A stretch of DNA of 64,000 nucleotides from IMG/VR virus record IMGVR_UViG_2513237120_000001, positions 2,467 through 66,466 of that record, one strand, 5' to 3'. This document shows, piece after piece, positions 1-64,000 of this stretch (its first letter is position 1; every line of letters begins with the position of its first letter). The notes beneath the pieces are model-generated. The model was not told the origin of the DNA, did no database searches, and saw nothing but the letters and a program-made list of their open reading frames with translations. Both the position numbers and the translations under genes were made by a program. This DNA comes from a virus. Its lineage: Duplodnaviria > Caudoviricetes.

Positions 1-827
1 TGCGCCCACTTCCGGCCCCGGCACGTCGCCTCGCAGCCCTCGGCGGTGGTGCAGTTCGCCTCCGCGCATTTATGCGGATCGTCGCACCCGTGCTCGTAGG
101 TCTGGCGTTGCAGCTGCCGACGGATAGTAAGGATCCCGGTGTCCCAGTCGATGTCCGACCACCGCATACCGAGCACCTCGCCCTGGCGGGCGCCCATGAA
201 CGCCAGCCACCAGCGGGCATGGTTGCGTTCCTCGGCGACCGCTTCGGTGATGCGGGCGACCTCGTCGGCGTCGAGCGGGACGACCGACTCACTGCGGATC
301 GGTGGCAGAGCGTTCCTGGCCGCGGCGGCGGGGTTCGCCCGGATGCCGACCTCCTCGAAATCGATGGCTCGGTTAAGCGCGACGGAGGCGGTTCGGTGCA
401 CGAGATGCACCGATGCCGGGGCGAGCCCTTCAGTCTGGAGGTCGCGGTAGAGCGTCGCGAAGTGCCGCTTGTTGAGTTCGGACAGCCGCCACTCCCCCAA
501 CCTGGGGGCGAGGTAGTTGCGGATCTGCGACTGGTAGCAGCGCAGGGTGGTGTGCCGGACCTGAAGCGGCGCATAGGTGCCGATCCATTCATCGAGCCAC
601 GCCGAGAACTTCTTGGAGCGTCCGACCTTCGGTGCGCCGTTCTCGTCGATCTCGTCTTCGAGGGCGAGGACTTTGGGGGCGAGTTCTTCTTCGGTGGCGG
701 CTTCACGGTGGCGCCTGTCTGGGGAGCCGTCGGGTTTGCGGCCGGCGTCGACGAAGGCGTGCCAGCGTCCCTTGCGGTCTTCGAACATACGAGTGCGAGG
801 TATGCGGTCTGGGGGTTTTCGGGGCAT
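1..827 (-). CDS. int: Tyrosine integrase, N-terminal part (runs off the window)
   Basis: Manual translation MPRKTPDRIP...FSAWLDEWI...YQSQIRNYLAPRLGEWRLSEL (core-binding domain)...WWLAFMGARQGEVLGMRWSDID (catalytic Arg box I); absent from the ORF track because it has no stop in the window. Confidence 0.9.
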   Translation of the reverse strand, partial: MPRKPPDRIPRTRMFEDRKGRWHAFVDAGRKPDGSPDRRHREAATEEELAPKVLALEDEIDENGAPKVGRSKKFSAWLDEWIGTYAPLQVRHTTLRCYQSQIRNYLAPRLGEWRLSELNKRHFATLYRDLQTEGLAPASVHLVHRTASVALNRAIDFEEVGIRANPAAAARNALPPIRSESVVPLDADEVARITEAVAEERNHARWWLAFMGARQGEVLGMRWSDIDWDTGILTIRRQLQRQTYEHGCDDPHKCAEANCTTAEGCEATCRGRKWA

Positions 828-831
828 GTGG

Positions 832-1146
832 TTACTCCTCTTCGGGGTAGAGGGTGGTGATGTTGCCGTTAGGGCGCAGTCGGCTCTCGACGTCGTGGTA
901 GTCGCGTTCGGCGCGGCGTTGGGTGGCGAGATGGGACAGCTCGTCCTCGATGCGGCGGAGCCGGTCGAGGACTGCGAGGGTGCTGATAGCGATCACGGCG
1001 AGGGTGGCGCCGGCGAGCAGCCAGGTGCGGAACGCGGGGACGATGGTGCCGTCGTACACAGCGGCGACAGATTCGGCGGTGGCGAGGATGATGCCGAGGA
1101 CAACGCTGGTGGTAACAGCGATGAGACGGCAGGCGCGCATGACCAT
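832..1146 (-). CDS. Small two-TM membrane protein between repressor and integrase
   Basis: Two hydrophobic segments (LIAVTTSVVLGIILATA; WLLAGATLAVIAISTLAVL) followed by a charged coiled tail; start uncertain. Confidence 0.6.
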   Translation of the reverse strand: MVMRACRLIAVTTSVVLGIILATAESVAAVYDGTIVPAFRTWLLAGATLAVIAISTLAVLDRLRRIEDELSHLATQRRAERDYHDVESRLRPNGNITTLYPEEE

Positions 1147-1264
1147 GACGGTGGTTCCGTTTCGGGGTCGTGTGGCATAGCAGCACCTGTCGTACAGATA
1201 TGTAATCACAGTGCGTGCACGCACGGGCGCACTATGGGGTCATCCGTTCGTATGAATTTATGGC

Positions 1265-1750
1265 CTAGCTCGCTTTCCGCCTGCGGCGGACCGGCTTCAT
1301 CTTCTTGCCGGACTCTTCCACGATCCGCTCGACGGTGCCGCGCGTCGTGGCGACCAGGATGCTGATGTGCGCCCGGAGTCGTTGTAGTTCATCACGCACC
1401 TGCGACAGTTCGTGGTCCTCGATGTCGTGGTCGAGCTGCACGAGGTCTTCGTACACCGGATCGACATGGCGTTGTCCAAGGTCTTCGCGGACCACAAGGC
1501 CTGCCTTGAGGAACAGGTGGATCGGGTCCACGCCGAGGACCTTCGCGATGGCGCGGAGGCTCTCGATGCCGGGATCGGTGGCACCCGTCTTCCACTTGGA
1601 GATGACCGAGGCGTTGAAGCGGGGACTGCCGACCTCGCGAACACGTTCGGCGAGTTCGGTGTTGGACCAGATGCCGGCGCGGTCGCGGAGTTCTTCGAGG
1701 TAGCTGACGAAGGCTTCCCCGGTTGTTTGACCACCACTTTCATTACGCAC
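1265..1750 (-). CDS. XRE-family immunity repressor
   Basis: HTH SNTELAERV...FNASVISKWKTGATDPGIESLRAIAKVLGV; divergent from the cro-like gene; GTG 1750 preferred because TAGAGT lies 7 nt upstream (ORF track extends to 1882). Confidence 0.8.
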   Translation of the reverse strand: MRNESGGQTTGEAFVSYLEELRDRAGIWSNTELAERVREVGSPRFNASVISKWKTGATDPGIESLRAIAKVLGVDPIHLFLKAGLVVREDLGQRHVDPVYEDLVQLDHDIEDHELSQVRDELQRLRAHISILVATTRGTVERIVEESGKKMKPVRRRRKAS

Positions 1751-1965
1751 GTGTACGACTCTAGCGGACACGGGTGGGGCAGGGCTCCCGCCGCCGGGCC
1801 TGGTGCTCCTGTCGTGACCTGCGTCGGGACGGTTACGACTGTTCTTCCTGTGCGACGATTTGTGTCGTATATCTGATTGCATGCATGCAATGTTATCGAC
1901 TAATCATTCTTTAGTGATCATCCGAACGTCCGACTAGACCACCCGAAAGTATGACCCCTACGCGC

Positions 1966-1995
1966 TTGTATTCTTCCTTCAGGAAGAACTAGGAT
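1966..1995 (+). promoter_or_regulatory. Rightward lytic promoter with a palindromic operator; likely leaderless cro mRNA
   Basis: TTGTAT(1966)-18 nt-TAGGAT(1990-1995), ATG 6 nt later; palindrome TTCTTCCT-TC-AGGAAGAA (1971-1988) fills the spacer. Confidence 0.65.
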
Positions 1996-2001
1996 CATTA
2001 C

Positions 2002-2247
2002 ATGAATCCCGGAAGGAAGAACAGAGGTCGACTTCTTCTCGACGACAACATCTTTATCCGCATGACCAGCGAAAAAGGATGGGACACCGACGTCAAGCGC
2101 GCCGAGGCCATCGGCACCACCCCCACGACCATCTACCGCCTCCGCACGGGCCGCAGCTCACCCTCAGCGGATCTCGTGTTCGACCTTCCGCAACTGCTCG
2201 ACGTGGACCCCAAGGTCCTCTTCTACAGGCAAGGAGTGAGGGCATGA
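2002..2247 (+). CDS. Cro-like HTH protein
   Basis: DVKRAEAIGTTPTTIYRLRTGRSSPSADLV HTH; divergent from the repressor. Confidence 0.8.
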   Translation: MNPGRKNRGRLLLDDNIFIRMTSEKGWDTDVKRAEAIGTTPTTIYRLRTGRSSPSADLVFDLPQLLDVDPKVLFYRQGVRA

Positions 2248-2453
2248 ACGTCCGCTTCACCACCGCCGAGGTCGCCGAACGACTCCGCATCTCCACCGAC
2301 GAGGTCCGCAAGCTCTGCAACACCGACGAGCTGGGCCATCTCCGCATCGGCTGCAAGTACGTGATCCCCGAGGAAGACCTCCAGGCGTTCGAGGCTCGCT
2401 CATACCGCCCGGCGGTCGCCGGAGGCGAGCAGCCGCGATTGCGGGCCGTATGA
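2244..2453 (+). CDS. xis: Excisionase-like (HTH_17) protein
   Basis: MNVRFTTAEVAERLRISTDEVRKLCNTDELGHLRIGCKYVIPEEDLQAF; ATGA overlap with cro. Confidence 0.8.
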   Translation: MNVRFTTAEVAERLRISTDEVRKLCNTDELGHLRIGCKYVIPEEDLQAFEARSYRPAVAGGEQPRLRAV

Positions 2454-2707
2454 GCGCCGGTGGCGCGGGGACGCACCCGAAACCGACGCACCCGACACCG
2501 GGCCCGCGACCTCGATAACTCCACAGTCTCCCGGCCTCGTTTCTGAGGGGTGGCGCGGCCGGGACCGGGATCGAGCTACTCGCTCTCCCACTGGGGCTGG
2601 CCCTTCTGAGGGGTAGGGGCTGGCCCCACCTAAGACCACCGCCGGGAGGCGGCGGACCAACTGAATAGCTCTCGTCTCCGTCATCCACGGGGGCTGCACC
2701 AGGAGGC

Positions 2708-2770
2708 GGGAGCGGGGCGACGGAAAGCCACGGCTGGCCGTCACCGGGTTCAAGGCCCGGCGTCCCACGA
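2708..2770 (+). ncRNA. tRNA-like element with a degenerate anticodon arm
   Basis: T-arm CCGGG-TTCAAGG-CCCGG, D-like arm GGC-GACGGAAA-GCC, acceptor GGGAGCG/CGTCCC with a bulge, short ACGGC-TG-GCCGT arm. Confidence 0.45.
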
Positions 2771-2845
2771 CAGATGAGAAAAGCCCCGGCCGGGATCAGC
2801 GGCCGAGGCGGTTCTCCAGGACCAAAGTCTCGAAAGGAAGTCCTG

Positions 2846-3349
2846 ATGAACAGCGAACAGTCTACAGGCCGAGGGTGGCAGTCGCCTCCGCTCGTGACTC
2901 ACGCGACGTATCCGCCTGGGCAGCACCCAGCGTCGCCGGCTCCGGTGCCGCCGCCGTTCTGGGCGTCGACGTCGGTGATGCCGGTCGCCTCTGCGCCCGA
3001 GCCGAAGCCGCGCAAGCCGCGCCGGTCGGTGTGGGACTGGCTGGCGCCGGTCTTGGCGATGCCGGTCGCGGTCGTGATCGGTGGTTTCGGGGTGCACCTG
3101 TACTACACGGAGGCCGCCCCGCCCGCCGCGTGCGCCGAGGCGCTCGACCTGGCCGACCAGCTCAACACCGAATCCGAGCAGTACGGACTCCTCGTCCAGG
3201 ACATGTTCGACGCGGTCGCTGCGTTCGACCAGGCCGCGGCTGACGTAGTGGTCGCGGAGATGCAGGCGCTGTCGGAGGTCCACGACCAGACGTACGCCTC
3301 CTACGAGACCGCCGCCGCCGAGTGCCGCGCCGAGGGCGGTGCGCTGTGA
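2846..3349 (+). CDS. Pro-rich single-TM membrane protein
   Basis: RBS GAAAGGAAG before ATG 2846; TM WDWLAPVLAMPVAVVIGGFGVHLY; CxxA...helical C-terminus. Confidence 0.6.
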   Translation: MNSEQSTGRGWQSPPLVTHATYPPGQHPASPAPVPPPFWASTSVMPVASAPEPKPRKPRRSVWDWLAPVLAMPVAVVIGGFGVHLYYTEAAPPAACAEALDLADQLNTESEQYGLLVQDMFDAVAAFDQAAADVVVAEMQALSEVHDQTYASYETAAAECRAEGGAL

Positions 3350-3573
3350 GCCAGGTACAGGAGACCGAGCGCGAGGAGACCGTCCACGTCGTCTCGGCGC
3401 TCGGCACGCACTACAGCGCCGGTGTTGTCCAGTACTACCTGGAGGACGGCGCCTACGGCGACGGCAGGGCGGCGCAGGCGGTACGCGACCTGCTCGCGCA
3501 GTTCGGTGCCGAGGTGGGCGGGTCGCCGATGACGACCGCCCAGTGGCAGCACCGGACGGCGGTGGCCCGATGA
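3346..3573 (+). CDS. Hypothetical phage protein
   Basis: GTGA coupling at both ends. Confidence 0.55.
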   Translation: MSQVQETEREETVHVVSALGTHYSAGVVQYYLEDGAYGDGRAAQAVRDLLAQFGAEVGGSPMTTAQWQHRTAVAR

Positions 3574-3791
3574 CCGCCATCAAGCCGGGCCCGCGCGCCG
3601 AGGTCGACCGGGTCGACGCCCTGGACTGCGAGGCGGGTGCGATGCACGACGTCGGCGGCCGGCGGGTCTGCGAGGCGCACTACCTGGAGGTGCTGCACGC
3701 CTACTGGGAGGCCATACCGGATCTGATCCTCCACCACTACGACTCACCGCGCGGGACGTGCGGGGACATCGACGGGGGGTCGTGGTCATGA
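3570..3791 (+). CDS. Hypothetical Cys/His-containing protein
   Basis: ATGA coupling; LDCEAG...VCEAH. Confidence 0.5.
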   Translation: MTAIKPGPRAEVDRVDALDCEAGAMHDVGGRRVCEAHYLEVLHAYWEAIPDLILHHYDSPRGTCGDIDGGSWS

Positions 3792-4093
3792 GCGGCTATG
3801 TGCAGTCCGGTCAGGACTTGATGGATCTCGCTGAGTCGGTGGCGCGTCACGCGACGGCGTGGCAGGGCCGGGACACCAGCACCCGTGAGGGCGCGTCGGC
3901 GGCGTATGCGGAGTTGGCGCACGCGGTGGGTGCGATCGATCGGCTGGTGTCGTCCGCTGAGGCGCTGAAGGCGCCGCTGGCGGAGGCGCTGGTGGCCCAC
4001 CAGACCGACCAGGCCGATGCGCTCGGGGAGTTCTTCTCCGAGGTCGTTGGTGACCGCGAGTACGGCATCAACCCCGAAGGGGGGCAGTCATGA
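3788..4093 (+). CDS. Hypothetical helical protein
   Basis: ATGA coupling. Confidence 0.55.
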   Translation: MSGYVQSGQDLMDLAESVARHATAWQGRDTSTREGASAAYAELAHAVGAIDRLVSSAEALKAPLAEALVAHQTDQADALGEFFSEVVGDREYGINPEGGQS

Positions 4094-4272
4094 CCGGTCC
4101 GATGTTTGTCGCCGCTCTGGCGCTGGCCGCGGTGCTCGCTGTGGGGGTGTGCGTCCTGGTGACCGAGGTGGCGGCTCGGCGTCCGGTGGGCCGTCACCGT
4201 GCGGGCCGGGTGATCGAGGGGGAGCTGGTCGATGAGTCCACGCTCCCGATCCCGGTCGGGAGGTGGCGGTGA
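4090..4272 (+). CDS. Small single-TM protein
   Basis: FVAALALAAVLAVGVCVLV; coupled overlap. Confidence 0.55.
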   Translation: MTGPMFVAALALAAVLAVGVCVLVTEVAARRPVGRHRAGRVIEGELVDESTLPIPVGRWR

Positions 4273-4412
4273 TGGAGCAGTTCATGTCCCTGGTGTGGTC
4301 GCTGCCCGGCCTGGTCCTGTTCGCCTCGTTCGTCGCCGCTGTCGCGCTGGCCCTGTCGGGTCGCGGCACGGACGCGGACTGGACCGACTGGCCGAGGGAG
4401 GGACAGGAATGA
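4272..4412 (+). CDS. 46-aa single-TM protein (not in ORF track)
   Basis: MEQFMSLVWSLPGLVLFASFVAAVALALSGRGTDADWTDWPREGQE; TGATG and ATGA coupling. Confidence 0.55.
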   Translation: MEQFMSLVWSLPGLVLFASFVAAVALALSGRGTDADWTDWPREGQE

Positions 4413-4666
4413 CGGTCCTGCTTGCGCTCCTGATCCTCGCCGCTGTCGGTGTGTCGCGGCTGGCCCAGTGGGTCAAGCGCCGCCGCCGCGCGGACAAGGC
4501 GATCGATGCCTTCCTTCGTGACCGGTTCCAGACCGGCTACGAGATCTACGGCATGACCGTCCCCGAGCTGCTCGACCTGACCGATATCGAGATCGAGCTG
4601 GAGTCCGACCGGCGGATGCGTCGCCGTGTCCGCGCCCTGAACGACCAGCTCAACCAACAGACGTAA
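4409..4666 (+). CDS. N-terminally anchored small protein
   Basis: MTVLLALLILAAVGVS; RBS GGGACAGGA. Confidence 0.55.
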   Translation: MTVLLALLILAAVGVSRLAQWVKRRRRADKAIDAFLRDRFQTGYEIYGMTVPELLDLTDIEIELESDRRMRRRVRALNDQLNQQT

Positions 4667-4827
4667 CTCCGGCGGGGCCCTCTGGCGCGGGCCCCGCCAC
4701 CACCTGAGGAGACCTGATGCGCACACCGAAACGCACCCGCAGAGGCCGCCGCGGCGGACGACGACACACTCCCGCCCCGGCCCCGCAGCCCGTCGACGAA
4801 CCCACCACCCCCGAAAGGACTAATCCG

Positions 4828-5397
4828 ATGACTCTCTCCACCGACATGTACATCCAAGGCGAGGTCGACCTCGCTGAACTGCGCGACGTCGTCAAGGCCG
4901 CGCTGGCGAAGCACGACGACCAGGGTCGGACGCCCGATCAGCAGGTCTGGGAAACCGGCGGCGAGGTCTGGACGCACTCCGACCTCACCACGCCGGGACA
5001 GGGGCTCCCCGCCTGGACGTTCATCCACTACGGCGAGAACGGCGCCTGGCGCAACCCCGAACCCGAATACGAGGACCCCGAGTACGTCGACGAAGGCGAA
5101 GAGCCCCGCATCGTCACACCGCGGCACTTCGCCCGGATCGACTTCGATACCGCCTACGGCTACACCGGCCCGAACGGCGAGGGCTGCTCCGAGCTGCACA
5201 CCGCCTTGATGATCCAGGTCGGGGCCTGGATCGACGCGCAAGGCGTGCCGTGGCAGTGGCGCAACGAGTACACCGGCGAGATCCACAACGCCTACGAAGG
5301 TTTCGAGGAGTTCGCCGGGAACGGCTATGAGGCGACGGCCTGGTTCAAGCGGGTCATGCCCGCGATCGCGGCCGCTGCCGCCGAGGAGGCCAAGTAG
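4828..5397 (+). CDS. Conserved-looking actinophage hypothetical protein
   Basis: RBS GAAAGGAC; globular composition (RIDFDTAYGY...WQWRNEYTGE). Confidence 0.65.
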   Translation: MTLSTDMYIQGEVDLAELRDVVKAALAKHDDQGRTPDQQVWETGGEVWTHSDLTTPGQGLPAWTFIHYGENGAWRNPEPEYEDPEYVDEGEEPRIVTPRHFARIDFDTAYGYTGPNGEGCSELHTALMIQVGAWIDAQGVPWQWRNEYTGEIHNAYEGFEEFAGNGYEATAWFKRVMPAIAAAAAEEAK

Positions 5398-5399
5398 CC

Positions 5400-5837
5400 A
5401 TGACGATCGACTACGAGTACCTGTCCGACGCGCAGTTGGACGCGATCGCGGCCATGGACGTGAACCTCGCCGACGACAAGAGCATTGCCGAGGCCGAAGG
5501 CCGCCGCGACGCCGACCGGATCACCCAGCTCGAGATGGACCTGGAGTGGACGCAGCGGCAGCGGGAGCACGCCGAGCAGTGCGAAGCCTTCGCCGATGCG
5601 GCCCGCCGCGCCGCCGCCGAGCGCGCCGACGCCGCCGAGACCGCACTCCACAAAGCCGCCGGGGCGCTCGCTGACGGCTGGGCCGCGCTCAACCTCCACG
5701 GAGGCGACTTCGACATCTACCACCGGGACCGGCACGCCATCGCCGACCTCGTCTATGAGGAGCTGCTGGGCGGCGCCGACCCCGACGACCTCGACTATGC
5801 CGCGCTCATCGCGGGGTACCTGGAGGCCGGCCGGTGA
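5400..5837 (+). CDS. Coiled-coil hypothetical protein
   Basis: Ala/Glu-rich helical ORF in the operon. Confidence 0.6.
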   Translation: MTIDYEYLSDAQLDAIAAMDVNLADDKSIAEAEGRRDADRITQLEMDLEWTQRQREHAEQCEAFADAARRAAAERADAAETALHKAAGALADGWAALNLHGGDFDIYHRDRHAIADLVYEELLGGADPDDLDYAALIAGYLEAGR

Positions 5838-6700
5838 GCGGCGAGTTCACGGTGACGTCCCCGGGGGTGTACGACATCCCCGAGGACGTCTACCACGCCG
5901 ACCCGGTCCCGGACGGGTCGCTGTCCTCGACCGGGGCGCGCGCGATCCTCCCGCCCGGCACGCCCGCGAAGTTCCACTGGGAACAGGCCCACCGGACCCA
6001 CAAAACCGTGTGGGACATCGGGACCGCCGCGCACGCCCTCGTCCTCGGCACCGGCCCCGAGATCGTCATCATCGACGCCGACTCCTACCGCACCAAAGAC
6101 GCCAAAGAGAAGCGCGACTCCGCCTACGGCGACGGGAAAGTCCCGCTGCTCATAGACGAGTACGAGGACGTCCTGTCGATGGTGCAGACGATCAACCGCC
6201 ACCCCGTCGCCGGGCCGCTCCTCGCCGCGGGGACCGGTCTGCCCGAGCAGTCCCTGTTCTGGGTCGACGAAACCACCAGCGTGTGGTGCCGGGCCCGCCT
6301 CGACTGGATCAAACCCGCCCCCGATGGCGGCCGGCTCATCGTCGCCGACGTCAAGACGACGACCGCCGCCGACATCGCCTCGATCGAGAAAGCCATCGCG
6401 AACTTCGGCTACCACCAGCAACTCGCGTTCTACCTCGACGGCGTCCGCGCCCTCGGCCTCCACCCCGACCCCGCCGCCGTCCTCGTCTTCGTGGAGAAAG
6501 CCTCGCCGCACCTGGTGCACGTCGTCCAGCTCGACGGCTACACGCTCCGCCTCGGCGAGCTGAAGAACCGCCGCGCCCTGGAGACCTTCGCCGCCTGTGC
6601 CGAGTCCGGCACCTGGCCCGGCTACCCGACCGACATCACCACCGTCTCGCTCCCCGCCTGGGCCGAGCGCACCGAATCCGAGGAGTACCTGACCGCATGA
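5834..6700 (+). CDS. RecE/exonuclease VIII-like PD-(D/E)XK nuclease
   Basis: YHAD...LSSTG...GTAAHALVL...CRARLDW...VADVKTT...FGYHQQLAFY. Confidence 0.85.
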   Translation: MSGEFTVTSPGVYDIPEDVYHADPVPDGSLSSTGARAILPPGTPAKFHWEQAHRTHKTVWDIGTAAHALVLGTGPEIVIIDADSYRTKDAKEKRDSAYGDGKVPLLIDEYEDVLSMVQTINRHPVAGPLLAAGTGLPEQSLFWVDETTSVWCRARLDWIKPAPDGGRLIVADVKTTTAADIASIEKAIANFGYHQQLAFYLDGVRALGLHPDPAAVLVFVEKASPHLVHVVQLDGYTLRLGELKNRRALETFAACAESGTWPGYPTDITTVSLPAWAERTESEEYLTA

Positions 6701-7554
6701 ACACCACCGACATCGCCACCACCGACCTCCAGGCGCAGCTCGCACCGTCGCGGATCGGGCAGGCCACCGTCGTCGAACAGTCCCGCGCGATCGCCGAAGT
6801 CCAGGCCGCGATCGTCGTCGCCCAGCAGTGCCCGCGCAACATCACCGCCGCGATCGCCGAGATGCGCGAGGTATGCGGGCAGATGAGCCTGGCGAAGAAG
6901 GCGTTCTTCCGGTTCCCCCGCGCCGGCCAGACCGTCTCCGGCCTGTCCATCCACCTCGCCCGCGAACTCGCCCGCATCTGGGGCAACACCGCCTACGGCG
7001 TCAACGAGATGCGCCGCGACGACACCGCCGCCGAGTCCGAGATGCAGGCGTACGCCTGGGACGTCCAGCGCAACACCCGCGTCGCCTCGACGTTCATCGT
7101 CCCCCACAAGCGCGACACGAAGCAGGGCGTCAAAGTCCTCGGCGACCTGCGGGACATCTACGAGAACAACGCGAACAACGGCGCCCGCCGCCTGCGTGAG
7201 GCGATCTTCTCGGTCCTGCCGAACTGGTTCATCGAAGAGGCCGAGGAACTGTGCCAGGCCACCCTCTCGGGGAAGGGATCAGGCAAGCCGCTGAAGCAGC
7301 GCGCCGCCGACGCCGTCGGCGCGTTCGAGAAGTTCGGCGTCACCGTCGACCAGCTCGAGGACAAGCTGGGCCGCGAATCGGGGAAGTGGACCGAGAAAGA
7401 CCTGGGCGAGCTACTGGTCATCCACGGGTCGATCAAGAACGGCGAGGTGACCGTGGAGCAGGAGTTCCCGGCGAAGAAGGTCACCGCCGAGGAACTCACC
7501 GCCGCCGCTGGCGAGCCCACCGCGCCCCTGACAGAGCCGGAGCCAGCGTCATGA
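6697..7554 (+). CDS. Putative ssDNA-annealing recombinase partner (RecT/Sak-like by position)
   Basis: Coupled to the RecE-like gene; AFFRFPRAGQTVSGLSIHLARELARIWGN...ARRLREAIFSVLP. Confidence 0.6.
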   Translation: MNTTDIATTDLQAQLAPSRIGQATVVEQSRAIAEVQAAIVVAQQCPRNITAAIAEMREVCGQMSLAKKAFFRFPRAGQTVSGLSIHLARELARIWGNTAYGVNEMRRDDTAAESEMQAYAWDVQRNTRVASTFIVPHKRDTKQGVKVLGDLRDIYENNANNGARRLREAIFSVLPNWFIEEAEELCQATLSGKGSGKPLKQRAADAVGAFEKFGVTVDQLEDKLGRESGKWTEKDLGELLVIHGSIKNGEVTVEQEFPAKKVTAEELTAAAGEPTAPLTEPEPAS

Positions 7555-7856
7555 TCACGCTCTTGCACGGGCGCCACTCTGACGGGGATGCGGCGCCAAG
7601 TCCCCGTGACGCGATCGCCCGCGACTGGCCGATTGCGACCACGACTCTGTTCGGTGGGGAGATCGTCGACCTGGTCGCGGTCGGGCGCCGCCTCGAAGGC
7701 GAGACGCTCCCGCTGCACCGCGCCGAAACCAGGTTCGCGGTCGTCTACGGCACCCACCGGCTGGGCATGTCCGCGCACGACCTGGCCGGGTTGCTCGGTC
7801 TCCACCAGCGGGTCGTCACCCGCATCCGCAGCGAGGAGGCCAGCAATGCCGACTAG
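7551..7856 (+). CDS. Small putative DNA-binding protein
   Basis: C-terminal HTH-like GMSAHDLAGLLGLHQRVVTRIR. Confidence 0.5.
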   Translation: MITLLHGRHSDGDAAPSPRDAIARDWPIATTTLFGGEIVDLVAVGRRLEGETLPLHRAETRFAVVYGTHRLGMSAHDLAGLLGLHQRVVTRIRSEEASNAD

Positions 7857-8283
7857 CTTCGCCGTGGTCGAAGGGCTCTACATCGAGCTCGAGGGCGTCA
7901 CCGGGCTCGACTGGCAAGAGCGCGCCTCGTGCCGCGACTCGGATACCGAGTCGTACTTCATGGAGGGGCGGCTTCCCGGTCGCCTGATAAAGCGGTGCGC
8001 GGCCTGCCCGGTCGCCGAGAAGTGCCGGGAGTACGCGATCGACCGGTCGTGGATCCAGGGCATGTGGGGCGGGACGACCGGGAAGCAGCGCGACCAGATC
8101 CGCCGCCGCCGCAAAGCCGGCCTGCCCGACACCCCCGAGGAGGAGACGCCGCTGTGCCGCAAGGGCCACCCGCTCGACGAGGTCAACGCCCACCGCCGCA
8201 CTGATGGCGGCCTCCGGTGCCGACAGTGCACCCGGGACTACTGGCACGCCCAGCAGGCCAAGAAGCGGGAGGCCGCGGCATGA
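7846..8283 (+). CDS. whiB: WhiB-family transcription factor with an extra C-terminal Zn-finger-like domain
   Basis: WQERASC...CAACPVAEKC...GMWGG; extension CRKGH...RCRQC. Confidence 0.85.
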   Translation: MPTSFAVVEGLYIELEGVTGLDWQERASCRDSDTESYFMEGRLPGRLIKRCAACPVAEKCREYAIDRSWIQGMWGGTTGKQRDQIRRRRKAGLPDTPEEETPLCRKGHPLDEVNAHRRTDGGLRCRQCTRDYWHAQQAKKREAAA

Positions 8284-8453
8284 GCGTGATCGGTGACGCC
8301 CTGCTCGACGAGCTCGAACCGGAGTCGTTCGAGTCCCTGCTGGTGCGTGTGGCGGCGCTCCGGGATGAGCAGCGGCGGCTGTTGGAGGACCGGGAGTTCT
8401 ACCGCGGCGAGTCGTACCGCCACCGCCGGACAGCGAAGAAGGAGGCGGCATGA
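8280..8453 (+). CDS. Hypothetical protein
   Basis: ATGA coupling. Confidence 0.5.
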   Translation: MSVIGDALLDELEPESFESLLVRVAALRDEQRRLLEDREFYRGESYRHRRTAKKEAA

Positions 8454-8815
8454 GCATCCCCAGGACCGGTGTGGAGCTGGACATGGAGGCGACGGTCGCG
8501 TCGCTCGCGGCCCGCGTGACCGAGCTCGAGGGCGAGAACGCCGGCCTCGCGTTGGATCTCGCGCGCGCCCGCGACCGCATCACCCGGGTCACCCGTGAGC
8601 GCGACGCCCACCACCGTGCCTACACCGATGCCGACGCGCGTGCACTCCAGCTCCAGACCCAGCTCGACTCGGTCGGCGACCACCTCCGTGCCCAGCTCGC
8701 CGCCTGCCTGGCGGAGAGCCAGGACGAGCCCGGCCAGCGCCATTTGGCCGCCGCGGTCCGGCAGGTCCGCCACCTCCACGACCACTACACCACCATCACC
8801 GGGAGCACCCCATGA
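8450..8815 (+). CDS. Coiled-coil hypothetical protein
   Basis: ORF track; ATGA coupling. Confidence 0.55.
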   Translation: MSIPRTGVELDMEATVASLAARVTELEGENAGLALDLARARDRITRVTRERDAHHRAYTDADARALQLQTQLDSVGDHLRAQLAACLAESQDEPGQRHLAAAVRQVRHLHDHYTTITGSTP

Positions 8816-9222
8816 GCGACCAGCCGACCCTGTTCGACACCGCGCCCGTCGCCGAGCCCTGGTATGTGCGCCGCCCCGCCTCGGTGATGGACCGCAAGCG
8901 GGCGCTGATCTGGCGCGGCCAGCACCCCCTGTCGGGTGTCGCCTCCGCCGGGCACCTCGCCCTCCACCCCGACACCACGTTGACGTGCGGCGGCTGCCGG
9001 TTCTTCGAGCACCAGCCCGGCCAAGGGGAGGGCCCGTTCCCGGCCGCCCCGAAATGCGTTCTCGGCGCCACCCGCGACGCGGACGGCCGGGTGACCGCCG
9101 CGCCCCGCTACCTCGTCCCCGTCAAGGGCCACTCGTACCCGGCCGCGATGGAAGACCTCGACAGCGACCTGTGCGACTGGTTTCCCGCCTGCAAGTCCTA
9201 CGAGCCGCGGGAGACGGCATGA
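8812..9222 (+). CDS. Hypothetical Cys-containing protein
   Basis: TCGGCRF...PKC...CDWFPAC. Confidence 0.6.
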   Translation: MSDQPTLFDTAPVAEPWYVRRPASVMDRKRALIWRGQHPLSGVASAGHLALHPDTTLTCGGCRFFEHQPGQGEGPFPAAPKCVLGATRDADGRVTAAPRYLVPVKGHSYPAAMEDLDSDLCDWFPACKSYEPRETA

Positions 9223-9533
9223 CCTCTCGTATCGAGGCGATCGCCGCCCGTCTGGCCGCCGCCACACCCGGCCCGTGGATCTACGAGAACGGTTCGGTGA
9301 TCCACGGCTTCGACGACGCCGACACCCACTACGTGACCGACCAAGTCGGCGCTGCTGACGATGACCCGCCGATCGGGTCGTTCATGTTCCGCGCGGACGC
9401 CGAGCTCGCGGCTCACGCCCCCGATGACCTGGCCTGGCTCGTCCAGGAGCACCACCGTCTCCAGTCCAGGGTCGCCTACCTGGAGGGCTGGAAAACCCAA
9501 GCCGAGGAGGCCCGTGATGCCGATCCGACGTGA
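9219..9533 (+). CDS. Ead/Ea22-like phage protein
   Basis: IEAIAARLAAATPGPW...DAELAAHAPDDLAWLV motif pattern. Confidence 0.6.
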   Translation: MTSRIEAIAARLAAATPGPWIYENGSVIHGFDDADTHYVTDQVGAADDDPPIGSFMFRADAELAAHAPDDLAWLVQEHHRLQSRVAYLEGWKTQAEEARDADPT

Positions 9534-9987
9534 CGTTCTCGCCTATGAAGGCAGATACGACGTGGCCGATACAGGCGAGGTGCGCTCCCTGCTCAGGCGG
9601 TCGCCTCGGACATTGCGACCGGGCAAGGACGCGTGCGGATATCCCCTCGTGGTCCTCACCGATGTAGACGGCCGGCGCCGCACTCGCCGGGTGCACACCC
9701 TCGTTGCAGAGGCATTCCATGGCCCACGGCCACACGGCATGCAGGTCCGCCATCTCAACGGCGTGCCTGCCGATTGCCGCGCGGAGAACCTCGCGTGGGG
9801 AACGGCTTCCGAAAACATTCATGACCAGGTCAGCCACAGCACACATCACCACGCTGCCAAGACGCACTGCCCGGCAGGCCATGCCTATACCCCAGCGAAC
9901 ACCTACGTGAACAAGCATGGCGGCCGCGAATGCCGTCGCTGCCACGCAGACCGGGAACGAAATCGGAGGGCCGCCCGATGCCCATAA
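9517..9987 (+). CDS. NUMOD4/HNH endonuclease
   Basis: YEGRYDVADTGEVRS (NUMOD4), RVHTLVAEAFHG, VRHLNGVPADCRAENLAW, C-terminal CPAGH...CRRC. Confidence 0.85.
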   Translation: MPIRRDVLAYEGRYDVADTGEVRSLLRRSPRTLRPGKDACGYPLVVLTDVDGRRRTRRVHTLVAEAFHGPRPHGMQVRHLNGVPADCRAENLAWGTASENIHDQVSHSTHHHAAKTHCPAGHAYTPANTYVNKHGGRECRRCHADRERNRRAARCP

Positions 9988-10349
9988 AGAAGGAGAACCG
10001 CGACCGCTACCCGAAGGACTGGCCCGAGATCTCGCGCCGCATCCGGTTCGTCCGCGCCGCCGGGCACTGCGAATGCCTCGGCGAATGCGGCAGGGGCACG
10101 CACACCGGCCGCTGCCCGAACCGGCACGGCCACCCCGCCTACGGGACCGGGTCGAAGGTCGTGCTCACGGTCGCGCACCTGAACCACACGCCGGAGGACT
10201 GCCGCGACGAGAACCTCAAGGCGATGTGCCAGGGCTGTCACCTGCACTACGACAAGGACCACCATGCCGAGACCGCCAGCCACACCCGCGCGCTCGCGAT
10301 GGCCGACGGCATGACGCCGCTGTTCGAACTGGGAGGCATCGATGCCTAA
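9978..10349 (+). CDS. HNH-like Cys-rich protein
   Basis: YPKDW..IS...CEC..C...VVLTVAHLNHTPEDCRDENLKAMCQGCHLHYD. Confidence 0.75.
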   Translation: MPIKKENRDRYPKDWPEISRRIRFVRAAGHCECLGECGRGTHTGRCPNRHGHPAYGTGSKVVLTVAHLNHTPEDCRDENLKAMCQGCHLHYDKDHHAETASHTRALAMADGMTPLFELGGIDA

Positions 10350-10761
10350 GAGGATTCAGCGCCGCATGGTAAAGGACTGGCGCGCCCCGCTCGACGACCA
10401 GGGCAGGCCGCCGGTGTACGTCGGGCGCCCCTCCAGGTGGGGCAACCCGTTCCGGATCCACAACGGCCACACCAGCGTCGGCCCTATGTGGCACGTCGCG
10501 GTCAACACCTGGAAGCACATCCCCGCCGACGAATGCGTCTACGGCTACGTCACCAGCAGCAGCCCGCTCGGGCCGGAAGCGGTGGTGTCGTTGTACCAGG
10601 ACATGCTCGCTGTCCGCCGGCGGGATGAACCCGATCGGTTCTGGGAGTGGCTGGCGCCGCTGGCCGGCCGGGACCTCATGTGCTGGTGCAGCGTGGAGGA
10701 TCCGTGCCACGGAGACGTCCTGCTCGAGCTGGCGAACGGCGGTGAGGGCAATGACCGTTGA
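10342..10761 (+). CDS. DUF4326-like protein
   Basis: VYVGRPSRWGNPF...LAGRDLMCWC...CHGDVLLELAN. Confidence 0.8.
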   Translation: MPKRIQRRMVKDWRAPLDDQGRPPVYVGRPSRWGNPFRIHNGHTSVGPMWHVAVNTWKHIPADECVYGYVTSSSPLGPEAVVSLYQDMLAVRRRDEPDRFWEWLAPLAGRDLMCWCSVEDPCHGDVLLELANGGEGNDR

Positions 10762-10987
10762 GTCCTTCATCCACCAGGGCGTGGCCTTCCCCACGGTCGA
10801 GATCGAGCACTTCGCGTGCTCGTGCGACTTCCACACCGCGTTCTGCTGCATCGATATCACCGGGGCGGAGTGGACCGATGACTCCGATCACGAGTGGCGT
10901 CTCTGCGCCGTCTGCGTGGACCTGTACGAGCACTACCAGGAGGTCGGTGTCTGCTGCCCGAAGGATCCGGCGGTGCACCGTGGCTAA
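10751..10987 (+). CDS. Small Cys-rich hypothetical protein
   Basis: CSCD..AFCC...CAVC...CC. Confidence 0.5.
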   Translation: MTVESFIHQGVAFPTVEIEHFACSCDFHTAFCCIDITGAEWTDDSDHEWRLCAVCVDLYEHYQEVGVCCPKDPAVHRG

Positions 10988-11375
10988 ACGTTGGACGCTT
11001 CTCATCCCCGCACCCACCACCTGGTTGAACGCGAACCAGCGACACAACCACTGGTCCGCGCGGTCAGGGCCGACGAAGCTGTGGCGCGAAGCCGCCGAGA
11101 TCCGCGCCCGCGCCGCCGGCATCCCGGCCATGAAGCGCGCGACGATCACCGCGATCGTCCACCGCGCCGACCTTCGGAAAGACTGCGACGCCCACAACCG
11201 GTACCCGACCGTGAAAGCCGCGATCGACGGCATCGTCGACGCCGGCGTTCTCGAAGACGACTGCGACCGGTTCCTGGTGTCGCTGACCATCCGCGCCGGC
11301 GACCGGGTCGACAAGAAGAAGCACCCGCTCGGGATGTTGGGGCTGCTCGTCACCGACCTCGGGGAGGAGCAATGA
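10980..11375 (+). CDS. RusA-like Holliday junction resolvase
   Basis: WLNANQR.HW...DAHNRYPTVKAAIDGIVDAGVLEDD. Confidence 0.7.
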   Translation: MAKRWTLLIPAPTTWLNANQRHNHWSARSGPTKLWREAAEIRARAAGIPAMKRATITAIVHRADLRKDCDAHNRYPTVKAAIDGIVDAGVLEDDCDRFLVSLTIRAGDRVDKKKHPLGMLGLLVTDLGEEQ

Positions 11376-11482
11376 GGCTAGGACTTGTCATAAGTTGTCA
11401 TAACCAAGAGACCGCTTTCCCATTGCGGCCCAACCAGACCGGGCGCAACTTTGGCCGGATGGACACGAACGAAAACGCGAGG

Positions 11483-11662
11483 CTAGGACTCGCGAGGGGG
11501 CCGCTCAGGGAGGATCGCGCCGCGCTCGCGGTTGTACCAGTCGACGAGCTGGCGGATGACCGTGGACCGGTCGGTGCCAGCGGCGTCGGCGTTCTCACCG
11601 AGCCGGTCCCACGATTCCTGGCTGATGCGGACGGTCTGCTGCGGCAGCGGTACACGGGGCAT
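11483..11662 (-). CDS. Ribbon-helix-helix (CopG/Arc-like) protein, antisense to the early operon (not in ORF track)
   Basis: MPRVPLPQQTVRISQESWDRLGENADAAGTDRSTVIRQLVDWYNRERGAILPERP; RBS AGGAGAG. Confidence 0.7.
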   Translation of the reverse strand: MPRVPLPQQTVRISQESWDRLGENADAAGTDRSTVIRQLVDWYNRERGAILPERPPRES

Positions 11663-11678
11663 GGTCGTCTCTCCTCAT

Positions 11679-11771
11679 GTCATGACGCCACCCAGCGTAC
11701 CGCATCCCGATACCGTCTGCCTGATCGTCGATATTTCTGTCATGACAATCGTCATGACGGAGTGATAGGAT
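11679..11771 (+). promoter_or_regulatory. Divergent control region with three GTCATGAC palindromes and a rightward promoter
   Basis: GTCATGAC at 11679, 11739, 11751; ATGACA(11742)-18 nt-TAGGAT(11766). Confidence 0.55.
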
Positions 11772-11808
11772 TCCTACATCCCCAGGACACCCAGACGGAG
11801 GCGTCGCA

Positions 11809-12402
11809 ATGATCAAGCCGATCCCCACCACCTACCGAGGGACCACATTCGCGTCCACACTCGAGGCCGACTGGGCATGCACGTTCGACCTGCTCGGCTG
11901 GGAATGGGAGCACGAACCCCACGGCATCCTCGTCGAGGACAACACCCGCTACCGGCCCGACTTCTACCTCCCCACCCAGCGCGTCTGGGCCGAAGTCAAG
12001 GGCCCTCACAACCAGCGCATCGACAAACCCTCCAAGCTCCAGGCCGCGCTCAGCCGCGACTCGTTCGACTGGAACGCCGACCTCGTCGTCATCCTGCGCC
12101 CGTCCCGATCCGGCAAGGGCGAAGGCGAACGCTCGTGGTGGGAGAACGCCATCAACGGCCAGGACATCGTCATCGTCCTGTGCCCCGAGTGCGGCCACCA
12201 CGGCTTCATGGACCTCGCGGGCACCTGGTCATGCCGCAGGCACATGCGCGAGCAGCCTGAGCCGAACAAGTTCTGGACCGACCCCAACGGCGACTTGTTC
12301 CGGCCCGGGGAGCTGCCGTTCCAGCGGGCGCCGCGGCCCCGCAGGGGACCACAGCGGCTCGGCGACTTCTTCAACGACTTCGACCCGAAGGGGAGGCAGT
12401 AG
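11809..12402 (+). CDS. PD-(D/E)XK nuclease-like protein
   Basis: FASTLEADWA...YRPDFYLP...WAEVKG plus CPECGH. Confidence 0.65.
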   Translation: MIKPIPTTYRGTTFASTLEADWACTFDLLGWEWEHEPHGILVEDNTRYRPDFYLPTQRVWAEVKGPHNQRIDKPSKLQAALSRDSFDWNADLVVILRPSRSGKGEGERSWWENAINGQDIVIVLCPECGHHGFMDLAGTWSCRRHMREQPEPNKFWTDPNGDLFRPGELPFQRAPRPRRGPQRLGDFFNDFDPKGRQ

Positions 12403-13367
12403 TGGCGCGTACCGAAGCACGGCTCCGCACCAGGTTGTGGGGCGACCGGGATTTCCTGGCGTTGTCGTTCAAAGGCAAGGGCGGCTACGAGTCGATCCTG
12501 TGCCAGCCCGACGTCGAGTACACCGGCGTCCTGCCGCTCCGAGCCCGGCGGCTGGCCGGGTTGTTCGGCCTCGACCTCGAGGACTTCATCGAGATGCTCG
12601 AGGAGCTCGAGGACGCCCGGTTCGTCCTCATCGACTGGGACACCGAAGAGCTCCTCATCCGGACGTTCATCCGTAACGACGAGGTGTACCGGCAGCCGAA
12701 CGTGATGAAGTCGGCGCAGCAGGCCCTCGACTCGGTGTCGTCGCTGCGGCTCCGCGCGGAGATCCTGACCGAACTGCACCGGATCGAGGACGAGCATGGC
12801 GATTCGATCCCGAAGGGTTCGCATGAGCCTCTGCGGGAGATGATCGCCGACCTTGAGAAGGACCCGCCTATCCACTCCCCGGTCACTGACATCTCAACCA
12901 AACGACCCAAGGCCGAACCCAAGCAGGAAGCCCTAACCGAACCCAACCGGGAACCCTTCGGGGAACCCTTCCCGGAAGGGGGTTCAGACGACTCGCTCGA
13001 GGGGTCCGGGGAGGGGGTAGGGGTAAGGGGAGTTAGTTCAAGGTCCGTTGTTTCTAACTCTCGGTCGGCCAAAGCCGACCGCACGAAAGACGACCCCGAA
13101 TTCGCCCGCTGGTATGAGCGATACCCGCGGAAGGTCAAACCCGCTGCGGCGCGCACCGCGTGGAAGTCCGCTGTCAAGAAGACCGACGTCGCAACGCTCT
13201 TCGACGCGCTCGAGGCGTACATCGCGTACTGGGAACGCGAACGGACCGACACGAAGTTCATCCCGCACCCGTCCAGTTGGCTCAACGCCGAGTCCTGGGG
13301 CGACGACATCGCGACCAGGAAGACCGCCACGACCTTCGAAGGGGCGGCGAGCAGCATATGGGACTGA
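12402..13367 (+). CDS. Phage replication initiator (replisome organiser type)
   Basis: N-terminal wHTH-like region, Pro/Glu linker, C-terminal FARWYERYPRKV...KFIPHPSSWLN. Confidence 0.75.
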   Translation: MARTEARLRTRLWGDRDFLALSFKGKGGYESILCQPDVEYTGVLPLRARRLAGLFGLDLEDFIEMLEELEDARFVLIDWDTEELLIRTFIRNDEVYRQPNVMKSAQQALDSVSSLRLRAEILTELHRIEDEHGDSIPKGSHEPLREMIADLEKDPPIHSPVTDISTKRPKAEPKQEALTEPNREPFGEPFPEGGSDDSLEGSGEGVGVRGVSSRSVVSNSRSAKADRTKDDPEFARWYERYPRKVKPAAARTAWKSAVKKTDVATLFDALEAYIAYWERERTDTKFIPHPSSWLNAESWGDDIATRKTATTFEGAASSIWD

Positions 13368-14983
13368 ACGATGCGCTGCGTGAGCTCGTGCTCCCGAAGC
13401 TCGACCGCGTCCAGAAGACTGCTGATGGATTCATGGCTCGCTGCCCCGCGCACGAGGACCGCAACCCGTCCCTGTCGTTGGGGTACGGCACGAAGCACCC
13501 GGTGATCTTCAAGTGCCACGCCGGATGCGACGCCGAGGACATCCTCAAGGCGCTCGGCCTGACGTGGGAGGAGCTCTCCGCGCCACGCGAAGAACGCAAG
13601 GGTGCCTACCGCGGCAAGTCGACGATGATCGCCACCTACGACTACGTCGACGAGGACGGGAAGCTCCTGTACCAGGTGTGCCGGTTCGAACCGAAGAAGT
13701 TCTTGCAGCGGCGACCGCTCCCCGGCGGCGATTGGGAGTTCAAACTCGGCAACACCCGCCGGGTCCTGTATCGGCTCCCCGCGGTCATCGAAGCGGTCAA
13801 AGCTGGCCGGCAGGTGTGGGTCGTCGAGGGCGAGAAGGACGTTCACGCCGTCGAAGAGCGGCTCGGGCTCCCTGCCACGTGCAACTCCGGCGGGGCCGGC
13901 ATGGGCTGGCCCGACTCAGCCTTCGAGATGTTCCGGGATGCCTCGGTGGCGATCTGGTCCGATGCGGACAAGGAGGGCCGGGCGCACGCCCGCAAGGTCA
14001 TGGCATCGCTGGCGGCCGTCGGCGCCGAGGTCACCGTCTACGAGTCCCCGACCCACAAGGACGCCGCCGACCACCTCGGCGCCGGGTTCGGCCTCGAGGA
14101 ACTGGTGGAGACCCGCGCGACCACCGAGGAGCCCACCCCGGTGCTGGCCCCGGATCTGTGGGAGTTCATCGCCGCCGGCGACGACGCCTATGACTGGCTC
14201 GTCCCCGATGTGCTGGAGCGCGGCGACCGGCTGATGATCACCGGCGCCGAAGGGCTCGGGAAGTCGGTGTGGTGCCGGCAGTTGTGCGTCCAGCTCGCCG
14301 CGGGGATCCACCCGTTCCAGCCCGGCACGGTCGACCCGGTGAAGGTCCTCGTCGTCGACTGCGAGAACTCCATGCGGCAGAACCGCCGCCACTACGGCAC
14401 CCTCGCCGGGCTGTCGGTGTCGAAGGGCCGCCGTGTCCCTGATGGTGGGCTGCGGCTGATCCACCGCCCCGAGGGCATCGACCTCACGAAGGGCGACGAC
14501 GCCGAATGGCTCCTCGAACGAGTCCGCGCGCACCGGCCGGACGTGCTGTACATCGGCCCGTTCTACCGGCTGCACGCCTCGGACATCAACGACGAGTCCG
14601 CGGCCCGCAAGACCGTCTCTGTTCTCGACGCTGCCCGTGTCGCCGGCGACGGGTGCGTGCTGCTGATGGAGGCGCACGCCGGGCACGGCCAGCACGGCTC
14701 CCAGCGGGCACTGCGCCCGGTCGGATCCAGCCTGCTGCTGCGGTGGCCGGAGTTCGGGTTCGGGTTGCGACGCGCGAAGGAGTGCCTGCCGAACGAGCAG
14801 CGCCCACGGCTGGTGGATCTCGAGGCGTGGCGCGGCGCCCGCGATGAACGCGATTGGCCGTCGTCGTTCCGGCACGGCAAGACCGGCGAATGGCCGTGGA
14901 TGCCCGAGGCGGCCGTGAAGCCTGAGTGGTCGTCCGCGTCGCAGTGGTCGGCCGAGTCCCTGTCCGAGCGGGGGGTGGCGTGA
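13358..14983 (+). CDS. Primase-helicase (Zn finger + TOPRIM + AAA_25/RepA-type helicase)
   Basis: CPAHEDRNPSL; VWVVEGEKDV; WSDADKEG; Walker A GAEGLGKS; LLRWPEFG. Confidence 0.85.
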   Translation: MGLNDALRELVLPKLDRVQKTADGFMARCPAHEDRNPSLSLGYGTKHPVIFKCHAGCDAEDILKALGLTWEELSAPREERKGAYRGKSTMIATYDYVDEDGKLLYQVCRFEPKKFLQRRPLPGGDWEFKLGNTRRVLYRLPAVIEAVKAGRQVWVVEGEKDVHAVEERLGLPATCNSGGAGMGWPDSAFEMFRDASVAIWSDADKEGRAHARKVMASLAAVGAEVTVYESPTHKDAADHLGAGFGLEELVETRATTEEPTPVLAPDLWEFIAAGDDAYDWLVPDVLERGDRLMITGAEGLGKSVWCRQLCVQLAAGIHPFQPGTVDPVKVLVVDCENSMRQNRRHYGTLAGLSVSKGRRVPDGGLRLIHRPEGIDLTKGDDAEWLLERVRAHRPDVLYIGPFYRLHASDINDESAARKTVSVLDAARVAGDGCVLLMEAHAGHGQHGSQRALRPVGSSLLLRWPEFGFGLRRAKECLPNEQRPRLVDLEAWRGARDERDWPSSFRHGKTGEWPWMPEAAVKPEWSSASQWSAESLSERGVA

Positions 14984-15046
14984 TTCCTCTGTCTCCTGCT
15001 TGTCCCCTGTCCGACCCGAAGTAACCCAACCCGAAAGGACCCCGAA

Positions 15047-15265
15047 ATGGAATCCCTGGCCAAGTTCTTCATCGCTCTCGGCATCTTCGTCGCTTCGATC
15101 CCGCTGGTGGCGTGGCTGTTCATGCTCGGCGTCGGCGTGATCCACCACGAGTGGCTGCCGATGATGCCGACGATCGGCTACAAGTCCTCGCTGATCGTGT
15201 GCGCGATCGCGATGCCGCTGCTGCGCCTGTCGGTGCTGCCCGGCAGCAGTTCGAAGGACGACTGA
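15047..15265 (+). CDS. Small two-TM membrane protein
   Basis: Hydrophobic throughout; RBS GAAAGGAC. Confidence 0.65.
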   Translation: MESLAKFFIALGIFVASIPLVAWLFMLGVGVIHHEWLPMMPTIGYKSSLIVCAIAMPLLRLSVLPGSSSKDD

Positions 15266-15328
15266 CCAGACGGGCGGCGCCCGAGCTGGGTGCCGCCCCC
15301 TGTCCGACACCAACCCCGAGGAGAACTG

Positions 15329-15547
15329 ATGGACGACTACGACTTCGACGAACCGTTCGGCCCGGTCTACGCCGCGCCCCGCGGCGCCGACTGCCCCGAC
15401 TGCAAGTGCTGCACGAAGGCCCTGTGCGACAAGGCCCGGTCGACGCCGTTCCTGTCCTGCCAGCAGCTTTCGAACGCTCCGAGCCTGGTCAAGGACTGCC
15501 CTTGCCCGGTCAAGCCCACCACAATCACCGAAAGGACCGAACGATGA
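15329..15547 (+). CDS. Small Cys-rich protein
   Basis: DCPDCKCCTKALC...C...CPC; RBS GAGGAG. Confidence 0.55.
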   Translation: MDDYDFDEPFGPVYAAPRGADCPDCKCCTKALCDKARSTPFLSCQQLSNAPSLVKDCPCPVKPTTITERTER

Positions 15548-15750
15548 ACTACCGATACAGCACCGAGGACATCCATTCGATCGTCGATGGCGCCGATGGC
15601 AACTACGACGACGGCCTGGACGCGTACGTGTCCGTCCGACCCGTGGAGGGTGCCTCGATCATTGAGTTGACCTCGACCGAGGAAGACAAGGCCGATCGCG
15701 TGACCGAGCGGTTCCGCGTCACCGTGGAGCGGATCGAGGGCGACCAGTGA
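15544..15750 (+). CDS. Small acidic hypothetical protein
   Basis: ATGA coupling; RBS GAAAGGA. Confidence 0.55.
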   Translation: MNYRYSTEDIHSIVDGADGNYDDGLDAYVSVRPVEGASIIELTSTEEDKADRVTERFRVTVERIEGDQ

Positions 15751-16175
15751 GCACCCTCCCCGATGGCTACTACGCCGTCCCTGACCCTGACGACCCGGAC
15801 ACCATGACCCGCTGGCGGGTCGACAGCGGTGGGATGCACCCGCACCCGGCGAAGACCTGGTACGGCCCCGCGAGGCCGCTCCGGAAAGACGCGCCCGGCA
15901 AGCCCGGCACCGACGAATACATCGCGTGGATGCGGGACTACTTCGACGAGTGGGGATCCTGGGCGCGGCGCGTCAAGGAAGCGATCGAGGCGAACCCGCT
16001 GATCGCCCGGTTCCACTTCACCGAGTCGACCGGGCACTGCCACAACTGCGGACGCGTTCTCACTGATGGGACGTCGCGGACGCTCGGGATCGGCCCTGAC
16101 TGCCGCGAACGCATCCCTCACGACCTGTTCTCGGCGTACCTGGCTGAGGTCAAGCGCGCCCGGGAGGTCCGATGA
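15747..16175 (+). CDS. DUF6011-like Zn-ribbon protein
   Basis: CHNCGRVLTDGTSRTLGIGPDC. Confidence 0.65.
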   Translation: MSTLPDGYYAVPDPDDPDTMTRWRVDSGGMHPHPAKTWYGPARPLRKDAPGKPGTDEYIAWMRDYFDEWGSWARRVKEAIEANPLIARFHFTESTGHCHNCGRVLTDGTSRTLGIGPDCRERIPHDLFSAYLAEVKRAREVR

Positions 16176-16735
16176 GCGCCGAAACCCAGAAGCTGACCGG
16201 CGACGAGTACATGCAACTGCTGGAGCAGCGCCGTTCCGAGTGGGAGGCTGCGCACCCGGCCCGCGAGGCCGCTGAGGCGGAGATCGCGCGGATCAAGCGG
16301 GAGTTCCCGGGAGCCAACCCGACACTCAAGCCCGGGTGGGAGCCGCCGCGTCCCCTGCTGGAGTGGTTCATCCGGCCGGGTGACGAGGACCTGGTGGACC
16401 TGCCCGAGAAGCAGACCGCGCCGAAGCGGGCCCCGAAACCCCGCGTGTACCGGTCGGCGGCGTCGTTGATCGCCGAACGTGACGAGCTGGTGGAGCGTCG
16501 GGACGCGATCGTCGCCGACGATGGCGGGGACATGGCCGCCGTGAACCTGTCGCCGCACTCGCGGTCCCGTGCCGCTCGGAACGCGGGCCGCCGCCGGTTC
16601 GCGCAACTGGACCGCGACCTGGAGCGCGTGGCGAAGCTGAACCGCCGCATTCAGGCCCTGAACTTCCGTATCACCACTGCCCAAGCGCGCGAGAAGCGTG
16701 CCGCCAAAACCACTACCCGAGAGGACCAGAAATGA
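16172..16735 (+). CDS. Hypothetical protein
   Basis: ORF track; coupled overlaps. Confidence 0.55.
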   Translation: MSAETQKLTGDEYMQLLEQRRSEWEAAHPAREAAEAEIARIKREFPGANPTLKPGWEPPRPLLEWFIRPGDEDLVDLPEKQTAPKRAPKPRVYRSAASLIAERDELVERRDAIVADDGGDMAAVNLSPHSRSRAARNAGRRRFAQLDRDLERVAKLNRRIQALNFRITTAQAREKRAAKTTTREDQK

Positions 16736-17046
16736 CCGACCAGGCCACCACCCGGCCAGACCGGCGCATCGCCGAGCTGGAGGCCATCAACGACCAGCTG
16801 CGCTGGAACCTGCGCGACGCCGAAAAGGGCCACACGGCGCTGTGGGGCCTGATCGACGCCGCCCGCCGGGCGCTCATCGATAACGCCCGGTCGTACCCGC
16901 CGAGCAGCGAAGGGCATGGGGCGGCGCGGGCGGCGCTGTTCGATTTCCTGCACGCGGTCGAGGACAAGCACTACGGCGCGGCTCGGCGCCGCTCGATCAA
17001 TGCGGCGTGGGCGTACGTCGACCGGCTGATCGGGGGTGTCCGGTGA
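16732..17046 (+). CDS. Hypothetical protein
   Basis: ORF track; coupled overlaps. Confidence 0.55.
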   Translation: MTDQATTRPDRRIAELEAINDQLRWNLRDAEKGHTALWGLIDAARRALIDNARSYPPSSEGHGAARAALFDFLHAVEDKHYGAARRRSINAAWAYVDRLIGGVR

Positions 17047-17888
17047 CCGCTGAACCGATGACCACCGAAGACCTGGACCGTCTCCGGCACAACGCCGAGA
17101 AGTACCAGACCTCCCGAACGCCGAGTGACCTGCTGTGGCTGTCGATTGCTGGTGACTTCGCTGCCCTTGTGGCCGAGGTCGACCGGCTCCGCGCCCGCAA
17201 CGCCGACCTGTTCCGCCGTCTCGGTGGGCACATGGACGACCTGGGCGACATGACGACCGAGCGGGACCGGCTCCGTGCCGACCTGGCCGAGTCCGATGAG
17301 CTGCTGGCGTCCGCTGAACGCGACCGGGAGCAGTACCGGATCGAGCGGGACGCCCTGGCCGCGAAGCTCACCGCCTTCCGTGCGCTCCCGCCCGAGCCGC
17401 GATGCGATCACGAGGGCGACTGCTCGGTTTGGTCGCACGGCTGGGACTCCGGCCGGAACGCGACCCTGCGGGAGGTCGGGCGTGTCCTCGACGGACAGCT
17501 GCCGCTCCGGGACTACTCGGAGACGCCCCGTCCGCCCGTCCAGGAGCGCGTCTCCGGCCCGGAAGCCCCGGAAGGGTCCACCGATAGGGGTACACCCGTT
17601 CCAGAATCTCTCAGAAGCAATCAGGTGTCCGATAGCCACTGGCTGAAGTTCAACGCCGACTGTCAGGTCACCGGCTGCCAGTGCGGGTTCCGCGCGGACC
17701 TCGACTCCGATTGCGAATTCGGCGACTCGGTCGTGGCGCACCTCCTCGACGTCGGGCATATCGCACAGGCCGACGCATTGAAGGCCGCCATCCGCAAAGA
17801 ACACCAAGAGCCTGAGTGGGTGGCGTACGAGAAGCCCTGCGACGACTGCAAGACCGCCGACCAGGAAGGACACGCCGATGAACGCTGA
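17043..17888 (+). CDS. Mosaic coiled-coil hypothetical protein
   Basis: GTGA coupling; coiled coil then Cys clusters. Confidence 0.5.
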   Translation: MTAEPMTTEDLDRLRHNAEKYQTSRTPSDLLWLSIAGDFAALVAEVDRLRARNADLFRRLGGHMDDLGDMTTERDRLRADLAESDELLASAERDREQYRIERDALAAKLTAFRALPPEPRCDHEGDCSVWSHGWDSGRNATLREVGRVLDGQLPLRDYSETPRPPVQERVSGPEAPEGSTDRGTPVPESLRSNQVSDSHWLKFNADCQVTGCQCGFRADLDSDCEFGDSVVAHLLDVGHIAQADALKAAIRKEHQEPEWVAYEKPCDDCKTADQEGHADER

Positions 17889-18234
17889 GCTGACCACCGA
17901 GGAACAGGCCGAACTGGAACGCATCGTCGCCAGCCTCCACGAACACGGCTACGTCGACCTCGACGAGTTCGTCTACCCGAAGTCGGGACTCAAGCTCCGC
18001 GTGGGAACCCGCATCAAGCACCGCAACGAGGAGTACTGGAAAGCGATCCGTCACGGCACCGCCAACGTCGTCGCGCTCACCGAGAAGCCGGACTCGCCGT
18101 GGTCGAAGACGTACCGCATGCGCGATATCGAGCTGGTCATGTTCCGGCAGGAGCGGGAGATCGGGTCGCGGTTGTCGCAGGTCGCTCAGTACCACATCGA
18201 TGTGATCGAGGAGGGCCGGGCTGATGAGCGCTGA
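17878..18234 (+). CDS. Hypothetical protein
   Basis: ORF track; operon context. Confidence 0.55.
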   Translation: MNAELTTEEQAELERIVASLHEHGYVDLDEFVYPKSGLKLRVGTRIKHRNEEYWKAIRHGTANVVALTEKPDSPWSKTYRMRDIELVMFRQEREIGSRLSQVAQYHIDVIEEGRADER

Positions 18235-18565
18235 CGCCCCGACGCTGTTCGACCACCTGCCGCCCGCCGAGGACTCGCCCGCCACCGAGCCGCACCAGGC
18301 ATGGGAGGACATGAGTCCGGAAGAGCGCAAGCGCGCCGCTCGCGCAGGCGTGCTCGCCGCCCAAGAAATGATGGCGGAATGGTACGCCCTGCGGGCTGAA
18401 CTGGCAGGCCAGGACGATGCGGGCACTGACACCACCGATCTGCGTGAGGGCCCGTCCGTGACCTCACCGCCGCTCGCCGCCGAGCGGCAGGCCCGAAAAT
18501 CGGCCGACGACTGCACGAACTGGTGCGCACCCCGGCCTGAGGGCCAGTCCTGCTGGTGTACATGA
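18224..18565 (+). CDS. Hypothetical protein
   Basis: ORF track; operon context. Confidence 0.5.
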   Translation: MSADAPTLFDHLPPAEDSPATEPHQAWEDMSPEERKRAARAGVLAAQEMMAEWYALRAELAGQDDAGTDTTDLREGPSVTSPPLAAERQARKSADDCTNWCAPRPEGQSCWCT

Positions 18566-18825
18566 AGGACCAACTCCGGACCGACGAGGGCACGCACGTC
18601 GACATGATCGCGCGGATCCTCGTCGGCTCCGACTGGGACGACGGCGTCCGGTACACCGACATCGGCACCCGCGAGACCGTCGAGCACCTCGCCAGGCAGA
18701 TCATCGCCACGCTCCAGCCCGCCCACTACAGGGAAGCCGCGGGCTCCCTCGACCACATCCATCCCGAAGCGGCACGGCTGCTGCGGAGTGTCGCGAAAGA
18801 CCTCGAAGAAGGAGAACCCGAATGA
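18562..18825 (+). CDS. Hypothetical protein
   Basis: ATGA coupling. Confidence 0.5.
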   Translation: MKDQLRTDEGTHVDMIARILVGSDWDDGVRYTDIGTRETVEHLARQIIATLQPAHYREAAGSLDHIHPEAARLLRSVAKDLEEGEPE

Positions 18826-18935
18826 AGACCTGCGAGAACTGCTACGGCCAATACGACCCGGATATCGAGGGCGCTGACGGGCTCTGCGAGGAGTGCTACG
18901 GCGACCAGTTCGAGGAGGCCCCCGATGAGGACTGA
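18822..18935 (+). CDS. 37-aa CxxC-CxxC microprotein (not in ORF track)
   Basis: MKTCENCYGQYDPDIEGADGLCEECYGDQFEEAPDED; RBS GAAGGAG, ATGA coupling. Confidence 0.55.
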   Translation: MKTCENCYGQYDPDIEGADGLCEECYGDQFEEAPDED

Positions 18936-19197
18936 GACCCGACCTCGCCGCCGGATCGCACGGAAGCGCCACTACTGCAACGGCTGCGGCACCACCGCGA
19001 TCGCGCCCGGCCAGCCGTACCTGTCCGGGACCGTGTTCCCCGGCCACGACCTCATCCAGACCACCATCCCGCTGCGGCTAGCCGAATGCGGCGACTGCGC
19101 GACCCGGTACGGCCGCGCGCACCTGCTGGGAGACGCCTCCGAGACGATCGCCGCCGCGCTCGACCGGGCGCACAACGAAGGAGAGAGGTCACGATGA
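18925..19197 (+). CDS. Zn-ribbon hypothetical protein
   Basis: ARKRHYCNGCG...ECGDC. Confidence 0.6.
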   Translation: MRTETRPRRRIARKRHYCNGCGTTAIAPGQPYLSGTVFPGHDLIQTTIPLRLAECGDCATRYGRAHLLGDASETIAAALDRAHNEGERSR

Positions 19198-19589
19198 TCC
19201 GCTCCGAGAAATTCCTCATCTCCCAACGCCCCTACGCCATCAACCTCGACAGCTTCACCGTCGAGGAACGCGACATGAACGACCGCATGTACTGGGTGGT
19301 CGATGTCGAATCCGTCTGGTTCCGACGCCGCCGCGGCGCTACCGTCGCCGCCATCGGACACATCCAGTCCTACAACTTCGACCACCGGCCCGCCGACGTC
19401 CACTCGTTCCTTACTGGGCTCGACGACAGCCGCGACAGCGGACGGTGCGAAGGCCGCTGGGACGGCACCCGCTACTGGGGCGCGCAGGAGCCCAACGTGA
19501 TCGAGAAGCACCTGGCGTTGCTGCGGCCCATGCTCGACAACTATCCGGCCATCCCGGACGGCTTCGACGGCTGGTGGCGGTTCCGATGA
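19194..19589 (+). CDS. Hypothetical protein
   Basis: ATGA coupling; aromatic-rich. Confidence 0.55.
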   Translation: MIRSEKFLISQRPYAINLDSFTVEERDMNDRMYWVVDVESVWFRRRRGATVAAIGHIQSYNFDHRPADVHSFLTGLDDSRDSGRCEGRWDGTRYWGAQEPNVIEKHLALLRPMLDNYPAIPDGFDGWWRFR

Positions 19590-19894
19590 GCAGCGAATTC
19601 AGGGAAATCCGCGAAGACCTGAATACCAGCGGAGATGTTCAGGGGAACCTGACACCAGCCGAGCAGGCCGCCGCCGACGCGCTCATGGACACGATCGGAT
19701 CGAGCCTTACGGACACCGCCCGCGCCGTGGTAGCCGCCGTCCGGCCCGAGATCTACGACGAGATCGCAACCCAGCTCGAACAGCAGCAATTCCTCAAGGG
19801 CGAGCGGGCATGGCCGTTCGTGGACCTGCTCCGCCAGACCGCGAACGGCATACGCTACGCCGCCCGCCAGGCCGAGGAGAGCGACCGTGGCTAG
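19586..19894 (+). CDS. Hypothetical protein
   Basis: ATGA coupling. Confidence 0.5.
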   Translation: MSSEFREIREDLNTSGDVQGNLTPAEQAAADALMDTIGSSLTDTARAVVAAVRPEIYDEIATQLEQQQFLKGERAWPFVDLLRQTANGIRYAARQAEESDRG

Positions 19895-20381
19895 CGCGAT
19901 CGGCGCCCACCACTCCGCCAGGGCCAGATCCAACGTCTGGCTGACCCCGCCGGGGATCACCGAAGCGCTCGGCCCGTTCGATCTGGACCCGTGCGGGCAC
20001 GAAGGATGGCCGACCGCGAAAGAGCTGATCTGCCCGCCCCGCGACGGCCTCACCGAACCCTGGCACGGCCGGGTGTGGTTGAACTGCCCGTATCGGGAAA
20101 TCGGGGCGTGGCTGGCCAAGCTCGCCGACCACGGCGACGGGATCGCGTTGACGTTCGCCCGCACCGAGACCGCCTGGTTCATCGACCACATCTGGAAGAA
20201 GGCCACCGGAGTCAAGTTCCTGCACGGCAGGATCCGGTTCTGGCACCCCGAGGGCTACCAGGCCCGCGACAACGCCGGCGCCCCCTCCGTCCTGGCCGCC
20301 TACGGCCCCGAGTGCGCCCGGTCCCTCCGCGATGACACCCGCATCCGCGGCACCTACCTGCCCATCAGGAGCACGCCATGA
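19887..20381 (+). CDS. Phage Dam-like N6-adenine DNA methyltransferase
   Basis: WLTPP...FDLDPC...WHGRVWLNCPY...FARTETAWF...GRIRF; motif IV is NCPY. Confidence 0.8.
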   Translation: MASAIGAHHSARARSNVWLTPPGITEALGPFDLDPCGHEGWPTAKELICPPRDGLTEPWHGRVWLNCPYREIGAWLAKLADHGDGIALTFARTETAWFIDHIWKKATGVKFLHGRIRFWHPEGYQARDNAGAPSVLAAYGPECARSLRDDTRIRGTYLPIRSTP

Positions 20382-20710
20382 CGTTCCACTACGACCCGGG
20401 CCCGTGCCCCTGCTGCAATCTCGACGGCCCCACGCGCGCCGAGGCCGAGCGGGCGGCTGACTGGCCGACCGCTACGGCGGCGCCGTGGACGGCCCGCCGG
20501 GCCGCCAGGGCCCGAGCCGCTGTCGACGGCGCGGACGGCTACCCCGTGGACCCGGCCGCCCTCGACTGGCCCCCGCCGCCCCCGGTCTCAGTCCACCAGG
20601 AACTGATCCGGCAGGGCCCGCTCCTCGACGAGGACGCCCGCGACATCCAGACACAGAACCGACCGAGCATCATCCGCCGAATCCTCAACGCACGAAAGGC
20701 AAGCACATGA
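20378..20710 (+). CDS. Hypothetical protein
   Basis: ORF track; coupled overlaps. Confidence 0.45.
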   Translation: MTFHYDPGPCPCCNLDGPTRAEAERAADWPTATAAPWTARRAARARAAVDGADGYPVDPAALDWPPPPPVSVHQELIRQGPLLDEDARDIQTQNRPSIIRRILNARKAST

Positions 20711-21039
20711 CCACGAACGAACTCCAGGCCAGCGTCGTGCTGGGCGATATCGCCGCCGAGCAGGTCCGCCAAGACGCGAAGTTCGGCGAACAGAACCACA
20801 TCGACGGCACCGGCGACTACGACGAGGCCGCCGACGCGGCTCGGAGGGCTTGCCAACGAGCGGCAAAGCACGGTTACCTCACCTGGCGGCATGTCCTGGC
20901 TGAGGAGGTGGCCGAGGCGTTCGCCGAGACCGACCCTGCCAAGCTCCGCGCCGAGCTCATTCAGGTCGCGGCTGTCGCGGCGACATGGGTCGAAGCGATC
21001 GACCGGCGCACTCCTGGCCTGGACGGAGCCGGATCATGA
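20707..21039 (+). CDS. MazG-like (all-alpha NTP pyrophosphatase-like) protein
   Basis: ERQDAKFG-like, VLAEEVAEA...ELIQVAAVA. Confidence 0.6.
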   Translation: MTTNELQASVVLGDIAAEQVRQDAKFGEQNHIDGTGDYDEAADAARRACQRAAKHGYLTWRHVLAEEVAEAFAETDPAKLRAELIQVAAVAATWVEAIDRRTPGLDGAGS

Positions 21040-21218
21040 GGCCAGACCATCCCAACGTCGGCTGCTTCAACCGTTACGAAGACGCTCAGGAGCAGGCCCG
21101 CTTCCGCGCTGATATCACGGGGCTCCGCTACCGCGTGCACTTCGAACGAGAGAACCGGTGGTGGCAGATCGTAGAGACGACTCGCCCACTGGCCAGCCGA
21201 AACGGAGCTGGGTCATGA
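21036..21218 (+). CDS. Hypothetical protein
   Basis: ATGA coupling. Confidence 0.45.
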   Translation: MRPDHPNVGCFNRYEDAQEQARFRADITGLRYRVHFERENRWWQIVETTRPLASRNGAGS

Positions 21219-21967
21219 GCGACCGCATGGACGCCGTCCTCACCAGCATCGACCAGGCCCTCGACGGCTGCGACGACGACTGGGCCGTCTCCGGCGACGC
21301 CATGCGCTGGGCACCCCCCGGACAGGAAGCCAGCGAACCCCCTTGCGCCTGCACCATGTCCACCCTGTGCGACTACCACGGGCACGAACACCGAGCGCTG
21401 ACCTCGCGCATGTTCGACATGGTCAACCTGAATTGCACCTGCGGGCACCTCGCAGTGTCGTTCCTCGGAGACGTGAACGACGAAGCGATCGAAGCGAAGT
21501 TCGCCGAGCACCTCGACGAGGCACGAGCACCCGCCGACGAAGACGAGTCGCTCGACCACACCATGCCCACCCAGAGCTGGGCCGTGACCGTCCCGGTCAC
21601 CTGCACGTACGTGAACCACGAAGCCATGAACGACCTCTTCGACGAAGACGACCCGCGAAACACCATCCGCGACAACCTCAACCAGATGCAGGACGAAGCG
21701 TGGCGGGCCGCTCTCGAACACCTCCAGGCCGACACCGGAGCGTCCGCCAACGGCGAACCCGACGAGGGCCAAGAGGTGTTCATCGGGTTCGACGTCGTCG
21801 GCGACACCGTCACCTACGCGATGGTGTCCGGCGACTGCATCTGGCGGACCGGATCGTTCCCGGCCCCTGAAGGCATCGACGAGGAGTGGCGTGACCACAT
21901 GGGCCAGATCGTCGTCAAGGGCACCTGGACCAGCCAGCCCACCACCGACCCTAGGAGCACACCGTGA
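21215..21967 (+). CDS. Mosaic acidic hypothetical protein
   Basis: ATGA coupling. Confidence 0.5.
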   Translation: MSDRMDAVLTSIDQALDGCDDDWAVSGDAMRWAPPGQEASEPPCACTMSTLCDYHGHEHRALTSRMFDMVNLNCTCGHLAVSFLGDVNDEAIEAKFAEHLDEARAPADEDESLDHTMPTQSWAVTVPVTCTYVNHEAMNDLFDEDDPRNTIRDNLNQMQDEAWRAALEHLQADTGASANGEPDEGQEVFIGFDVVGDTVTYAMVSGDCIWRTGSFPAPEGIDEEWRDHMGQIVVKGTWTSQPTTDPRSTP

Positions 21968-22392
21968 GCAGCACCTACAAGGCCATCTGCCTCTCCCACA
22001 ACCCCGCCATCGAAATCCACGGCGAAGACCACGACGACCTGACCTGGAACGACCGCGAAACCGGGCTCGGCGCCCTCGCCCGCCGCACAGGCGACCTCGC
22101 CGCACACAAGACGTGCGACCTCGTCCTCGGCGCCTACAGCTACCCGCTCTGGGAAATCACCTGCCCCGTGAGCTCCGGGAAGCGCGTCGAGGGCATCAAG
22201 GACGGGTCGATCTGCTGCCACAACTACGACAAGTCCATCCAGGTCGACTGGCTGCGCTTGATGATCGCCGCGCTCATCGAGCCCACGACGGCCACAAAGA
22301 GGGTCCTCGAACGCCGGCTGATCGACGGATGTTGGCCGCCTGACCGGGTCTTGCGGTTGCGGCCCCTCCTGCTTCCCGAGGAGGACCAGTGA
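21964..22392 (+). CDS. Hypothetical protein
   Basis: GTGA coupling. Confidence 0.55.
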   Translation: MSSTYKAICLSHNPAIEIHGEDHDDLTWNDRETGLGALARRTGDLAAHKTCDLVLGAYSYPLWEITCPVSSGKRVEGIKDGSICCHNYDKSIQVDWLRLMIAALIEPTTATKRVLERRLIDGCWPPDRVLRLRPLLLPEEDQ

Positions 22393-22599
22393 CCGACTCC
22401 CGGATCGGGACGCCAGCGGGCAAGCCGTCGACCACCTCCTCGAGCGCCACAACGCGGGCCTCGTCGGTGAGAAGGAGGCGATAAACCGGCTACTTCCCCG
22501 CCACCAGCGAAAACACTGGAATCAGTAGCCATGAAGTAACTCAACGCACACATAAACCCCGGGAAAACCGACACCACACCCCCTCCACCCACGATCCCG

Positions 22600-23355
22600 A
22601 TGGAGGACCACATGGAAACCCGAGCACACACCGAGCGCGTCTGCGTCACCTGCCCCGCCCTCGGCCGCGATGGCGAGCACGACCGCCCACAGCCCAACCT
22701 GTACGACTACCGCCACTCATGCGGAGAATGCCGCGCCCAACTCCCCGGCATCCTGAAGCGGATCCCGCTCAACCACGCCGAGCTCGACCCCACACCCGGC
22801 TCCACCAAAGGCGAGCACGTCACCGGCACCATGGACGCCCCTCTCGGCGTCCGCGTCGCCGTCCTCGACGAACTCTCCACCGGCCCCGCCATCGCACTCG
22901 CCTCACCGCCCATCCCGATAGGGCCCGACCAAGAAGGCACCCTCCCCGCAGTCAGGGTCCTCGGGCACATCGCGCACGCCTGGCTCCCCGCCTGGCAAGA
23001 AGCCCACCCGGACGAACACCTCCCAGCCGCGACCGTGGAAGACCTCGCCGACTGGCTCGCCAAACGCGTCGACTGGGCACTCAACACCCTCCCCGCGCTC
23101 ATGCCCGACCACGCCGCCTACCTCCGGGCACTCGACCACAGGCTCGACCGCCTCAATGGCAGTGGCACCAACAAACCCACCATCATCGATGGCGTCGCCT
23201 GCCGCGAATGCGACCGCTACTCCCTCATCCGCCAAGGCGACGACGTCATCTGCACCGCCAAAGGCTGCCGCTGCCGCATGTCCCCAGCCGAGTACGAGAG
23301 GTGGACGAAACTGTCTGCCGCCCACGCCCAACAAGACCACCAGAAGGCCGCGTAA
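22600..23355 (+). CDS. Zn-ribbon-containing putative late regulator
   Basis: CxxC pairs at both termini (CVTC, CGEC, CREC, CxxxxC); position upstream of the packaging genes. Confidence 0.55.
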   Translation: MEDHMETRAHTERVCVTCPALGRDGEHDRPQPNLYDYRHSCGECRAQLPGILKRIPLNHAELDPTPGSTKGEHVTGTMDAPLGVRVAVLDELSTGPAIALASPPIPIGPDQEGTLPAVRVLGHIAHAWLPAWQEAHPDEHLPAATVEDLADWLAKRVDWALNTLPALMPDHAAYLRALDHRLDRLNGSGTNKPTIIDGVACRECDRYSLIRQGDDVICTAKGCRCRMSPAEYERWTKLSAAHAQQDHQKAA

Positions 23356-23412
23356 CCCATCAAGCAGCGGAAACACCCGCTACCCGTCAACACACCCATG
23401 AGAGGATGAAGC

Positions 23413-23733
23413 ATGGACGACACGAACCACCTCCAAGCCACCGTCAGCGAACGCGGGCTCGTCTACCTCCCGCCCATCGAAAGCGGCCACCGGATCGCCG
23501 GCGGCCGAGCCAGGGCCGAAGTGCAAACCTCTTCGGCGGTGGAGCCGTCGGTCTGGCTGCGCGTCACCGACGAGATCGGCTACGACAACAACGGGGACGG
23601 GATCGGCCCGGTGCACACCGGTGACGTTGTCGAGCTCGCGCTGCACCTGTCGAACGGGGAGGCGGTGCGTCTCGCCGAGCAGATCATGGCGTTGACGGTC
23701 GGGACGCCGACGGTCGAGATCGGTGAGGGCTGA
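23413..23733 (+). CDS. Hypothetical protein
   Basis: ORF track; RBS GAGGA. Confidence 0.55.
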   Translation: MDDTNHLQATVSERGLVYLPPIESGHRIAGGRARAEVQTSSAVEPSVWLRVTDEIGYDNNGDGIGPVHTGDVVELALHLSNGEAVRLAEQIMALTVGTPTVEIGEG

Positions 23734-23736
23734 ACC

Positions 23737-24030
23737 ATGACCACTGTTGAGGACGCGATCGCCTGGCGCAACCGCCACGGCATCGCGCTCGCCGAAGCGT
23801 TCGGGCTCGACCCGGACAAGACCGCCGTCGACATCAGCGTCGAGCCGGACAGCGTCACCTTCAAACAGGTCGGCGCCGGCCACGACATACCCGCTCCGGC
23901 CGTCGTTCGGGGTGACGGCGTCAGCAGCGTTACGACCGTCGAGTTCCCTGCCGTGGCGTGGACTCCGGAGCAGCGGCGGGCGGTGAACGCCTACCTCGGT
24001 CAGTTCCCGGCGCGGGAGGACCAGCCGTGA
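23737..24030 (+). CDS. Hypothetical protein
   Basis: ORF track. Confidence 0.55.
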   Translation: MTTVEDAIAWRNRHGIALAEAFGLDPDKTAVDISVEPDSVTFKQVGAGHDIPAPAVVRGDGVSSVTTVEFPAVAWTPEQRRAVNAYLGQFPAREDQP

Positions 24031-24073
24031 CCAAGCAGCAGTTCATCACCGAGTTCATCGGCTGGAGAGACTG

Positions 24074-24697
24074 ATGGCCGATCTCATCACCGCAGGGATC
24101 GGTTTCGTCGGCGTACTTGCCGGTGGCTACCTCACCCACCGGACCCAGATGCGAGCGCTCCGGGACGCGCAAGCGAACGATCGACGCACCCGCGAAGCCG
24201 ACATCGTCGGGGAACTCGCCTCCGCATCCATAACCTGGATATCCATGATCGGCAACAAGATCCTTGACGCCGAGAACCACGCCCGCGGCATCGGAAACAT
24301 GGAGTACACCGCTCAAGCCATGGAACGATGGGAAGCCGATAGCCGCACTTTCACATCCGCGCTTGCGCGAGTCCGGTGCGGCACCCTCAACCCTGGGTTG
24401 CGGGACCCGCTCAAGAAGATCTGGGTGATCTGGCACGATGCCACCACCCTCGTCAACAGCGCGTACCTCGACGCAGACGAGATTCGCAACCACCGAAAAA
24501 CCATGGACAGCTTCAAAGGAGCCACACGCTTCGAGACCATCAAGTCCTACCGCGCGGACATCGTGACCGCGATCGACGAACTCAGTGGCGCCAGCAGGGC
24601 ATGGGGCGGCTATATCGAAGCCAAACGGCCATGGTCGAAGCGTGTTTTCGGGAGAGGTCGTGCGATGGAGGCAACCAGCAGCCAACACGGCGCGTGA
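24074..24697 (+). CDS. Accessory N-terminally anchored protein
   Basis: TM LITAGIGFVGVLAGGYL then a helical domain; visibly lower GC. Confidence 0.6.
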   Translation: MADLITAGIGFVGVLAGGYLTHRTQMRALRDAQANDRRTREADIVGELASASITWISMIGNKILDAENHARGIGNMEYTAQAMERWEADSRTFTSALARVRCGTLNPGLRDPLKKIWVIWHDATTLVNSAYLDADEIRNHRKTMDSFKGATRFETIKSYRADIVTAIDELSGASRAWGGYIEAKRPWSKRVFGRGRAMEATSSQHGA

Positions 24698-24704
24698 ACA
24701 CCAC

Positions 24705-25217
24705 ATGGATCCCCTGACAATCACGTTCATCTCGATCGGCGTCTCCATCACCGTGTCCACCATCGTCACACTCGCCGTCGAATGGATAGCGAAACCACAA
24801 CTCGAAGCCAGGAAAGAACACATCCTCGATCGACACCGCGCACTCCGAGCAATCTCCGCACTAGCGAAGACCGAAAAACGTCGTTCGATCGAGCTCGAAC
24901 TGGACCGGATCGAACGTACCAGCCCTCTCCACGAATTCGATGAAGAGATCGAAGACCCTCCCAGCGAGGACAGTCCATACGGACAGTTCCGCCGCCTAAG
25001 GGCTGAGGTAGACCCACCTCAATACCACGTCGAAGAAATCATCCTCAGCTCGATCAGCAGCATGCTCTCCGTTTCGCCAGGGGTCGTAGAGGTACGAGAC
25101 CGCGCCCACGTATTGGAAGCTGCCGCCAACGCGCTCACCGTGCCACGCTGGCGCCCCCGTACACGGAGACGCTTGTACAAGCAGTTCTTCGACACGCTCG
25201 GCGAAGCGGGGATGTGA
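24705..25217 (+). CDS. Accessory N-terminally anchored protein
   Basis: TM LTITFISIGVSITVSTIVTLAVEWI; visibly lower GC. Confidence 0.6.
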   Translation: MDPLTITFISIGVSITVSTIVTLAVEWIAKPQLEARKEHILDRHRALRAISALAKTEKRRSIELELDRIERTSPLHEFDEEIEDPPSEDSPYGQFRRLRAEVDPPQYHVEEIILSSISSMLSVSPGVVEVRDRAHVLEAAANALTVPRWRPRTRRRLYKQFFDTLGEAGM

Positions 25218-25220
25218 GAC

Positions 25221-25343
25221 ATGGACTTCGCTTACAAACTCTTCGCCCTCGCCCACCTTCAGATCCGCGGCGAGTGGTTCGGGTACGCGGACGACATCAA
25301 GGAGCATATCGAACAACTCGGGTCTCAGCCGCCTCCCAGTTGA
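25221..25343 (+). pseudogene. Possible C-terminal remnant of a GIY-YIG (T5orf172-type) protein
   Basis: FALAHLQIRGEWF resembles the family C-terminal RxxGEWF motif; N-terminal domain missing. Confidence 0.3.
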
Positions 25344-25426
25344 CGAACTGGAAAACGGGTGTCACACTTGGGTGCATCTAGACGCTACCCAAATACTGAG
25401 AGCCTCACCCCCGCGGTGGGGCTTTT
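25340..25426 (+). promoter_or_regulatory. Putative late promoter followed by a terminator hairpin
   Basis: TTGACG(25340)-17 nt-CACACT; AGCCTCACC/GGTGGGGCT-TTT at 25401-25426. Confidence 0.4.
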
Positions 25427-25446
25427 CGCATATCCGGGGGTGGAAC

Positions 25447-25725
25447 ATGGTTGACCCTGACGCGCTTGTCTCCGGCCCGGACGCCGCCGCGCACCTCACT
25501 GAGCACACGCCTTCCCGCGTCACCAACGACATGATCCGCAAGTGGGCGTCCCGAGGCTGGAAGGCCCGTGAAGGGGAGAAACGGAAGCTCGAAGCCGTCG
25601 ACTATGAAGGCCCGCGCAACTCGGCCCGCTACCGGTGGTCTGATCTCCTCGACGCCGAACGCGACACCCGCCGCAACCCCAAGTCGCCCGGCCGCGCGAG
25701 AACCCCGCTCGCCGTCGCCGCCTAA
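25447..25725 (+). CDS. Small HTH (MerR-like) protein preceding terminase
   Basis: LVSGPDAAAHL...VTNDMIRKWASRG...RYRWSDLLDAE. Confidence 0.65.
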   Translation: MVDPDALVSGPDAAAHLTEHTPSRVTNDMIRKWASRGWKAREGEKRKLEAVDYEGPRNSARYRWSDLLDAERDTRRNPKSPGRARTPLAVAA

Positions 25726-25737
25726 ACGGGAGGTGCC

Positions 25738-26367
25738 ATGCCGTTCCCCAACACCTACCCCGAAGGCCACGAACGCCAATGCAAAGCCACCTCGAACCGC
25801 ACCGGCAAACGCTGCGGGAAGTGGGCGCTGAAAGGCATGACCGTCTGCGGCACACACGGCGGACGCTCTCCCAGGGCCAAGGCCGGTGCCGAGCGCCGCC
25901 TCGCCGAACAGGAGGCACAGAAAGCTGTGAAAACGTTCGGCCTCCCCCGTGAAGTTGACCCCCGCGACGCGCTCCTCGAAGAGGTCTACCGCACCGCCGG
26001 CGCCATCGACTGGCTCACCTCCAAGGTCCGTGAACTCGAACCCGAAGCCGCCGTATGGGGCGTCACCGAGCAGGTCTCGAAGACCGCCACCGAATACGAA
26101 GGCGTCGACACCACCCATGCTGCCGCGGTGAACGTCTGGGTTGAGCTGTGGCAGAAAGAACGCAAGCACCTCGTCGACGTCTCCAAGGCCGCGATCTCCG
26201 CTGGTATCGAGGAACGGCGTGTGCGTCTCGCTGAGCAGCAGGGCGCGCTGCTCGCCTCGGTGATCAAGCAGATCCTCGGCGACCTTCAGCTCACCCCCAG
26301 GCAGGCCGCTGAGGCGCCCAGGATCGTCTCTGACCGGCTCCGTGCCGTCTCCATGTCTCTCAACTAG
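25738..26367 (+). CDS. Terminase small subunit-like protein (HGGxSP family)
   Basis: [13 protein letters not shown]...CGTHGGRSP; directly upstream of terL. Confidence 0.7.
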
Positions 26368-26381
26368 CCGGCCAGGAGAGG

Positions 26382-27875
26382 GTGATGGACACCCTCAACG
26401 CCTTCGAGGCCGCCGCCCGGCACTTCGAGCCACCCGAACCTCGCGATACCCCGTGGAATACGCCGCTGGATCTCGCCGTGGCACTCGACCCCCGCACTGT
26501 CCGCACACCAGCCCTGGACCTGATCGGCTCGGCTCTGGTCGATGTCGCTGAGGGCCGCTGCCAACGCCTCATGATCTCGATGAGCCCGCAGGAAGGAAAA
26601 TCTGAGGCGTGTTCGCGCAGGTTTCCGACGTGGATGCTCGCGAAGTACCCGTGGCTGCGGATCGCGGTCGTGTCGTACGCGCACGGCATCGCCAGACGTT
26701 GGGGCCGGCGCATCCGGGACGACATCGGCGAGCACACCGACAAGCTCGGTATCAGCGTCGACCCGGCGACGTCGGCGGCCGATGAGTGGAAGCTCCTCGG
26801 CCACGACGGCTCAGTCTACTGTGTAGGAATAAAAGGCGCGTTGACCGGCAAACCGGTCGATCTGCTTATCATCGACGACCCCTACCGCGACGGCGAACAA
26901 GCCGACTCCGACGCCTGGCGCGAAACCGTCGAAGACTGGTGGACCGAAGTCGCCATCCCCCGCCTCGGCCCCGGTGTCGCTTGTGTAGTGATCCAGACCC
27001 GCTGGCGGCATGACGACCTCTCCGGTTGGCTCCAGGCCCGCGACGACGGCATCGACTGGCGCGTCATCAACATCCCCGCCAAGGCCGACCACGACCCGAA
27101 CAAGGGTGAAACCGACGTCCTCGGGCGCGCGGTCGGCGAGTACATGATCTCCGCCAGGGGCCGCACCCGAGAGCAGTGGGAGCAGCGTCAACGCGAGGTC
27201 GGCTCCAGGGCATGGCTCGCGCTCTTCCAGGGCCGGCCAACCCCCGCCTCCGGCAACGTCTTCCAACGCACCTGGTTCACCGATCACGCCTACGAACAAC
27301 CCCAATGGACCGAACACCCCAACGGGACACGGACCGCGCTCGGCTTCGACGAGATCATCGCCTCCTGGGACATGGCATTCAAAGGCACCGACGGCTCCGA
27401 CTACGTGTGCGGACAAGTATGGGGCCGCCGCGGCGTCGAAGCATGGCTCCTCGACCAAACCCACGGACACCTCGATTTCGTCGACACCCTCGAAGCCGTC
27501 CGGACCCTCGCGGCCCGCTGGCCGCAGGCGACCGCGAAGTACGTCGAGGACAAAGCGAACGGCACCGCCGTGATCAACATGCTCCGCCGGACCGTCGCCG
27601 GGCTGATCCCGGTCGAACCGGAAGGCTCCAAGGTCGCCCGTGCTGCCGCGGTCTCCCCGTTTATCGAGGCCGGGAACGTCCACGTCCCAAATGTCGAACT
27701 CGCGCCGTGGGTCGGCGACCTCATCGAAGAGGCCGCTGGTTTCCCGCGTGCAGCGCATGACGACCAAGTGGACGCGATGACACAGGCACTGAACCGGCTC
27801 CTGCTCAACCCGCTCCTGATCGATAACGACGTGATCGAGGACGACGAAGCCGAGCAGTACATCAGCCCCTACTAA
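26382..27875 (+). CDS. terL: Terminase large subunit
   Basis: MSPQEGKS, LLIIDDP, IQTRWRHDDL, SWDMAFK, EDKANG, AHDDQVDA. Confidence 0.92.
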   Translation: MMDTLNAFEAAARHFEPPEPRDTPWNTPLDLAVALDPRTVRTPALDLIGSALVDVAEGRCQRLMISMSPQEGKSEACSRRFPTWMLAKYPWLRIAVVSYAHGIARRWGRRIRDDIGEHTDKLGISVDPATSAADEWKLLGHDGSVYCVGIKGALTGKPVDLLIIDDPYRDGEQADSDAWRETVEDWWTEVAIPRLGPGVACVVIQTRWRHDDLSGWLQARDDGIDWRVINIPAKADHDPNKGETDVLGRAVGEYMISARGRTREQWEQRQREVGSRAWLALFQGRPTPASGNVFQRTWFTDHAYEQPQWTEHPNGTRTALGFDEIIASWDMAFKGTDGSDYVCGQVWGRRGVEAWLLDQTHGHLDFVDTLEAVRTLAARWPQATAKYVEDKANGTAVINMLRRTVAGLIPVEPEGSKVARAAAVSPFIEAGNVHVPNVELAPWVGDLIEEAAGFPRAAHDDQVDAMTQALNRLLLNPLLIDNDVIEDDEAEQYISPY

Positions 27876-27893
27876 CCCAGGGAGGGGGCCCCG

Positions 27894-29612
27894 TTGAGTC
27901 TCCTGCCCGCGCCGGTCCGCCGCGTCGTCGAGTCCGTCCGCAGCCGCATCACCGCCCCAGTACGGGAAGAGCTGACCGCGGAGCGGAACAACAACGAGCT
28001 CCTCTCTGAGGCCGTCGCCGATCTCGAGCGGCACCTGTACGAGCCGGAGTGGATCCGTCTCGCCGCGCTCACCGAGGTCGAGTTCTCCGTCGACGGGATG
28101 CGGCAACTCCGCGCGATCTGCCGGCTCATGACGCTGAAGAACCCGATGATCAAACGCGGCGCTGCCCTCCGGGCCGCGTACGTGTGGGGTCAGGGTGTGG
28201 AGATCACCGCCCGCGCCAACGGCAAGAACGGGCAGCAGGACGTCCAGGCTGTTGTGACGGCGTTCCTCGACGATCCGGGGAACCAGAGGACGATCACCTC
28301 CGCGCAAGCCCAGTCCGAGCACGAGCACGCGCTCTACACCGATGGTGAGCAGTACCTTGCCTGTTTCACCAACCCGCGCACGGGGTTCGTGCAGGTCCGG
28401 AAGCTCCCCGCCGACGAGATCACCGAGATCATCACCAACCCCGAGGACACTACTGAGCCGTGGTTCTACCGGCGGCAGTGGACACAGGTCGGCTACGACG
28501 CGCAAGGCACCCGCACCACCCAGACCCGTGAACGCCTGTACCCGTGCATCGACTACAAACCCCGCTTCCGCCCCAGGGTGTTCGCTGGTGTCGAGGTCGC
28601 GTGGGACGCCCCGGTGATCCACCAGGCCGTGAACCGGCCCTCCGGGTGGCAGCACGGCGTCCCCGACTCATACGCCTCGATCGATTGGGCGAGAGCCTAC
28701 AAGGTGTTCCTGGAGGACTGGGCGACCGTCGTCAAAGCCCTATCGCGGTTCGCGTTCCGGATGACATCGAAAGGGTCGGCGCGGGCGCAGGCCAGGGCCG
28801 CGCTTTCTGCTGCTCCTCCTCGTGACCCGGTCACCGGGAAAGCCCAAGACGCCGGCGCTACTGCGGTCACCCCGATGGATGCGATCCTCGAAGCCATCCC
28901 CAAGTCCGGTGCGACGATCGACTCCGACTCCGGCCGCCCCATCGCCTCCATGGCCGCCGCCGGCGTCGGCCTGCCCGTCACCATGCTCCTCGGCGACCCC
29001 GGCACCACCGGCGCCAGGGCGACCGCCGAAACCCTCGACCAGCCCACCGAGCTCGAAATGGGGCAACGCCGCCAGCTCCACACCGCGCTGCTGCGCCGCC
29101 TCCTCGCCTACGTCATCACCGCCGCCGTCCGGGCGCCCTCCGGGCCGCTCAAGGGCACGATCACCCGCGACCCCTACTCGGGGGCGGACACGGTCACGCT
29201 CGACGGCGACACCTCCACGGTGGTCGACATCGACTGGCCCGACCTCGACGACACCGACGTCACCGACCTCGTGCAGGCGATCGTGCAGGCGAACGGGACC
29301 GGGACGATTCCGCCTGAGCATGTGCTGCGGCTGCTGCTGACCGCGCTGGGTGTGCGGCATGTGGACGAGCTCGTCGAGGAGATGCTCGACGACGCTGGCG
29401 AGTTCCAGTGGCCGAAGAAGCCGCCCCTCGGTCCTGGTGGGGATGCGGCGGCGCTCATGCGCTCGGGCCGTGACCCGACCGGTGCTGGGCCTGGACCGAT
29501 GGATGAACCCAACGACCCTCCTGACAACGACTCCGGTGAAGACGGCACCGAGGAAGATCCGGCCTCGGATGAGGAGGACGACGAGGACGAGGAGACCGGC
29601 GGGGGGCCGTAG
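27894..29612 (+). CDS. Portal protein
   Basis: Position after terL, 572 aa, acidic C-terminal tail. Confidence 0.8.
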   Translation: MSLLPAPVRRVVESVRSRITAPVREELTAERNNNELLSEAVADLERHLYEPEWIRLAALTEVEFSVDGMRQLRAICRLMTLKNPMIKRGAALRAAYVWGQGVEITARANGKNGQQDVQAVVTAFLDDPGNQRTITSAQAQSEHEHALYTDGEQYLACFTNPRTGFVQVRKLPADEITEIITNPEDTTEPWFYRRQWTQVGYDAQGTRTTQTRERLYPCIDYKPRFRPRVFAGVEVAWDAPVIHQAVNRPSGWQHGVPDSYASIDWARAYKVFLEDWATVVKALSRFAFRMTSKGSARAQARAALSAAPPRDPVTGKAQDAGATAVTPMDAILEAIPKSGATIDSDSGRPIASMAAAGVGLPVTMLLGDPGTTGARATAETLDQPTELEMGQRRQLHTALLRRLLAYVITAAVRAPSGPLKGTITRDPYSGADTVTLDGDTSTVVDIDWPDLDDTDVTDLVQAIVQANGTGTIPPEHVLRLLLTALGVRHVDELVEEMLDDAGEFQWPKKPPLGPGGDAAALMRSGRDPTGAGPGPMDEPNDPPDNDSGEDGTEEDPASDEEDDEDEETGGGP

Positions 29613-30797
29613 ATGGCTCTCACCCGCTCCACCATCGCGTTGACGCGGAGACTCCGGCGCGACATCGGCACCGAAACCGATGACGCGGACCGGCACCTCA
29701 CCCGGCAGTGGGTCGAAGCGTGGGACCGGCTCGCACCCACCTGGAGTAGGGCAGTCACCGAGCTCGCCGCGGCGGCCGTCGCCGCAGGCTCGTGGCCGAC
29801 GGTGCATCAGATCGCCCGCTCGACGGCGATGGATGCGCTCGTGGCGTCCCGCGTGGAGCTGGACAAGCTCTCCACAGAGACGGACACGACTGCTTCGGCG
29901 GGCGCTGAGCGGGTCGTGGAGATCGATACCGAGCTCGAACCCAGGATCATCGCCTCGCAGGCTCCGGAGACGCAGCAGGAAGCCCTCACCAGGTACATCC
30001 TCCGGCGAGAGCAGGACGAGCCGGACGTCACCGATGGCGGCATGGTCCCCCCACCATCTGCTACTGACGTCCTCGGCCAGGTCACGATCGCTGGTCTTAT
30101 CGCCGGAAGGTTCGAGCCCAGTGCGCTCGCGGCGATCATCGCCAGAGCGCAGGGGCAGATCCACGCCGACACCTTCCCCCTGTCTCCCGCAGCGGAGCAG
30201 GCGATGAAGGACGCGCTGATCGAGGGCGTGATCGTCGGCGACCATCCCGAACCCATCGCGAGGGACATGCTCGCCCGGGTCGAGCAGGCGTTCAACGGTG
30301 GGCTCACGCGGGCCATGAACATCGCCCGTACCGAGATGCTCGACGCCTACCGTGCGTCCTCCGCATATACGCACCGAGCGAACTCCGACCTGGTCAAGGC
30401 GTGGGTCTGGTACGCCTCCACCGACCGTTTGACATGTCCTGGATGTTTTTCCCGACATGGGACGGTCCACCCGATTACCGAACCGGGCCCGGACGACCAT
30501 CCCCGTGGCCGGTGCACTCGCCTGCCGAAACTCGCCACCTGGGAAGAGCTCGGCATCCGCGCGAAAGAACCACCCCCGATCGTCCTCGACGGCGAGCAAT
30601 CCTTCCGCCGCCTCTCCCGCGCTGACCAGCTCGACGTCATGGGCCCCACACGTCTCGCGCTCCTCGACTCCGGCGACATCACCTGGGACCAGCTCGCCAC
30701 CTGGCGCGACAACCCCCAGTGGCGCCGCTCCAACCAGCCCACAACCGTCCGCGACCTGCAACGCATCGCTGATCAGGAGGTCTCTCGTGTCTCGTAA
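29613..30797 (+). CDS. MuF-like head morphogenesis protein
   Basis: RAMNIARTEMLDAY...RLTCPGC...DDHPRGRCT. Confidence 0.85.
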   Translation: MALTRSTIALTRRLRRDIGTETDDADRHLTRQWVEAWDRLAPTWSRAVTELAAAAVAAGSWPTVHQIARSTAMDALVASRVELDKLSTETDTTASAGAERVVEIDTELEPRIIASQAPETQQEALTRYILRREQDEPDVTDGGMVPPPSATDVLGQVTIAGLIAGRFEPSALAAIIARAQGQIHADTFPLSPAAEQAMKDALIEGVIVGDHPEPIARDMLARVEQAFNGGLTRAMNIARTEMLDAYRASSAYTHRANSDLVKAWVWYASTDRLTCPGCFSRHGTVHPITEPGPDDHPRGRCTRLPKLATWEELGIRAKEPPPIVLDGEQSFRRLSRADQLDVMGPTRLALLDSGDITWDQLATWRDNPQWRRSNQPTTVRDLQRIADQEVSRVS

Positions 30798-32604
30798 GCG
30801 CAAGCCCATGCACCCGCAGCGGCGGCGCGCCGTAGCGGAGTCGGTGGCCGCGCCCGTCCGAGAAGCGGTGTGCGAAGCCGGTATCGCCGAAGCCATCTCG
30901 AAGCCGGGCCGGATGCTCATCCGCCTCATCTCGGCGGGCTGGAGTCTGAACAGCAACTTCTATCCCGCCGAGGTGCTCAAGCGCGACGGTGCGAGGGCGT
31001 GGCCGGCGGGGACGCAGGCGTTCATCGACCACCAGTCCGAAGACGAGGAATACGAACGCCCTGTGGGGTCGGTGGAGAAGCTCGCCGCGGTCCTCACCGA
31101 AGACGCCCGCTGGGACGAAGCCTCCAAGTCGTTGGTTGCTGAGGCCCGCCTGTTCGAGCCGTGGAAGACCCCGCTCATGGACATGGCCCGCGCTGAAGCC
31201 GAAGACGGCATCCCCGTCATCGGCATGTCCATCCGGGCATGGGCATCCGGCGCCCCCGGCGAAGCCGAAGGCCGCTCGGGCACGGTCATCGACCGGATCG
31301 ACCAAGGCCGAAGCGTCGACTTCGTGACCAAGCCTGCCGCGGGCGGGCGCATCCTCGCCGTCCTCGAATCGATCCAGAACCACCAGGTCGTCGAAGCCCG
31401 CACGATCGGCACCTGGCTCGAGAGCCGACTCCACCTTGCCTTGACGCAGTTCGCGGACGACATGTACGGCGACGGCCGCCTCACCCGCGCCGAGCGCATC
31501 GCGCTCTCCAGTGCGATCGGTGACGGCCTCCAGGCGTGGACCGCGCGAGTCGAAGCCGACGCGCCGCAGTTGTTCAAGCGCGGCCCGTGGGACGACGCGC
31601 CTGAAGAGGATCGGGTCGACGAGGCGCTCGCCGACGACACCCGCGCCCGGCTCCAGCGGGCCGTGTCCGCCGCGTACGGCGACGACAACGACGAATACGA
31701 CGACACGTGGGTCAACGATTTCGATCCCGACGAGGGCTTCGTGATCTTCCACGCCGGGGACAAGACCTGGCGCCAGGCCTACACCACCGACGGCGGTATC
31801 GCGCTCGACGGCGACCGCGTCGAGGTCACCCGCCGCACCACCTACGAGCCCATCACCGCCCCCGCTGACGAAGCGGTGACCGCTTCGGCCCGGCTCTCCC
31901 CCATCGAGGTCGCCGAAGACCTCGCCCGCGCCGACCAGGCGCTCACGAACTCACCGACCAGCTCGGTGACGGCCAACGCGCCAGGCTCCCCGCCTGCCGC
32001 AACCCAACCATCCGAAGGAGATTCCGCGATGAGTGGAACCACCACCGAGGCCCCCAAGGGCCCCGAGGCGGGGAACCAGAACGGCACCCCCGTCGCCGAA
32101 GAGGTCGCGGTCGTCGCCGCTGAGCGCGACCAGTACCGCGACCGCTGCAACTCCATGACCGCCGCGCTCACCGAGGCCCAGGCCGAGGCGCGCACCGCCC
32201 GCGCCGAACGCGACCAGGCCGTAGCCCGGTCCCTGCTCCTGGAGGGCAACGAGGCCGGACGGATCGCCGTCGACGCCGCGCTCGCCGCCGAGGAGTCCGG
32301 TGTCCCGGAGTCGATGTACGCCTCGATCGCGCCCCGCGTCCACGCCGCCGTCCGCGGCAACGTCCCCATGGAGGACGGGAAGGTCAACACCGCAGCGCTC
32401 GAAGCGCTCGTCGCCTCCGCGATCAAAGCGGAGCGGACCTACGTCGCCTCGGTCCTCGAATCCCAGGGGATCGGGCAGCCCGCCGGGCTCGGCGGCGACC
32501 CGAACACCATGACCGACGCCGACTTCGAAGCGCAGAACATCGCCGCGTTCGAAGCGCTCGGCATGGACACCGAAACCGCCAAGCTCGCTGCGAAGGGGCG
32601 ATAA
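30787..32604 (+). CDS. Capsid maturation protease with C-terminal scaffold
   Basis: YPAEVLKRD...FIDH...IGMSIRA...SVDFVTKPAAGG; internal RBS GAAGGAG before in-frame ATG 32029. Confidence 0.8.
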   Translation: MSRKRKPMHPQRRRAVAESVAAPVREAVCEAGIAEAISKPGRMLIRLISAGWSLNSNFYPAEVLKRDGARAWPAGTQAFIDHQSEDEEYERPVGSVEKLAAVLTEDARWDEASKSLVAEARLFEPWKTPLMDMARAEAEDGIPVIGMSIRAWASGAPGEAEGRSGTVIDRIDQGRSVDFVTKPAAGGRILAVLESIQNHQVVEARTIGTWLESRLHLALTQFADDMYGDGRLTRAERIALSSAIGDGLQAWTARVEADAPQLFKRGPWDDAPEEDRVDEALADDTRARLQRAVSAAYGDDNDEYDDTWVNDFDPDEGFVIFHAGDKTWRQAYTTDGGIALDGDRVEVTRRTTYEPITAPADEAVTASARLSPIEVAEDLARADQALTNSPTSSVTANAPGSPPAATQPSEGDSAMSGTTTEAPKGPEAGNQNGTPVAEEVAVVAAERDQYRDRCNSMTAALTEAQAEARTARAERDQAVARSLLLEGNEAGRIAVDAALAAEESGVPESMYASIAPRVHAAVRGNVPMEDGKVNTAALEALVASAIKAERTYVASVLESQGIGQPAGLGGDPNTMTDADFEAQNIAAFEALGMDTETAKLAAKGR

Positions 32605-32607
32605 GCC

Positions 32608-32970
32608 ATGGCTACCAACCAGGTTCTGAACCACGGCGACCAGTTCTCCGTCGCCGCCGCCGACGTCAACGCCCCCGCCTCCCCCGAATCCGGGGACGCG
32701 GTCGTGATCGACCAGCTTCCGGCCGTGGCGCTGACGAACGTCTACACCGACACCGACGGCACGAACCGGATCACGGTCAAAACCAACGGGGTCTACGAAT
32801 TCGCGGTCAACGCCAACAACGGCGCGATCGAAGTGGGCCACGTCGTCCACATCCACTCCACCACGGGGGCCGTGACCAACACGGCCACAGGCGGGGTCCG
32901 GTTCGGCTACGCGCTCGGCGCGGTCGCCAGCTCCGCCACCACCGTCATCCCCGTCAAGATCGGCTACTAG
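32608..32970 (+). CDS. Capsid decoration/cement protein (DUF2190-like)
   Basis: SGDAVVI...VKTNGVYEF...FGYAL; between scaffold and capsid. Confidence 0.7.
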   Translation: MATNQVLNHGDQFSVAAADVNAPASPESGDAVVIDQLPAVALTNVYTDTDGTNRITVKTNGVYEFAVNANNGAIEVGHVVHIHSTTGAVTNTATGGVRFGYALGAVASSATTVIPVKIGY

Positions 32971-32980
32971 GAGGCCCACC

Positions 32981-34162
32981 ATGGGACGAAATGACCTGCT
33001 CGAGGTGGGCACGTTCAACCGAGCGAACGCCTCCGAGTCGAAGATCTACGCCGGCGACGGTGCTCCCGTCGCCGCCCGCGCCCGCAAGGCTGCGGCGAAC
33101 CCGAACTACCAGAAGCAGTTCTCCGAGGCTATGGGCCTGTACATGAAGGTCATCAAGGGCGACCGCCGTGCCGCCCTCGATTTCCAGGAGGCGATGACCA
33201 CCTCGGACTTCAGCTTCCTGTTCGGCGACATCATCGATCGGCAAATGCTCGCGAATTACCAGCAGATGCCCGTCCAGTGGACGTCTCTGGCTCGCGCTGG
33301 CCGCGTCCGCGACTTCCGCACCGTCAAGCGGTTCACCCTTGACGGCGGCGAGTCCACACTTCAGGAGGTCGGTGAGCAGTCCGAGTACCCTGCCGCTGAC
33401 CTGGCGGACGGCGAGTACGAGTACCGGGTCCGCAAGTTCGGCCGGCGCATCCCGCTGTCGTGGGAGACGCTGATCAACGACGACCTGGACGCGTTCGCGG
33501 ACATCCCCCGCCGGCTCGGCAACGCCGCCCGCCGCTCGGAGGAGCGGTTCGCCACGTCGCTGTACGCCACCTCGGCGGGCCCGGATTCGACGTTCTTCTC
33601 TGCGGGGAACGCGAACTTGACCGACGAGCAGCTCACCGTCGCGGGCCTCCAGGAGGCCATGCGGATGCTCGGCGAGCAGACCGACGCCGACGGCGACCCG
33701 ATCTACATCGAGGCCGCTACCCTGGTCGTCCCGCCCGCGCTCGAGGTCGCCGCGAGGAACATCCTCAACGCGACCGAGATCCTCGCGGGCACGGGCGGCG
33801 GGGACGGTGTCTCGAACGACCAGCTGCGGGTGACGAACTGGATGCGCAACCGCGTGTCCCTGATCGTCAACCCGTGGCTGCCGATCATCGACACCACCAC
33901 CGGCTCGACCGCCTGGTACCTGTTCGCGAACCCGAACGACGGCCGCCCGGCGATGGAGATCGGCCGCCTCATCGGGCATGAGAGCCCGGAGCTGTTCCAG
34001 AAGTCCCCCAACGCGACTCGTGTCGGGGGCGGCCTGGTCGACCCGACCGACGGTGATTTCGACACCGACTCGGTCGAGTGGAAGGTCCGCCACGTGCTGG
34101 GCGGGACTCTGATGGACGCTAAGAGCGCGCTGGCCTCGACTGGTACGGGGTCTGGAAGCTAA
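32981..34162 (+). CDS. Major capsid protein (Mu gpT-like)
   Basis: VRDFR...YRVRKFGRRIPLSWETLINDDLDAF...LVVPPALE...FDTDSVEWKVRH. Confidence 0.88.
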   Translation: MGRNDLLEVGTFNRANASESKIYAGDGAPVAARARKAAANPNYQKQFSEAMGLYMKVIKGDRRAALDFQEAMTTSDFSFLFGDIIDRQMLANYQQMPVQWTSLARAGRVRDFRTVKRFTLDGGESTLQEVGEQSEYPAADLADGEYEYRVRKFGRRIPLSWETLINDDLDAFADIPRRLGNAARRSEERFATSLYATSAGPDSTFFSAGNANLTDEQLTVAGLQEAMRMLGEQTDADGDPIYIEAATLVVPPALEVAARNILNATEILAGTGGGDGVSNDQLRVTNWMRNRVSLIVNPWLPIIDTTTGSTAWYLFANPNDGRPAMEIGRLIGHESPELFQKSPNATRVGGGLVDPTDGDFDTDSVEWKVRHVLGGTLMDAKSALASTGTGSGS

Positions 34163-34868
34163 TAGCACCTGGCTTCCCGTGATGGTGAAGCCGCGCGTGG
34201 CATCCACGACAGAGAGTCATGAGGTTGCTGGGGTCATGATTGGTCTTCCCCCAGTCGATGTGGTGAATCACCAGTTCCCCAGCAACCTCTGGCTCGGGCG
34301 CGAAACCGCAGATCCGGCAGGTGTTGCCGTCACGTTCACGGATTGATTCCCGGAGTCGTGGTGTCCATCCGGGAGCGTACGGCAAGAACGAGATACCACC
34401 ACGCCAACGGAAGTGTTTCGGGCCTTGCATATTCGGCTTCTCCCGAGCCCGCATATCGGGGTCCTTGTTTGCGCACTGGCGTGAGCAGTAGGTGTATCGC
34501 TGGAGGGTGGCGCTGGTCCGCCACACGGGCTTGTCGCACATCTTGCACGGCAGCCATTGGCCCTGCCTCAGCTTGAGATTGGGCCCAACAATGCCGACAG
34601 CCCGGCAAGCTCGGCTGCAATAGTTCGACTCGTACTTCTCCAGTTGCGACGGTTTACGGGTGAATTCTTTCCCGCAGGTGGCACACTCGGCAACTCGTCG
34701 TTCGCCACTACCCCAATGGGCAAGTTGCATTTGCCTTCGGGACTCGGAAAGGCATTCGGGTGAGCAGGAGAACTTGCCGCTTTTGTTCTGCTTGAGCCTG
34801 CTGGGTTTGACGGTGAATTCGGTTCCGCACACGTTGCAGGACACGATGACTCGTTGAGGTTTTCCCAC
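34119..34868 (-). CDS. Free-standing HNH endonuclease with three Zn-ribbon repeats, antisense in the head operon
   Basis: CxxCG.EF...CS..C x3; IRERDGNTCRICG...VIHHID...NHDPSNLMTLCRGCHARLH. Confidence 0.85.
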   Translation of the reverse strand: MGKPQRVIVSCNVCGTEFTVKPSRLKQNKSGKFSCSPECLSESRRQMQLAHWGSGERRVAECATCGKEFTRKPSQLEKYESNYCSRACRAVGIVGPNLKLRQGQWLPCKMCDKPVWRTSATLQRYTYCSRQCANKDPDMRAREKPNMQGPKHFRWRGGISFLPYAPGWTPRLRESIRERDGNTCRICGFAPEPEVAGELVIHHIDWGKTNHDPSNLMTLCRGCHARLHHHGKPGAISFQTPYQSRPARS

Positions 34869-34904
34869 CTTAATAGACTACCACCAAGGACGTGACGATC
34901 AATC

Positions 34905-35072
34905 ATGAGTACCCGGCCAGGGGGAGAGCAGCCACAGGAACCATCGGTGACTGGGCTGCTCTCCGACATCCTCGACGAACTCCGGGATCTGAACCGGAAG
35001 ACCGCCCGGCGCGAACCCCGTGACGGGCGCATCTACCTCGAAGAACCCGCACCGATCCGGGAGCGGCCGTGA
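34905..35072 (+). CDS. 55-aa hypothetical protein (not in ORF track in this frame)
   Basis: MSTRPGGEQPQEPSVTGLLSDILDELRDL...IYLEEPAP; GTGA overlap with the next gene. Confidence 0.5.
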   Translation: MSTRPGGEQPQEPSVTGLLSDILDELRDLNRKTARREPRDGRIYLEEPAPIRERP

Positions 35073-35722
35073 CCATTCCGCACACGCTGCACCAGATCTG
35101 GATCGGCCCCGACCCGCTCCCCGCGGAATACGCCGCCTATACGGAAGGCTGGCGGCAGCTACACCCGGACTGGGAGTACCGGCTGTGGACCGAGGACGCG
35201 CTCCCGGTCATGCGCAACCGGGACCTCTACGACAGGGCCGAGGAGCTCGTCCCTGAGCATTCGGTGTGGCAGTTCCGGTCTGATGTCCTCCGCTACGAGG
35301 TCCTGTGGTCCTACGGCGGCCTGTATGTGGACGTCGACTTCGAGTGCCTCCAGAACGTCGAACACCTCCTGGGTGAGGCTGAGGCGGTCGCGGCGTGGGA
35401 AGCGCAGGACCGGTGGGTCAACAACGCCATCCTCGGTGCAGAGCCAGGCCATCCGTTCATCGACCGGCTGATCACCGGACTTCCTGCGTCGGTCGAGCAC
35501 CACCGTGGCCTGCGCCCGAACATCTCGACCGGCCCGCAGTACCTGACTGGGCTGTGGCGCCGCCACCGCGACGAGCTCACCGTGCTCCCACAGGCCCTGT
35601 TCTACCCGTACTCGTACGCCGACGTCGGCACACCGAAAGAACACGGGCCGTGGCCTGGCGCTGTGGCAGTCCACCATTGGGCGAACCGGCGCCGCACCAT
35701 CGCCAGGGGAGGCCAGCGGTGA
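35069..35722 (+). CDS. Glycosyltransferase, GT32/OCH1-like (DXD)
   Basis: IPHTLHQIW...SDVLRYEVLWSYGGLYVDVDFEC...NNAILGAEPGHPF. Confidence 0.88.
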   Translation: MTIPHTLHQIWIGPDPLPAEYAAYTEGWRQLHPDWEYRLWTEDALPVMRNRDLYDRAEELVPEHSVWQFRSDVLRYEVLWSYGGLYVDVDFECLQNVEHLLGEAEAVAAWEAQDRWVNNAILGAEPGHPFIDRLITGLPASVEHHRGLRPNISTGPQYLTGLWRRHRDELTVLPQALFYPYSYADVGTPKEHGPWPGAVAVHHWANRRRTIARGGQR

Positions 35723-36420
35723 AGACCGTCACCCTCCCCGCCGGCGCCGACTGGCGCGGCCGATCGCTCATGCCCTTCGTCACGATCGAGGTCGACGAGA
35801 CCGACCACATCGGCCGGATCATCAACCGCGGCACCTGGTACGAGAAAGACCTCCTCGACGACGCCTTCGCGCGCGTCCAGGGACCGGGGACCGCGATCGA
35901 CGTCGGCGCCCACATCGGCAACCACGCCTTGTGGTTCGCGCGGGCGATGGGCCTCAGCGTGGTCGCGCTCGAACCCAACCCGACGACCCACGAGCAACTC
36001 CTACGCAACGTCGCAGCGAACGACCTCAGCTTCCCTTACCCAAACATGCCTTCGGTGCGGTGCCTCAACGCCGCCGCCGGGGCCCGCCACGGTTGGGGCC
36101 GCATGACCGAGCCCGCGATCGCGCACAACTCCGGGACGTGCGCCGTCGTCCGCGAACCCGACGACGTCGAAGCCGGACCGGACCACATCTCCATCCTCCC
36201 GCTCGACCAGCTCATCCTCGCCGCCCCCGTGAAGCTCATCAAGGTCGACGTCGAGGGAGCCGCGGGCGCTGTGCTCGTCGGGGCCGTTGAGCTCATCGAC
36301 GAGCACTCCCCGGTGATCTACGCCGAGGGCGACCGGGACGCGATCCAGGACGCACTCCCTGACGGCTACCACTGTTTCGGCAGGTTCGCGAAGACCCCGA
36401 CCTACGGATTTTCCCGATGA
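35719..36420 (+). CDS. FkbM-family SAM-dependent methyltransferase
   Basis: AIDVGAHIGNHAL...ALEPNP...LIKVDVEG. Confidence 0.88.
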   Translation: MKTVTLPAGADWRGRSLMPFVTIEVDETDHIGRIINRGTWYEKDLLDDAFARVQGPGTAIDVGAHIGNHALWFARAMGLSVVALEPNPTTHEQLLRNVAANDLSFPYPNMPSVRCLNAAAGARHGWGRMTEPAIAHNSGTCAVVREPDDVEAGPDHISILPLDQLILAAPVKLIKVDVEGAAGAVLVGAVELIDEHSPVIYAEGDRDAIQDALPDGYHCFGRFAKTPTYGFSR

Positions 36421-37505
36421 CCGTGTCTGTCGCGATCATGGCCCACCCGAAGCGGTCCGAGTTCATCCCCGAACTCGAGGCCCAGTTGGATCGGCCCGCG
36501 ACGGTGGCGTGGGACGACGGCTCCAACTCCCGCTGGGGCACCGGCCGGAGGGCACTGCTCGCCTACGAACCCGCCGCGACGCATCACCTCGTCATCCAGG
36601 ACGACGCTGTCATCCCCCGCGACCTCGTCGCCGGCGTCGAAGCTGCACTCCAGTACACGCCAGGGGACGTCCCGGTGTGCCTCTATGTCGGCAAGACAAG
36701 GCCCTACCGGGAGATGGTCCGCGAGTACGTCAAACGTGCTGAGCAGGGCGCGTCGTGGCTGGTCATGGACCAGATCAACTGGGGTGTCGCAATCGTATTC
36801 CCCACGAACATCATCGACGACATGGTCGCGTGGTGCGACACGCAGCGGATCCCGAACTACGACTCCCGCATGTCGCTGTGGTTCGAGCACCAGGGGATCC
36901 CGACCTGGTATCCGTGGCCGTCACTCGTCGACCACCGCGAATCCCCCTCACTCGTACCCGGGCGCGGCCACTCGGGCAGGGTCGCTCACCGCTTCATCGG
37001 CGCCGATGTCTCGGCGCTAGACATCGACTACTCCGGTGACGTGCTGCGTCTCCCGAGCGTTTCTGACTACCGGCCAGGAGGTCAACCCATGCTGTTCTAC
37101 TGCACCAAGCACGACAATCTCTCCGTCCCGACCATCGGGGTGCGGTTCAAGGACCACTTCGCGGAGGCGACGACGAGGGGCGCGATCGCGTATCTCCAGT
37201 CGCCGTTCATGCGCCGCCGCGGCGTCCGCCCCGCGACCGAAGAGGAGGAGGCCGCGTGGCGCGGCGAGACCACCGGTGGACCTGTGCTCGTCCAGGAGCC
37301 CGCACCGGTCAACCCGCCCGCCACGCAAAACCCGGCCCCTGACGGGCAGCACGAGGCCGTTCCCGACGGGAAGGCCGAAGAGGTGCTGGCGTGGGTCGGC
37401 GACGACCCCAGCCGCGCTCAGGGCGCCATTGACGCCGAGCAGCAGCGGGAGAAGCCTCGCAAGACCCTGCTCGCCAAGCTCGAGACCATCGCCAGGGCGG
37501 AGTAG
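36417..37505 (+). CDS. GT-A-fold glycosyltransferase-like protein fused to a C-terminal virion-type domain
   Basis: VSVAIMAHPKR...HHLVIQDDAVI...PSLVDH; in-frame internal ATG 37089 with RBS AGGAGG. Confidence 0.7.
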   Translation: MTVSVAIMAHPKRSEFIPELEAQLDRPATVAWDDGSNSRWGTGRRALLAYEPAATHHLVIQDDAVIPRDLVAGVEAALQYTPGDVPVCLYVGKTRPYREMVREYVKRAEQGASWLVMDQINWGVAIVFPTNIIDDMVAWCDTQRIPNYDSRMSLWFEHQGIPTWYPWPSLVDHRESPSLVPGRGHSGRVAHRFIGADVSALDIDYSGDVLRLPSVSDYRPGGQPMLFYCTKHDNLSVPTIGVRFKDHFAEATTRGAIAYLQSPFMRRRGVRPATEEEEAAWRGETTGGPVLVQEPAPVNPPATQNPAPDGQHEAVPDGKAEEVLAWVGDDPSRAQGAIDAEQQREKPRKTLLAKLETIARAE

Positions 37506-37511
37506 TCAGCG

Positions 37512-37865
37512 ATGGCGATCGACTACGACACCGACCTGGGCCGGGTCCGGCTGCTGATCGCCGACACCGACGAGCCGAGCAACCTGCTGCTCACTGATGA
37601 GCAGATCACCACGTTCCTGTCCATGGAGGGCAGTGTCAAGCGGGCCGCGGCGCAGGCGCTGGACACGATCGCCTCGTCCGAGGTGCTGGTGTCGAAGAAG
37701 ATCCGCACCCTCGATCTTCAGACGGATGGTCCCGCGGTCGCTGCGGAGCTGCGGGCCCGCGCGAAAGAACTGCGGGACCAGGACGACGCGGACAACGACG
37801 ACCCATGGGCGATCGACGTGATCAACTTCGACCCGTGGGCCGCCTACCGGACCGAGGGAATCTAG
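37512..37865 (+). CDS. Head-to-tail adaptor
   Basis: GRVRLLIADTD...LLTDEQI...AAAQALDTIA. Confidence 0.7.
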   Translation: MAIDYDTDLGRVRLLIADTDEPSNLLLTDEQITTFLSMEGSVKRAAAQALDTIASSEVLVSKKIRTLDLQTDGPAVAAELRARAKELRDQDDADNDDPWAIDVINFDPWAAYRTEGI

Positions 37866-37868
37866 GCC

Positions 37869-38306
37869 ATGCCGCTCCCCAACACTCGGGTGTTCTCTCC
37901 CGGATGGGACGCCCACCATCGGCCGGTCGCTGAGGGCGGCCAGACGTCGCTGGGGATCATCCGCCGCCAAGACGCCGAGGGCGTCTTCGATCCAGACACG
38001 ATGCAGACGACCTGGCCGCCGCCGACCACGATCTATGGCGTCGACGAGCCAGCCCAGATGCGGATCGTCCGCGACGGCGTCGAAACCACCCGCCAGGTCG
38101 GGGAGCGGACGGTGGTGATCCGGTCCTACATCGTTGCGATCCCCGCCGGTGCACCCGAGATCCGCATCAACGACGAGGTCGTGCCCTCCACCGCTTCAGA
38201 CCCTCGCCTGCCGGACAAATCCTTGTGGGTGCATGACGTCCGGTACGGCTCCCAGGTGTGGGAGCGGGACCTGGTCTGCCAGAACACCCCACCCACCACG
38301 AGATAG
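37869..38306 (+). CDS. Head-closure/connector protein (DUF6093-like)
   Basis: Position; beta-rich RQVGERTVVIRSYIVAIP. Confidence 0.65.
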   Translation: MPLPNTRVFSPGWDAHHRPVAEGGQTSLGIIRRQDAEGVFDPDTMQTTWPPPTTIYGVDEPAQMRIVRDGVETTRQVGERTVVIRSYIVAIPAGAPEIRINDEVVPSTASDPRLPDKSLWVHDVRYGSQVWERDLVCQNTPPTTR

Positions 38307-38315
38307 GGGTGTGCT

Positions 38316-38684
38316 GTGGCTGAGTTCGAGTTCGAGACCGTCGAGATCCGCTCGCTCGAGCGGGACATCGAAGTCGCCACACCTACGGCGAGGAAGTTCG
38401 TCCGAGACACGGTCCGCAAGGGCATCTTCGAGATCGAAGCCCGCGGCAAGGTCAACTCCCCGTACCGGACCGGGAACCTCCGCAACTCGATCACCTCAGA
38501 TTTCATCGGCTCCAACCGCGATGTCGCCCAAGGCGAGACGGGCCCAGAGGCGGGCTACGGCTGGTTCGTCGAAGGCGGCACCGAGAGGATGGCGCCGCAG
38601 CCGTACATGGGGCCCGCGTTCGACGCCGTCGAACCGAGCATCATCGAAGCCCTGGAGAGTATCGACCCGTTCGAGGGCACCTGA
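38316..38684 (+). CDS. HK97 gp10-like neck protein
   Basis: SPYRTGNLRNSI...FVEGGTERMAPQPYMGPAFD. Confidence 0.85.
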   Translation: MAEFEFETVEIRSLERDIEVATPTARKFVRDTVRKGIFEIEARGKVNSPYRTGNLRNSITSDFIGSNRDVAQGETGPEAGYGWFVEGGTERMAPQPYMGPAFDAVEPSIIEALESIDPFEGT

Positions 38685-39121
38685 TGGACGCATCCCGGCC
38701 GTTCCAACTCGCCGTCAAGGCCATGGTCACCACGGCGCTCCCGTCCATCCAATACCACTACGGGGGCGTGAAGGTCACCGACGAAGAGCTGGTCTACCCG
38801 TATCTGGTGCAGTGGCCGACGCCCGCGACCGGACGGATCGTGAACCTTGCGGGGAATCTGATCCCGGTCATGAACTACGCGAAGTTCGTCGCCGTCGGAC
38901 TCTCCATCGATGAGGTCATGACCATGCTCGACCGGGTCGGGCAGGCACTCCGCGGGAAGAAGCCCGTCATCGAGGGCTGGCAGGCGGGGTTTCTCCGGGA
39001 GCTCCCGAACGAGCAGCCCATCAGCGAGAACACCGAGACCATGGTTGACGGCCAGCCCACCTACCGGGGCTGGGCCGACTACCAGATGAGCGCCGAACGC
39101 GCACGCGTCACTGGTTCTTGA
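38684..39121 (+). CDS. Tail terminator-like protein
   Basis: Position; YPYLVQW motif. Confidence 0.6.
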   Translation: MDASRPFQLAVKAMVTTALPSIQYHYGGVKVTDEELVYPYLVQWPTPATGRIVNLAGNLIPVMNYAKFVAVGLSIDEVMTMLDRVGQALRGKKPVIEGWQAGFLRELPNEQPISENTETMVDGQPTYRGWADYQMSAERARVTGS

Positions 39122-39314
39122 ACCCCTCGAGGATCCCACGGACCACCGCCGACAGTACGGCGATCGCAACACCGGTCCAGAACAGCGGGAACAGCCACCC
39201 CGGCATCTCCGCAGGGTAGGTGTCGTCCATCGCGTAGCTGATGGCCGCCGCAATGACGGTGACGACGGTGAACGCGATACCACCCCAGATGAGCAGTCTC
39301 CACATGCGATTCAT
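39108..39314 (-). CDS. 68-aa two-TM membrane protein, antisense in the tail operon
   Basis: MNRMWRLLIWGGIAFTVVTVIAAAISYA...WLFPLFWTGVAIAVLSAVVRGIL. Confidence 0.65.
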   Translation of the reverse strand: MNRMWRLLIWGGIAFTVVTVIAAAISYAMDDTYPAEMPGWLFPLFWTGVAIAVLSAVVRGILEGFKNQ

Positions 39315-39371
39315 CCGCTCACCGTAGCGGCCCTGTGGCGTGCCCACATCCACCAGTCGGGGGAGGCGTGC

Positions 39372-39563
39372 GTGTACGTCCGGCTCCGCTCCCTCACCAC
39401 AGGACACCAGTGGGACTCGTGTGAAACCGCCGCGGAGGCGTACCTCGCGTCCGGCGGTGTCGAGATCGTCCGTCCCCGGCCGCGCCGGGGCCGCATGAAG
39501 CCCCGGCGGGACCTCGCCGGCGGCAAACCCCGGCCACAACCAATGAAGGAGAGAACGCCATGA
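39372..39563 (+). CDS. Small basic protein preceding the major tail gene
   Basis: YVRLRSLTTGHQWD; ATGA coupling to the tail gene. Confidence 0.5.
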   Translation: MYVRLRSLTTGHQWDSCETAAEAYLASGGVEIVRPRPRRGRMKPRRDLAGGKPRPQPMKERTP

Positions 39564-40075
39564 GCGACCAAGTGCCGCTTTCGGTCTCGGCGGACGGCAA
39601 CCTCAAGGTGCTGTGGGTGCCCGCGATCGCCGACACCACCGCGCCCACCATCGACGAAGTCACCGCTCTCGAAGTGGTGGAGCTGTCGTGCTATCTCACC
39701 GCGGACGGGTGGACCCCGGCCACCGATGAGCAGGTCTCGAACGACGACCGGCTGTGCTCGAAGCAGACGTTCGAGAAGCGCGGACGCTACACCGACACCC
39801 TCAGTGTCACCTACGTCTACCAGGGCCAAGAGCTCACCGCCGAGGACAACAAAGCCCAAGCCACGATGCAGGAGGGCGAGGCCGGGTTCGTGGTCGCGAG
39901 GTGGGGCGCGGACTATGCCGTGCCGATGGCCGTCGCCGATGTCGTCGACGTCTACACCGTCGAGTGCGGCATCCCCGTCAAGCAGGCTCCCGAAGCGAAC
40001 GCGCGCCTGCGGATCATGCAGAAGCTGTTCGTCACCAACACCACCCAGCGCGACAAGGCGATCGTCGCCTCATAG
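39560..40075 (+). CDS. Major tail (tube) protein
   Basis: DGNLKVLWVPAIAD...LSCYLTADGW...RLCSKQ; position. Confidence 0.8.
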   Translation: MSDQVPLSVSADGNLKVLWVPAIADTTAPTIDEVTALEVVELSCYLTADGWTPATDEQVSNDDRLCSKQTFEKRGRYTDTLSVTYVYQGQELTAEDNKAQATMQEGEAGFVVARWGADYAVPMAVADVVDVYTVECGIPVKQAPEANARLRIMQKLFVTNTTQRDKAIVAS

Positions 40076-40158
40076 ACGGGGGCTCGCGCATCAACCTGGC
40101 CGGGGTGCGCGAGTCCCTCCACCATGTTCGGCCAGGATCTACGGCCAGGAGAAGGACG

Positions 40159-40767
40159 ATGACCACCAAGAAGAAGGTCAAGACCGCAGCGGAGAAGCTC
40201 GCCGCCGCCCGTCGCGCGCAGGACGCGTTCACGATCTACATGCCGGGGCCGCTGAAAGCCGAATGGAACCGCGTGTCGGAGGAGTTCGACCGGGAGAACC
40301 GGAAGGTCGCCACGGGGATGCTCAACGAAGGCGCGCTCAAGCAGAAGCTCGCCGCCCAGATGGCGAAGCTCGAAGACCAGATGCGCGAAGATGCCATCGA
40401 GGTCACCCTGGAGGCGCTCCGCCGCCAGCGGACCCCGTCCACACCGAAAGACGCCACGACGTGGAACGAGCTGGTCAAAGCCCATCCCCCCAGGAAGGGC
40501 AAGGACTCGAAGCCCCTCCCCGAGGATTCCCCTGGGGTGAACATGGAGACGTTCCCCGAGGCGCTCATCAAGGCCTCCGTCGTCGACCCCGAGTTCACCG
40601 ACGAGGAGTGGGAGCAGCTCCTCGGTGAGGTCATGAACGACGCCCAGTACGACCAGCTGTTCGCGATGTGCTGGCGGCTCAACAAGTCCGGGATCGACGT
40701 CCCTTTCTCGTCAGCCGCCTCGAGGACCCTGAACTCCGGCGGCGAGTCGAACAGGCAGAACGACTAG
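40159..40767 (+). CDS. Tail assembly chaperone (G)
   Basis: RBS AGGAGAAGG; position between tail tube and tape measure. Confidence 0.75.
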   Translation: MTTKKKVKTAAEKLAAARRAQDAFTIYMPGPLKAEWNRVSEEFDRENRKVATGMLNEGALKQKLAAQMAKLEDQMREDAIEVTLEALRRQRTPSTPKDATTWNELVKAHPPRKGKDSKPLPEDSPGVNMETFPEALIKASVVDPEFTDEEWEQLLGEVMNDAQYDQLFAMCWRLNKSGIDVPFSSAASRTLNSGGESNRQND

Positions 40768-41141
40768 GGGTCTCACTCAAACGGTTCGAGGGCTGGGAGC
40801 CGGAGACCGTCACCGAGTACCGCTACGACGAGCACGGGCGCCTCACCGAGTCGGTCACCCGCTCCGATCCGGAGTGGGACGAGGAGCAGCAGGCGATCAT
40901 GGTCGCCCTCGCGGTGTGGCGGGACAACCGCTGCAACCAGTGCGGTGGGGACCTCGAAGAGACCACGTCCGAGGAGAACGACGGCACCCCCGGTCACGGT
41001 GCCTATTTGCCGTTGCTGCCGATCCGCTGCCACCGGTGCACCGCCCTCGCCAAATCGGAGGCGCACTACCGGGATTTGAAGGCCGAGCATCCGCATGCGC
41101 TGATCCACCGAGTCGAGCTCCACCCGCCCCGCATCGCCTAA
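40701..41141 (+). CDS. Tail assembly chaperone frameshift extension (GT) via a -1 slip at C CCT TTC
   Basis: X XXY YYZ heptamer 40701-40707 in the G frame; the -1 frame is open to 41141. Confidence 0.75.
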   Translation, partial: PFLVSRLEDPELRRRVEQAERLGVSLKRFEGWEPETVTEYRYDEHGRLTESVTRSDPEWDEEQQAIMVALAVWRDNRCNQCGGDLEETTSEENDGTPGHGAYLPLLPIRCHRCTALAKSEAHYRDLKAEHPHALIHRVELHPPRIA

Positions 41142-41150
41142 CCGGAGGGG

Positions 41151-43952
41151 GTGGCCGTGTCCATCCGCTCCGTCTCGGTCAACGTCAAGGCGAACATTCG
41201 GCAGTACACGGCCGCGATGACGGACATGGCCCGGACGACCAGGTCGTTCCGGGAGGAGCTCGCCGCGACCGCCGCGAAAGGCCAGGGCGACTTGGATGCG
41301 GTCGCGAACGGGGCGATCGCGTTCGGTGCCGCGCTCGGCGGCGCTCTGGCGATCGGTGTGGCGCAGGCCGTCGAGTTCGATCATGCGATGGCGCAGGTCA
41401 ACGCCGTCAGTGGTGCGACGGCAGCCGAGTTCCAAGACCTTCGTCAAAGCGCGATCGACATGGGCGCCTCCACAGCGTTCTCTGCGACGGAGGCCGCGAA
41501 CGCCACCGAAGAATTGGCCAAGGCTGGCCTCTCAGCCGCGCAGATCACCGGCGGTGCGCTCGCTGGCGCCCTGAACCTCGCCGCGGCGGGCGGCGTCGGG
41601 CTCGCCGAAGCCGCCACGATCGCCGCGAACACGCTGAACCAGTTCAACCTCGAAGCCTCCCAGATGACCTCGGTGGCCGATACGCTCGCGGGTTCGGCGA
41701 ACGCCTCCTCCACGGACGTCACCGGGCTCGGCGAGTCGTTGAAAAACGTCGGCACCGTCGCCGCACAAGCAGGGTTCACCGTCGAAGAGACCGTCGGCAT
41801 CCTCTCCGCGTTCGGCGACAACGCCCTCGTCGGCGCCGAGGCCGGCACTGCCTTGCGGACGGTACTGCTGCGGCTCATGGCCCCCACCGGAGCCGCGAAA
41901 GAAGAGATGGACCGGCTCGGCATTTCCATTTTCGACGCCAACGGTGAGACGCTGTCGGCAGTAGAGATCGTCCAGCAGCTCGAGCATGGCCTCTCGGGGC
42001 TGTCGGTCGAGCAGCGTACCGCCGCACTGAACACGATTTTCGGTGCCGAGGCGATCGCGGGCGCGAACATCATCCTCGCCGAGGGCTCGGCTTCGATCAA
42101 CAACTACATCGGGAAAGTCTCCGAGCAGGGCGTCGCCGCGGACACTGCTGCGAAACGCATGGACTCCCTCAAGGGCGACGTCGACATGCTCACCTCCGCA
42201 CTGGAGGGCCTCGCGATCGAGTCGTCCGGTGGCGTCTCCTCCGCGCTCCGCGTCCTCGTCCAAGCCGGCACCGACCTGATCGACACGTTCAACTCCATTC
42301 CCGCGCCCGTCACCTCCACCGTTGCCGTGATCGGGATGCTCGTGGCCGGCGGCCTGCTCTTGTCCGGGATGGCGGTCCGCGCCCGCGACAAGCTCGCCGA
42401 AATGAATGCGCAGCTCACCGCCATGGGCCCCGCCGGGGCCAGGGCCGCGACCGTCCTTGGAAAGGTCACTCGGGCCGGCATCGTTGTCGGCACTACGTTC
42501 GCCGGGCTCCAGCTTGCCTCCGCCGCGCTGTCGGCCATGATGCAGAACAACCTGAACCCTCAGATCGACGCGTTCGCCGTCGGTATCGAACGGTGGGCAA
42601 CCGAGGGGAAAGCCGCTGGTGAGGTCGCCCGCATCATGGGTGACGACATGTCGATGCTCGGCGATTCACTGCTGTGGGCATCGGAGTCGGAGCAGGGCTC
42701 GATAGCAGGCGGCGTCGGCAAGTTCAAAGAGGCCGTGCTCCCGTTCCTGAAAGAGTTCGACGGGTCGGTCGCTAAGAGCACGGAGCGGATCCAGGCAATG
42801 GACTCCGCGCTGGCGACGCTGCACGGCGAGAACCCTGAGGCCGCGGCCGATGCGTTCTCCATGATCGCCGCCGAGGCCGAGAAGCAGGGCCTGTCGATGG
42901 AGCAGCTTCAGGCGATTTTTCCCGAATATCAAGCGGCCCTTGAGACCACGACAGCGAAAACCGAGGAAGCCACTGAGGCGGTCAACCCCTATGCTGACCA
43001 GCTGCAAATCCTCGCCGACCACTTCGATTTGACTGGGGAGTCCGCAGAGCAGGCCGTCGCGGACATGATCGCCGCCTGGACCGAGGGCGCGACCGCGTTC
43101 ATCGACATGCTGAGCGTCTATAACGAAGCGCTCGCCGAGCTCGATGAGGGCCAGAAAGTCACCGCCGAGAGCTTCATCCAGGGCCTTCGTGACCAGGTTG
43201 CGGCACAGCAGGAGTGGGCCGACAACATGACGTACCTGGCCGGTGAGGTTCCCGCTGCCATGCTCGACGAGCTCGCCCGGATGGGACCCGAGGGCGCCGA
43301 GATGGTTGCGCTCATGGCCTCCATGACCGACGCCGAACTCCAGGAAGTGGTGGAGCTGTGGGGGCAGCGCGGTGACGCCGCGGGCCAGGAGATCGTCGAC
43401 GGGATCCTGGAAGGCACCGAGGGGTCGATCCAGGGCGCCAACGATCTACAGAACGTGATCGATTCCCTGCACGGCACGACGATCACGATCACGACCCGGC
43501 AGGTGCAGCAGTTCATCTACCAGGAGCACGGGCTGGGCGCGTCGGAGCTGGTGAACCGGTGGGGCGGGGTGTACCACGCCCGGGAGGGCCTACTGCGGAA
43601 CGCACAAGTGTTCTCGGCGATGTCGCCTGCACGGTACGCGTTCGCGGAGCCCGGCACGGGCGGCGAAGCGTTCATCCCTAAGCGCGGCAAGCACGCGCGG
43701 TCGATGGCGATCCTCTCTGAGGCCGCGTCGTGGTACGGGGCTGAGGTGGTCCCGGCTGGGCAGCAGTGGCGCAGCGCCCGCCCGATCCCCATCTCCTCGT
43801 CGGCGAGCGGCGGATCCTCAGGTTCGCCGTACGAGGCCGCGAGGGTCGTGATCGATTTCGCGAACGCCGACGGCGAGTTCAACCGCTGGTTTAGGAAGCT
43901 CGTCCGCGTCGAGGGCGGCGGGTCCGTTGAGAAAGCGTTCGGGAGGGGCTGA
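41151..43952 (+). CDS. Tape measure protein
   Basis: FDHAMAQVNAV...FSATEAA...ELAKAG (TP901-type core); C-terminal YAFAEPGTGGEAFIP. Confidence 0.92.
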   Translation: MAVSIRSVSVNVKANIRQYTAAMTDMARTTRSFREELAATAAKGQGDLDAVANGAIAFGAALGGALAIGVAQAVEFDHAMAQVNAVSGATAAEFQDLRQSAIDMGASTAFSATEAANATEELAKAGLSAAQITGGALAGALNLAAAGGVGLAEAATIAANTLNQFNLEASQMTSVADTLAGSANASSTDVTGLGESLKNVGTVAAQAGFTVEETVGILSAFGDNALVGAEAGTALRTVLLRLMAPTGAAKEEMDRLGISIFDANGETLSAVEIVQQLEHGLSGLSVEQRTAALNTIFGAEAIAGANIILAEGSASINNYIGKVSEQGVAADTAAKRMDSLKGDVDMLTSALEGLAIESSGGVSSALRVLVQAGTDLIDTFNSIPAPVTSTVAVIGMLVAGGLLLSGMAVRARDKLAEMNAQLTAMGPAGARAATVLGKVTRAGIVVGTTFAGLQLASAALSAMMQNNLNPQIDAFAVGIERWATEGKAAGEVARIMGDDMSMLGDSLLWASESEQGSIAGGVGKFKEAVLPFLKEFDGSVAKSTERIQAMDSALATLHGENPEAAADAFSMIAAEAEKQGLSMEQLQAIFPEYQAALETTTAKTEEATEAVNPYADQLQILADHFDLTGESAEQAVADMIAAWTEGATAFIDMLSVYNEALAELDEGQKVTAESFIQGLRDQVAAQQEWADNMTYLAGEVPAAMLDELARMGPEGAEMVALMASMTDAELQEVVELWGQRGDAAGQEIVDGILEGTEGSIQGANDLQNVIDSLHGTTITITTRQVQQFIYQEHGLGASELVNRWGGVYHAREGLLRNAQVFSAMSPARYAFAEPGTGGEAFIPKRGKHARSMAILSEAASWYGAEVVPAGQQWRSARPIPISSSASGGSSGSPYEAARVVIDFANADGEFNRWFRKLVRVEGGGSVEKAFGRG

Positions 43953-46900
43953 TGGTCTTCCCCCAGGATGTGCTGGATTTGACGGTGGAGTTGGCGCTCG
44001 ACGCCGACCTCACCGCCGACCCCTCCACCTGGGTGTGGACGGACATCACCGATTTCGTCGAGCCGCGCATCAACATCACCGGGGTCGGCAAGTCCGATGA
44101 GCAGACGAAAGCGTCCTCAGCGAAAGCGACACTCTCAGTCGACAACACCGACGGCAGATTCGTCCGCCGGAACCCGCTCTCTCCGTACTACGGTCAGCTG
44201 CGGAAAGGCACCCCGATCAGGGTCACCGCCTCTGATGGCGTCATCGATCCCTCGGTCAGGTTCCGCGGGTTCATCGCGGAACTCCCACCCAACTGGGAGG
44301 GCGGGTACGGGGACCAGTGGGTCGAGATCACCGCCAGCGGGGTCCTCCGCAGACTGGACCAGATCGACATCACCGACTCCGCGCTGAAGCGGTTCGTGCT
44401 GGGCACCACGAAACTCCGCGCCTACTGGCCGCTGGAGGACAGCTCTGGTGCTACCTCCGGCGCCTCGGCTATACCGGGGCAAAACCCGACATGGGCGAAC
44501 GGGTCAACCGAGGACGTGTCGTGGGCGTCGGCCTCCGACCTGCCCGGGTCCGGGTCATTGCCGTCGCTCGGGGAGGGCGCGCAGATCGGCGCCCGCATCA
44601 ACGGCGGCACCGCCGCCGCATGGATCGTTGCCCTCGCCGCGAAGGGCGAGCTCGACTCCGACTCCTCCGATGGCGAATGGCTGTACGCGCGCATCGAATT
44701 GACGGGGACGGGCGTCTACTACGTCGTCATCGGCACCGACGACAGCGTCCGGGTCCGCATGATCGATTCGGACACGGGCGCGACGGTGACCGAGGTCGAC
44801 ACTGCGACGCTGCTGGGGACGCTCAACCTCATCGGCAACTGGCACACCGTCGCCGTCGCCGCAAGCGGCGGCACCGGCAACGTGACATTCTCGGTGTTCA
44901 TCGATGGGCGGCTCGGCGCCACCCTCGGCGTCACCGGGACCGGCCGAAGCGTCGGCCGCGTCGACCGGATCTACTACCCCCACATCTTCGACTCCGCAGA
45001 CATCCAGTCGATGCAGGTCGGGCACATCACCGTATGGACCAACGTCGGCCTCGTGCTCAGCACCGACGACATCTGGAGAGTCGCTTCCTATCACGACGCG
45101 GCCATGGGCTACGCCGGTGAGACCGCCGGCGACAGGATCCGGAGAGTCTGCGCCGAGGAAAGCATCCCCTGCGAGGTCATCGAAGGTGTCGTGGTGGGGA
45201 ATCTCCCCGCCTCCACAAAAATGGGCCCGCAGGAGCCCGCATCGATCGGGGCGCTCCTCGAAGCCGCCGCCAGCGCCGACGAGGGCCTCCTATATGAGGA
45301 CCCCGCTACTGGCGGGATCGCGTATCTCGCGAGATCAGCGCTGTACGAGCGGGCCGTCGACACCCCCGCGATGATCCTCGACATCGACGAAGGCGACATC
45401 ACCTCGGACTTCGAGGTGGAGGACGGGGACCAGTTCACGGTCACCGACATGACCGTCTCCCGCTCGGGCGGGTCGTCGTCCCGGTACACCGCGGTCCCCG
45501 AAGGGGAAGTCCCCTACCCCAGATCAATAACTTTGGATCTCGCCTCGGATGGGGCGACGTGGCATCACGCGTCCTGGGGCGTCCACATGGGCACCGTCGA
45601 CGAGTACCGGTACCCCGTCATCGAACTCGACCTCGGGTCCCGCCCTGAACTCATCCCCGCGTGGGTGGCGTGCGGCGTCGGATCCAGGATCACCATCGAC
45701 CATCCGCCGCCAGGGCATCCACCGGATGAGCTGGACCTGATCATCATCGGCTACAGCGAGATCCTCGACGGAGTGGACTGGAAAGTCCGCCTGAACTGTG
45801 CGCCGGCCCGGCCGTACCAGATGGGTCAGCTCCCCGGGACGCTGACCACCGTCTCAGAGGGTTTCGAGGATTCGACGTTGGCGTTCACCGTCACCGATGG
45901 CGGGAATGCGGCGTGGACCCGCACCCAGGATGATGCGCATCGGGGGTCGTGGTCGTGGCGGTCGGGTGTGATCGCGGACTCCGAGTCCTCGGACGCGATC
46001 GTCACTGTCCCAGCGGGATGCACCAGGGTCAAGTTCTGGTACAGGGTGAGCTGTGATGGCGGGTTCGACTTCTTCCGGGTGATCGTCGGCGGCGTCACGC
46101 GGCTCGAGGACTCCGGGGTGTCGGGCTGGATCCAATCCGGCTACATCGACGTCACCCCTGGTGGGACGGTCACGTTCCGGTACATCAAGAACTCCTCCAG
46201 GGCCCTGTTCGGCGACAGAGTCTATGTGGACGATATCCAGTTCGAGGGCGGCACCGGCACTATCGACAACGGCCGGTCCCGGCTGGACACGGCCGGATCC
46301 GAGCTCGCCTCCTCCGTCGACGCCGACGGCACCACCATGGTCGTAGCGACCACGCAGGGGCCGATCTGGGTGTCGGACCTGTCCGGGCTGGTCCTGCCAG
46401 GTACCGCCGGGTCCTACGCCTCCACCCCGCACACCGTGGCATCGGACATCACCGCCGCCGCCGGCTTCGACGCGGCCGGATCAGACCCTGCCGTCGCCCC
46501 CTCGGTCACCGCCACCGTCCCCGGGCTCCTGGTGTGCGCGTGGACCGGCTCGGTCACCGACGGCACCTACACCATCCCCGGTTCGATGACCCAGGTAGCG
46601 GAGCAGCAGGGCACGTTCTACGGGCCCTCCACGGTCGCCATCGAGGCTGTGACAGCCGGGGCGACCGGCACCCGGTCGGCCACCGCGGGCGGGGCGCACG
46701 ACTGGTCGGCCGCATCGGTCGTCCTCCCCGGCGCCACCGTGGAGGACACGGTCTGGGACACCGCGGTCAACGCCGGCATCTCGGTGGGCACGGCCGCGGC
46801 CGAGACCGGCTGGTGGGTGATCGCGGTGCACGCTGCGGGGTGGGACGGCCCCGATGCGATGGGCCCGCCCGACGGGTCCTGGGACCTCATCGCTGACTCG

Positions 46901-47788
46901 ACCGCGCAGGCCTCCTCGACACGGACCGCAGTGTGGGCCCGGCAGGTGACCACACCTGGGGTGCAGACGGTCACGGTCGACGCGGTAACGGCCAACATCG
47001 ACCACTTCCTCACCGTCTTGGTGGTGTCGGGTGTCGTGATCGACTCTGGCCTGGACATCACCGGAAACTTCACCCTCGAAGCCGACCTCGATGTCACCGA
47101 CTGGTCTTCTGGTGCGACGCAGGCGATCGTCTCCAAATACCTCGGGACCGGGAACAACCGGTCCTACGGGATGTGGATCTCCGGGGCCGGGGCGCTTCAG
47201 GCGGTGTGGTCGACGGACGGCACCAGCGCTGGCCGGTCCATCATCTCCTCGGCGACGCCGGTCCCGGCCCGCGCGGCGGGTGTGCGGGTCAGTCTCGACG
47301 TCGACTCCGGATCAGACCATACGGTCGTGTTCTCGTACCGGGAAAGCGACGCCGACGACTGGACCGTATTCGATACGCAGGTGATCGCCGGAGTCACCTC
47401 CGTGGATGCCGGGACGGCAGCGCTGGAGATCGGCGCCCACTCCGGCGGTACCGCGGACCCGCTCGCCGGGACCGTGCGGGCCGTCCGGGTTTACTCGGAC
47501 GGCACGTTGATCGCGGATGTCCGACCCAACGCGCAAGCCATCGGCGCGACGTCGTTCACCGATGAGGACGGGCGGGTGTGGACGGTGCACGGGTCCGCCG
47601 CGATCGCATCCCTGGAGACGATCGACCTCGCTATCGGCGGTGAGGTCGTCACCGCCACATCGATCTCCGGTGCTTCGTCCCCGCAGACGTTCACCGTGAC
47701 CAGGTCCGTCAACGGCATCGCCAAGAGCCATCCGTCCGGGACTGCGGTCGCGTTGGCGCACCCGATGATCCTCGCGATGGGAGATTGA
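43952..47788 (+). CDS. Large minor tail/receptor-binding protein with lectin-like (LamG) modules
   Basis: 1278 aa after tape measure; YWPLED, WHTVAV, FTLEADL...IVSKY motifs. Confidence 0.75.
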   Translation: MVFPQDVLDLTVELALDADLTADPSTWVWTDITDFVEPRINITGVGKSDEQTKASSAKATLSVDNTDGRFVRRNPLSPYYGQLRKGTPIRVTASDGVIDPSVRFRGFIAELPPNWEGGYGDQWVEITASGVLRRLDQIDITDSALKRFVLGTTKLRAYWPLEDSSGATSGASAIPGQNPTWANGSTEDVSWASASDLPGSGSLPSLGEGAQIGARINGGTAAAWIVALAAKGELDSDSSDGEWLYARIELTGTGVYYVVIGTDDSVRVRMIDSDTGATVTEVDTATLLGTLNLIGNWHTVAVAASGGTGNVTFSVFIDGRLGATLGVTGTGRSVGRVDRIYYPHIFDSADIQSMQVGHITVWTNVGLVLSTDDIWRVASYHDAAMGYAGETAGDRIRRVCAEESIPCEVIEGVVVGNLPASTKMGPQEPASIGALLEAAASADEGLLYEDPATGGIAYLARSALYERAVDTPAMILDIDEGDITSDFEVEDGDQFTVTDMTVSRSGGSSSRYTAVPEGEVPYPRSITLDLASDGATWHHASWGVHMGTVDEYRYPVIELDLGSRPELIPAWVACGVGSRITIDHPPPGHPPDELDLIIIGYSEILDGVDWKVRLNCAPARPYQMGQLPGTLTTVSEGFEDSTLAFTVTDGGNAAWTRTQDDAHRGSWSWRSGVIADSESSDAIVTVPAGCTRVKFWYRVSCDGGFDFFRVIVGGVTRLEDSGVSGWIQSGYIDVTPGGTVTFRYIKNSSRALFGDRVYVDDIQFEGGTGTIDNGRSRLDTAGSELASSVDADGTTMVVATTQGPIWVSDLSGLVLPGTAGSYASTPHTVASDITAAAGFDAAGSDPAVAPSVTATVPGLLVCAWTGSVTDGTYTIPGSMTQVAEQQGTFYGPSTVAIEAVTAGATGTRSATAGGAHDWSAASVVLPGATVEDTVWDTAVNAGISVGTAAAETGWWVIAVHAAGWDGPDAMGPPDGSWDLIADSTAQASSTRTAVWARQVTTPGVQTVTVDAVTANIDHFLTVLVVSGVVIDSGLDITGNFTLEADLDVTDWSSGATQAIVSKYLGTGNNRSYGMWISGAGALQAVWSTDGTSAGRSIISSATPVPARAAGVRVSLDVDSGSDHTVVFSYRESDADDWTVFDTQVIAGVTSVDAGTAALEIGAHSGGTADPLAGTVRAVRVYSDGTLIADVRPNAQAIGATSFTDEDGRVWTVHGSAAIASLETIDLAIGGEVVTATSISGASSPQTFTVTRSVNGIAKSHPSGTAVALAHPMILAMGD

Positions 47789-47790
47789 CC

Positions 47791-48240
47791 ATGCCGCACC
47801 TCGCCGGGCAGAAACTCTACGCCGAAGACCTCAATCTGGTGCCGATGGAAGCGGTCCGGACCGTCGACATCGACACCGCCTCCACCACCTACCAGTTCGG
47901 GTCCACGACCTGCGGGCAGACGTTCACCGCCCCACCGTCCGGGCGGGTGAAAGTGCAGGTGTACGCGCACCAGCAGAACACCTCCGGCGCCGGGATCACG
48001 TTGTGCTCGTTCCAGGTCCGGCAGGGCACCACCACGGGCGGGACGCTCGTGTACGACGATCTCGACCTCACCGCCTACCGGACGGTCGGCACCACCGGCA
48101 TCCAGGGCGGCGCGGGGCGGATGACGCTCGTCTCGGGTCTGACCTCGGGGAGCACGTACACGGCGTGGGCCGTCGTCCGGGTCACCTCCGGCACCGGCAC
48201 CTGGCACACCACCACCATTTTCGTTGAACCCACGCTCTGA
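47791..48240 (+). CDS. Minor tail protein
   Basis: Thr/Gly-rich beta protein; TFTAPPSGRVKV. Confidence 0.65.
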   Translation: MPHLAGQKLYAEDLNLVPMEAVRTVDIDTASTTYQFGSTTCGQTFTAPPSGRVKVQVYAHQQNTSGAGITLCSFQVRQGTTTGGTLVYDDLDLTAYRTVGTTGIQGGAGRMTLVSGLTSGSTYTAWAVVRVTSGTGTWHTTTIFVEPTL

Positions 48241-48251
48241 GGGGATTCACC

Positions 48252-48749
48252 ATGTCCACCAACACCACTGGGGTGCGCCGCGCCCAAGTAATCGGCGCGA
48301 CCCTTCTCGTCGTCGCGCTCGCCGCGCTCCTGCTCGTCTTCCGCGCCGGCCCCACACCGGTCGCGGGATCGACGTACACCACCAACGATTCGACGGTCTA
48401 CCAGGACTTCGGTGGGACCGTCCGGAACACGGGGAGCGGCTGGTACGTCCTCGACGACGCCGGGCACACCCCGGACGACATCACCATCGGGACCGTCACC
48501 TCCACCTACGTCCAGGTCCACTACCCCGAATGCGCCGAGATCACCAGCGCCATCGTCGCCCCCGACGACACCTACGCGCGGGTCTACGGGGCTTCTTTCG
48601 GTGCGTCCGTTGGGCTCTCCTACCTGCTCATTTACGGGTCGATCAACGACAGCTCGGACTCCGGGACGGCGGCCGACACGTGGGACCCGACCACCGACTA
48701 CAGCGCATCCTCGAACATCTGGATCACGGGCCGCTGCATCCCGGAATAG
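48252..48749 (+). CDS. Exported or membrane-anchored protein
   Basis: N-terminal hydrophobic segment then a beta-rich domain. Confidence 0.6.
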   Translation: MSTNTTGVRRAQVIGATLLVVALAALLLVFRAGPTPVAGSTYTTNDSTVYQDFGGTVRNTGSGWYVLDDAGHTPDDITIGTVTSTYVQVHYPECAEITSAIVAPDDTYARVYGASFGASVGLSYLLIYGSINDSSDSGTAADTWDPTTDYSASSNIWITGRCIPE

Positions 48750-48774
48750 CCGTGCTCTGACGAGAGGAGACATC

Positions 48775-48960
48775 GTGGCCGAAGTACACGACTGGCACCT
48801 GCTCGACGCCGAGCGAGGCCTCGAGGTCCGCCAGACCACGCCTGATGGCGAGGGGAACTGCTGGGAGGTCCGATGCCCGGACGGGCGCGTCGAAGTCCTC
48901 GATGACGACGAGTTCGAGCAGTTGCGCTGCGAAGGACCCAACCCGAAGGGGCTGGACTGA
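48775..48960 (+). CDS. Small hypothetical protein
   Basis: RBS GAGGAGA before GTG; TGATG coupling to the lysin. Confidence 0.6.
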   Translation: MAEVHDWHLLDAERGLEVRQTTPDGEGNCWEVRCPDGRVEVLDDDEFEQLRCEGPNPKGLD

Positions 48961-50093
48961 TGGCGATGGGCTCGTCCTACATCTCCCCCGCGATCGAGCG
49001 GGTCTGGCTCGGCGCCAAGCAGACGATCCCTGGTGTCCGGCTCGGCGGGATCTTCGCCCGGAAACGCGGCTACCACAACACCCGCCGAAACAACCAGGCC
49101 TCCTGGCCTGGCGACTACTCGATTCGCCTGTCGATGGACAAGCAGGGGTCGGCGACGCTCGCCGCGGCGATCGACCTGACCATGTCCACCACGGAGATGA
49201 AGAAACGCACCGCCTACCTGCGCCGGTCCGCGCTCGATGCGCGGGATGACCGACTCCGGTGTCTGCGGGAGTTCATCGGCACGCTCAACGGCAGGCGGGT
49301 GTTCTGCCTCATCGGGGGGAACGCCGGGCTCGGTGAGGGCCGCGGCGAGGAGGACTGGGGCCGGGATTCGTCCCACCTATGGCACGTCCACCTGAGCATT
49401 CTGCGTGCATTCGCTGCGGACTGGGCTGCGCTCGAGGGCATCGTGTCGGTCCTGTCTGGCGAATCGTGGGAAGCGTGGATCGCGCGCAAGGGCGGCTCAT
49501 CGGTTTCCAACGTCCCGACTCCGACGCTCCGCGAGGGCGACTCCGGGCCGGACGTGGCGGCGCTGCAACGCGCGCTGAATGAGGCGATCGGCGCTGGCCT
49601 CACCACTGACGGCGACTTCGGCCCCGCAACGGCTGCGGCGGTCCGGGTACTGCAAGAGCGCGCGGGCATCACCCGAGACTCGATTTACGGCCCGGCTTCG
49701 GCGCGGGCCCTGGCTGACCTACTGGAGGACGATATGAGCTGGGATGAAAAGATTCCCCTGGTCACGGGCCAGGGCGTCAGCTATTCAGGTAAGGAGTGGC
49801 CGGCGAGTTTCGTGCTCGCGTCGGGCCATTACTACACGCTGAAGTACGGGCAGACCGTTGTCGCCGAGCAGGCGAAGCAGACCGCGCTGCTCCAGGCGAT
49901 CGCCGCGGGCCAATCGGGGCTGACCGAGGAGGCTATCGCCGCCGCGGTCGCCGACGGTGTCCGTGCCGCAATCCCGCCGGTCTCCCAGATCGCCGAGGCG
50001 GTCGCTGCCGCGATCGACCACGACCTGGACACCGCCGCGGTCGCCGAAGCGCTGCGGGAGGTCCTCGGCGGGCTCGACGGGTCCGGCGAGTAG
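48960..50093 (+). CDS. Endolysin: Zn-peptidase-like catalytic domain plus PG_binding_1
   Basis: GYH...AIDL...HLWHVHLS; LREGDSGPDVAALQRAL...DGDFGPATAAAVRVLQ. Confidence 0.8.
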   Translation: MAMGSSYISPAIERVWLGAKQTIPGVRLGGIFARKRGYHNTRRNNQASWPGDYSIRLSMDKQGSATLAAAIDLTMSTTEMKKRTAYLRRSALDARDDRLRCLREFIGTLNGRRVFCLIGGNAGLGEGRGEEDWGRDSSHLWHVHLSILRAFAADWAALEGIVSVLSGESWEAWIARKGGSSVSNVPTPTLREGDSGPDVAALQRALNEAIGAGLTTDGDFGPATAAAVRVLQERAGITRDSIYGPASARALADLLEDDMSWDEKIPLVTGQGVSYSGKEWPASFVLASGHYYTLKYGQTVVAEQAKQTALLQAIAAGQSGLTEEAIAAAVADGVRAAIPPVSQIAEAVAAAIDHDLDTAAVAEALREVLGGLDGSGE

Positions 50094-50107
50094 TCGAGGG
50101 ATGTGGC

Positions 50108-50377
50108 GTGACGGATGAGGCGATCGGCCGCGAGATCCGGCAGCTCCGTGACGACATCAAGGACGACCTCGGGGAGATCAAGGGCGAGCTGGGGAAGCTC
50201 TTGCCGCGTGAGGTGTACACCGCGCGGCATGAGGCGCTCACCCGCCGGGTCGAGTCGCTGGAGCGCGAAGCGGAACTCGCTGAGACACGCCAGACCGCGA
50301 CCCGCCGGTGGATGGTGTCCGCTGTGGTGATCCCTCTGGTGTCGATGACGGTGATGATCATCCTGGCGGTGACATGA
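50108..50377 (+). CDS. C-terminally anchored coiled-coil lysis-cassette protein
   Basis: Coiled coil plus TM WMVSAVVIPLVSMTVMIILAV. Confidence 0.65.
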   Translation: MTDEAIGREIRQLRDDIKDDLGEIKGELGKLLPREVYTARHEALTRRVESLEREAELAETRQTATRRWMVSAVVIPLVSMTVMIILAVT

Positions 50378-51069
50378 GCAAGCTCGCGAAACGCCGCCTC
50401 GGGGACTGGGCGTGGGTCGGTATCGCGGTCGTGATCGCGATCTTGCTGGCGTGGACGCTGACGCAGGTGCAGCAGCAGGCCGACCGGATCGAGGCCCTCG
50501 CTGCCGCCCTGGAGGCGGAGCAGCAGGCGACCGAGGACCGGGGTGAGACGCCGGTCGCGCCGGACCCTGACGAGTTGATCGAGGACCCGGACGCGGAGGG
50601 CCCGCCCGGTCCTCCTGGCCCGCCGCCGACCGACGAAGCGGTGGCTGCCGCGGTCGCGGAGTATTTCGAGCAGCACCCGGTCGAGGACGGCGAGACACCC
50701 TCGCCCGCTGCAATCGCCGCCGCCGTCACCAACTATCTCGCCGAGCACCCACCGGAGCAGGGCGAGCCCGGCCCGCCCCCTACGGCGGGGCAGATCGCTG
50801 CCGCTGTCGAGGACTACCTGACCGTCCACGCCCCCTCCGATGGTGTGGACGGCGCGCAGGGTCCGCCCGGTCCACCGGGTGAGGACGGCGCCGATGGGGA
50901 GGACGGCCGGCCACCAACTCCCGAAGAAGTAGCCGCGGCGGTCGAGACCTACATCGAGGAGCACCCGCTCCCGCAATGCCCGGCCGGGACATCCGCTGAG
51001 GCCCTGACCGTATTGACCGTAGGCGCGCCGACCGAAATCGTCGGATGCGTCGTCCAAGAAGGAGAATGA
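50374..51069 (+). CDS. Membrane-anchored collagen-like repeat protein
   Basis: TM then GPPGPPGPP repeats and three AVAAAV(E/T)xY repeats. Confidence 0.7.
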   Translation: MSKLAKRRLGDWAWVGIAVVIAILLAWTLTQVQQQADRIEALAAALEAEQQATEDRGETPVAPDPDELIEDPDAEGPPGPPGPPPTDEAVAAAVAEYFEQHPVEDGETPSPAAIAAAVTNYLAEHPPEQGEPGPPPTAGQIAAAVEDYLTVHAPSDGVDGAQGPPGPPGEDGADGEDGRPPTPEEVAAAVETYIEEHPLPQCPAGTSAEALTVLTVGAPTEIVGCVVQEGE

Positions 51070-51070
51070 G

Positions 51071-51265
51071 ATGTCCGATACCACCCGAGCTGCGCTGTAC
51101 GGCGTCGCTACCGCGGTCCTGGCGCTGCTGTCGGTGCTGGGCTACGTGTCCGCTGACGAGCAGTCTGCTTACGCTGAGGCGGTCGCCCAGTCGCTGGTCG
51201 CGCTGGCGACGCTGATGGCTGCGGTGAAGACGTTCAAGCAGCGCGGCGACACCAAGGCCGAGTAG
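51071..51265 (+). CDS. Holin-like two-TM protein
   Basis: RAALYGVATAVLALLSVLGYV...LVALATLMAAV. Confidence 0.75.
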   Translation: MSDTTRAALYGVATAVLALLSVLGYVSADEQSAYAEAVAQSLVALATLMAAVKTFKQRGDTKAE

Positions 51266-51297
51266 CACTCGCCGCCGCGGGCGACCATCGCGGACGA

Positions 51298-51344
51298 GCC
51301 CGGTCGCTGCTCCCTCACAGGGGGTGGCGGCCGGGCGCTTTTCT
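51298..51344 (+). terminator. Intrinsic terminator after the lysis cassette
   Basis: GCCCGGTCGC/GCGGCCGGGC stem then GCTTTTCT. Confidence 0.55.
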
Positions 51345-51385
51345 GCGCTCTTGCGCGCCGTTGCACGCACTTATATGCCCACTAG

Positions 51386-51477
51386 TATCCCGGAGATTCC
51401 CGAGGTTTCCCGCCAATTCCCTACGTGCATGCAACACCATTACTTGCGTGTATGCATATTCCCTGGAAGAAATTCCC
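51386..51477. repeat. Helically phased WWTCCC repeats
   Basis: TATCCC 51386, ATTCCC 51396, TTTCCC 51406, ATTCCC 51416 (10-bp period), plus ATTCCC at 51458 and 51472. Confidence 0.55.
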
Positions 51478-51948
51478 AGCTCAATCAGGGTTTGTGTAGG
51501 TAATACATTTGCTTGTGTGCAACACCGGCGTTGCGCTGGGGTGTCACACCGGTGTGACATTCCGACGGGAGTCCATCCTTAATGCACGAGCATCGTCCGA
51601 TGTCCCACTCGAGAGACATTTATCCTCCGTTCGTACGAGGCCGTGACAGCTCAACATGACGCGTCACTATATACGCCGCTCGGTGGTACTCTTATCCGCG
51701 CGGGCCGCGTTGCGCAACTGCCGCCCGCAACCGTCCGGGGTAGCTTCCGGGCGATGAGTCTCCGGCCCGTCCGTTTCCCCGGCGGGCCGGAGAAATCCAT
51801 CCGAGGGGAAGCGAAGGGGAAACACCACGACCCACACCCCACCTGGCGAGGCCAGGCCCCCAGAGACGGAGAAGCCCGCCGCGAGCGGTCACTCGACGAC
51901 GGGCAGAGATCTCCGATTGCTTAGGAAATTACTAGTTCAGGAGATGTC

Positions 51949-52764
51949 TTGAACCATACCATCGTTTCGCGCGAGGAGCCGTATCACGGTGATAACAGCT
52001 CGCCGTTCGACCAGGTCAAACACACCGACGAGCATGGCAACGAGAACTGGACCGGCCGGTCCCTCCAGCCGCTCATGGAGTACTCCCGCTGGGAGGACTT
52101 CGCGACCGTCATCGAGAAAGCCAAGGATTCCCTGCGCCTCGTCGAAGGCCCCGAGCAGGCCGATCGTCACTTCGGCAAGTGCCGAAGTGACGGAGGGCGC
52201 TGGGGTAACCAGCAGATCGATGACTATCGCCTCACCCGGTTCGCCGCCTACCTCACTGCGATGGCCGGCGACGACACCAAGCGCGCCGTCGCCGAGGCCC
52301 GCATCTACTTCGCGGTCAAGACCCGCGAAGCCGAGGTACGAACCAATCTGACGGAGATCGAGGTGGCCCGCCGCTACCTCGCAGCACTGGAGTCCAAGCA
52401 GCAGCTTGAGGCTCAGGTGGCTGTCCTGGAGCCGAAGGCCGCAGTCGCTGACCAGTTCCTCGGCTCGGAGGACACGATCTACCTCAACGACCTCGCGAAG
52501 AATCTGAAGCTGACCAGGCACCGCCTGATCACGATCCTCCGCGACGAGGCGGTGCTGTACGCCGATGAACTCCAGTACCGTGCCGGCTTCGAGGACTGGT
52601 TCTGCGTCGAATGGGACTGGGTGTCCACGATCGGACAGCACAAGAAGGCGCTGAAGGTCACCCGGAAGGGGGTGCGGGCGATCTATGAGCTGTTGGTCGA
52701 GGGCGAGTGGATCAGCCCGGATCGGCGGCGCCCGACGCACGGGCCGCCCGATAACCGTCCCTGA
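51949..52764 (+). CDS. Phage antirepressor (DinD/Bro-N-like N-terminus + KilAC/ANT C-terminus)
   Basis: WTGRSLQPLMEYSRWEDF...YRLTRFAAYL; LEPKAAVADQFL...LNDLAKNL. Confidence 0.8.
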   Translation: MNHTIVSREEPYHGDNSSPFDQVKHTDEHGNENWTGRSLQPLMEYSRWEDFATVIEKAKDSLRLVEGPEQADRHFGKCRSDGGRWGNQQIDDYRLTRFAAYLTAMAGDDTKRAVAEARIYFAVKTREAEVRTNLTEIEVARRYLAALESKQQLEAQVAVLEPKAAVADQFLGSEDTIYLNDLAKNLKLTRHRLITILRDEAVLYADELQYRAGFEDWFCVEWDWVSTIGQHKKALKVTRKGVRAIYELLVEGEWISPDRRRPTHGPPDNRP

Positions 52765-52792
52765 CCTGGCTTTGTACTGACGCCAGTAAGAA

Positions 52793-52818
52793 GGCCCTGT
52801 CTCTTCGGAGGCGGGGCC
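52793..52818. terminator. Bidirectional terminator between convergent operons
   Basis: 11-bp stem with a C-TTCG-G tetraloop, A-rich 5' flank and T-rich 3' flank. Confidence 0.7.
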
Positions 52819-52828
52819 GTTTCGTCGT

Positions 52829-53119
52829 CTACGGCAGCGGGTCAGGCAGCGCCGACTCCATACCCGGAACGTCCTGGCATGCCCCGCACGGCACCAGCTC
52901 ATCTTCCTCGGTGTCAGGACCGATCCGCTCGGCGAGGCCGATCGGGTCGGTCCAGGAGAGGTACCCGGTGCTACCGCAGATGCGGCAGTTCTCGGACCCG
53001 GGGTAGGGGATCGGGATCTCGAAGCGGGCCTGAAGCTCGGCGGGGGGCGGCATGGGGGCGTTGTCGGTCATGCTGGTGTAACGATCGCAGCGCCCGCGCG
53101 GCACGGCCTCGTTCGTCAT
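52829..53119 (-). CDS. Small Zn-ribbon protein
   Basis: CRICGSTG...VPCGAC; ATGA coupling. Confidence 0.55.
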   Translation of the reverse strand: MTNEAVPRGRCDRYTSMTDNAPMPPPAELQARFEIPIPYPGSENCRICGSTGYLSWTDPIGLAERIGPDTEEDELVPCGACQDVPGMESALPDPLP

Positions 53120-53481
53120 GTCTCGGGGTAGATGATCCTGGCCCCGCACTCCTCGGCGGCCCGCCACGCGACCAGTTGATGCCACTCCGCCGACACCACC
53201 CGCTCCGGCCGGGACGCCCGATACGACTCGTCGGTCAGGTAGGTGACGATCGGGTTCTCCGGGCCGTGGACGGCGGCGAGGTCCGCTACCGTCTGGTCGG
53301 TGTAGGCGACGAGGTCGGCGAGCGCCTCAGCGTTCAGGCGGTAGATCGGCTCCCCCGCTTCCCATCTGGTGACCGTCCGCCGGGTGACCCCGATCGCCGC
53401 GGCGAGGCTGGTCACGGTGAGACCGAGGGATCGACGCAGGCAGAGCAGCCCAGCCCGGTTCATCTCCGACGGGTGCTGCAC
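53116..53481 (-). CDS. XRE-HTH protein, DUF1870/Aca2-YdiL-like (paralog 1)
   Basis: LRRSLGLTVTSLAAAIGVTRRTVTRWEAG...VTYLTDESY...SAEWHQLVAWR. Confidence 0.7.
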   Translation of the reverse strand: MQHPSEMNRAGLLCLRRSLGLTVTSLAAAIGVTRRTVTRWEAGEPIYRLNAEALADLVAYTDQTVADLAAVHGPENPIVTYLTDESYRASRPERVVSAEWHQLVAWRAAEECGARIIYPET

Positions 53482-53511
53482 TGCGGGCCCTTCCCATGTA
53501 GGTGTGTGGGG

Positions 53512-53796
53512 TCACGATAGCGCTGAGGCGTGTGAGGGGAAACCGCAGTCGTCGACCTCCAGGTCATCCACCGGCTCGGCGGCGGCCTCGAACGCGGAGG
53601 CGACCGCCCGAGCAGCGATGCCAGCGGGGCTCGTGTCGGTGTCGTCGAGGTCCAGCTCCACCCGGATCGTGGGCCTCCCGGCGAGGACGGCGGTGGCGAG
53701 CGCGCACAGCGCCGCCACGCGCGGGTCATCCGCGCCAGCCTCAGCAGTTTTCAGGTGGGTTTCGGCGCGGGCGGTGAGCTCGGTGTAGCGGGACAT
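53512..53796 (-). CDS. Hypothetical protein downstream of the traB-like gene
   Basis: TAATG coupling. Confidence 0.55.
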   Translation of the reverse strand: MSRYTELTARAETHLKTAEAGADDPRVAALCALATAVLAGRPTIRVELDLDDTDTSPAGIAARAVASAFEAAAEPVDDLEVDDCGFPSHASALS

Positions 53797-55787
53797 TACG
53801 AGTCCTCTCGGGTGGTGTACCGGCCCGGCGATACCCGCCGGATGCGGCCTTGGCTGTGCATGCGGGAGAGGGTCGGGGCGATCACGCCCGGGTCGGCCTG
53901 GTCCCCGGTGCCTGCGAGGGCTTCGGCGATGTCGGCGGCGGTCATCCCCTCCGGGCTGCTGGACTGCTCCAGTATGGCGGTGATCGCCTCGGGGCGGCGT
54001 CCCTCAGACGGGCCATTGCTCAGGTCGAGGCCGTTCGCCTTGGCGATCGCTTCGAGCTGGGACCGGACCGCGTCATACACCTCCCCGCCCTCATCAGGGA
54101 CTTCGCTGGTGTCGTCGCCATGGGTCAGGTAGGTCATCATCCGGTCGTCGACGAGCTGATGCCGGTTCGCGTAGGCAGCGCCCGCCGCGGCCAGACCCTC
54201 GGCCTCGGTGAGGCCACCCTGGACGAGATGCCGCCTGGCCCACGAGACATCGGCGATCGTCGCCCCATCATGCAGCCTGGGCTTCGACGGGTCGGTGGTC
54301 TGGATGTACGGCGCTTTCAGGTGGATCGGGTCGGCCTCGGACAGCAGGTAGAACTCGCCCCGGTGGTTGGGGACGGGGAGCTTGTAGTCGTTCGTGAGCC
54401 TCCCGGTCTCAGCCCAGTCCTTCGACCGGAACGCGTTGTTCACCGCGATGTTCGCAACGACATCGCCGCCGCGGTCGCCGAAATGGTCGACGGTCGAACG
54501 CTGGGTGGCGAGGTGGACGTTGACATCGCCGGAGGCGGCACCGCGCAGCTTCATCGACGCCAGCTGGGAGGCGGTCACCCACTCCCCCGCGAACCCGATC
54601 TGCTGCCGGGATTGGGCGACGAACGAGAACTCGTCGAGGAACACGATGATCTTGCGCCACTGCCTGCGGGACATAGGCTGGCGCTGGCGCCACCGTGCTA
54701 CTCCCATGGCCGCGGCCATCATCGCGAGCGTGTCGGTCTGGCCGTGCGCGACCCAGTCGATCGGCGGCCGGAGACCGGTGTTGTAGTACGGCTCCAGCCA
54801 CGGACCCACGAGGTCGTAGAGCTTCTGGACGCCACCGATCCACACGATCGCGTCGGTGCAGCGGGTGGCGTGCGCGAGCTTGAGGTTGATCAGGGAGGAT
54901 TTCCCGGACGTGGAGGATCCGATGTCCCTGGTGTGCTGGTCGAGCCGTTCGCGGTGCTCGCGGCCGTCGATCTCGACACCGACCAACGCGGGGACGGTGA
55001 TGCTCGTGGGCGTGGGGTCGTCGACGTAGAGGATGACTTCGGCCATGAGGTCCCGGTTGGTGACGGTGATCGAGTAGGCCCCAGCGGCGCGCTCTTTCCG
55101 GAGGCGGACCCAGTCGGACTCGACGCTGCGGCCGGTGATCTCCGCCAGGGCGATCGCGAGCGGCTCCATATGCTTCTGCGTCAGCTCAGCCTGGGCGCCG
55201 GCCCGCTCGCCCTTCGCAAGGACGGTCTTGGACTGGGTGCGGACGCGGAACTGCCAGCCCGCATCGGACCGGAGCGGTTCGGCTCCGGGCAGGACCCGCA
55301 CGAACCCGAGCCCGGCGCGCTTCAACGCGGCCTTGAGGACCTTCTCCTTGGTGCCGAGCAGCGCGTCGTCGTCCTCGGTCTCGGCGTGGGGCTTGGGCGG
55401 GGCGGTGGTGAGCCGCCACTCCAGGCCACGAGCGGACCAGTACACGCCGACGGACAGCAGCCCGAGCGCTATCACCATGATGATGCCGGACGTCCACGAC
55501 AGCGGCAGGAGCACGGCGGTGATCGTCCACGCCGCATACGCGATCGCCGAGGCGCTCGTCCCGATCCACACCTGCCTGCGCTGCCATTCAGCGGTACCCC
55601 GCCACATCGCGCACGCGTCGATGATGGCGTGACTGATCAGTACCGTCACCACCGCGAGCGCGGACGCGAGCGCGACCGCGAGCGGCATCCAGAGCAGCCC
55701 GGTCGCCCCTATGACGGCCAGTGCCAGCGACACGGCCGTGGCCGCGCCGACCCAGAACGTCTTCCACTCGATCACTGCCATCTCCAA
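53796..55787 (-). CDS. TraB/FtsK-SpoIIIE-like DNA translocase
   Basis: Four N-terminal TMs; Walker A GSSTSGKS; Walker B IIVFLDEFS; LATQR; C-terminal winged helix (MTAADIAEAL...TLSRMHSQGRIRRVSPGRY). Confidence 0.8.
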   Translation of the reverse strand: MEMAVIEWKTFWVGAATAVSLALAVIGATGLLWMPLAVALASALAVVTVLISHAIIDACAMWRGTAEWQRRQVWIGTSASAIAYAAWTITAVLLPLSWTSGIIMVIALGLLSVGVYWSARGLEWRLTTAPPKPHAETEDDDALLGTKEKVLKAALKRAGLGFVRVLPGAEPLRSDAGWQFRVRTQSKTVLAKGERAGAQAELTQKHMEPLAIALAEITGRSVESDWVRLRKERAAGAYSITVTNRDLMAEVILYVDDPTPTSITVPALVGVEIDGREHRERLDQHTRDIGSSTSGKSSLINLKLAHATRCTDAIVWIGGVQKLYDLVGPWLEPYYNTGLRPPIDWVAHGQTDTLAMMAAAMGVARWRQRQPMSRRQWRKIIVFLDEFSFVAQSRQQIGFAGEWVTASQLASMKLRGAASGDVNVHLATQRSTVDHFGDRGGDVVANIAVNNAFRSKDWAETGRLTNDYKLPVPNHRGEFYLLSEADPIHLKAPYIQTTDPSKPRLHDGATIADVSWARRHLVQGGLTEAEGLAAAGAAYANRHQLVDDRMMTYLTHGDDTSEVPDEGGEVYDAVRSQLEAIAKANGLDLSNGPSEGRRPEAITAILEQSSSPEGMTAADIAEALAGTGDQADPGVIAPTLSRMHSQGRIRRVSPGRYTTREDS

Positions 55788-55826
55788 TCTCGTAGCCCGG
55801 CGGCCAGTCGGCCGCCGGGCAGTGGG

Positions 55827-57314
55827 TTAGACCGACTCGTAGGCAGCGGCGGCCTGGCGGCGCTGCTCGGCGGTCTCCTCCAGGCGGGCGGCCTCGGCCA
55901 GGAGCGGCTCGGCGGCGGCGTCGTTGCCCTTCTGCTGCCATTCGTTGGCATGGGCGCGCAGGGCAGAGGCTTCCTCTTCTTTCGTGGTGGCTTCGGCGCG
56001 CAGCTTCTGTGCGGCGTCGCGGGTTGAGGCGCGGAACGTCTCGGTCGACGAGGCGTCGATCATGTGGGCGTACGGGTTATCGGTGCGGTCGGACATGGTT
56101 CTCCTTACGGTTGTTGGCTTGGGCGCCTTGGGTTTCGGTTGCTTCGGTGCGGGCGGCGAGATGAACCCGCCGTCGTCGACGTTCAAGAGCTTCGGCGCGG
56201 GCCGCGGCGCTGGCTTCCAGTTCGGGTCCGGCGCGATCGGGAATCCGGCGTCGTCGAACTCGAAGTCATCGGCGGGAGCGGGCTCCGGCTTCTTCTCGGT
56301 CTTGGCCTTCGGCTTGTCGGGCTTCTTCGCGCTGTTCTCCTTCTTCTTGTCCTGCTTGGACTTCTCGCCCTTGGTGTCGTCGCTCTTCTCGTCGGTCTTG
56401 GTGTCGTCGGACTTCTTGCGTCGCAACCACCGCCAGCGGCGCCTACCGCCCTCAGCCGTGGGCTTACCGTCGGCCTTCTCGTCGGCCTTCTTGTCGCTGG
56501 ACGGCTTCTTGCCCGAGTCCTTCTTCTCGCTCCTGCGCTTCCGCCACGCCTCCCGCTCGGCCTTCGCCGCGGCACGGCGCGGCCCGACCCATGTCGACGG
56601 GTTGGCGCGGCTGCGTGACCACCTGGCGCCGACGGCACCCGACGGCGCGGCCGACTTCGACCCGGCGCGGCTCCCGTGGGATCCGCCCGTGCCCGATGTG
56701 GCGCGTCGTCCGCGTGACCGTCCGGACGAGCCGCGCCCGCCGGAGCTGCCGCCCGCGTGGTTAGCGCTCCGGCGTCCGGTGCCGAGCCATGACCGGAGTC
56801 GCCCGGTGGGGCGTCCGGTGTGGCCGCCCGATCCGGCGGCCTGTCCGCTCGTCTGCGCCGATCCCTTGGCGGACCGTCCGGAGCCTCTGAGTCGTCCGAT
56901 CGGATTCCACCGCGATCCGCGTCCGCTCCCGGAGTCGTGCCCGCGTCCGCCGCGCTTGGACCGTCCGCCGAGACCGAGCCCGCGCGCGACTCCGGTGCGT
57001 CCGGTCGGGCCAGTCGTCCACGTGCGAGTGGTCCGGGTGGTGCGTCCGCTCCGCCGCTGCCACCATCTGGCGACCGCCATGATGACGAGCCCAGCGACAG
57101 CAGCGATCGCGGTGGCGATCAGCAGCCACACTGAGATCGACCACAGCACGATCACCAGCACGACGGCCAGCAGCGGCACCGCCCACCCCCACAGGCGCGA
57201 CGCAGGCACACCGCCCTGCTTCTTGTCGGTGGCGGCGGTCTCGCGCGCTGGCGGCTCCTCAGCGCGCTCCTTGGTCTCCTTGGGCGGCTTGACGCCGTCG
57301 AACAGGTCAGACAT
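55827..57314 (-). CDS. Spd-like membrane protein with long Gly/Arg/Lys/Pro-rich linker and a helical C-terminal module
   Basis: Two TMs; low-complexity middle; strong internal RBS AAGGAG before in-frame ATG 56096. Confidence 0.6.
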   Translation of the reverse strand: MSDLFDGVKPPKETKERAEEPPARETAATDKKQGGVPASRLWGWAVPLLAVVLVIVLWSISVWLLIATAIAAVAGLVIMAVARWWQRRSGRTTRTTRTWTTGPTGRTGVARGLGLGGRSKRGGRGHDSGSGRGSRWNPIGRLRGSGRSAKGSAQTSGQAAGSGGHTGRPTGRLRSWLGTGRRSANHAGGSSGGRGSSGRSRGRRATSGTGGSHGSRAGSKSAAPSGAVGARWSRSRANPSTWVGPRRAAAKAEREAWRKRRSEKKDSGKKPSSDKKADEKADGKPTAEGGRRRWRWLRRKKSDDTKTDEKSDDTKGEKSKQDKKKENSAKKPDKPKAKTEKKPEPAPADDFEFDDAGFPIAPDPNWKPAPRPAPKLLNVDDGGFISPPAPKQPKPKAPKPTTVRRTMSDRTDNPYAHMIDASSTETFRASTRDAAQKLRAEATTKEEEASALRAHANEWQQKGNDAAAEPLLAEAARLEETAEQRRQAAAAYESV

Positions 57315-57339
57315 GGGGTTCTTCTCCTTGGGTCTTGAG

Positions 57340-57420
57340 CGAACGAACGAACGCCTGGTAGGGGGTCTGGCCTGCACGAACACGAGCAGGTCCCCCACGT
57401 TCGGCGTGTTCGTTCGTTCG
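57340..57420. repeat. Long inverted repeat with tandem GAAC/GTTC units
   Basis: CGAACGAACGAACGCC ... GGCGTGTTCGTTCGTTCG with inner GGGGG..CCTGC/GCAGG.CCCCC pairing. Confidence 0.7.
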
Positions 57421-57428
57421 GATGCAGG

Positions 57429-57647
57429 TCACTGGGTCCGCCTCCCCACGGCGGCCCGCACCCACACGGCCCCTCGGAGCAGCAGCGCCCCGACGAGCAC
57501 GACGGTCGGCAGCGCGGCCACCGCCGCGTCGACGAAGGCGAAGATCAGGCCCGCGAACCCGGCAACGGGAACCGCGACCCCGAACACGATCAAGGGCACT
57601 CGACTCGGGTGGGCAACGGGCCGCGGCGTGCGGACTGGCGCGGTCAT
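57429..57647 (-). CDS. Small two-TM (Spd/mobile element transfer-like) protein
   Basis: VPLIVFGVAVPVAGFAGLIFAFV...LPTVVLVGALLL; ATGA coupling. Confidence 0.65.
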   Translation of the reverse strand: MTAPVRTPRPVAHPSRVPLIVFGVAVPVAGFAGLIFAFVDAAVAALPTVVLVGALLLRGAVWVRAAVGRRTQ

Positions 57648-59002
57648 GAGGACACCTCCCGTCCGGCGCGGATGGCCTCAGCGCGGGCGGACAGTTCGTC
57701 GACGCGTTCAGGGTTGGACTGCATCCACGAGTGGATCGCGGACTTCTTCCGGACACCGCTCACAGCCGCCTCGATGGCGCGGGCGCCCGGACGCTTCCCG
57801 GTGTCCGACCACAGCTGGACGATTGCTTCCTCAACGGCGGTGAAGTCCCCGGACGGGCGCGGCTTGGCGGGCGAGGGCTTCGCGGGCGCCTGCTTGGACG
57901 GACGCGCCTTCGGCGCGGACTCGATCGCTGGGGCGGGCTTGGACGCCGGACGCGGCTTGGCGGCAGGAGGCGGCTCGGCAGGTTTGCGCCGGAACGAGAG
58001 GCGGAACCGCCGGACAGGACGCTTCGCGGCCTTCACCGCATTGGCGGCAGCAGCCTGGGCGCGCTCGGCTTCCCAGGCGGCCAACTGGGCACTGTCAAGG
58101 GCGGACTCCAGGGCGGCCTGTGCCGCCTTCGCGGAGGCCATCGCCGAGCTGCGCATGGCGGCAACCTCGGTCCTTGCCAGGAGCCTGGCGGCACCAGAGC
58201 CGACACGGTCCCTGACGTCGAGGGACCAGGCCCGCCATGTCGACCGGGGGTAGCGGATCCACCGGCGCACCCCGAACCGCTCCGGCGGGTCCGGGATGAG
58301 TCCGAGTTTGCGGAGCGCGTCGCGGTGCTTGGCGCCGGAGCGGACCTCCCACACGATGATCGCCGCGAGAGAGGACGCGCCGAGGACTGAGGCCATGACC
58401 AGGTCGTCGCGGTGTGCGACGAAGTTGATCGCGGAGGCGAACCCTGCGGCGATCCACGTCATCGCCGCGGGAACCAGGGCGCGCTCGCCCTTCAGCCGCA
58501 ACTGGTGCGCGGTAAGCGCCATCGACAGCGCCAGGCCCTCCAGGAACACGGCCATGCCGATCCCGAAGATGATGGGCCAGCCGCGCTCGGTCGCCATGCT
58601 GATCTGCCCGTACACGGCCACATACAGGGCCATGGCGTAAATCCCGGATGAGTAGACCGCCGGGGCGTTCCCGGCGACGAACACGTAGACGCGCGTCGCG
58701 GCGGCCCTGGCGCGCTCGGTCCGCGCCTGACGGCGGGCGCGGCGCCGCTCAGCACGGCGGGCACGCTTAGCCTCGCGGTCCGCGGCCTTGGCTTCGCGCT
58801 CGATGCGCTCGATCTCGGCCTCACGGTGGCGCAACTCGATCGCGGACTCACGTTCACGGAGCCGCCGGGCGGACTCGGCATCACGCTCGGCGATGCGCGC
58901 CTCGGCCGCGCCGGTCCTCCGGGTGACCTTCGCGGCGGCCTTCGACTCGGCCTCGTGGGGCTGACGTTGTCCCGGGGGCGCTTGTACAGTGGTGGCATCC
59001 AT
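57644..59002 (-). CDS. SpdB/DUF2637-like multi-TM spread protein with C-terminal HTH
   Basis: Four TMs (AVYGQISMA...AVFLEGLAL...ASAINFVAH), RFGVRRWIRYPRSTWRAW, Pro-rich linker, RPGARAIEAAVSG. Confidence 0.7.
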   Translation of the reverse strand: MDATTVQAPPGQRQPHEAESKAAAKVTRRTGAAEARIAERDAESARRLRERESAIELRHREAEIERIEREAKAADREAKRARRAERRRARRQARTERARAAATRVYVFVAGNAPAVYSSGIYAMALYVAVYGQISMATERGWPIIFGIGMAVFLEGLALSMALTAHQLRLKGERALVPAAMTWIAAGFASAINFVAHRDDLVMASVLGASSLAAIIVWEVRSGAKHRDALRKLGLIPDPPERFGVRRWIRYPRSTWRAWSLDVRDRVGSGAARLLARTEVAAMRSSAMASAKAAQAALESALDSAQLAAWEAERAQAAAANAVKAAKRPVRRFRLSFRRKPAEPPPAAKPRPASKPAPAIESAPKARPSKQAPAKPSPAKPRPSGDFTAVEEAIVQLWSDTGKRPGARAIEAAVSGVRKKSAIHSWMQSNPERVDELSARAEAIRAGREVSS

Positions 59003-59092
59003 CGTCTGGTCCAGTCCATTCGGTGGCTAGAGAGCCTCGTCGGGTAGCGGCCCGCCGGGGCTTTCGTCGTTTCTGGGAGTCGTACTGTCCCT

Positions 59093-59121
59093 ATAGTATG
59101 TCTCACTGTGAGACATCGCTA
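59093..59121 (-). promoter_or_regulatory. Putative promoter/operator of the transfer operon
   Basis: -10 TACTAT (59098-59093); palindrome ATGTCTCAC-T-GTGAGACAT (59098-59116) in the spacer; -35 weak. Confidence 0.55.
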
Positions 59122-59284
59122 GGGGTGGGGCTGCACGGGTTCTTCTCCGTCGGGTTCCGGACACGCGAAAGGCCCCGCCGGAGCGGGGCCTGTGGCTGGC
59201 CGGCCTGCGACAACCAGGAGACCAGCCGTGGTCAGCCTACGCGGCCGGACTATCCCCGGCGGGGAGGCGGGGCCGGGTGTCGGC

Positions 59285-59824
59285 TCAGGTAGCGGCGTAG
59301 TAGTCGCCGCAAGCAGCGATCGCGGCCATGATCGGGTCGTCCCGGTAGCCGCTGTAGCCCTGGATCAGGCCGACGAGCCGCTGACCGTCGTCGGTGTACC
59401 GGTAGGCGGCCAGCGGCCCGTCCGGGTCGGTGGCGGACCGGAGGTCGAGGAGCCCGATGGCGAGGTCGGCGACGCCCTCGGGGATGCTCCGGATCTGCCC
59501 GGCCGGAGTGATGAGGACCCGGTCTCCCCGGTAGCCCCAGCCGGTGATCGTGACCGGGGCGTCGTCGCGGCCTTCGGCCTCGGCGAGCGCGTCGTACAGG
59601 GCCTGGCCGGTCGGCATCCCGGACGCGTCGGTCTCGGTGAATTTGCGGCCGCGGAGCTCGTAGTACCCGTCGCCGGGGATGGTGGGGACGTACGGGCGCA
59701 GGGCGTCGGCGTTCCAGATGGCGGCTCGGTTGCCGATGATGGTGCGCCCGCCGTCGCGGGCGACGGTCACGAGCCGGTAGTTCGCGGGGAACATTTCGGC
59801 CCAGGCGGTGGTTTTGACGGTCAT
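59285..59824 (-). CDS. Orphan protein (third gene of the P2 operon)
   Basis: RBS GAAAGGACA; globular composition. Confidence 0.65.
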   Translation of the reverse strand: MTVKTTAWAEMFPANYRLVTVARDGGRTIIGNRAAIWNADALRPYVPTIPGDGYYELRGRKFTETDASGMPTGQALYDALAEAEGRDDAPVTITGWGYRGDRVLITPAGQIRSIPEGVADLAIGLLDLRSATDPDGPLAAYRYTDDGQRLVGLIQGYSGYRDDPIMAAIAACGDYYAAT

Positions 59825-59876
59825 GTCGGTGTCCTTTCTGGTGTGGTGCCCCCGGCCGGAGCCGGGGCCGGAGTGG

Positions 59877-60212
59877 CTAGCGGTTGTAGCAGGTGTCGCA
59901 GGTGTAGAACTCGAACACCGCGGCACTACCCTTGCGGAGCCCGGCGAAGAAGTCGTTCGCGTAGGAGACCAGCTGGGCGGCGGTGCGCGGCCAGTCGCCG
60001 TCCTGCACGATCTCGGGGAACGCGTCGATGAAGTGGTCGTCGAGGTAGCCGCGGGCGATGTTGCGGACGTCGCGCTCGTGCCGGCAGACAGCTCGGGTCG
60101 TGTGGCGGGCCTGGGCGGCGTCGACGCGGGGGCGGAGTTGGCAGGCGAGGTGGCGGCGGGCCCAGGCGAGGGCGGTGCGCTTGTCGGTGGGGGCCTTGGT
60201 CGTGGCTACCAT
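59877..60212 (-). CDS. Orphan protein (second gene of the P2 operon)
   Basis: RBS CAGGAG; ends CDTC. Confidence 0.65.
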   Translation of the reverse strand: MVATTKAPTDKRTALAWARRHLACQLRPRVDAAQARHTTRAVCRHERDVRNIARGYLDDHFIDAFPEIVQDGDWPRTAAQLVSYANDFFAGLRKGSAAVFEFYTCDTCYNR

Positions 60213-60307
60213 GGGGTTCTCCTGTTCTAGCGGATGGGAGTGGGCGGTCCGGGGATGCTGTGGAGGTGATCCGGGCCGCCCGTGGTGTTCTGGCCGGGGG
60301 TGGTGGG

Positions 60308-60628
60308 TCAGTAGCCGACGCAGGAGGCGACCAGGCCGAGCTGGGCGGTGTGCTTGTCCCACTCGGCGTCGGTCAGGTGGACCTCGGAGGGGTCGATGCC
60401 GGCGATCGCCATCGTGTCGCGGGCCTTGAGGCGCTGCACCAGGGCTTTCAGGCCGGGCTTGGCGTATTTCGCGGGGCGGTCTTCGAGCGCGAGCGAGTAG
60501 TCGATGAAGATGGTGAGGAATTCCTCGGTGCGGTCGGCCTTGGGGGCGAACGCTTCGGCGCAGCGCTGGGAGGCGGCCTGGTACGCCTGGTAGGCGGTGG
60601 AGGTGGTCTTCCAAGTCTGGTAGCTCAT
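60308..60628 (-). CDS. Orphan protein (first gene of the P2 operon)
   Basis: RBS AAAGGAC; MSYQTWKTTST... Confidence 0.65.
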   Translation of the reverse strand: MSYQTWKTTSTAYQAYQAASQRCAEAFAPKADRTEEFLTIFIDYSLALEDRPAKYAKPGLKALVQRLKARDTMAIAGIDPSEVHLTDAEWDKHTAQLGLVASCVGY

Positions 60629-60682
60629 GGGTCCGAGTCCTTTACGGAGTGGCCGGGGCTGGTCCCCTTGCCTCATACCCCA

Positions 60683-60711
60683 ATGTTACACCCTAAATTA
60701 GGGTGTAGCAA
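60683..60711 (-). promoter_or_regulatory. Promoter P2 with a palindromic operator
   Basis: TTGCTA-17 nt-TAACAT; TACACCCTA-AAT-TAGGGTGTA (60687-60707). Confidence 0.8.
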
Positions 60712-60743
60712 GTCGAAGGGGTCACCCGAACGGATGAATCTCC

Positions 60744-61586
60744 CTAACGGCCATGGCGCGCCGCCGCCACCGTCATCGCCTGGTCCAACACCGGGTGCTC
60801 GGACCGGTACTTCCGGAGCGTCTTGGAGGACACGCCGGCGCGCCTCGCCGCCGCGACTATGGACATACCACCCTCGATCATGGCCGCGATCTCATCGAAC
60901 AAGACCGCATCGAACCCACGCCGGCGATACCGGTCGGCCGCGCACTCCATGGCCGCGGCCAACTCAGGATGCCGCTCAGCCTTCCGATAGATCCCCGCCT
61001 CAGATATCCCGAGCCGCTCCCGAGCCTCCTGGATGGAAGCACCGCCCTCCAGCAGCTCGATGGCGCGGTCGACGAGCAGATCGGAGATGTGAGTGTACTG
61101 CCGCGCCTCAGCTTCGACGATGTCCCGCAGGTACAGGGACAGCAGACGCTTGGCCTCCTCCAGGCGCTCATCTTCATGGAAGAGATGCAGCAGCTCGCCC
61201 GGTGAGATGCCGGTGTCGGCGTGGGCGTCCTCCTCACTGCCCACCGAGCGGCACAACGCGGCGAAGAAGTCGCCGACGCGCGCTGCCCGCTGCACACTGA
61301 TCGGAGCGCCCTCCAGCGCACAATGCAGCTCGGAGTCGATCAGGGCGGCGGCCATGACCGCCTGTGTCGTCACGCCGACCTCGGCGACGGCCGCATCGAA
61401 TGACCAGCCGCCGTTGATGATCGCGATGACCGCATCGCGCTGCTCGCGGGTGAGCCGCTTGCCGCGCTCGGCGGCGCCTTTCTCGGCGTTCGATCGCCGG
61501 CACCGGTAGCACCGGCCCCCGGACTGGTAGCCCGAGAGCGTCCCGCACAGCTCGGGCTTGGCCGCACAGACCGGGCCCTCGCTCAC
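60744..61586 (-). CDS. Zn-finger plus triple-HTH protein
   Basis: CGTLSGYQSGGRCYRC; three units of the form I..G.S...A....GVS..T...Y...HP.L; GTGA coupling to the Aca2-like gene. Confidence 0.65.
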   Translation of the reverse strand: MSEGPVCAAKPELCGTLSGYQSGGRCYRCRRSNAEKGAAERGKRLTREQRDAVIAIINGGWSFDAAVAEVGVTTQAVMAAALIDSELHCALEGAPISVQRAARVGDFFAALCRSVGSEEDAHADTGISPGELLHLFHEDERLEEAKRLLSLYLRDIVEAEARQYTHISDLLVDRAIELLEGGASIQEARERLGISEAGIYRKAERHPELAAAMECAADRYRRRGFDAVLFDEIAAMIEGGMSIVAAARRAGVSSKTLRKYRSEHPVLDQAMTVAAARHGR

Positions 61587-62032
61587 TGGGCGCGCCGCCC
61601 CTCAACCACGACTAGGCCCGGCACCTCTTGGGCCACGCGCATGAGGACCCGCCGATGCCAGGAGGCCGGCCAGCGCACCACGGTCCCGTCGTCGTGCACC
61701 CTGGCGGTGGTCTCCTCTCCTGGACGGTCGGCGTGGTAGTCCTCGTCGCTGTAGTAGGTGGCGACGGCGGGCTCGGGGGCATCCATGAGCGCGTCGACGT
61801 TCATACCGACGATCTGCGCGGTGACCTCCTCGAGCCGTTCGATCTCGAGCCGGATACGATCGGGGATCTTCGAGCGGCCCTCTTCCCAGTCGCGGATCGT
61901 GCGCGGGTTCACGTTCAGGCAGCGGGCCAGCCAGGGCCCGGAGACCCCGAGCCATTCGCGGACGGCCTTGAATTCGAGCCCGATCATGCGCTCGTTCTCG
62001 GGCATGCCGGGCGGGTCGGTGTAGTCGGTCAT
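61583..62032 (-). CDS. XRE-HTH protein, DUF1870/Aca2-YdiL-like (paralog 2)
   Basis: EFKAVREWLGVSGPWLARCLNVNPRTIRDWEEGRSKIPDRI...TYYSDEDY...WPASWHRRVLMRV. Confidence 0.75.
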   Translation of the reverse strand: MTDYTDPPGMPENERMIGLEFKAVREWLGVSGPWLARCLNVNPRTIRDWEEGRSKIPDRIRLEIERLEEVTAQIVGMNVDALMDAPEPAVATYYSDEDYHADRPGEETTARVHDDGTVVRWPASWHRRVLMRVAQEVPGLVVVEGRRAQ

Positions 62033-62084
62033 GGTGTCTCCAAACGGAAGGCCCCCGGTTCCCCGGGGGCCTCGCTATGGTCGG

Positions 62085-62294
62085 TTAGGCCTCGTGGGCG
62101 GTGAAGACCTCCTGGACGACGGCCCAGAACTCGTCGGGGGTGACGTTGTCGCGGTCTTCGAGCTTGAGGACCAGGGCCTCGCGGACGGTCTCGGGGAGTT
62201 CGTTGTCGCCGATGGCGGCGGTGAGCTCGTCGCGGATCTCTTCGCGGTTGAGGGTGGTGAAGTCGGTGATCTGGTCGCCTTCAGTGTTGATCAT
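62085..62294 (-). CDS. 69-aa highly acidic orphan (first gene of the P1 operon)
   Basis: RBS AAAGGAC; 18 Asp/Glu versus 5 Lys/Arg by manual count. Confidence 0.7.
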   Translation of the reverse strand: MINTEGDQITDFTTLNREEIRDELTAAIGDNELPETVREALVLKLEDRDNVTPDEFWAVVQEVFTAHEA

Positions 62295-62352
62295 GATCGA
62301 GTCCTTTTTCGATCGGTGGTCCGGGGCTGTTCCCCTTGACCTGATGAACTCC

Positions 62353-62381
62353 ACTCTACACCCTAATTTAGGGTGTGACAA
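62353..62381 (-). promoter_or_regulatory. Promoter P1 with a palindromic operator
   Basis: TTGTCA-17 nt-TAGAGT; ACACCCTA-ATT-TAGGGTGT (62358-62376). Confidence 0.8.
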
Positions 62382-62449
62382 GTCGGGAAGGGTTCGAATT
62401 CAAATGTTCACCCGAACGAGTGACACCGCCCAGCTAGCAGCACCTAACC

Positions 62450-62695
62450 TCACCAGCGCTCGGCACCCTCGGCGTAGATGACCGCTACCGCGTCCCACGC
62501 CAGCCACTCCACCCCGTCTTCATCACCGATGACGCAGATGCCCCACTTCTCGACGGCGGCGACCTCCGGCGGCGCGAACCCCTGCGACCGGATGTAGTCG
62601 GTGAACGCATCCCCGGTGTCGGTGGCCGTGTCGTACTCACCGATCAGCGCGTCGTTGCGTTCCCGGTCGCCGGTGACTCTCACCTGCTTAACCAT
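62450..62695 (-). CDS. Small acidic protein, putative immunity protein
   Basis: Start overlaps the toxin stop by 8 nt. Confidence 0.6.
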   Translation of the reverse strand: MVKQVRVTGDRERNDALIGEYDTATDTGDAFTDYIRSQGFAPPEVAAVEKWGICVIGDEDGVEWLAWDAVAVIYAEGAERW

Positions 62696-63428
62696 CAGTC
62701 AGTGCCTCCCCGGTGCCTGTGATGCGCCTGCGGTATCGGATCCGGTTCTCGCTGTCGTAGACCTTGATGTCCAGGACCGATCCCGGTTTGAGATAGTGCG
62801 CGGTGTTGTCCTTGCATCCCTGCCCCTTATAGTCGCACGGTTGGACGTTGAGGAACAGGCTCGCCTTGGTTTCCCCGGTGTGGAGCATGTCGGCGGCGGC
62901 GTTGCCCTCGATGTGTCCTTGAGCGGGTTTGGTGTGCCGCCATTCGGGTTTGACCTCGCCGGGCTTGAACTTCGTCTCCCCTGGTGTCGCCTTCAACGGC
63001 CGGTCGTTCTGCCGCCCCGTGGCGAAGAACAGGTTGCCCTCGGCGGTGCCGGCCTCCTCGTAGGGGCGGATGCCGGCCATGCCTTCGCGTGGGGGGATCG
63101 TCGAGGGGTCGCGTCGTAGTGGCTCGGCCGCTGGCGTCACCGGAGGCGGCCCCGGTGGAGCGCCGCCACCTCCACCACCCCGGAGTGCCTCGGCTTGCGC
63201 GAGCACGGTCTCGGCGTGGCCGATTGCCGTTTGGGCTGCCGCCTGCTGCTCCTCGATGGCGTCCACGATCGCGGCCGTGTCGCGGGCCTTCCCCTCGGCG
63301 CCGAGGCTCGTGAACCGGTCGCGGACCTCTCCGGCGGTGGTACGCGAGGCGGTGATACTGACTGCGGCTGCGCGGATCTGTTCGAGGGCGTCGCGGATCG
63401 CGGCGGTGAGGGTGTCGATTGAGGGCAC
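62688..63428 (-). CDS. Polymorphic toxin: helical N-terminal domain + Pro/Gly linker + SCP1.201/DddA-like cytidine deaminase
   Basis: GHIEGNAAADM...LFLNVQPCDYKGQGC...YLKPGSVLDI (HxE...PC..C); RBS GGAGGGAG before GTG 63428. Confidence 0.75.
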   Translation of the reverse strand: MPSIDTLTAAIRDALEQIRAAAVSITASRTTAGEVRDRFTSLGAEGKARDTAAIVDAIEEQQAAAQTAIGHAETVLAQAEALRGGGGGGAPPGPPPVTPAAEPLRRDPSTIPPREGMAGIRPYEEAGTAEGNLFFATGRQNDRPLKATPGETKFKPGEVKPEWRHTKPAQGHIEGNAAADMLHTGETKASLFLNVQPCDYKGQGCKDNTAHYLKPGSVLDIKVYDSENRIRYRRRITGTGEALTDG

Positions 63429-63523
63429 GGGGCTCCCTCCGTCAGGGGACGAGGGGGACGCTAAACGCCGTGGGGGTTGGTTGGTAGGGGTCTGTCGGAT
63501 GCCCGACAGTGCCTGCGCCCTGT

Positions 63524-64000
63524 CTACGACCGCTCGGCGCCTTCGGGCCAGACCACCGTCACCGGCACACCCCGCTCCTTCGCGGCCTTGACGGCGTCCG
63601 CTGTGCCGCCGGTCTTCCACTCCGGTGAGGGCTGGCCGTCCCAGACCGCGATCATGGCATCGACCTCGTCGAGCATCTGGGCGTTGGCGGCGTCGTAGGC
63701 GGCCATCGAGGACGACTCGGCGACGTACCGGACCTCGTCGGCGGCGTCAACGAGCGCGTCGAACACGGGCAGGTGGGCCTCGGAGACGCGGGTGTCGCGG
63801 TAGTCCGGGGCCGGGAGGAGCGCGACCAGGCGACCACCAGCGTCAAGCACGGCTTGGGCGAAGAGGCTGTCGGCGCCCTCGGCGAAACAGGAGTACCCCA
63901 CCAGGTGGTCATGGCCGGCGAGGAGCTTCTCGAGCTCGACCCGCACCAGCTCGCATGTCGCGGGGGTGAGGTTCATGTGGCCGGTAATGCCGATCCGCAC
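63524..64000 (-). CDS. SLOG/YspA-like nucleotide-binding protein (start at the window edge)
   Basis: RIGITGH...AEGADSLFA...ANAQMLD..DAMIAVWDG...GGTADAVKAA. Confidence 0.75.
   Translation of the reverse strand: MRIGITGHMNLTPATCELVRVELEKLLAGHDHLVGYSCFAEGADSLFAQAVLDAGGRLVALLPAPDYRDTRVSEAHLPVFDALVDAADEVRYVAESSSMAAYDAANAQMLDEVDAMIAVWDGQPSPEWKTGGTADAVKAAKERGVPVTVVWPEGAERS

Follow-up and report, generated by a model that had tools for sequence, protein, structure and literature searches.

An in-frame fusion of a phage glycosyltransferase with a small head-region protein retaining separate start signals: a possible nested gene pair of the lambda C/Nu3 kind

Introduction

Among the described systems, the closest to the one presented here are the lambda genes C and Nu3, which are nested in a single frame that has a further start inside it, the protease sharing the C-terminus of the scaffold. 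P2 gpO and HSV-1 UL26/UL26.5 are further examples of nested protease-scaffold genes. In arrangements of the lambda type the short product is abundant, and the rarer, longer enzyme is brought into the assembling head by the C-terminus that both have in common.

The glycosylation of phage virions, on the other side, has been shown only recently. The capsids of the cluster F phage Che8 are reported to be glycosylated (PMC11256854, citing Freeman et al. 2023), and in cluster O phages a set composed of a methyltransferase and a glycosyltransferase modifies the capsid and the tail tube (PMC11600133, citing Freeman et al. 2023). The accessible papers on phage virion glycosylation do not say by what means glycosyltransferases of the cytoplasm are led to the correct proteins of the virion. 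Here we describe a prophage gene in which a glycosyltransferase continues in frame into a small head-region protein, and such a conserved fusion between an enzyme and a head protein, with a second start, suggests a concrete, testable mechanism for enzyme targeting.

The prophage and its putative glycosylation cassette

The window (i.e., the whole stretch of 64,000 nucleotides that was analysed) is a siphovirus-type prophage with 67.6% GC, whose phage genes comprise those for a primase-helicase, a large terminase, a protease-containing protein, a capsid protein, a tail tube, a tape measure and a lysin. The major capsid protein (393 aa; 32981..34162, on the plus strand, as are the rest of the features unless indicated) is recognised by Pfam Phage_capsid_4 (E 1.4e-48) and by PHROG capsid families, and its last residues form a short tail of Ser, Thr and Gly (...ASTGTGSGS), which is a candidate acceptor of glycans. 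The first enzyme of the cassette is a DXD sugar-binding glycosyltransferase of the Gly_transf_sug type (35069..35722; Pfam PF04488, E 1e-13), which is syntenic in relatives, with 81-83% identity. Next to it lies an FkbM-type methyltransferase (35719..36420; Pfam PF05050, E 4.2e-9), whose likely start is the GTG at 35719, where the start-site scan gives a Shine-Dalgarno (SD) pairing of -11.1 kcal/mol and a GTGA overlap with the preceding stop. The third is the fused long ORF (36417..37505; 362 aa), formed by glycosyltransferase, MID, linker and CT. Behind it come a conserved head-region protein of 117 aa (37512..37865; PHROG 18316) and a DUF6093 gene.

This order is common to IMG/VR relatives and to a Glycomyces genome, with 60-85% identity. 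A megablast of the region against cultured phages returned zero matches. The relatives do not contain the HNH endonuclease-like gene found here on the minus strand between the capsid gene and the cassette (34119..34868; Pfam HNH, E 1.3e-4), which is missing at the same place in the syntenic L004, L006, L007 and L083 and is no part of the glycosylation cassette. In the capsid lineage of this phage, MID-CT occurs exclusively together with an insert of 3-7 kb between the capsid gene and the conserved head-region gene that comes next; where the insert is absent, the capsid gene leads directly into the 117-aa gene, and there is no MID-CT. Because of the kinship of the enzymes to phage virion glycosyltransferases and because of their position, the DXD glycosyltransferase, the FkbM methyltransferase and the GT-A glycosyltransferase of the fused ORF are probably a virion-glycosylation cassette.

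Organization of the fused reading frame

The sequence-only reading had described some 224 codons resembling a glycosyltransferase, an AGGAGG and an in-frame ATG with no stop before it, and our coordinates and open frame agree with that description: the ORF at 36417-37505 is open over 362 codons, 224 before the ATG at 37089 and 138 from it on. Its initial ATG, at 36417, has a weak SD and forms an ATGA overlap with the stop of the methyltransferase gene. The AlphaFold model of the 362-aa protein, built with 53 homologs and with a mean pLDDT of 88.5, contains a GT-A domain, a compact MID (residues 225-285), a disordered segment (287-310) and a confident three-helix CT (320-360).

The GT-A domain (36417..37061) has a high pLDDT over most of its length (blocks of 76-98), and its residues 1-195 match PHROG 854, “glucosyltransferase” (E 5.8e-38). 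The triad Q61-D62-D63, which sits at the DXD position, is invariant in the 53 homologs. In Foldseek, the domain matches GT-A enzymes of protein O-glycans (5ggi, 1foa, 6nqt and GalNAc-T2, with E down to 4e-6), its neighbours being POMGNT1, GnT-I, GalNAc-T2 and the mimivirus R655, and tblastn retrieves 434 phage records, including glycosyltransferases of cluster F mycobacteriophages with 33% identity. Family match and predicted fold thus both bear out the glycosyltransferase likeness first noticed from the sequence alone, and identify the enzyme as a GT-A glycosyltransferase of the PHROG 854 kind, encoded with glycan enzymes beside structural genes. Many of its homologs stand alone, without MID-CT, and others carry an Lsr2 DNA-binding domain at their end (P0073, E 5e-11; P0075 and P0099 by precomputed Pfam annotation); in L013, a homolog of this Lsr2 type, there is the same kind of junction, with an SD and a GTG. 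The ends of P0091 and P0118 contain motifs that were read by eye as HeH/Rho_N-like, not matched by a tool.

From the second ATG runs a nested short ORF of 138 aa (37089..37505), in frame with the enzyme and with a start codon that is conserved among homologs. It begins with MID (37089..37271), a small alpha/beta domain with the pattern MLFxSxKYPNLxVP...VRFxDG...RRGVRPA, modelled with a pLDDT of 88-97 in the full-length protein and of 81-93 alone. A disordered linker follows (37272..37346), rich in Pro, Glu and Ala and with EPAP repeats, whose length differs between homologs in the alignment and whose pLDDT falls below 50 at residues 287-310, and the protein ends in CT (37347..37502), a C-terminal module of three helices with a pLDDT of about 97 and the pattern VPDGxAxxVLAWVGDDxxRAxxALxAExxxxKPRxTLxxxL. 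This is the composition previously anticipated for the 138-aa part, namely a Pro-rich linker and a helical C-terminus.

The very high pLDDT of MID in the full-length model, together with the short joint between the enzyme and MID, would suit a single multidomain enzyme. According to this explanation, the 362-aa protein alone would be of importance, MID would serve for acceptor recognition or for regulation, CT for oligomerisation, and the internal SD and start would be a relic of an ancestral gene boundary or a site of trace initiation. The linker, in turn, could point to MID-CT itself as the glycan acceptor, with sugars on the Pro-rich segment and the fusion keeping the enzyme by its substrate within a mixed oligomer. 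Its Pro/Ala/Glu-rich composition with scattered Ser and Thr, the conservation of its EPAP repeats and the association of MID-CT with the cassette in the capsid lineage of the window are consistent with such a role, but these Ser and Thr residues are few and unconserved, related cassettes exist without MID-CT (phiAsp2 Pas33-35), and the glycosyltransferase is often found alone, all of which makes an acceptor function of MID-CT quite improbable.

An internal start site conserved at the nucleotide level

The AGGAGG at 37076-37081 is followed by a 7-nt spacer (TCAACCC) and by the ATG at 37089-37091, in the frame of the ORF and with no stop between them. The complete SD site, AGGAGGT (37076..37082), is written in the rare codons CCA GGA GGT. 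Given that 13 copies of AGGAGG occur inside the listed genes of the window, the motif is not rare by itself, and what makes the internal site significant is that it has been kept in relatives. Its pairing to the 16S tail amounts to -11.5 kcal/mol, which puts it among the strongest 1.2% of the in-frame positions in a gene whose background mean is near -3 kcal/mol, and compares with -10.2 kcal/mol for the capsid gene and -3.3 kcal/mol for the enzyme start. In the clade of the window the internal SD ranks within the top 0-2% of in-frame positions, and the values of other members go from -5.5 to -9.0 kcal/mol.

The codon usage around the junction is especially informative. Throughout the close clade, the pair of Gly residues that precedes the junction Met is invariably encoded by GGA GGT, even though GGA and GGT account for 6.8% and 10.3%, respectively, of the Gly codons here, and GGA GGT for only one of the 72 Gly-Gly pairs. 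Among 17 conserved Gly columns, the GGA and the GGT preceding the Met are the only ones that are both invariant and non-GGC in this clade, between whose members the codons of identical residues agree at the third position in only 52-74% of cases. In distant members, the residues before the junction are different (LGVA, PEETT, RGVTS, KGKP), and these members still have TAGGAGT, GAGGAG, AGAGGAGT or AAAGGG 4-9 nt 5' of a GTG, an ATG or a TTG. As for the junction residue, it is Met in 39 of the 53 homologs, Val in 13 and Cys in one, and the codon is ATG, GTG or TTG in each of the 15 junctions whose DNA was read. There are exceptions, such as the Ile at the junction of P0266 and the Thr in P0066, a form with MID only, and the SD of the L231 fusion is weak (-5.5 kcal/mol, 32nd percentile).

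Judged from these comparisons, the internal SD and the start codon are conserved beyond what the protein sequence requires, and conservation at the nucleotide level while the amino acids differ is to be expected under selection for a short product with a start of its own. These data bear directly on the single multidomain enzyme. The weak or absent start signals of L231, P0266 and P0066 would be expected from it. However, rare codons would not be expected to persist in a relic across lineages that are nearly saturated at synonymous sites, nor would the start codon be retained in all the junctions read, and Met or Val in 52 of the 53 proteins, while the amino acid changes, and the strength of the internal SD equals that of the capsid gene; we therefore regard the single enzyme as unlikely. 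Since a stop-less frame keeps a strong start signal of its own for the small protein, the phage probably makes two products, the tethered 362-aa enzyme and a free 138-aa protein. From the weak SD and the ATGA overlap at the enzyme start, as opposed to the capsid-strength SD inside the gene, we infer that the long product would be rare and the short one abundant.

Distribution of the fusion

More than 50 homologs (43-77% identity) are fused in the same way over their full length, about 60 proteins having 97-100% query cover with 43-73% identity, and they come from independent metagenomes and from a Glycomyces genome. In every fetched locus with MID-CT, this part is in the frame of the enzyme, and, in tblastn searches with the glycosyltransferase, MID and CT parts, none of 160 glycosyltransferase loci had the enzyme gene beside a distinct gene for MID-CT. 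This answers the question, posed by the sequence-only reading, of whether homologs are split or fused, and it also settles one of its caveats: the chance that a stop was lost by a sequencing error or by a private mutation is negligible when the same stop-less frame is found in so many diverged homologs.

Stand-alone homologs of 75-242 aa are limited to two (P0121 and P0122) in a collection of 5.8 billion proteins, a near absence that counts in favour of a single enzyme; P0121 begins exactly at the internal Met. Besides, L242 has a stand-alone MID-CT gene after the capsid gene. MID-CT is not restricted to one kind of enzyme either. It is also found on a TagF-like enzyme (L168, L267, L269 and P0172; TagF was read from motifs, with no family match), on an NTP-transferase plus galactosyltransferase of PHROG 1721 (L169, L289, P0207, P0209 and P0266) and on the PHROG 7999 protein P0246, whose match to Stealth is weak and sub-threshold, so that, including the PHROG 854 enzyme, its partners are at least four unrelated enzymes of sugar pathways. 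In every locus with readable neighbours, it is the final enzyme gene in the cassette that terminates in MID-CT.

The MID and CT modules

The 138-aa part had been likened to small proteins often encoded right after actinophage capsid genes, a resemblance that profile comparisons now substantiate. Its last ~45 aa match gp8 of Streptomyces phage Kromp, encoded between the major capsid protein and the head-to-tail connector, and hhalign relates CT to C-termini of the Kromp gp8 type with a probability of 99.5% (E 1.4e-22, 49 columns). CT matches as well dozens of IMG/VR proteins located directly 3' of capsid genes that belong to at least four PHROG capsid families (1357, 1650, 10 and 1005), and in some phages the CT protein lies between the genes for the portal and for a protease-capsid fusion. 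The proteins ending in CT are mostly small (60-200 aa), with varied N-terminal domains, and the long ones comprise structural proteins with Big_2 Ig domains (P0176, and a truncated ORF at the contig end of L180) and glycan enzymes. The CT profile retrieves 2,645 representatives of clusters made at 50% identity with E<=1e-3, and 826 with E<=1e-10, mostly actinophage head-region proteins. Judging by these sequence matches, the 138-aa part is a member of a class of small proteins from the head region.

No family was found for CT by Pfam in the members scanned, nor for the 138-aa part in Pfam (E up to 5), NCBIfam and PHROG. A profile search of PDB sequences with this part gave nothing meaningful, and Foldseek with its model retrieved no PDB match at E<=0.001, the best ones being the N-domain of ribosomal L9 and YqbF (2hjq), both with E about 1. 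With VIA-align wide, the Z scores reached 6.6, and every match was of a generic three-helix, helical or RRM-like type; MID has no significant structural match, and in the ESM Atlas only unnamed clusters match, with scores up to 0.87.

The sequence conservation of CT is far higher than that of the capsid proteins beside which it occurs, which, added to the homologs with an Lsr2 end, means that its partner might be DNA, a host factor or CT itself. One version of this idea is that CT is a module binding nucleic acids or a host factor, by which the enzyme would be held at the phage DNA, at the packaging site or at a conserved host protein, instead of at the capsid shell. The Lsr2-ended P0073, P0075 and P0099, the equivalent junction of L013 and the HeH/Rho_N-like aspect of P0091 and P0118 would fit with it. 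Nonetheless, CT has no match to HeH, SAP, Rho_N or Lsr2 in Pfam at E up to 5, its sequence is slightly acidic overall, and the structure searches yielded only generic three-helix matches, so that DNA or host-factor binding is considered improbable.

A model for enzyme targeting and its implications

The reading that we prefer, to which we give about an even chance, is a nested in-frame pair like lambda C/Nu3, in which a common module would take the enzyme to the assembly site of the free protein, probably the capsid. Ribosomes coupled from the methyltransferase gene would produce a small amount of the tethered 362-aa enzyme, and those starting at the ATG at 37089, with its capsid-strength SD, would yield the free 138-aa protein in much larger amounts. 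Since the same CT is found at the end of the two products, the enzyme would follow the free protein to wherever it assembles. The most likely site would be the surface of the capsid or procapsid, or a homo-oligomer attached to the capsid, and the flexible linker would then allow the enzyme to reach the acceptor tails of neighbouring virion proteins. The capsid is proposed as the site because of the position of the gene in the head region and the presence of CT on Ig-domain proteins, two features that would also hint, indirectly, at a capsid decoration protein; along with the occurrence of MID-CT on unrelated glycan enzymes, this constitutes circumstantial evidence for targeting of the enzyme to the assembling capsid.

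Several observations stand against such a nested pair. CT occurs beside at least four unrelated capsid families, and sometimes between portal and protease-capsid genes, a distribution that is difficult to explain if CT bound a single capsid protein in a sequence-specific manner, and that could rather reflect another partner or self-association. In addition, the exceptional junctions (the weak SD of L231, the Ile of P0266 and the Thr of P0066) depart from the expected start signals, and the C-terminal tail of the capsid protein is similar in relatives with and without the cassette, as are the C-termini of the tail tube.

A bolder and less probable generalization is that CT is an undescribed and widespread address module of actinophages that docks varied cargo on the assembling head, with the stop-less junction and the strong start setting the ratio between enzyme-bearing and plain subunits, in such a way that a few glycosyltransferases would be carried on the capsid and would decorate it from positions inside its lattice. 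The cargo of such a module would include small domains, decoration domains of the Ig-like type and glycan enzymes with several different folds. In any case, CT is a large module, of about 2,600 clusters, without a Pfam match in the members scanned, and it could serve as a natural handle for the display of enzymes or other cargo on actinophage particles. That would be relevant to the engineering of glycan-coated phages; coats of this kind reportedly change the recognition by antibodies.

Comparison with known systems

No paper on glycosyltransferase-head protein fusions or on internal starts of this kind was found by full-text search, and the combination of C/Nu3-like nesting with virion glycosylation, as well as CT as a family, appear in none of the papers found. 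The individual elements of the locus do have counterparts. A lead, and no more than that, is YqbF from the skin prophage of Bacillus subtilis (PDB 2hjq), a weak Foldseek match (rank 3, E 1.2, probability 0.15) with no sequence similarity to the 138-aa part. YqbF is a small protein whose gene comes after the capsid gene of the prophage and whose C-terminal domain is helical.

Regarding the enzymes, the glycosyltransferase domain is related to the PHROG 854 enzymes of cluster F phages, with the identity given above, and the O-methyltransferase beside glycosyltransferases resembles the set of cluster O phages. Unlike the protein studied here, the cluster F homologs align only to residues 1-197 or so in tblastn, the 138-aa part has no match among mycobacteriophage records, and the accessible mycobacteriophage papers mention neither tethering nor a nested product. 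Closer in organization is the Actinoplanes phage phiAsp2, whose Pas33-Pas35 have the same glycosyltransferase-methyltransferase-glycosyltransferase order with translational coupling, and whose Pas35 is 40% identical over residues 1-220. However, Pas35 (247 aa) stops after the enzyme domain, without MID-CT, and its cassette is located after the tail genes and not after the capsid gene.

With respect to the small protein, Kromp gp8 and its uncultured relatives have the same architecture (a small N-terminal domain, a Pro/acidic linker and CT) and the same place right after the capsid gene, but they are free-standing, with no enzyme, and no homology to MID can be detected in their N-terminal domain. 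They are annotated as hypothetical proteins.

The system that most resembles the whole gene is lambda C/Nu3, with which it shares an uninterrupted frame and an internal start preceded by an SD. The differences between them lie in the enzyme, which is here a glycosyltransferase and not a maturation protease, and in the short product, which is no recognisable scaffold, the phage having its own protease region upstream.

Fusions and start signals in the glycosyltransferase family

The fusion of the GT-A glycosyltransferase (PHROG 854) to MID-CT, the part made of a MID domain, a Pro-rich linker and a three-helix CT module, is not the only one in this family, since in the homologous proteins P0073, P0075 and P0099 the same enzyme is joined to another small domain and an Lsr2 DNA-binding domain. 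At the junction in the homologous locus L013, moreover, an in-frame GTG lies 7 nt after AAGGAGA. Taken together, these Lsr2-type fusions and the L013 junction suggest that stop-less junctions keeping their start signals may be a general habit of the enzyme family. The CT module also occurs as two tandem copies in some small head-region proteins (P0122; L203-L205, 4710-5294).

Variation in the stretch from the capsid gene to the 117-aa head-region gene

The sugar-enzyme cassette varies within the capsid lineage. L168/L268 (IMG/VR 3300037743_000223), whose capsid protein is 70% identical to that of the window, carries a different one, comprising two TylF-type O-methyltransferases, a LicD-family protein, a DXD glycosyltransferase and an enzyme fused to MID-CT that is TagF-like by its motifs, followed by ~4.8 kb of additional genes (including a 1,074-aa ORF) before the 117-aa gene. 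In L274, L275, L276 and L278, of the same lineage, 3-6.6 kb inserts separate the two head genes, and MID-CT was not found in these inserts. In the window, the capsid gene and the cassette are separated by a minus-strand gene (34119-34868) for a zinc-ribbon-rich HNH endonuclease of 249 aa, which reaches across the capsid stop with an overlap of ~40 nt; its absence from close syntenic relatives suggests that a homing endonuclease gene inserted here recently.

Capsid and tail tube C-termini and the protease region

A Val/Ala-Ala-Ser motif stands at or near the end of both the capsid protein (...SALAS-TGTGSGS, 34130-34162) and the tail tube protein (...AIVAS, 40060-40075), and relatives without the cassette have similar capsid and tail tube ends. 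Upstream, a 715-aa protein (30457-32604), with a head-maturation protease domain at residues 151-311 and a long C-terminal half, is followed by a 120-aa ORF (32608-32970) immediately ahead of the capsid gene, and the two may represent a protease-scaffold arrangement.

What the first reader, a model, noticed from the sequence alone, without database searches (positions are those of the whole stretch)
52829..59121. Complete-looking tailed prophage carrying a TraB-Spd conjugative transfer operon: possible phage with two transmission routes
Seen: one leftward operon with an SpdB/DUF2637-like protein, a small two-TM protein, a large anchored low-complexity protein and a TM-FtsK-winged-helix translocase, ending at a terminator at 52.8 kb. 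Knowledge: this set defines the dsDNA conjugation and intramycelial spreading system of Streptomyces plasmids and AICEs, where the operon normally continues into rep-xis-int. Those genes are absent downstream here; the only int, xis and replication genes in the window belong to the phage. Inference: the excised phage circle could move by TraB-mediated conjugation and spread through hyphae as well as by virions.
Basis: partly seen in the sequence, partly recalled or inferred. Interest (0 to 1): 0.82.

Follow-up and report, generated by a model that had tools for sequence, protein, structure and literature searches.

The report
Prophage with TraB DNA-transfer operon
A complete-looking 67.6-kb tailed prophage in a Glycomyces chromosome carries, inside its own attachment sites, the plasmid-type TraB/Spd genes that mycelial actinomycetes use to pump double-stranded DNA between hyphae, so it may spread by mating as well as by virions; related hybrids recur in other actinomycetes, and pZL12 is a studied precedent.

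Summary
Window 52829-59121 is one leftward operon. It encodes an SpdB2-like DUF2637 protein, a 2-TM peptide, a membrane-anchored low-complexity protein, a TraB-like translocase (4 TM helices, FtsK-fold motor, winged helix), a small protein and an XRE regulator.

attR lies right of the operon, outside the window at 66729-66772. A 44-bp tRNA-Lys repeat occurs exactly twice, and at least 7 congeners have an empty attB. Phage and operon are therefore one 67.6-kb insertion with a single integrase.

The linkage is not accidental. A 58.7-kb IMG/VR provirus is collinear (TraB 68%, SpdB core 80%). TraB relatives also sit in other virion-encoding units: a circular 59.4-kb Actinoalloteichus "plasmid", a 60.9-kb genome with terminal repeats, and 90-kb Streptomyces plasmids with terminase and capsid genes. 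TraB dN/dS is about 0.3.

I found no classical 8-bp clt array and no GntR Kor repressor. I did find a unique, conserved (GAAC)n hairpin that is a candidate cis site. Transfer itself is untested.

The closest precedent is the plasmid-phage pZL12. This is a new integrating, non-Streptomyces variant. Earlier notes of this scan reported similar modules on other DNA.

The parts
1..827 (-). 5' part of the tyrosine integrase gene. The whole gene is C7:2231-3829 (532 aa). It abuts attL and tRNA-Lys(CTT), which lie just left of the window at C7:2115-2188.
   Evidence: Pfam Phage_int_SAM_3 and Phage_integrase. tRNA-Lys found by ARAGORN. The 44-bp att core occurs at C7:2145-2188 and C7:69731-69774, which is window 66729-66772, beyond the window's right end.
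1265..2453 (.). Lysogeny switch: a leftward XRE/cI-like repressor (1265-1882), a rightward Cro-like HTH (2002-2247) and an Xis-like MerR-type HTH (about 2244-2453).
   Evidence: ORF translations, read by eye. No family search was run on these genes.
12402..14983 (+). Phage replication initiator and primase/helicase.
   Evidence: phrog_3171 and phrog_8064 replication initiation (E 5e-44); phrog_239 primase/helicase (E 4e-32).
25738..34162 (+). Packaging and head genes: a phrog_3678 protein (putative TerS by position), TerL 26382-27875, portal 27894-29612, MuF-like protein, protease, MCP 32981-34162.
   Evidence: phrog_38 TerL (E 1e-102), phrog_10963 portal (E 1e-119), head morphogenesis, protease and major head families.
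39560..47788 (+). Tail genes: major tail protein 39560-40075, tape measure 41151-43952, 1278-aa tail protein 43952-47788.
   Evidence: phrog_2491 (E 1e-33), phrog_1533 (E 1e-95), phrog_5313 (E 2e-170).
48960..52764 (+). Lysis cassette and antirepressor: lysin with PG_binding_1 (48960-50093), holin (51071-51265), ANT/KilAC (51949-52764).
   Evidence: Pfam hits.
52790..52822 (.). Hairpin between the convergent ANT gene and the transfer operon; a terminator-like site.
   Evidence: Sequence read directly. Fold z is only -0.7 and the terminator scan did not call it.
52829..53185 (-). Last ORF of the row, 118 aa, no known family.
   Evidence: GC3 0.82. No Pfam, NCBIfam or PHROG hit.
53116..53481 (-). 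XRE/Aca2-like HTH regulator at the 3' end of the operon; a candidate Kor-like repressor.
   Evidence: Pfam HTH_3 (E 8e-8), weak Aca2_YdiL. Homologues sit downstream of traB in G201 and G202 at 38-45% identity.
53512..53796 (-). 94-aa protein whose start overlaps the traB stop.
   Evidence: Homologues follow traB in G202 (58%) and in the Stackebrandtia soli contig (48%).
53796..55787 (-). TraB-like dsDNA translocase (P0001): 4 TM helices, FtsK-fold ATPase, C-terminal winged helix.
   Evidence: Conserved motifs; AlphaFold model; Foldseek to the FtsK motor; phrog_31069 FtsK/SpoIIIE-like (E 3e-8); dN/dS 0.29-0.36 against the G201 and G202 copies.
55827..57398 (-). Membrane-anchored low-complexity protein (P0002). 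The probable true start is ATG 57314, preceded by the RBS AAGGAG.
   Evidence: Translation; sequence. C-terminal homologues sit upstream of traB in G201, the S. soli contig, G205 and G210.
57340..57420 (.). Candidate cis-acting site (clt-like, or an mRNA hairpin): arms CGAACGAACGAAC / GTTCGTTCGTTCG with 55 nt between them, and an inner G5/C5 stem.
   Evidence: Found (I20). Unique in the 5.7-Mb genome. Fold z -4.9. Conserved at the same place in G201 and directly after traB in the S. soli contig, with one compensatory pair. Absent from distant TraB relatives.
57429..57647 (-). 72-aa two-TM protein (P0004).
   Evidence: Translation; GC3 0.89.
57644..59002 (-). SpdB2-like spread protein (P0003): coiled coil, then 4 TM helices (DUF2637), then a C-terminal domain.
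   Evidence: Pfam DUF2637 (E 1.2e-9); translation. The core is 80% identical to the G201 SpdB and to the SpdB of the host's own AICEs on C24 and C12. Core dN/dS is 0.19-0.25.
59098..59116 (.). Perfect 19-bp palindrome ATGTCTCACTGTGAGACAT in the operon's promoter region; a candidate operator.
   Evidence: One match in the window even allowing up to 3 mismatches; 0.01 expected by chance. Sequence context.
59165..59192 (-). Strong GC hairpin plus T-run that ends the upstream (Aca2-controlled) operon, so the transfer operon is a separate transcription unit.
   Evidence: Sequence read directly; inverted repeat I25.

Best explanation
The window holds most of a 67.6-kb temperate siphophage integrated in tRNA-Lys(CTT) of a Glycomyces chromosome. 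In the accessory arm between the lysis genes and attR, this phage carries a working copy of the actinomycete dsDNA transfer and spreading machinery as part of its own genome.

Proposed mechanism:

1. The operon has its own promoter with a 19-bp palindromic operator (shown). It is probably repressed by the XRE-type HTH protein encoded at its 3' end, a Kil-Kor-like arrangement (inferred).
2. When the operon is derepressed and the phage's Int/Xis excise the circle, the membrane-anchored TraB hexamer binds a cis site on the phage DNA through its C-terminal winged helix. The best candidate for that site is the unique (GAAC)n inverted-repeat element at 57340-57420.
3. TraB then pumps the unprocessed double-stranded circle into a neighbouring hypha. 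The SpdB2-like protein, the 2-TM peptide and the anchored low-complexity protein carry the DNA across septal cross-walls.
4. In the recipient the phage integrase reinserts the circle at attB.

The element would thus have a non-lytic, contact-dependent route in addition to virions.

Shown: gene content, motifs, fold, att boundaries, the single insertion, recurrence in other phage genomes, and purifying selection. Inferred: expression, excision, the identity of the cis site, and the transfer itself.
For: Boundaries:
- The 44-bp att core occurs exactly twice and encloses both the phage and the operon.
- At least 7 congeners have the empty site, with obg and tRNA-Lys directly followed by the right flank.
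- Only one integrase is present, and no plasmid-type rep gene was found.

Identity:
- TraB motifs, model and the FtsK-motor fold match.
- DUF2637/SpdB2-like architecture, matching the description of SpdB2 in PMC4447253.

Integration into phage genomes:
- Provirus G201 is collinear from the replication genes to the right arm, with TraB at 68% and the SpdB core at 80% identity. It uses different TerL, portal and MCP families.
- G202 shows TraB-small protein-HTH-holin-lysin-tail-TMP.
- pGBA129-24a is a circular 59,408-bp record with a serine recombinase, TerS, TerL, portal, MCP, TMP, lysin, holin and a TraB homologue.
- G205 is circularly permuted, with both contig ends inside the operon, and has Int, GntR, TerL and MCP.
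- G210 has a 141-bp terminal repeat and carries Spd-TraB, Int and TMP.
- In all, 14 IMG/VR contigs carry this TraB family.
- A Streptomyces anulatus 89.7-kb circular plasmid has GntR-NUDIX-TraB-like-KilB next to terminase and capsid genes.

Selection and exchange:
- dN/dS is 0.29-0.36 for TraB and 0.19-0.25 for the SpdB core.
- The host's canonical AICE shares an 80%-identical SpdB core with the phage.

Candidate cis site:
- It is unique in the genome and conserved with this TraB clade only.

Precedent:
- pZL12 transfer needs a major tra gene plus two neighbouring genes (PMC3583192).
- pZL12 encodes phage particle proteins (PMC4487206).
Against: - There are no functional data of any kind.
- No classical array of direct 8-bp TRS repeats was found near traB or anywhere in the element. 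The (GAAC)n hairpin may simply be an mRNA structure.
- No GntR/UTRA Kor repressor and no NUDIX (Pif-like) gene were found in this element, although both are typical of characterised systems.
- TraB is so divergent that Pfam FtsK_SpoIIIE and NCBIfam do not recognise it.
- Among 50,697 sequenced phage records only distant FtsK-like genes match. The module is therefore rare in phages isolated as virions.
- At 67.6 kb the element is 7-9 kb longer than its TraB-bearing relatives. Whether it still fits its capsid is unknown.
Confidence: 0.55

Rival explanations
1. The module serves the lytic or lysogenic infection cycle rather than mating. After a virion injects DNA into one hyphal compartment, or after induction, TraB and the Spd proteins move phage genomes across cross-walls into neighbouring compartments of the same mycelium. 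This enlarges the burst or the lysogenised territory. There would be no transfer to other individuals.
For: Thoma et al. 2015 (PMC4447253) proposed exactly this for the SpdB2 homologues of phiC31 and VWB. FtsK/SpoIIIE-like genes also occur in virulent Streptomyces phages that cannot be conjugative elements (PMC13587820; Hiyaa, Gilgamesh, P1312 and PIS136). Glycomyces is mycelial (general knowledge).
Against: In plasmids the same proteins perform both primary transfer and spreading, so the two roles are hard to separate. In this element the operon sits in the lysogeny-side accessory arm, has its own operator and points against the late genes. That is not the layout of an early or late lytic function.
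Confidence: 0.22
2. The operon is a moron that benefits the lysogen or the prophage in some other way. It might provide entry exclusion against incoming AICEs, plasmids or phages. It might mobilise chromosomal DNA. It might hijack or help the host's resident AICEs, which share its SpdB.
For: The operon lies in the accessory region next to an Aca2-controlled cassette and a DddA-like toxin. Its SpdB core is 80% identical to that of two AICE copies in the same genome. No clt array was found.
Against: The full set of four transfer and spread genes is kept together in diverged phages, with intact ATPase motifs. An exclusion function would not need an active translocase with a DNA-binding winged helix.
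Confidence: 0.12
3. The right arm is the decaying remnant of an AICE that once sat in tandem at the same tRNA-Lys site and fused with the prophage by deletion of the inner att, int and rep genes. Under this reading the genes are passengers on their way to loss.
For: AICEs use tRNA att sites and tyrosine integrases (PMC3218068). The host carries related AICEs. This TraB is found in only 2 of 33 Glycomyces species genomes.
Against: There is no internal att copy. All seven ORFs are intact with high GC3. dN/dS is about 0.3. The same junction (lysis genes, HTH, TraB, SpdB) is conserved in G201 and G202 at only 68-69% TraB identity. TraB relatives also lie inside circular or DTR-bounded phage genomes.
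Confidence: 0.06

Closest known systems
pZL12 / phiZL12, Streptomyces plasmid-phage (Zhong et al. 2010, J Bacteriol 192:3747; not held here, cited through PMC3583192 and PMC4487206). Look-alike 86-99-kb circular Streptomyces plasmids include S. anulatus NZ_CP108377.1.
   Same: One replicon encodes both tailed-virion genes and an actinomycete FtsK-type tra locus with neighbouring spread genes. A dual life style has been proposed, and for pZL12 partly shown: a transfer locus was mapped and plaques and virions were observed. Those details come from my memory of the abstract. Only the transfer-gene requirement and the phage particle genes are confirmed.
   Different: pZL12 is an autonomous ParAB plasmid of about 90 kb in Streptomyces. 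The present element is chromosomally integrated at tRNA-Lys, has no par genes found, is 67.6 kb and sits in Glycomyces. Its TraB is only about 27% identical to the S. anulatus pZL12-like protein over the ATPase. It has no GntR, NUDIX or KilB genes, all of which that plasmid carries.
TraB/clt/Spd conjugation and spreading system of Streptomyces plasmids (pSVH1, pIJ101, pJV1, pSN22)
   Same: The domain order of TraB is the same: about 130 aa of N-terminal membrane part, an FtsK-like motor and a C-terminal wHTH. The SpdB2-like protein has a coiled coil followed by 4 TM helices. Small membrane proteins sit in the same operon, and a repressor is coupled to the operon.
   Different: No array of 8-bp TRS repeats was found. 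The only candidate site is a (GAAC)n inverted repeat, closer in style to the inverted plus short direct repeats described for the pIJ101 clt (PMC3583192). The regulator is XRE-type, not GntR. The replicon is a phage.
AICEs (pSAM2, SLP1, pMEA300 type), including the host's own AICE at G000:C24:345.4-354.3 kb
   Same: Integration is in the 3' end of a tRNA gene by a tyrosine integrase, and the element carries Tra plus Spd genes. The SpdB core is 80% identical to the host AICE's SpdB.
   Different: The AICE is about 9 kb and follows the canonical order GntR-SpdB-Tra-PrimPol-AAA_25-Int. The present element has a different TraB lineage, phage-type replication genes and about 40 kb of virion, lysis and lysogeny genes.
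pGBA129-24a (NZ_CP016078.1), Actinoalloteichus sp. GBA129-24, annotated as a plasmid
   Same: Global order is the same: recombinase, early and replication genes, TerS/TerL/portal/MCP, tail, lysis, then an oppositely oriented arm with the TraB homologue (34% identity over the ATPase).
   Different: It has a serine recombinase and was recorded as a free circle. No DUF2637 homologue was detected by tblastn. It comes from a different family, the Pseudonocardiaceae.
SpdB2 homologues of phiC31 and VWB, and 'FtsK-like DNA translocase' genes annotated in isolated actinophages (Hiyaa, Gilgamesh, P1312, PIS136)
   Same: Single components of the transfer machinery are encoded by actinophages, and a role in spreading phage DNA has been suggested (PMC4447253).
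   Different: As far as the evidence cited here shows, those phages carry a single component. The present element has the contiguous SpdB-2TM-anchored protein-TraB-regulator operon. Identity to these phage translocases is 27-30% over the ATPase only.

Membership tests
TraB-type (FtsK-like) conjugative dsDNA translocase | FtsK/SpoIIIE-type RecA-fold motor with Walker A, Walker B and the ATQRP-like motif | tested here: met
   Invariant G290/G295/K296, D385/E386 and Q429/R430 in 15 homologues. Foldseek top hits are FtsK motors at E about 1e-9. Pfam PF01580 and NCBIfam do not reach E 0.01, so this is a divergent subfamily.
TraB-type (FtsK-like) conjugative dsDNA translocase | N-terminal membrane-anchoring region | tested here: met
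   The AlphaFold model has four long helices at residues 8-128 made of hydrophobic sequence.
TraB-type (FtsK-like) conjugative dsDNA translocase | C-terminal winged helix-turn-helix that reads the clt repeats | tested here: inconclusive
   The model shows H597-608, H617-626, H633-645, E649-653 and E656-659, a wHTH topology, at pLDDT about 80. No structural match restricted to this domain was run, and DNA binding cannot be tested here.
TraB/clt/Spd conjugation system | A cis-acting clt locus with clustered short repeats recognised by the cognate TraB | tested here: inconclusive
   No 7-9-mer array rises above the GC-rich background outside the low-complexity coding repeats. One candidate exists: the unique (GAAC)n inverted repeat at 57340-57420, conserved with this TraB clade in G201 and S. 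soli. It could equally be an RNA hairpin.
TraB/clt/Spd conjugation system | An SpdB2-like spread protein (coiled coil, four TM helices, C-terminal domain) encoded with traB | tested here: met
   DUF2637 at E 1.2e-9. Sequence architecture, compared with the SpdB2 description in PMC4447253.
TraB/clt/Spd conjugation system | A GntR-type TraR/KorA repressor forming a kil-kor pair with traB | tested here: not met
   None of the searched ORFs, in the window or out to attR, has a GntR/UTRA hit. An XRE/Aca2-like HTH protein at 53116-53481 and a 19-bp operator are present instead. GntR/UTRA regulators are present in the phage relatives G204 and G205 and in the host AICE.
TraB/clt/Spd conjugation system | Demonstrated traB-dependent transfer and pock formation | not testable with these tools
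   This needs mating experiments.
AICE (actinomycete integrative and conjugative element) | Int, Rep and Tra modules in one att-bounded element (Ghinet et al. 2011, PMC3218068) | tested here: inconclusive
   Int and Tra are present. Replication genes are present but phage-type (phrog_3171, phrog_239), not RepSA, RepAM or Prim-Pol. The element also encodes a full virion, which no described AICE does.
Temperate tailed phage (Caudoviricetes prophage) | TerL, portal, HK97-type MCP, tail, lysis and lysogeny modules inside att sites | tested here: met
   Whether the prophage can be induced or its DNA packaged cannot be tested here.
Phage-plasmid | Extrachromosomal maintenance in lysogeny (plasmid replication and partition genes) | tested here: not met
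   The element is integrated between attL and attR in the chromosome. No ParA/ParB was seen among the ORFs searched.

The most novel reading that the evidence does not exclude
This is a self-conjugative integrated prophage: a chromosomally integrated, virion-producing tailed phage that also transfers itself as naked double-stranded DNA through its own TraB pump. It would be one member of a widespread but unrecognised class of actinomycete phages spanning Glycomycetaceae, Micromonosporaceae, Pseudonocardiaceae and Streptomycetaceae. T4SS-based conjugation detectors and Pfam both miss this class. [quoted passage not shown]
Probability: 0.4. Interest if true: 0.8.

Novelty: new variant of a known kind. 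Interest (0 to 1): 0.6.

Why it matters
Phages and conjugative elements are treated as separate transmission strategies. [quoted passage not shown] The one-protein TraB system is small enough, about 6 kb with its helpers, to fit in a capsid-limited genome. That makes mycelial actinomycetes the natural place for a true dual-route element.

If the module works, such phages could lysogenise neighbouring hyphae without killing the donor. They could bypass receptor-based host range and adsorption-level defences. They could also mobilise chromosomal DNA in antibiotic-producing actinomycetes.

Practically, the finding gives a defined, testable system: clear att sites, an empty attB in relatives, a single operon and a candidate cis site. 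It also shows that annotation pipelines miss this TraB subfamily entirely.

Tried and rejected
1. **A third, internal att copy** that would split the island into prophage plus AICE. blastn-short of attL and attR against the whole genome found none.
2. **A classical clt array.** I ran exact and 1-mismatch 7-9-mer cluster scans over the whole element, and around traB in G201 and G202. Only the coding repeats of the low-complexity gene stand out.
3. **Scanning metagenomes for the (GAAC)n hairpin.** More than 120 hits came back. The 80 loci fetched are contigs of about 52% GC, mostly from one seawater assembly, with no homologue of any island protein.
4. **Close relatives of the phage found through its tail protein** in IMG/VR. 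None found. megablast of the structural region against 50,697 phage records gave no match.
5. **Our TerL in the TraB-bearing IMG/VR records.** No match. Their TerL, portal and MCP belong to other PHROG families, so the link between TraB and virion genes is modular rather than one clonal lineage.
6. **Genome-contig relatives of TraB** (Micromonospora, Salinispora, Kutzneria plasmid, Nocardioides MAG). These show GntR, ParA and SpdB neighbours and no homologue of my reference virion proteins within 10 kb. The family therefore also lives on ordinary plasmids and AICEs.
7. **G203.** Its integrase lies between the portal gene and the TraB region, so that contig may be a prophage next to a separate element. 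I do not count it as support.
8. **Closed or unavailable resources.** The look-up of encoding contigs and the look-up of sequencing runs were closed, so the contexts of the 60-78% identical metagenomic TraB homologues, the excision junction reads and expression could not be examined. The pZL12 paper itself is not held.

Full report
**Where the window lies.** The window is G000:C7:3003-67002 of a 5.7-Mb, 70% GC genome in 44 contigs. The neighbouring Obg protein clusters at 90% identity or more with 'GTPase ObgE [Glycomyces tarimensis]'. Named relatives of the key protein come from Glycomyces rutgersensis and Stackebrandtia soli. The host is therefore a Glycomyces, a mycelial actinomycete (the last point is general knowledge).

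**The observation.** In 70% GC DNA a raw ORF list is dominated by shadow frames, so I called genes by third-position GC. From about 2.8 to 52.8 kb nearly all genes run rightward. From 52.8 kb to the window's end they run leftward.

- P0003 (57644-59002) hits DUF2637. It has a 100-residue charged coiled-coil region, four hydrophobic helices and a C-terminal domain. That is the architecture Thoma et al. describe for SpdB2 (PMC4447253).
- P0004 (57429-57647) has two TM helices.
- P0002 (55827-57398) has a TM pair followed by Gly/Arg/Ser-rich and Lys/Asp/Glu-rich low complexity. Its likely true start is ATG 57314, behind the RBS AAGGAG.
- P0001 (53796-55787) gets no Pfam, NCBIfam or PDB sequence hit and only phrog_31069 'FtsK/SpoIIIE-like'. 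An alignment of 15 homologues keeps Walker A, Walker B and the FtsK-type ATQR motif invariant. An AlphaFold model (pLDDT 73) shows four N-terminal TM helices, an alpha/beta ATPase and a C-terminal winged-helix topology. Foldseek ranks FtsK motor domains first (E about 1e-9), followed by the TcpA coupling protein.
- After traB come a 94-aa gene, an XRE/Aca2-like HTH gene and a 118-aa ORF.

The operon starts behind a strong terminator hairpin of the upstream operon (59165-59192) and a unique perfect 19-bp palindrome (59098-59116). It ends at a modest hairpin facing the antirepressor gene. The description and the coordinates are correct.

**The prophage.** PHROG and Pfam searches identify the following genes:

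- a tyrosine integrase, a cI-like/Cro-like/Xis region, a RecE-like exonuclease and HNH;
- a replication initiator, a primase/helicase and a methyltransferase;
- a phrog_3678 protein (putative TerS by position), TerL, portal, MuF-like protein, protease and MCP;
- a major tail protein, a tape measure protein and a 1278-aa tail protein;
- a lysin, a holin and an antirepressor.

I saw no broken gene. 'Complete-looking' is a fair description.

- tRNA-Lys(CTT) lies at C7:2115-2188, directly before the integrase.
- Its last 44 bp recur exactly once, at C7:69731-69774. That is window coordinate 66729-66772, 2.7 kb beyond the window's right end. The tRNA's terminator hairpin is also repeated there.
- There is no third copy.
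- Left of attL is obg. Right of attR are two unknown genes followed by phoU and pstS.
- In at least seven other Glycomyces species the obg-tRNA-Lys segment is followed within about 200 bp by the homologue of our right flank. Nothing there resembles either end of the element.

The 67.6 kb is thus a single insertion with one integrase, and it contains both the virion genes and the transfer operon. Between the operon and attR lie only an Aca2-controlled cassette, a DddA-like deaminase gene, an HTH_31 regulator and small ORFs. There is no second int, xis or rep.

**Is the linkage accidental?** The same genome supplies a control. At C24:345.4-354.3 kb there is a canonical AICE in the order GntR/UTRA, DUF2637 SpdB, a Tra protein with textbook GxxGxGKT / IDE / ATQRP motifs, Prim-Pol, AAA_25 and a tyrosine integrase. 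A second copy starts at the beginning of C12. Its SpdB core is 80% identical to the phage's, but its Tra protein belongs to a different lineage. This points to module exchange between AICEs and the phage.

Relatives of the phage's TraB occur on plasmid-like DNA:

- the S. soli 29-kb contig with DnaB, ParA and an integrase, at 52-54% identity;
- a roughly 19-kb plasmid concatemer in G112;
- Micromonospora, Salinispora and Kutzneria loci with GntR and ParA neighbours.

They also occur repeatedly inside phage genomes:

- IMG/VR provirus 2923443038_000001 (G201, 58.7 kb) is collinear with our element from the replication genes to the right arm. It has TraB at 68%, the SpdB core at 80%, the same HTH after traB, and homologues of the tail protein and lysin. 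Its TerL, portal and MCP belong to different PHROG families.
- G202 shows TraB (69%)-small protein-HTH-holin-lysin-tail-TMP-major tail.
- More distant TraBs (30-35%) sit in G204 and G205 together with TerL, portal, MCP, TMP and a divergent GntR/UTRA regulator.
- Both ends of the G205 contig fall inside the low-complexity gene of the operon, so it is a circularly permuted assembly of one molecule that also holds an integrase.
- G210 (60,911 bp, 141-bp terminal repeat, CheckV 100%) holds Spd-anchored protein-TraB, an integrase and tail genes.
- The complete circular 59,408-bp 'plasmid' pGBA129-24a of Actinoalloteichus is in fact a full temperate phage genome. It has a serine recombinase, WhiB, DnaB, SSB, RusA, TerS, TerL, portal, MCP, TMP, lysin and holin, with a TraB homologue in the arm beyond the lysis genes.
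- A circular 89.7-kb Streptomyces anulatus plasmid has GntR-NUDIX-TraB-like-KilB next to terminase and capsid genes.

TraB dN/dS among our copy, G201 and G202 is 0.29-0.36, and the SpdB core gives 0.19-0.25. A decaying AICE remnant is therefore unlikely.

**Features of a conjugation system that are missing or unclear.**

- I found no array of direct 8-bp repeats of the pSVH1/pJV1 kind.
- The one notable non-coding element in the operon sits in the 115-nt spacer before the low-complexity gene. Its arms are CGAACGAACGAAC and GTTCGTTCGTTCG, 55 nt apart, with an inner G5/C5 stem.
- It is unique in the 5.7-Mb genome and folds far better than shuffled sequence (z -4.9).
- It recurs at the same place in G201. 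In the S. soli contig it lies in a different place, directly after traB, with one compensatory change in the outer stem.
- It is absent from the distant TraB relatives.
- A site that travels with one TraB clade and can change position within the operon is what a cognate clt would look like. Its inverted plus short tandem repeats recall the description of the pIJ101 clt (PMC3583192). An mRNA hairpin is not excluded.
- There is no GntR Kor repressor here. The 3' XRE-type regulator and the 19-bp operator may replace it.

**What is known.**

- FtsK/SpoIIIE-like genes are routinely annotated in Streptomyces phages.
[quoted passage not shown] The original paper is not held, so further details are from memory.
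[quoted passage not shown] I found no paper describing a TraB-Spd operon in an integrated prophage.
- Earlier notes of this scan report similar modules in at least seven other genomes and also name pZL12 as the closest known element. These are AI notes. They agree with what I found independently but are not evidence.

**Verdict.** The structural inference, that the operon belongs to the phage, is supported by the att sites, the empty sites in relatives, conserved synteny and circular relatives. The functional inference is plausible but untested. The element is a new integrating, non-Streptomyces variant, with a highly divergent TraB, of a kind whose precedent is pZL12.

I put 0.55 on a working DNA-transfer and spreading module that moves the phage genome between hyphae. 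I put 0.22 on intramycelial spread only, 0.12 on another accessory role, and 0.06 on a decaying remnant.

Noticed in passing
G000:C24:345422-354262 (locus L058) and G000:C12:1-2400 (L059): The same genome holds a canonical roughly 9-kb AICE in the order GntR/UTRA, 166-aa protein, DUF2637 SpdB, FtsK-like Tra (P0077; missed by Pfam but with GSIPGMGKT, VVAIDE and ATQRP motifs), Prim-Pol, AAA_25 and a tyrosine integrase. A second, contig-truncated copy also exists. Their SpdB TM core is 80% identical in protein and about 80% in DNA to the prophage's SpdB, which suggests recent exchange of that segment.
   Followed up: partly
NZ_CP016078.1 (loci L055, L056): The record annotated as plasmid pGBA129-24a of Actinoalloteichus sp. 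GBA129-24 is a complete temperate phage genome in circular form. It has a serine recombinase, two WhiB genes, DnaB, SSB, RusA, TerS, TerL, portal, MCP, TMP, lysin and holin, and also encodes a TraB homologue. MOB-suite types it as 'non-mobilizable'.
   Followed up: partly
IMGVR_UViG_3300049173_000082 (G205; loci L042-L044): Both contig ends fall inside the low-complexity gene between the Spd-like gene and traB. The assembly evidently broke in that repeat-rich gene, and the contig is a circularly permuted whole molecule. This element also encodes a second translocase-like protein with an FtsK_gamma domain (7113-9101).
   Followed up: partly
window 62688-63620 (-): An ORF with a strong Pfam DddA-like double-stranded DNA deaminase toxin domain (E 6e-18) lies near the prophage's right end. 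It did not pass my GC3 filter. Another note of this scan covers it.
   Followed up: no
C7:2231-3829 (window ..827), integrase: The tyrosine integrase carries an insertion of about 100 residues rich in Cys/His pairs (repeated C..C/H motifs) between the N-terminal SAM-like domain and the catalytic domain. This is unusual for phage integrases.
   Followed up: no
window 8327-8339: A 13-nt match (GTTCGAGTCCCTG) to the T-arm part of the att core and tRNA-Lys occurs inside the early region. ARAGORN finds no tRNA there. It may be chance or a tRNA-like remnant.
   Followed up: no
G006:C55 (Stackebrandtia soli NZ_CBCRZX010000055.1; loci L018, L019): The 29-kb contig with the closest named full-length TraB (52-54%) combines DnaB, ParA, a tyrosine integrase, a Phd/YefM-like antitoxin and a member of phrog_3678. 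In our phage, phrog_3678 is the family that sits directly before TerL. The contig may be a fragment of a phage-plasmid rather than a plain plasmid.
   Followed up: partly
window 53796-55787 (P0001) and L058:4186-6309 (P0077): Neither TraB-type translocase is recognised by Pfam FtsK_SpoIIIE or NCBIfam at E 0.01. Surveys that define AICEs or conjugative elements by PF01580 or by T4SS profiles will therefore miss both the AICE and the phage-borne module.
   Followed up: yes
metagenome loci L089-L168: The pattern CGAACGAACGAAC-N40-70-GTTCGTTCGTTCG occurs on more than 120 separate contigs of about 52% GC. Most come from one seawater assembly (OWNT01) and two JGI samples. This looks like a dispersed repeat family of an unrelated organism.
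   Followed up: no

What the first reader, a model, noticed from the sequence alone, without database searches (positions are those of the whole stretch)
60620..62390. Twin promoters sharing an operator and a covarying double-hairpin leader: Aca2-like DNA plus RNA control of a putative anti-defence regulon
Seen: P1 (TTGTCA-17-TAGAGT) and P2 (TTGCTA-17-TAACAT) both have ACACCCTA-N3-TAGGGTGT filling the spacer. Their leaders share CAAGGGG-A(A/C)CAG-CCCCGG (hairpin 1) and a second hairpin holding the RBS AAAGGAC in its loop with different but paired stems (GATCGA/TCGATC versus TCCG/CGGA). P1 drives an acidic orphan, a DUF1870/Aca2-like HTH and a triple-HTH protein. Knowledge: Aca2 of Pectobacterium phage ZF40 represses acr transcription at inverted repeats and also binds 5' UTR stem-loops to block translation. 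Inference: an actinobacterial multi-operon version that gives a burst of anti-defence proteins on entry by infection or conjugation, then shuts it off.
Basis: partly seen in the sequence, partly recalled or inferred. Interest (0 to 1): 0.85.

Follow-up and report, generated by a model that had tools for sequence, protein, structure and literature searches.

The report
Aca2-type repressor switch in prophage
Two neighbouring operons at the right end of an actinomycete prophage share a promoter, operator and folded mRNA leader governed by an Aca2-family repressor; this switch is real and strongly conserved, but its kind is already published and what the controlled genes do is still unknown.

Summary
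On the minus strand, P1 (62353-62381) and P2 (60683-60711) each carry the perfect 19-bp palindrome ACACCCTA-N3-TAGGGTGT between -35 and -10. These are the only two copies in the 5.7-Mb genome. Each is followed by the same two-hairpin leader.

The 149-aa P1 product is a true Aca2-family protein: Pfam PF08965 above cut-off, profile E 2e-14 to solved Aca2 structures, and full-length fold match.

About 70 distinct related promoters from actinobacterial phages, plasmids and metagenomes have the same layout. Both hairpins show compensatory changes. The operator half-site changes together with two recognition-helix residues, at least twice on the tree.

The kind is published. Feussner et al. (NAR 2026) cite an 'actino-motif' RNA upstream of aca2 operons (Birkholz et al., Nature 2024), binding of two 5'-UTR hairpins by the Aca2 dimer, and multi-operon control. 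I could not read the 2024 motif itself, so identity with it is inferred.

This scan reached the same class on two other genomes.

The anti-defence role of the cargo is untested: all five small genes match no family, and the host has no Cas1.

Verdict: new member of a known kind, modest interest.

The parts
62353..62381 (-). Promoter P1. TTGTCA (62376-62381), 17-nt spacer, TAGAGT (62353-62358). The 19-bp operator ACACCCTAAATTAGGGTGT (62358-62376) overlaps the last base of the -35 and the first base of the -10.
62318..62341 (-). P1 leader hairpin 1: GGUC-AA-GGGG-AACAG-CCCC-G-GACC.
   Evidence: Minimum-energy fold. Covariance models R1 and R2. Family covariation.
62295..62314 (-). P1 leader hairpin 2: GAUCGA / loop AAAAGGAC holding the ribosome site / UCGAUC. 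It abuts the ATG at 62292-62294.
62085..62294 (-). First P1 gene: 69-aa strongly acidic protein with no family hit. Its C-terminal DEFWAVV..H motif resembles that of small acidic first-gene proteins in related operons. The similarity is weak.
62050..62071 (-). GC-rich perfect intercistronic hairpin (9-bp stem, no U tract) between the acidic gene and the regulator gene. A like hairpin is seen at the same place in most of the 13 relatives whose folds were inspected.
   Evidence: not a canonical terminator.
61583..62032 (-). Aca2-family HTH regulator, 149 aa. Recognition region is V41-N-P-R-T-I-R-D-W-E50.
   Evidence: Pfam PF08965, 26.4 bits against a 23.8 cut-off. Profile E 2.2e-14 to Aca2 8w35 and 7vjo. 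Model pLDDT 92; Foldseek top hits are Aca2 7ezy, 7vjp and 7vjq with TM 0.77-0.82 over the target.
60744..61586 (-). 280-aa multi-HTH protein, overlapping the regulator's stop by 4 nt. A homologue lies directly downstream of the Aca2-like gene in 6 related loci.
60683..60711 (-). Promoter P2. TTGCTA (60706-60711), 17-nt spacer, TAACAT (60683-60688), with operator ACACCCTAATTTAGGGTGT (60688-60706).
60651..60672 (-). P2 leader hairpin 1: GGC-AA-GGGG-ACCAG-CCCC-G-GCC.
60632..60648 (-). P2 leader hairpin 2: UCCG / loop UAAAGGACU / CGGA, 3 nt before the ATG at 60626-60628. It is thermodynamically weak.
59285..60628 (-). P2 operon of three genes without known family: 106 aa (60308-60628), 111 aa (59877-60212), 179 aa (59285-59824).
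   Evidence: The N-terminal 32 aa of gene 1 are shared with the gene under the P2-like promoter of L042.
59171..59190 (-). Hairpin GGCCCCGC-UCCG-GCGGGGCC followed by UUUCG. Likely end of the P2 operon.
   Evidence: read from the sequence; inference.
62408..62418 (-). Box CGTTCGGGTGA upstream of P1. A second exact copy lies upstream of P2 at 60722-60732. Function unknown.
60722..60732 (-). Second copy of the box CGTTCGGGTGA, upstream of P2.

Best explanation
This is an Aca2-type autoregulated switch of a temperate actinophage, used twice.

Proposed mechanism:
- The 149-aa Aca2-family dimer binds the 19-bp palindrome that fills the -35/-10 spacer of P1 (its own operon) and P2 (a three-gene operon). 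Binding shuts off transcription of both.
- The mRNAs begin a few bases before a conserved two-hairpin leader. Hairpin 2 holds the ribosome site and abuts the start codon.
- By analogy with ZF40 Aca2, the same protein probably also binds these hairpins and blocks translation of the first gene.
- When the DNA enters a cell without the repressor, both operons fire, the repressor builds up, and expression is clamped. In the lysogen both stay low.

Status of each step:
- Shown here: the sequence features, family membership, conservation and covariation of the RNA, and co-variation of operator with recognition helix.
- Inferred: actual DNA and RNA binding, and the timing.
- Unknown: what the five small cargo proteins do. 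Anti-defence is one reasonable guess, no more.
For: Site statistics:
- Only two operators in the window and in the genome.

Regulator identity:
- Pfam PF08965 above cut-off.
- A profile of 37 homologues hits solved Aca2 at E 2e-14 and YdiL only at 2e-4.
- The predicted fold matches Aca2 over its full length.
- The Arg aligned with the Arg of Aca2's recognition region (R44 here) is invariant in the 37-protein alignment.

Operator-regulator linkage:
- In Streptomyces palmae and in plasmid NZ_CP108117.1 the identical operator occurs once per genome, directly upstream of the operon that encodes the Aca2-like domain.
- Across about 70 distinct promoters, TTCC-type operators go with V[S/T]xRTVRHWE and CCC-type operators with [V/I]NPRTxR[S/D/E/A]WE.
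- This needs at least 2 switches on the protein tree. One CCC pair is nested inside the TTCC clade.

Leader RNA:
- 94.2% and 93.8% of cells are paired in two alignment sets.
- 7 of 12 pairs carry compensatory changes in each set, and 0 of 500 shuffles reach this.
- G-U pairs are present, which fits RNA on the transcribed strand.
- A model built without any window sequence scores P1 at 48.8 bits and P2 at 44.8 bits; the next best hit in the window is 14.4.

Literature (PMC13551039):
- The Aca2 dimer binds two 5'-UTR hairpins and blocks the ribosome site.
- The DNA motif overlaps the promoter, the transcription start lies 10-15 nt downstream of it, and the RNA motif starts right after.
- An 'actino-motif' exists.
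- Multi-operon control by Aca2 is predicted.
- A DEAD/DEAH helicase with HA domains is often downstream of aca2. I see this in L045.
Against: - No binding or expression data exist for this protein.
- P2's hairpin 2 is not in the minimum-energy fold.
- In the Streptomyces plasmid relative the hairpins lie about 60 nt upstream of the annotated start, so there they cannot occlude the ribosome site.
- The leader stays almost invariant while the DNA specificity switches. It is therefore not read through the residues that set DNA specificity, and could be read by something other than this protein.
- The cargo has no recognisable anti-defence family.
- Only 3% of DUF1870 homologues sit next to known acr genes (PMC9410906).
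- I could not read the 2024 paper, so equating my consensus with the published actino-motif is an inference.
Confidence: 0.72

Rival explanations
1. The DNA-level autorepression is real, but the leader hairpins act without the Aca2-like protein. They would be a 5' stabiliser or a fixed translation-tuning element, or they are read by a host factor. On this reading there is no dual DNA/RNA control here.
For: The leader, loops included, is nearly invariant across proteins with different DNA specificity. In plasmid NZ_CP108117.1 the hairpins are far from the start codon. The 2026 paper reports that predicted RNA motifs of Aca10 and Aca12 were not bound in EMSA, and that Aca1 binding gave no translational silencing.
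Against: RNA binding and translational repression are reported for ZF40 Aca2, and the same group reports an actinobacterial motif upstream of aca2 operons. The ribosome site sits in hairpin 2 in most of the 70 sequences. Leader-like copies also occur between genes inside operons without any promoter (L054, L065, L047, L187, L120), as the paper describes for Aca2 motifs.
Confidence: 0.2
2. The module is a phage or element housekeeping regulator for establishment, replication or packaging control, and its cargo has nothing to do with host defence.
For: - The cargo matches no family.
- The host has no Cas1.
- A second paralogue of the regulator ends the FtsK/SpoIIIE-type transfer operon, whose promoter carries its own palindrome, so this protein family does general regulation in the element.
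- The 280-aa partner gives small-terminase and DNA-binding PHROG hits.
Against: First genes in related operons are typically small, acidic, fast-diverging and interchangeable. That is the pattern of counter-defence cargo. The block lies in the accessory arm between the lysis genes and the prophage end, next to a deaminase toxin pair.
Confidence: 0.3
3. The acidic gene plus the HTH gene form a toxin-antitoxin pair of the HigA/MqsA type.
For: There are weak hits to HigA-2 (E 2e-5) and to the MqsA-type family. The order small gene then HTH gene resembles HigBA.
Against: The match to Aca2 is nine orders of magnitude better than to HigA-2 and covers the whole protein. The 69-aa product is strongly acidic and has no toxin family hit. 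The first gene is replaced by unrelated small proteins in relatives.
Confidence: 0.03

Closest known systems
Aca2 of Pectobacterium phage ZF40 (acrIF8-aca2 operon; PDB 7b5j, 7vjo-7vjq, 8w35)
   Same: - Same protein family and fold.
- An inverted repeat overlaps its own promoter.
- A two-hairpin 5' UTR starts just after the transcription start and involves the ribosome site.
- The regulator is encoded downstream of a small first gene.
   Different: - 22-24% identity.
- Actinobacterial host with 68% G+C.
- The operator fills the -35/-10 spacer as one perfect 19-bp palindrome.
- The first gene is not a known anti-CRISPR.
- A GC hairpin separates the first gene from the regulator.
- A third, multi-HTH gene is coupled to the regulator.
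The Aca2 'actino-motif' operons (Birkholz et al., Nature 2024, as cited in Feussner et al., NAR 2026, PMC13551039)
   Same: - Actinobacterial Aca2 homologues with a DNA motif in the promoter and a structured RNA motif right after the start.
- The same accessory DEAD/DEAH helicase with HA domains in relatives (L045).
- RNA motifs also occur between genes.
- One regulator is predicted to control neighbouring operons.
   Different: I could not see the published motif, so identity is inferred. The window carries a minority operator class: ACACCCTA half-site, 10 of 70 promoters, against the common CTTCCTA. It also has variant hairpins: an AA/G internal loop, and hairpin 2 stems GAUCGA or UCCG instead of CCGG.
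YdiL of Salmonella and SO3848 (DUF1870 proteins of unknown role)
   Same: Same Pfam family and overall fold.
   Different: Much weaker sequence match (E 2e-4 against 2e-14 for Aca2). No known operator or leader arrangement.

Membership tests
Aca2 / Pfam PF08965 (Aca2_YdiL, DUF1870) | Sequence match to the family model above the curated cut-off | tested here: met
   26.4 bits against a cut-off of 23.8, residues 18-99. The profile of homologues hits Aca2 chains at E 2.2e-14 to 1e-10.
Aca2 / Pfam PF08965 (Aca2_YdiL, DUF1870) | N-terminal HTH plus C-terminal dimerisation domain with the Aca2 fold | tested here: met
   AlphaFold2 model with pLDDT 92.1. The top Foldseek hits are Aca2 7ezy, 7vjp and 7vjq: TM 0.77-0.82 normalised to the target, 129-136 aligned columns.
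Aca2 / Pfam PF08965 (Aca2_YdiL, DUF1870) | Conserved Arg in the recognition region. That this residue (R30) is needed for DNA binding in ZF40 Aca2 is from my own knowledge of Birkholz et al. 2019. | tested here: met
   R44 is invariant in the 37-protein alignment and aligns with the Arg of Aca2 'vsaRSwqyWEsGRS'.
Aca2-controlled operon (DNA level) | Inverted repeat overlapping the promoter of the operon that encodes the regulator | tested here: met
   The operator lies in the P1 spacer. The same operator lies upstream of the Aca2-like gene in two Streptomyces relatives. Operator and recognition helix co-vary. Physical binding was not tested.
Aca2-controlled operon (RNA level; 'actino-motif') | [quoted passage not shown] | tested here: met
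   Covariation in two sets. An independent model scores P1 at 48.8 bits and P2 at 44.8 bits. Fold of the P1 leader. The transcription start is predicted only.
Aca2-controlled operon (RNA level; 'actino-motif') | The regulator binds the hairpins and represses translation | not testable with these tools
   Needs EMSA or cell-free translation. No RNA sequencing run was listed for this DNA.
Aca2-controlled operon (RNA level; 'actino-motif') | Match to the published actino-motif model itself | not tested
   The 2024 paper and its models are not held. Rfam 15 has no such family.
acr-aca (anti-CRISPR) locus | An upstream gene that is a known or demonstrated anti-CRISPR | tested here: inconclusive
   The cargo proteins hit no Pfam, PHROG or NCBIfam family, but no anti-CRISPR library was on hand. 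The host genome (100% complete) has no Cas1.
Type II toxin-antitoxin (HigA/MqsA-type antitoxin) | A cognate toxin gene next to the HTH gene | tested here: not met
   The neighbouring 69-aa product is acidic and has no toxin family hit. The HigA-2 match is far weaker than the Aca2 match.

The most novel reading that the evidence does not exclude
The DNA operators of this family have split into specificity classes, each with matching recognition-helix residues, while the leader RNA has stayed almost identical across all of them. A resident element's Aca2-like protein might therefore silence translation of the first genes of any incoming relative, whatever that relative's operator. That would be RNA-level cross-immunity between actinobacterial phages and plasmids. 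On this view the operators diverge to escape transcriptional cross-repression, and the shared leader is the common handle. A CRISPR spacer against this operator in Streptomyces alkaliphilus would then target the element's least mutable non-coding site.
Probability: 0.12. Interest if true: 0.6.

Novelty: new member of a known kind. Interest (0 to 1): 0.3.

Why it matters
It adds a clean natural example of the Aca2 switch used at two promoters in an actinomycete prophage. It also yields a data set of about 70 promoters in which two recognition-helix positions (N42 and D48 here, against S/T and H) track the operator half-site (CACCC against CTTCC). That gives a directly testable specificity code for this repressor family, and a handle for listing the genes these elements express first on entry. 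It does not open a new mechanism. The cargo genes are candidates for function screens, nothing more.

Tried and rejected
- DNA BLAST of the region against the phage and plasmid collections gave only short HTH-gene matches plus the P2 leader in plasmid NZ_CP108117.1.
- A pattern search in 400 genomes of the host's family found one 1-mismatch palindrome (L003). It has no promoter or leader, so I take it as chance.
- Of 31 exact operator hits among representative genomes, 28 lie in low-G+C taxa. I treated these as chance on taxonomy alone; they also have no leader motif.
- Viral contigs held no exact operator.
- Rfam has no family for the leader.
- The Nature 2024 paper could not be fetched by DOI or PubMed id. 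Further literature searches on Aca2 with Streptomyces, and on DUF1870 with actinophage, gave nothing relevant.
- No RNA holder was listed for this DNA, so no read mapping was done.
- A profile of small acidic first-gene proteins scores the window's 69-aa protein at only 14 bits. It ranks second among 2001 sequences with one shuffle above it, so kinship is only suggestive.
- tblastn of the cargo proteins against 148 related loci found no homologues at E 1e-4.
- The protein atlas search for the 179-aa P2 protein returned only unnamed phage clusters.
- I considered the operator as a site for the 280-aa multi-HTH protein instead. I set this aside because the operator tracks the Aca2-like recognition helix, and because the operator is present in relatives where no homologue of that protein was found in the fetched loci.
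- The careful tree did not finish; the quick tree was used.
Full report
**What is there**

All features read on the minus strand. P1 is TTGTCA (62376-62381), a 17-nt spacer and TAGAGT (62353-62358). P2 is TTGCTA (60706-60711), a 17-nt spacer and TAACAT (60683-60688). Each spacer is filled by the perfect palindrome ACACCCTA-N3-TAGGGTGT (62358-62376 and 60688-60706).

Allowing 3 mismatches, the window holds only these two sites, against 0.05 expected and 0 of 100 shuffles with two. The whole 5.7-Mb genome holds no other site at 2 mismatches or fewer.

An alignment of the two regions shows three shared blocks:
- an 11-nt box CGTTCGGGTGA upstream, with exact copies only at these two places;
- the -35, operator and -10 block;
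- the leader.

**Anatomy of the leader**

It has a lower stem (P1 GGUC/GACC, P2 GGC/GCC), an AA/G internal loop, the upper stem GGGG/CCCC and a 5-nt loop.

Hairpin 2 is GAUCGA/UCGAUC in P1, abutting the ATG. In P2 it is UCCG/CGGA. Both have AAAGGAC in the loop.

The P1 leader folds exactly so (-21 kcal/mol, z -3.7). For P2, hairpin 1 is in the minimum-energy fold but hairpin 2 is not.

**Genes and context**

- P1 drives a 69-aa acidic protein. Next comes a GC-rich hairpin (62050-62071; -30.4 kcal/mol for the intergenic stretch; no U tract). Then come the 149-aa HTH protein and, overlapping its stop by 4 nt, a 280-aa multi-HTH protein.
- P2 drives three genes of 106, 111 and 179 aa, and ends at a hairpin near 59171-59190.
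- The window is a tailed prophage. It has an integrase at the left edge, then primase, large terminase, portal, head, tape measure and endolysin genes on the plus strand.
- A minus-strand accessory arm follows: an FtsK/SpoIIIE-type transfer operon, P2, P1 and a DddA-like deaminase with a small partner.
- Host phosphate-transport genes start about 4.7 kb beyond the window.

**The regulator is an Aca2-family protein**

- Pfam PF08965 scores above its cut-off.
- A profile of 37 actinobacterial homologues hits solved Aca2 structures at E 2.2e-14 to 1e-10, covering nearly the whole chain. YdiL scores only 2e-4 and HigA-2 2e-5.
- The AlphaFold2 model (pLDDT 92) finds Aca2 entries first, with TM 0.77-0.82 over the full Aca2 length.

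**Relatives show the same switch**

The exact operator occurs in three actinobacterial records among one genome per species.

- In Streptomyces palmae and in a Streptomyces plasmid it sits once per genome. In both it lies in the same promoter geometry with a like leader, directly upstream of the operon that encodes an Aca2-like domain of 45-46% identity.
- The third record is a CRISPR array with a spacer that matches the operator (see 'Noticed in passing').

Searching with the protein alignment gave 63 viral and 80 metagenome loci. Seventy distinct upstream regions share one plan: TTGCGC, then a palindrome (mostly GCTTCCTA-N3-TAGGAAGC), then TAnnnT, then about 11 nt, then hairpin 1 (GGUCAGGGG-loop-CCCCAGACC), then 3-5 nt, then hairpin 2 (CCGG-AAGGAM-CCGG), then 2-4 nt, then AUG.

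**RNA structure test**

I built a covariance model from 30 of these sequences. It finds only P1 and P2 in the window and in the genome.

Alignments of its hits in two separate collections gave:
- 94.2% and 93.8% of cells paired;
- 7 of 12 pairs with compensatory changes in each set;
- 0 of 500 shuffles as high on any measure;
- a sharp drop when partners are slid by one column;
- G-U pairs present.

These alignments are fitted to the model, which favours the structure. A second model, built only from the metagenome set with no window rows, still scores P1 at 48.8 bits and P2 at 44.8 bits, against 14.4 for the next window hit.

**The protein reads the operator**

Across the loci, TTCC-type operators pair with V[S/T]xRTVRHWE. 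CCC-type operators, which include the window, pair with [V/I]NPRTxR[S/D/E/A]WE.

On a quick tree the class needs at least two changes. One CCC pair (L059, L115) is nested deep in the TTCC clade, even though the helix columns were left in the alignment and should have pulled it away.

This is comparative evidence for binding, not a binding assay.

The leader RNA does not change with operator class.

**Comparison with what is known**

Feussner et al. (NAR 2026, PMC13551039) state the following:
- Aca2 represses its promoter through an inverted repeat, and its dimer binds two conserved 5'-UTR hairpins, blocking the ribosome site.
- Two RNA motifs, 'proteo' and 'actino', were described in Birkholz et al. 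(Nature 2024).
- The DNA motif overlaps the promoter, with the start 10-15 nt downstream and the RNA motif right after.
- One Aca2 can be predicted to control several neighbouring operons.
- RNA motifs also occur between genes.
- A DEAD/DEAH helicase with HA domains often follows aca2.

My related loci show the same helicase (L045) and the same internal leader copies.

I could not open the 2024 paper. That my consensus is the published actino-motif is therefore a strong inference, not a check.

Two earlier reports of this scan on other genomes reached the same class.

**What remains open**

The cargo is uncharacterised.
- None of the five small proteins hits Pfam, PHROGs or NCBIfam.
- They have no homologues in the 148 related loci at E 1e-4. 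The exception is the first 32 residues of P2 gene 1.
- The acidic protein shares only a short C-terminal motif with the small acidic first-gene proteins common in relatives.
- The host has no Cas1, so a role against CRISPR in this host is unlikely. Other counter-defence or establishment roles stay possible.

The second family member in the genome is 28% identical and ends the transfer operon. That operon's promoter carries a different palindrome. This protein family therefore acts as a general regulator in this element.

**Verdict**

The regulatory reading is well supported by comparison. The anti-defence reading is untested. The kind is already published. This is a new member with a minority operator class and variant hairpins.

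Noticed in passing
L013:3923-3954 (Streptomyces alkaliphilus DSM 42118, NZ_VKHT01000045.1): A 46-repeat CRISPR array holds a 32-nt spacer, ACAACTTGAGCACACCCTAATTTAGGGTGTAG. It reads as a -35 box plus this exact operator plus the start of a -10. Some related mobile element with the same operator class has therefore been targeted at its promoter. No locus in hand matches the other 11 nt.
   Followed up: partly
window 53116-53481 (-) and 59098-59116: A second Aca2-family paralogue (121 aa, 28% identical over its full length, profile E 1.2e-19) ends the FtsK/SpoIIIE-DUF2637 transfer operon. That operon's promoter region carries its own perfect palindrome, ATGTCTCAC-N-GTGAGACAT, next to TACTAT. No R1-type leader follows it.
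   Followed up: partly
window 62450-63434 (-); L042:2371-3326: A DddA/SCP1.201-like deaminase (Pfam E 3.5e-18) with an overlapping 81-aa gene lies just upstream of P1. The pair is syntenic in the closest relative (58% and 56% identity).
   Followed up: partly
window 62408-62418 and 60722-60732 (-): An exact 11-nt box, CGTTCGGGTGA, lies upstream of both promoters and nowhere else in the window. It sits 26 and 10 nt from the -35 and is unexplained.
   Followed up: partly
G000:C7 about 67012-68241 (window-equivalent 64010-65239, just past the window end); L043:622-1761: A 409-aa protein lies beside the block; its sequence suggests an N-terminal XRE-type HTH and a repeat-rich C-terminal part, but it was not scanned against any family library. 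A 379-aa protein with precomputed HTH_3 and faint TPR hits lies near the Aca2-like operon of a relative. It may be the main repressor or a signal-sensing regulator.
   Followed up: no
L035, L036, L078, L079: In several Streptomyces-type relatives the Aca2-like domain is the C-terminal part of a protein of about 330-420 aa. Its N-terminal domain of about 200 aa is conserved and unnamed (it begins VRIIECT..ELYR.YD).
   Followed up: no
IMG/VR loci L048, L052-L057, L060, L062, L064: In many viral contigs of 82-93 kb the Aca2-like operon lies within about 2-15 kb of one contig end. This suggests a fixed place near a genome end in a family of large actinobacterial elements.
   Followed up: no
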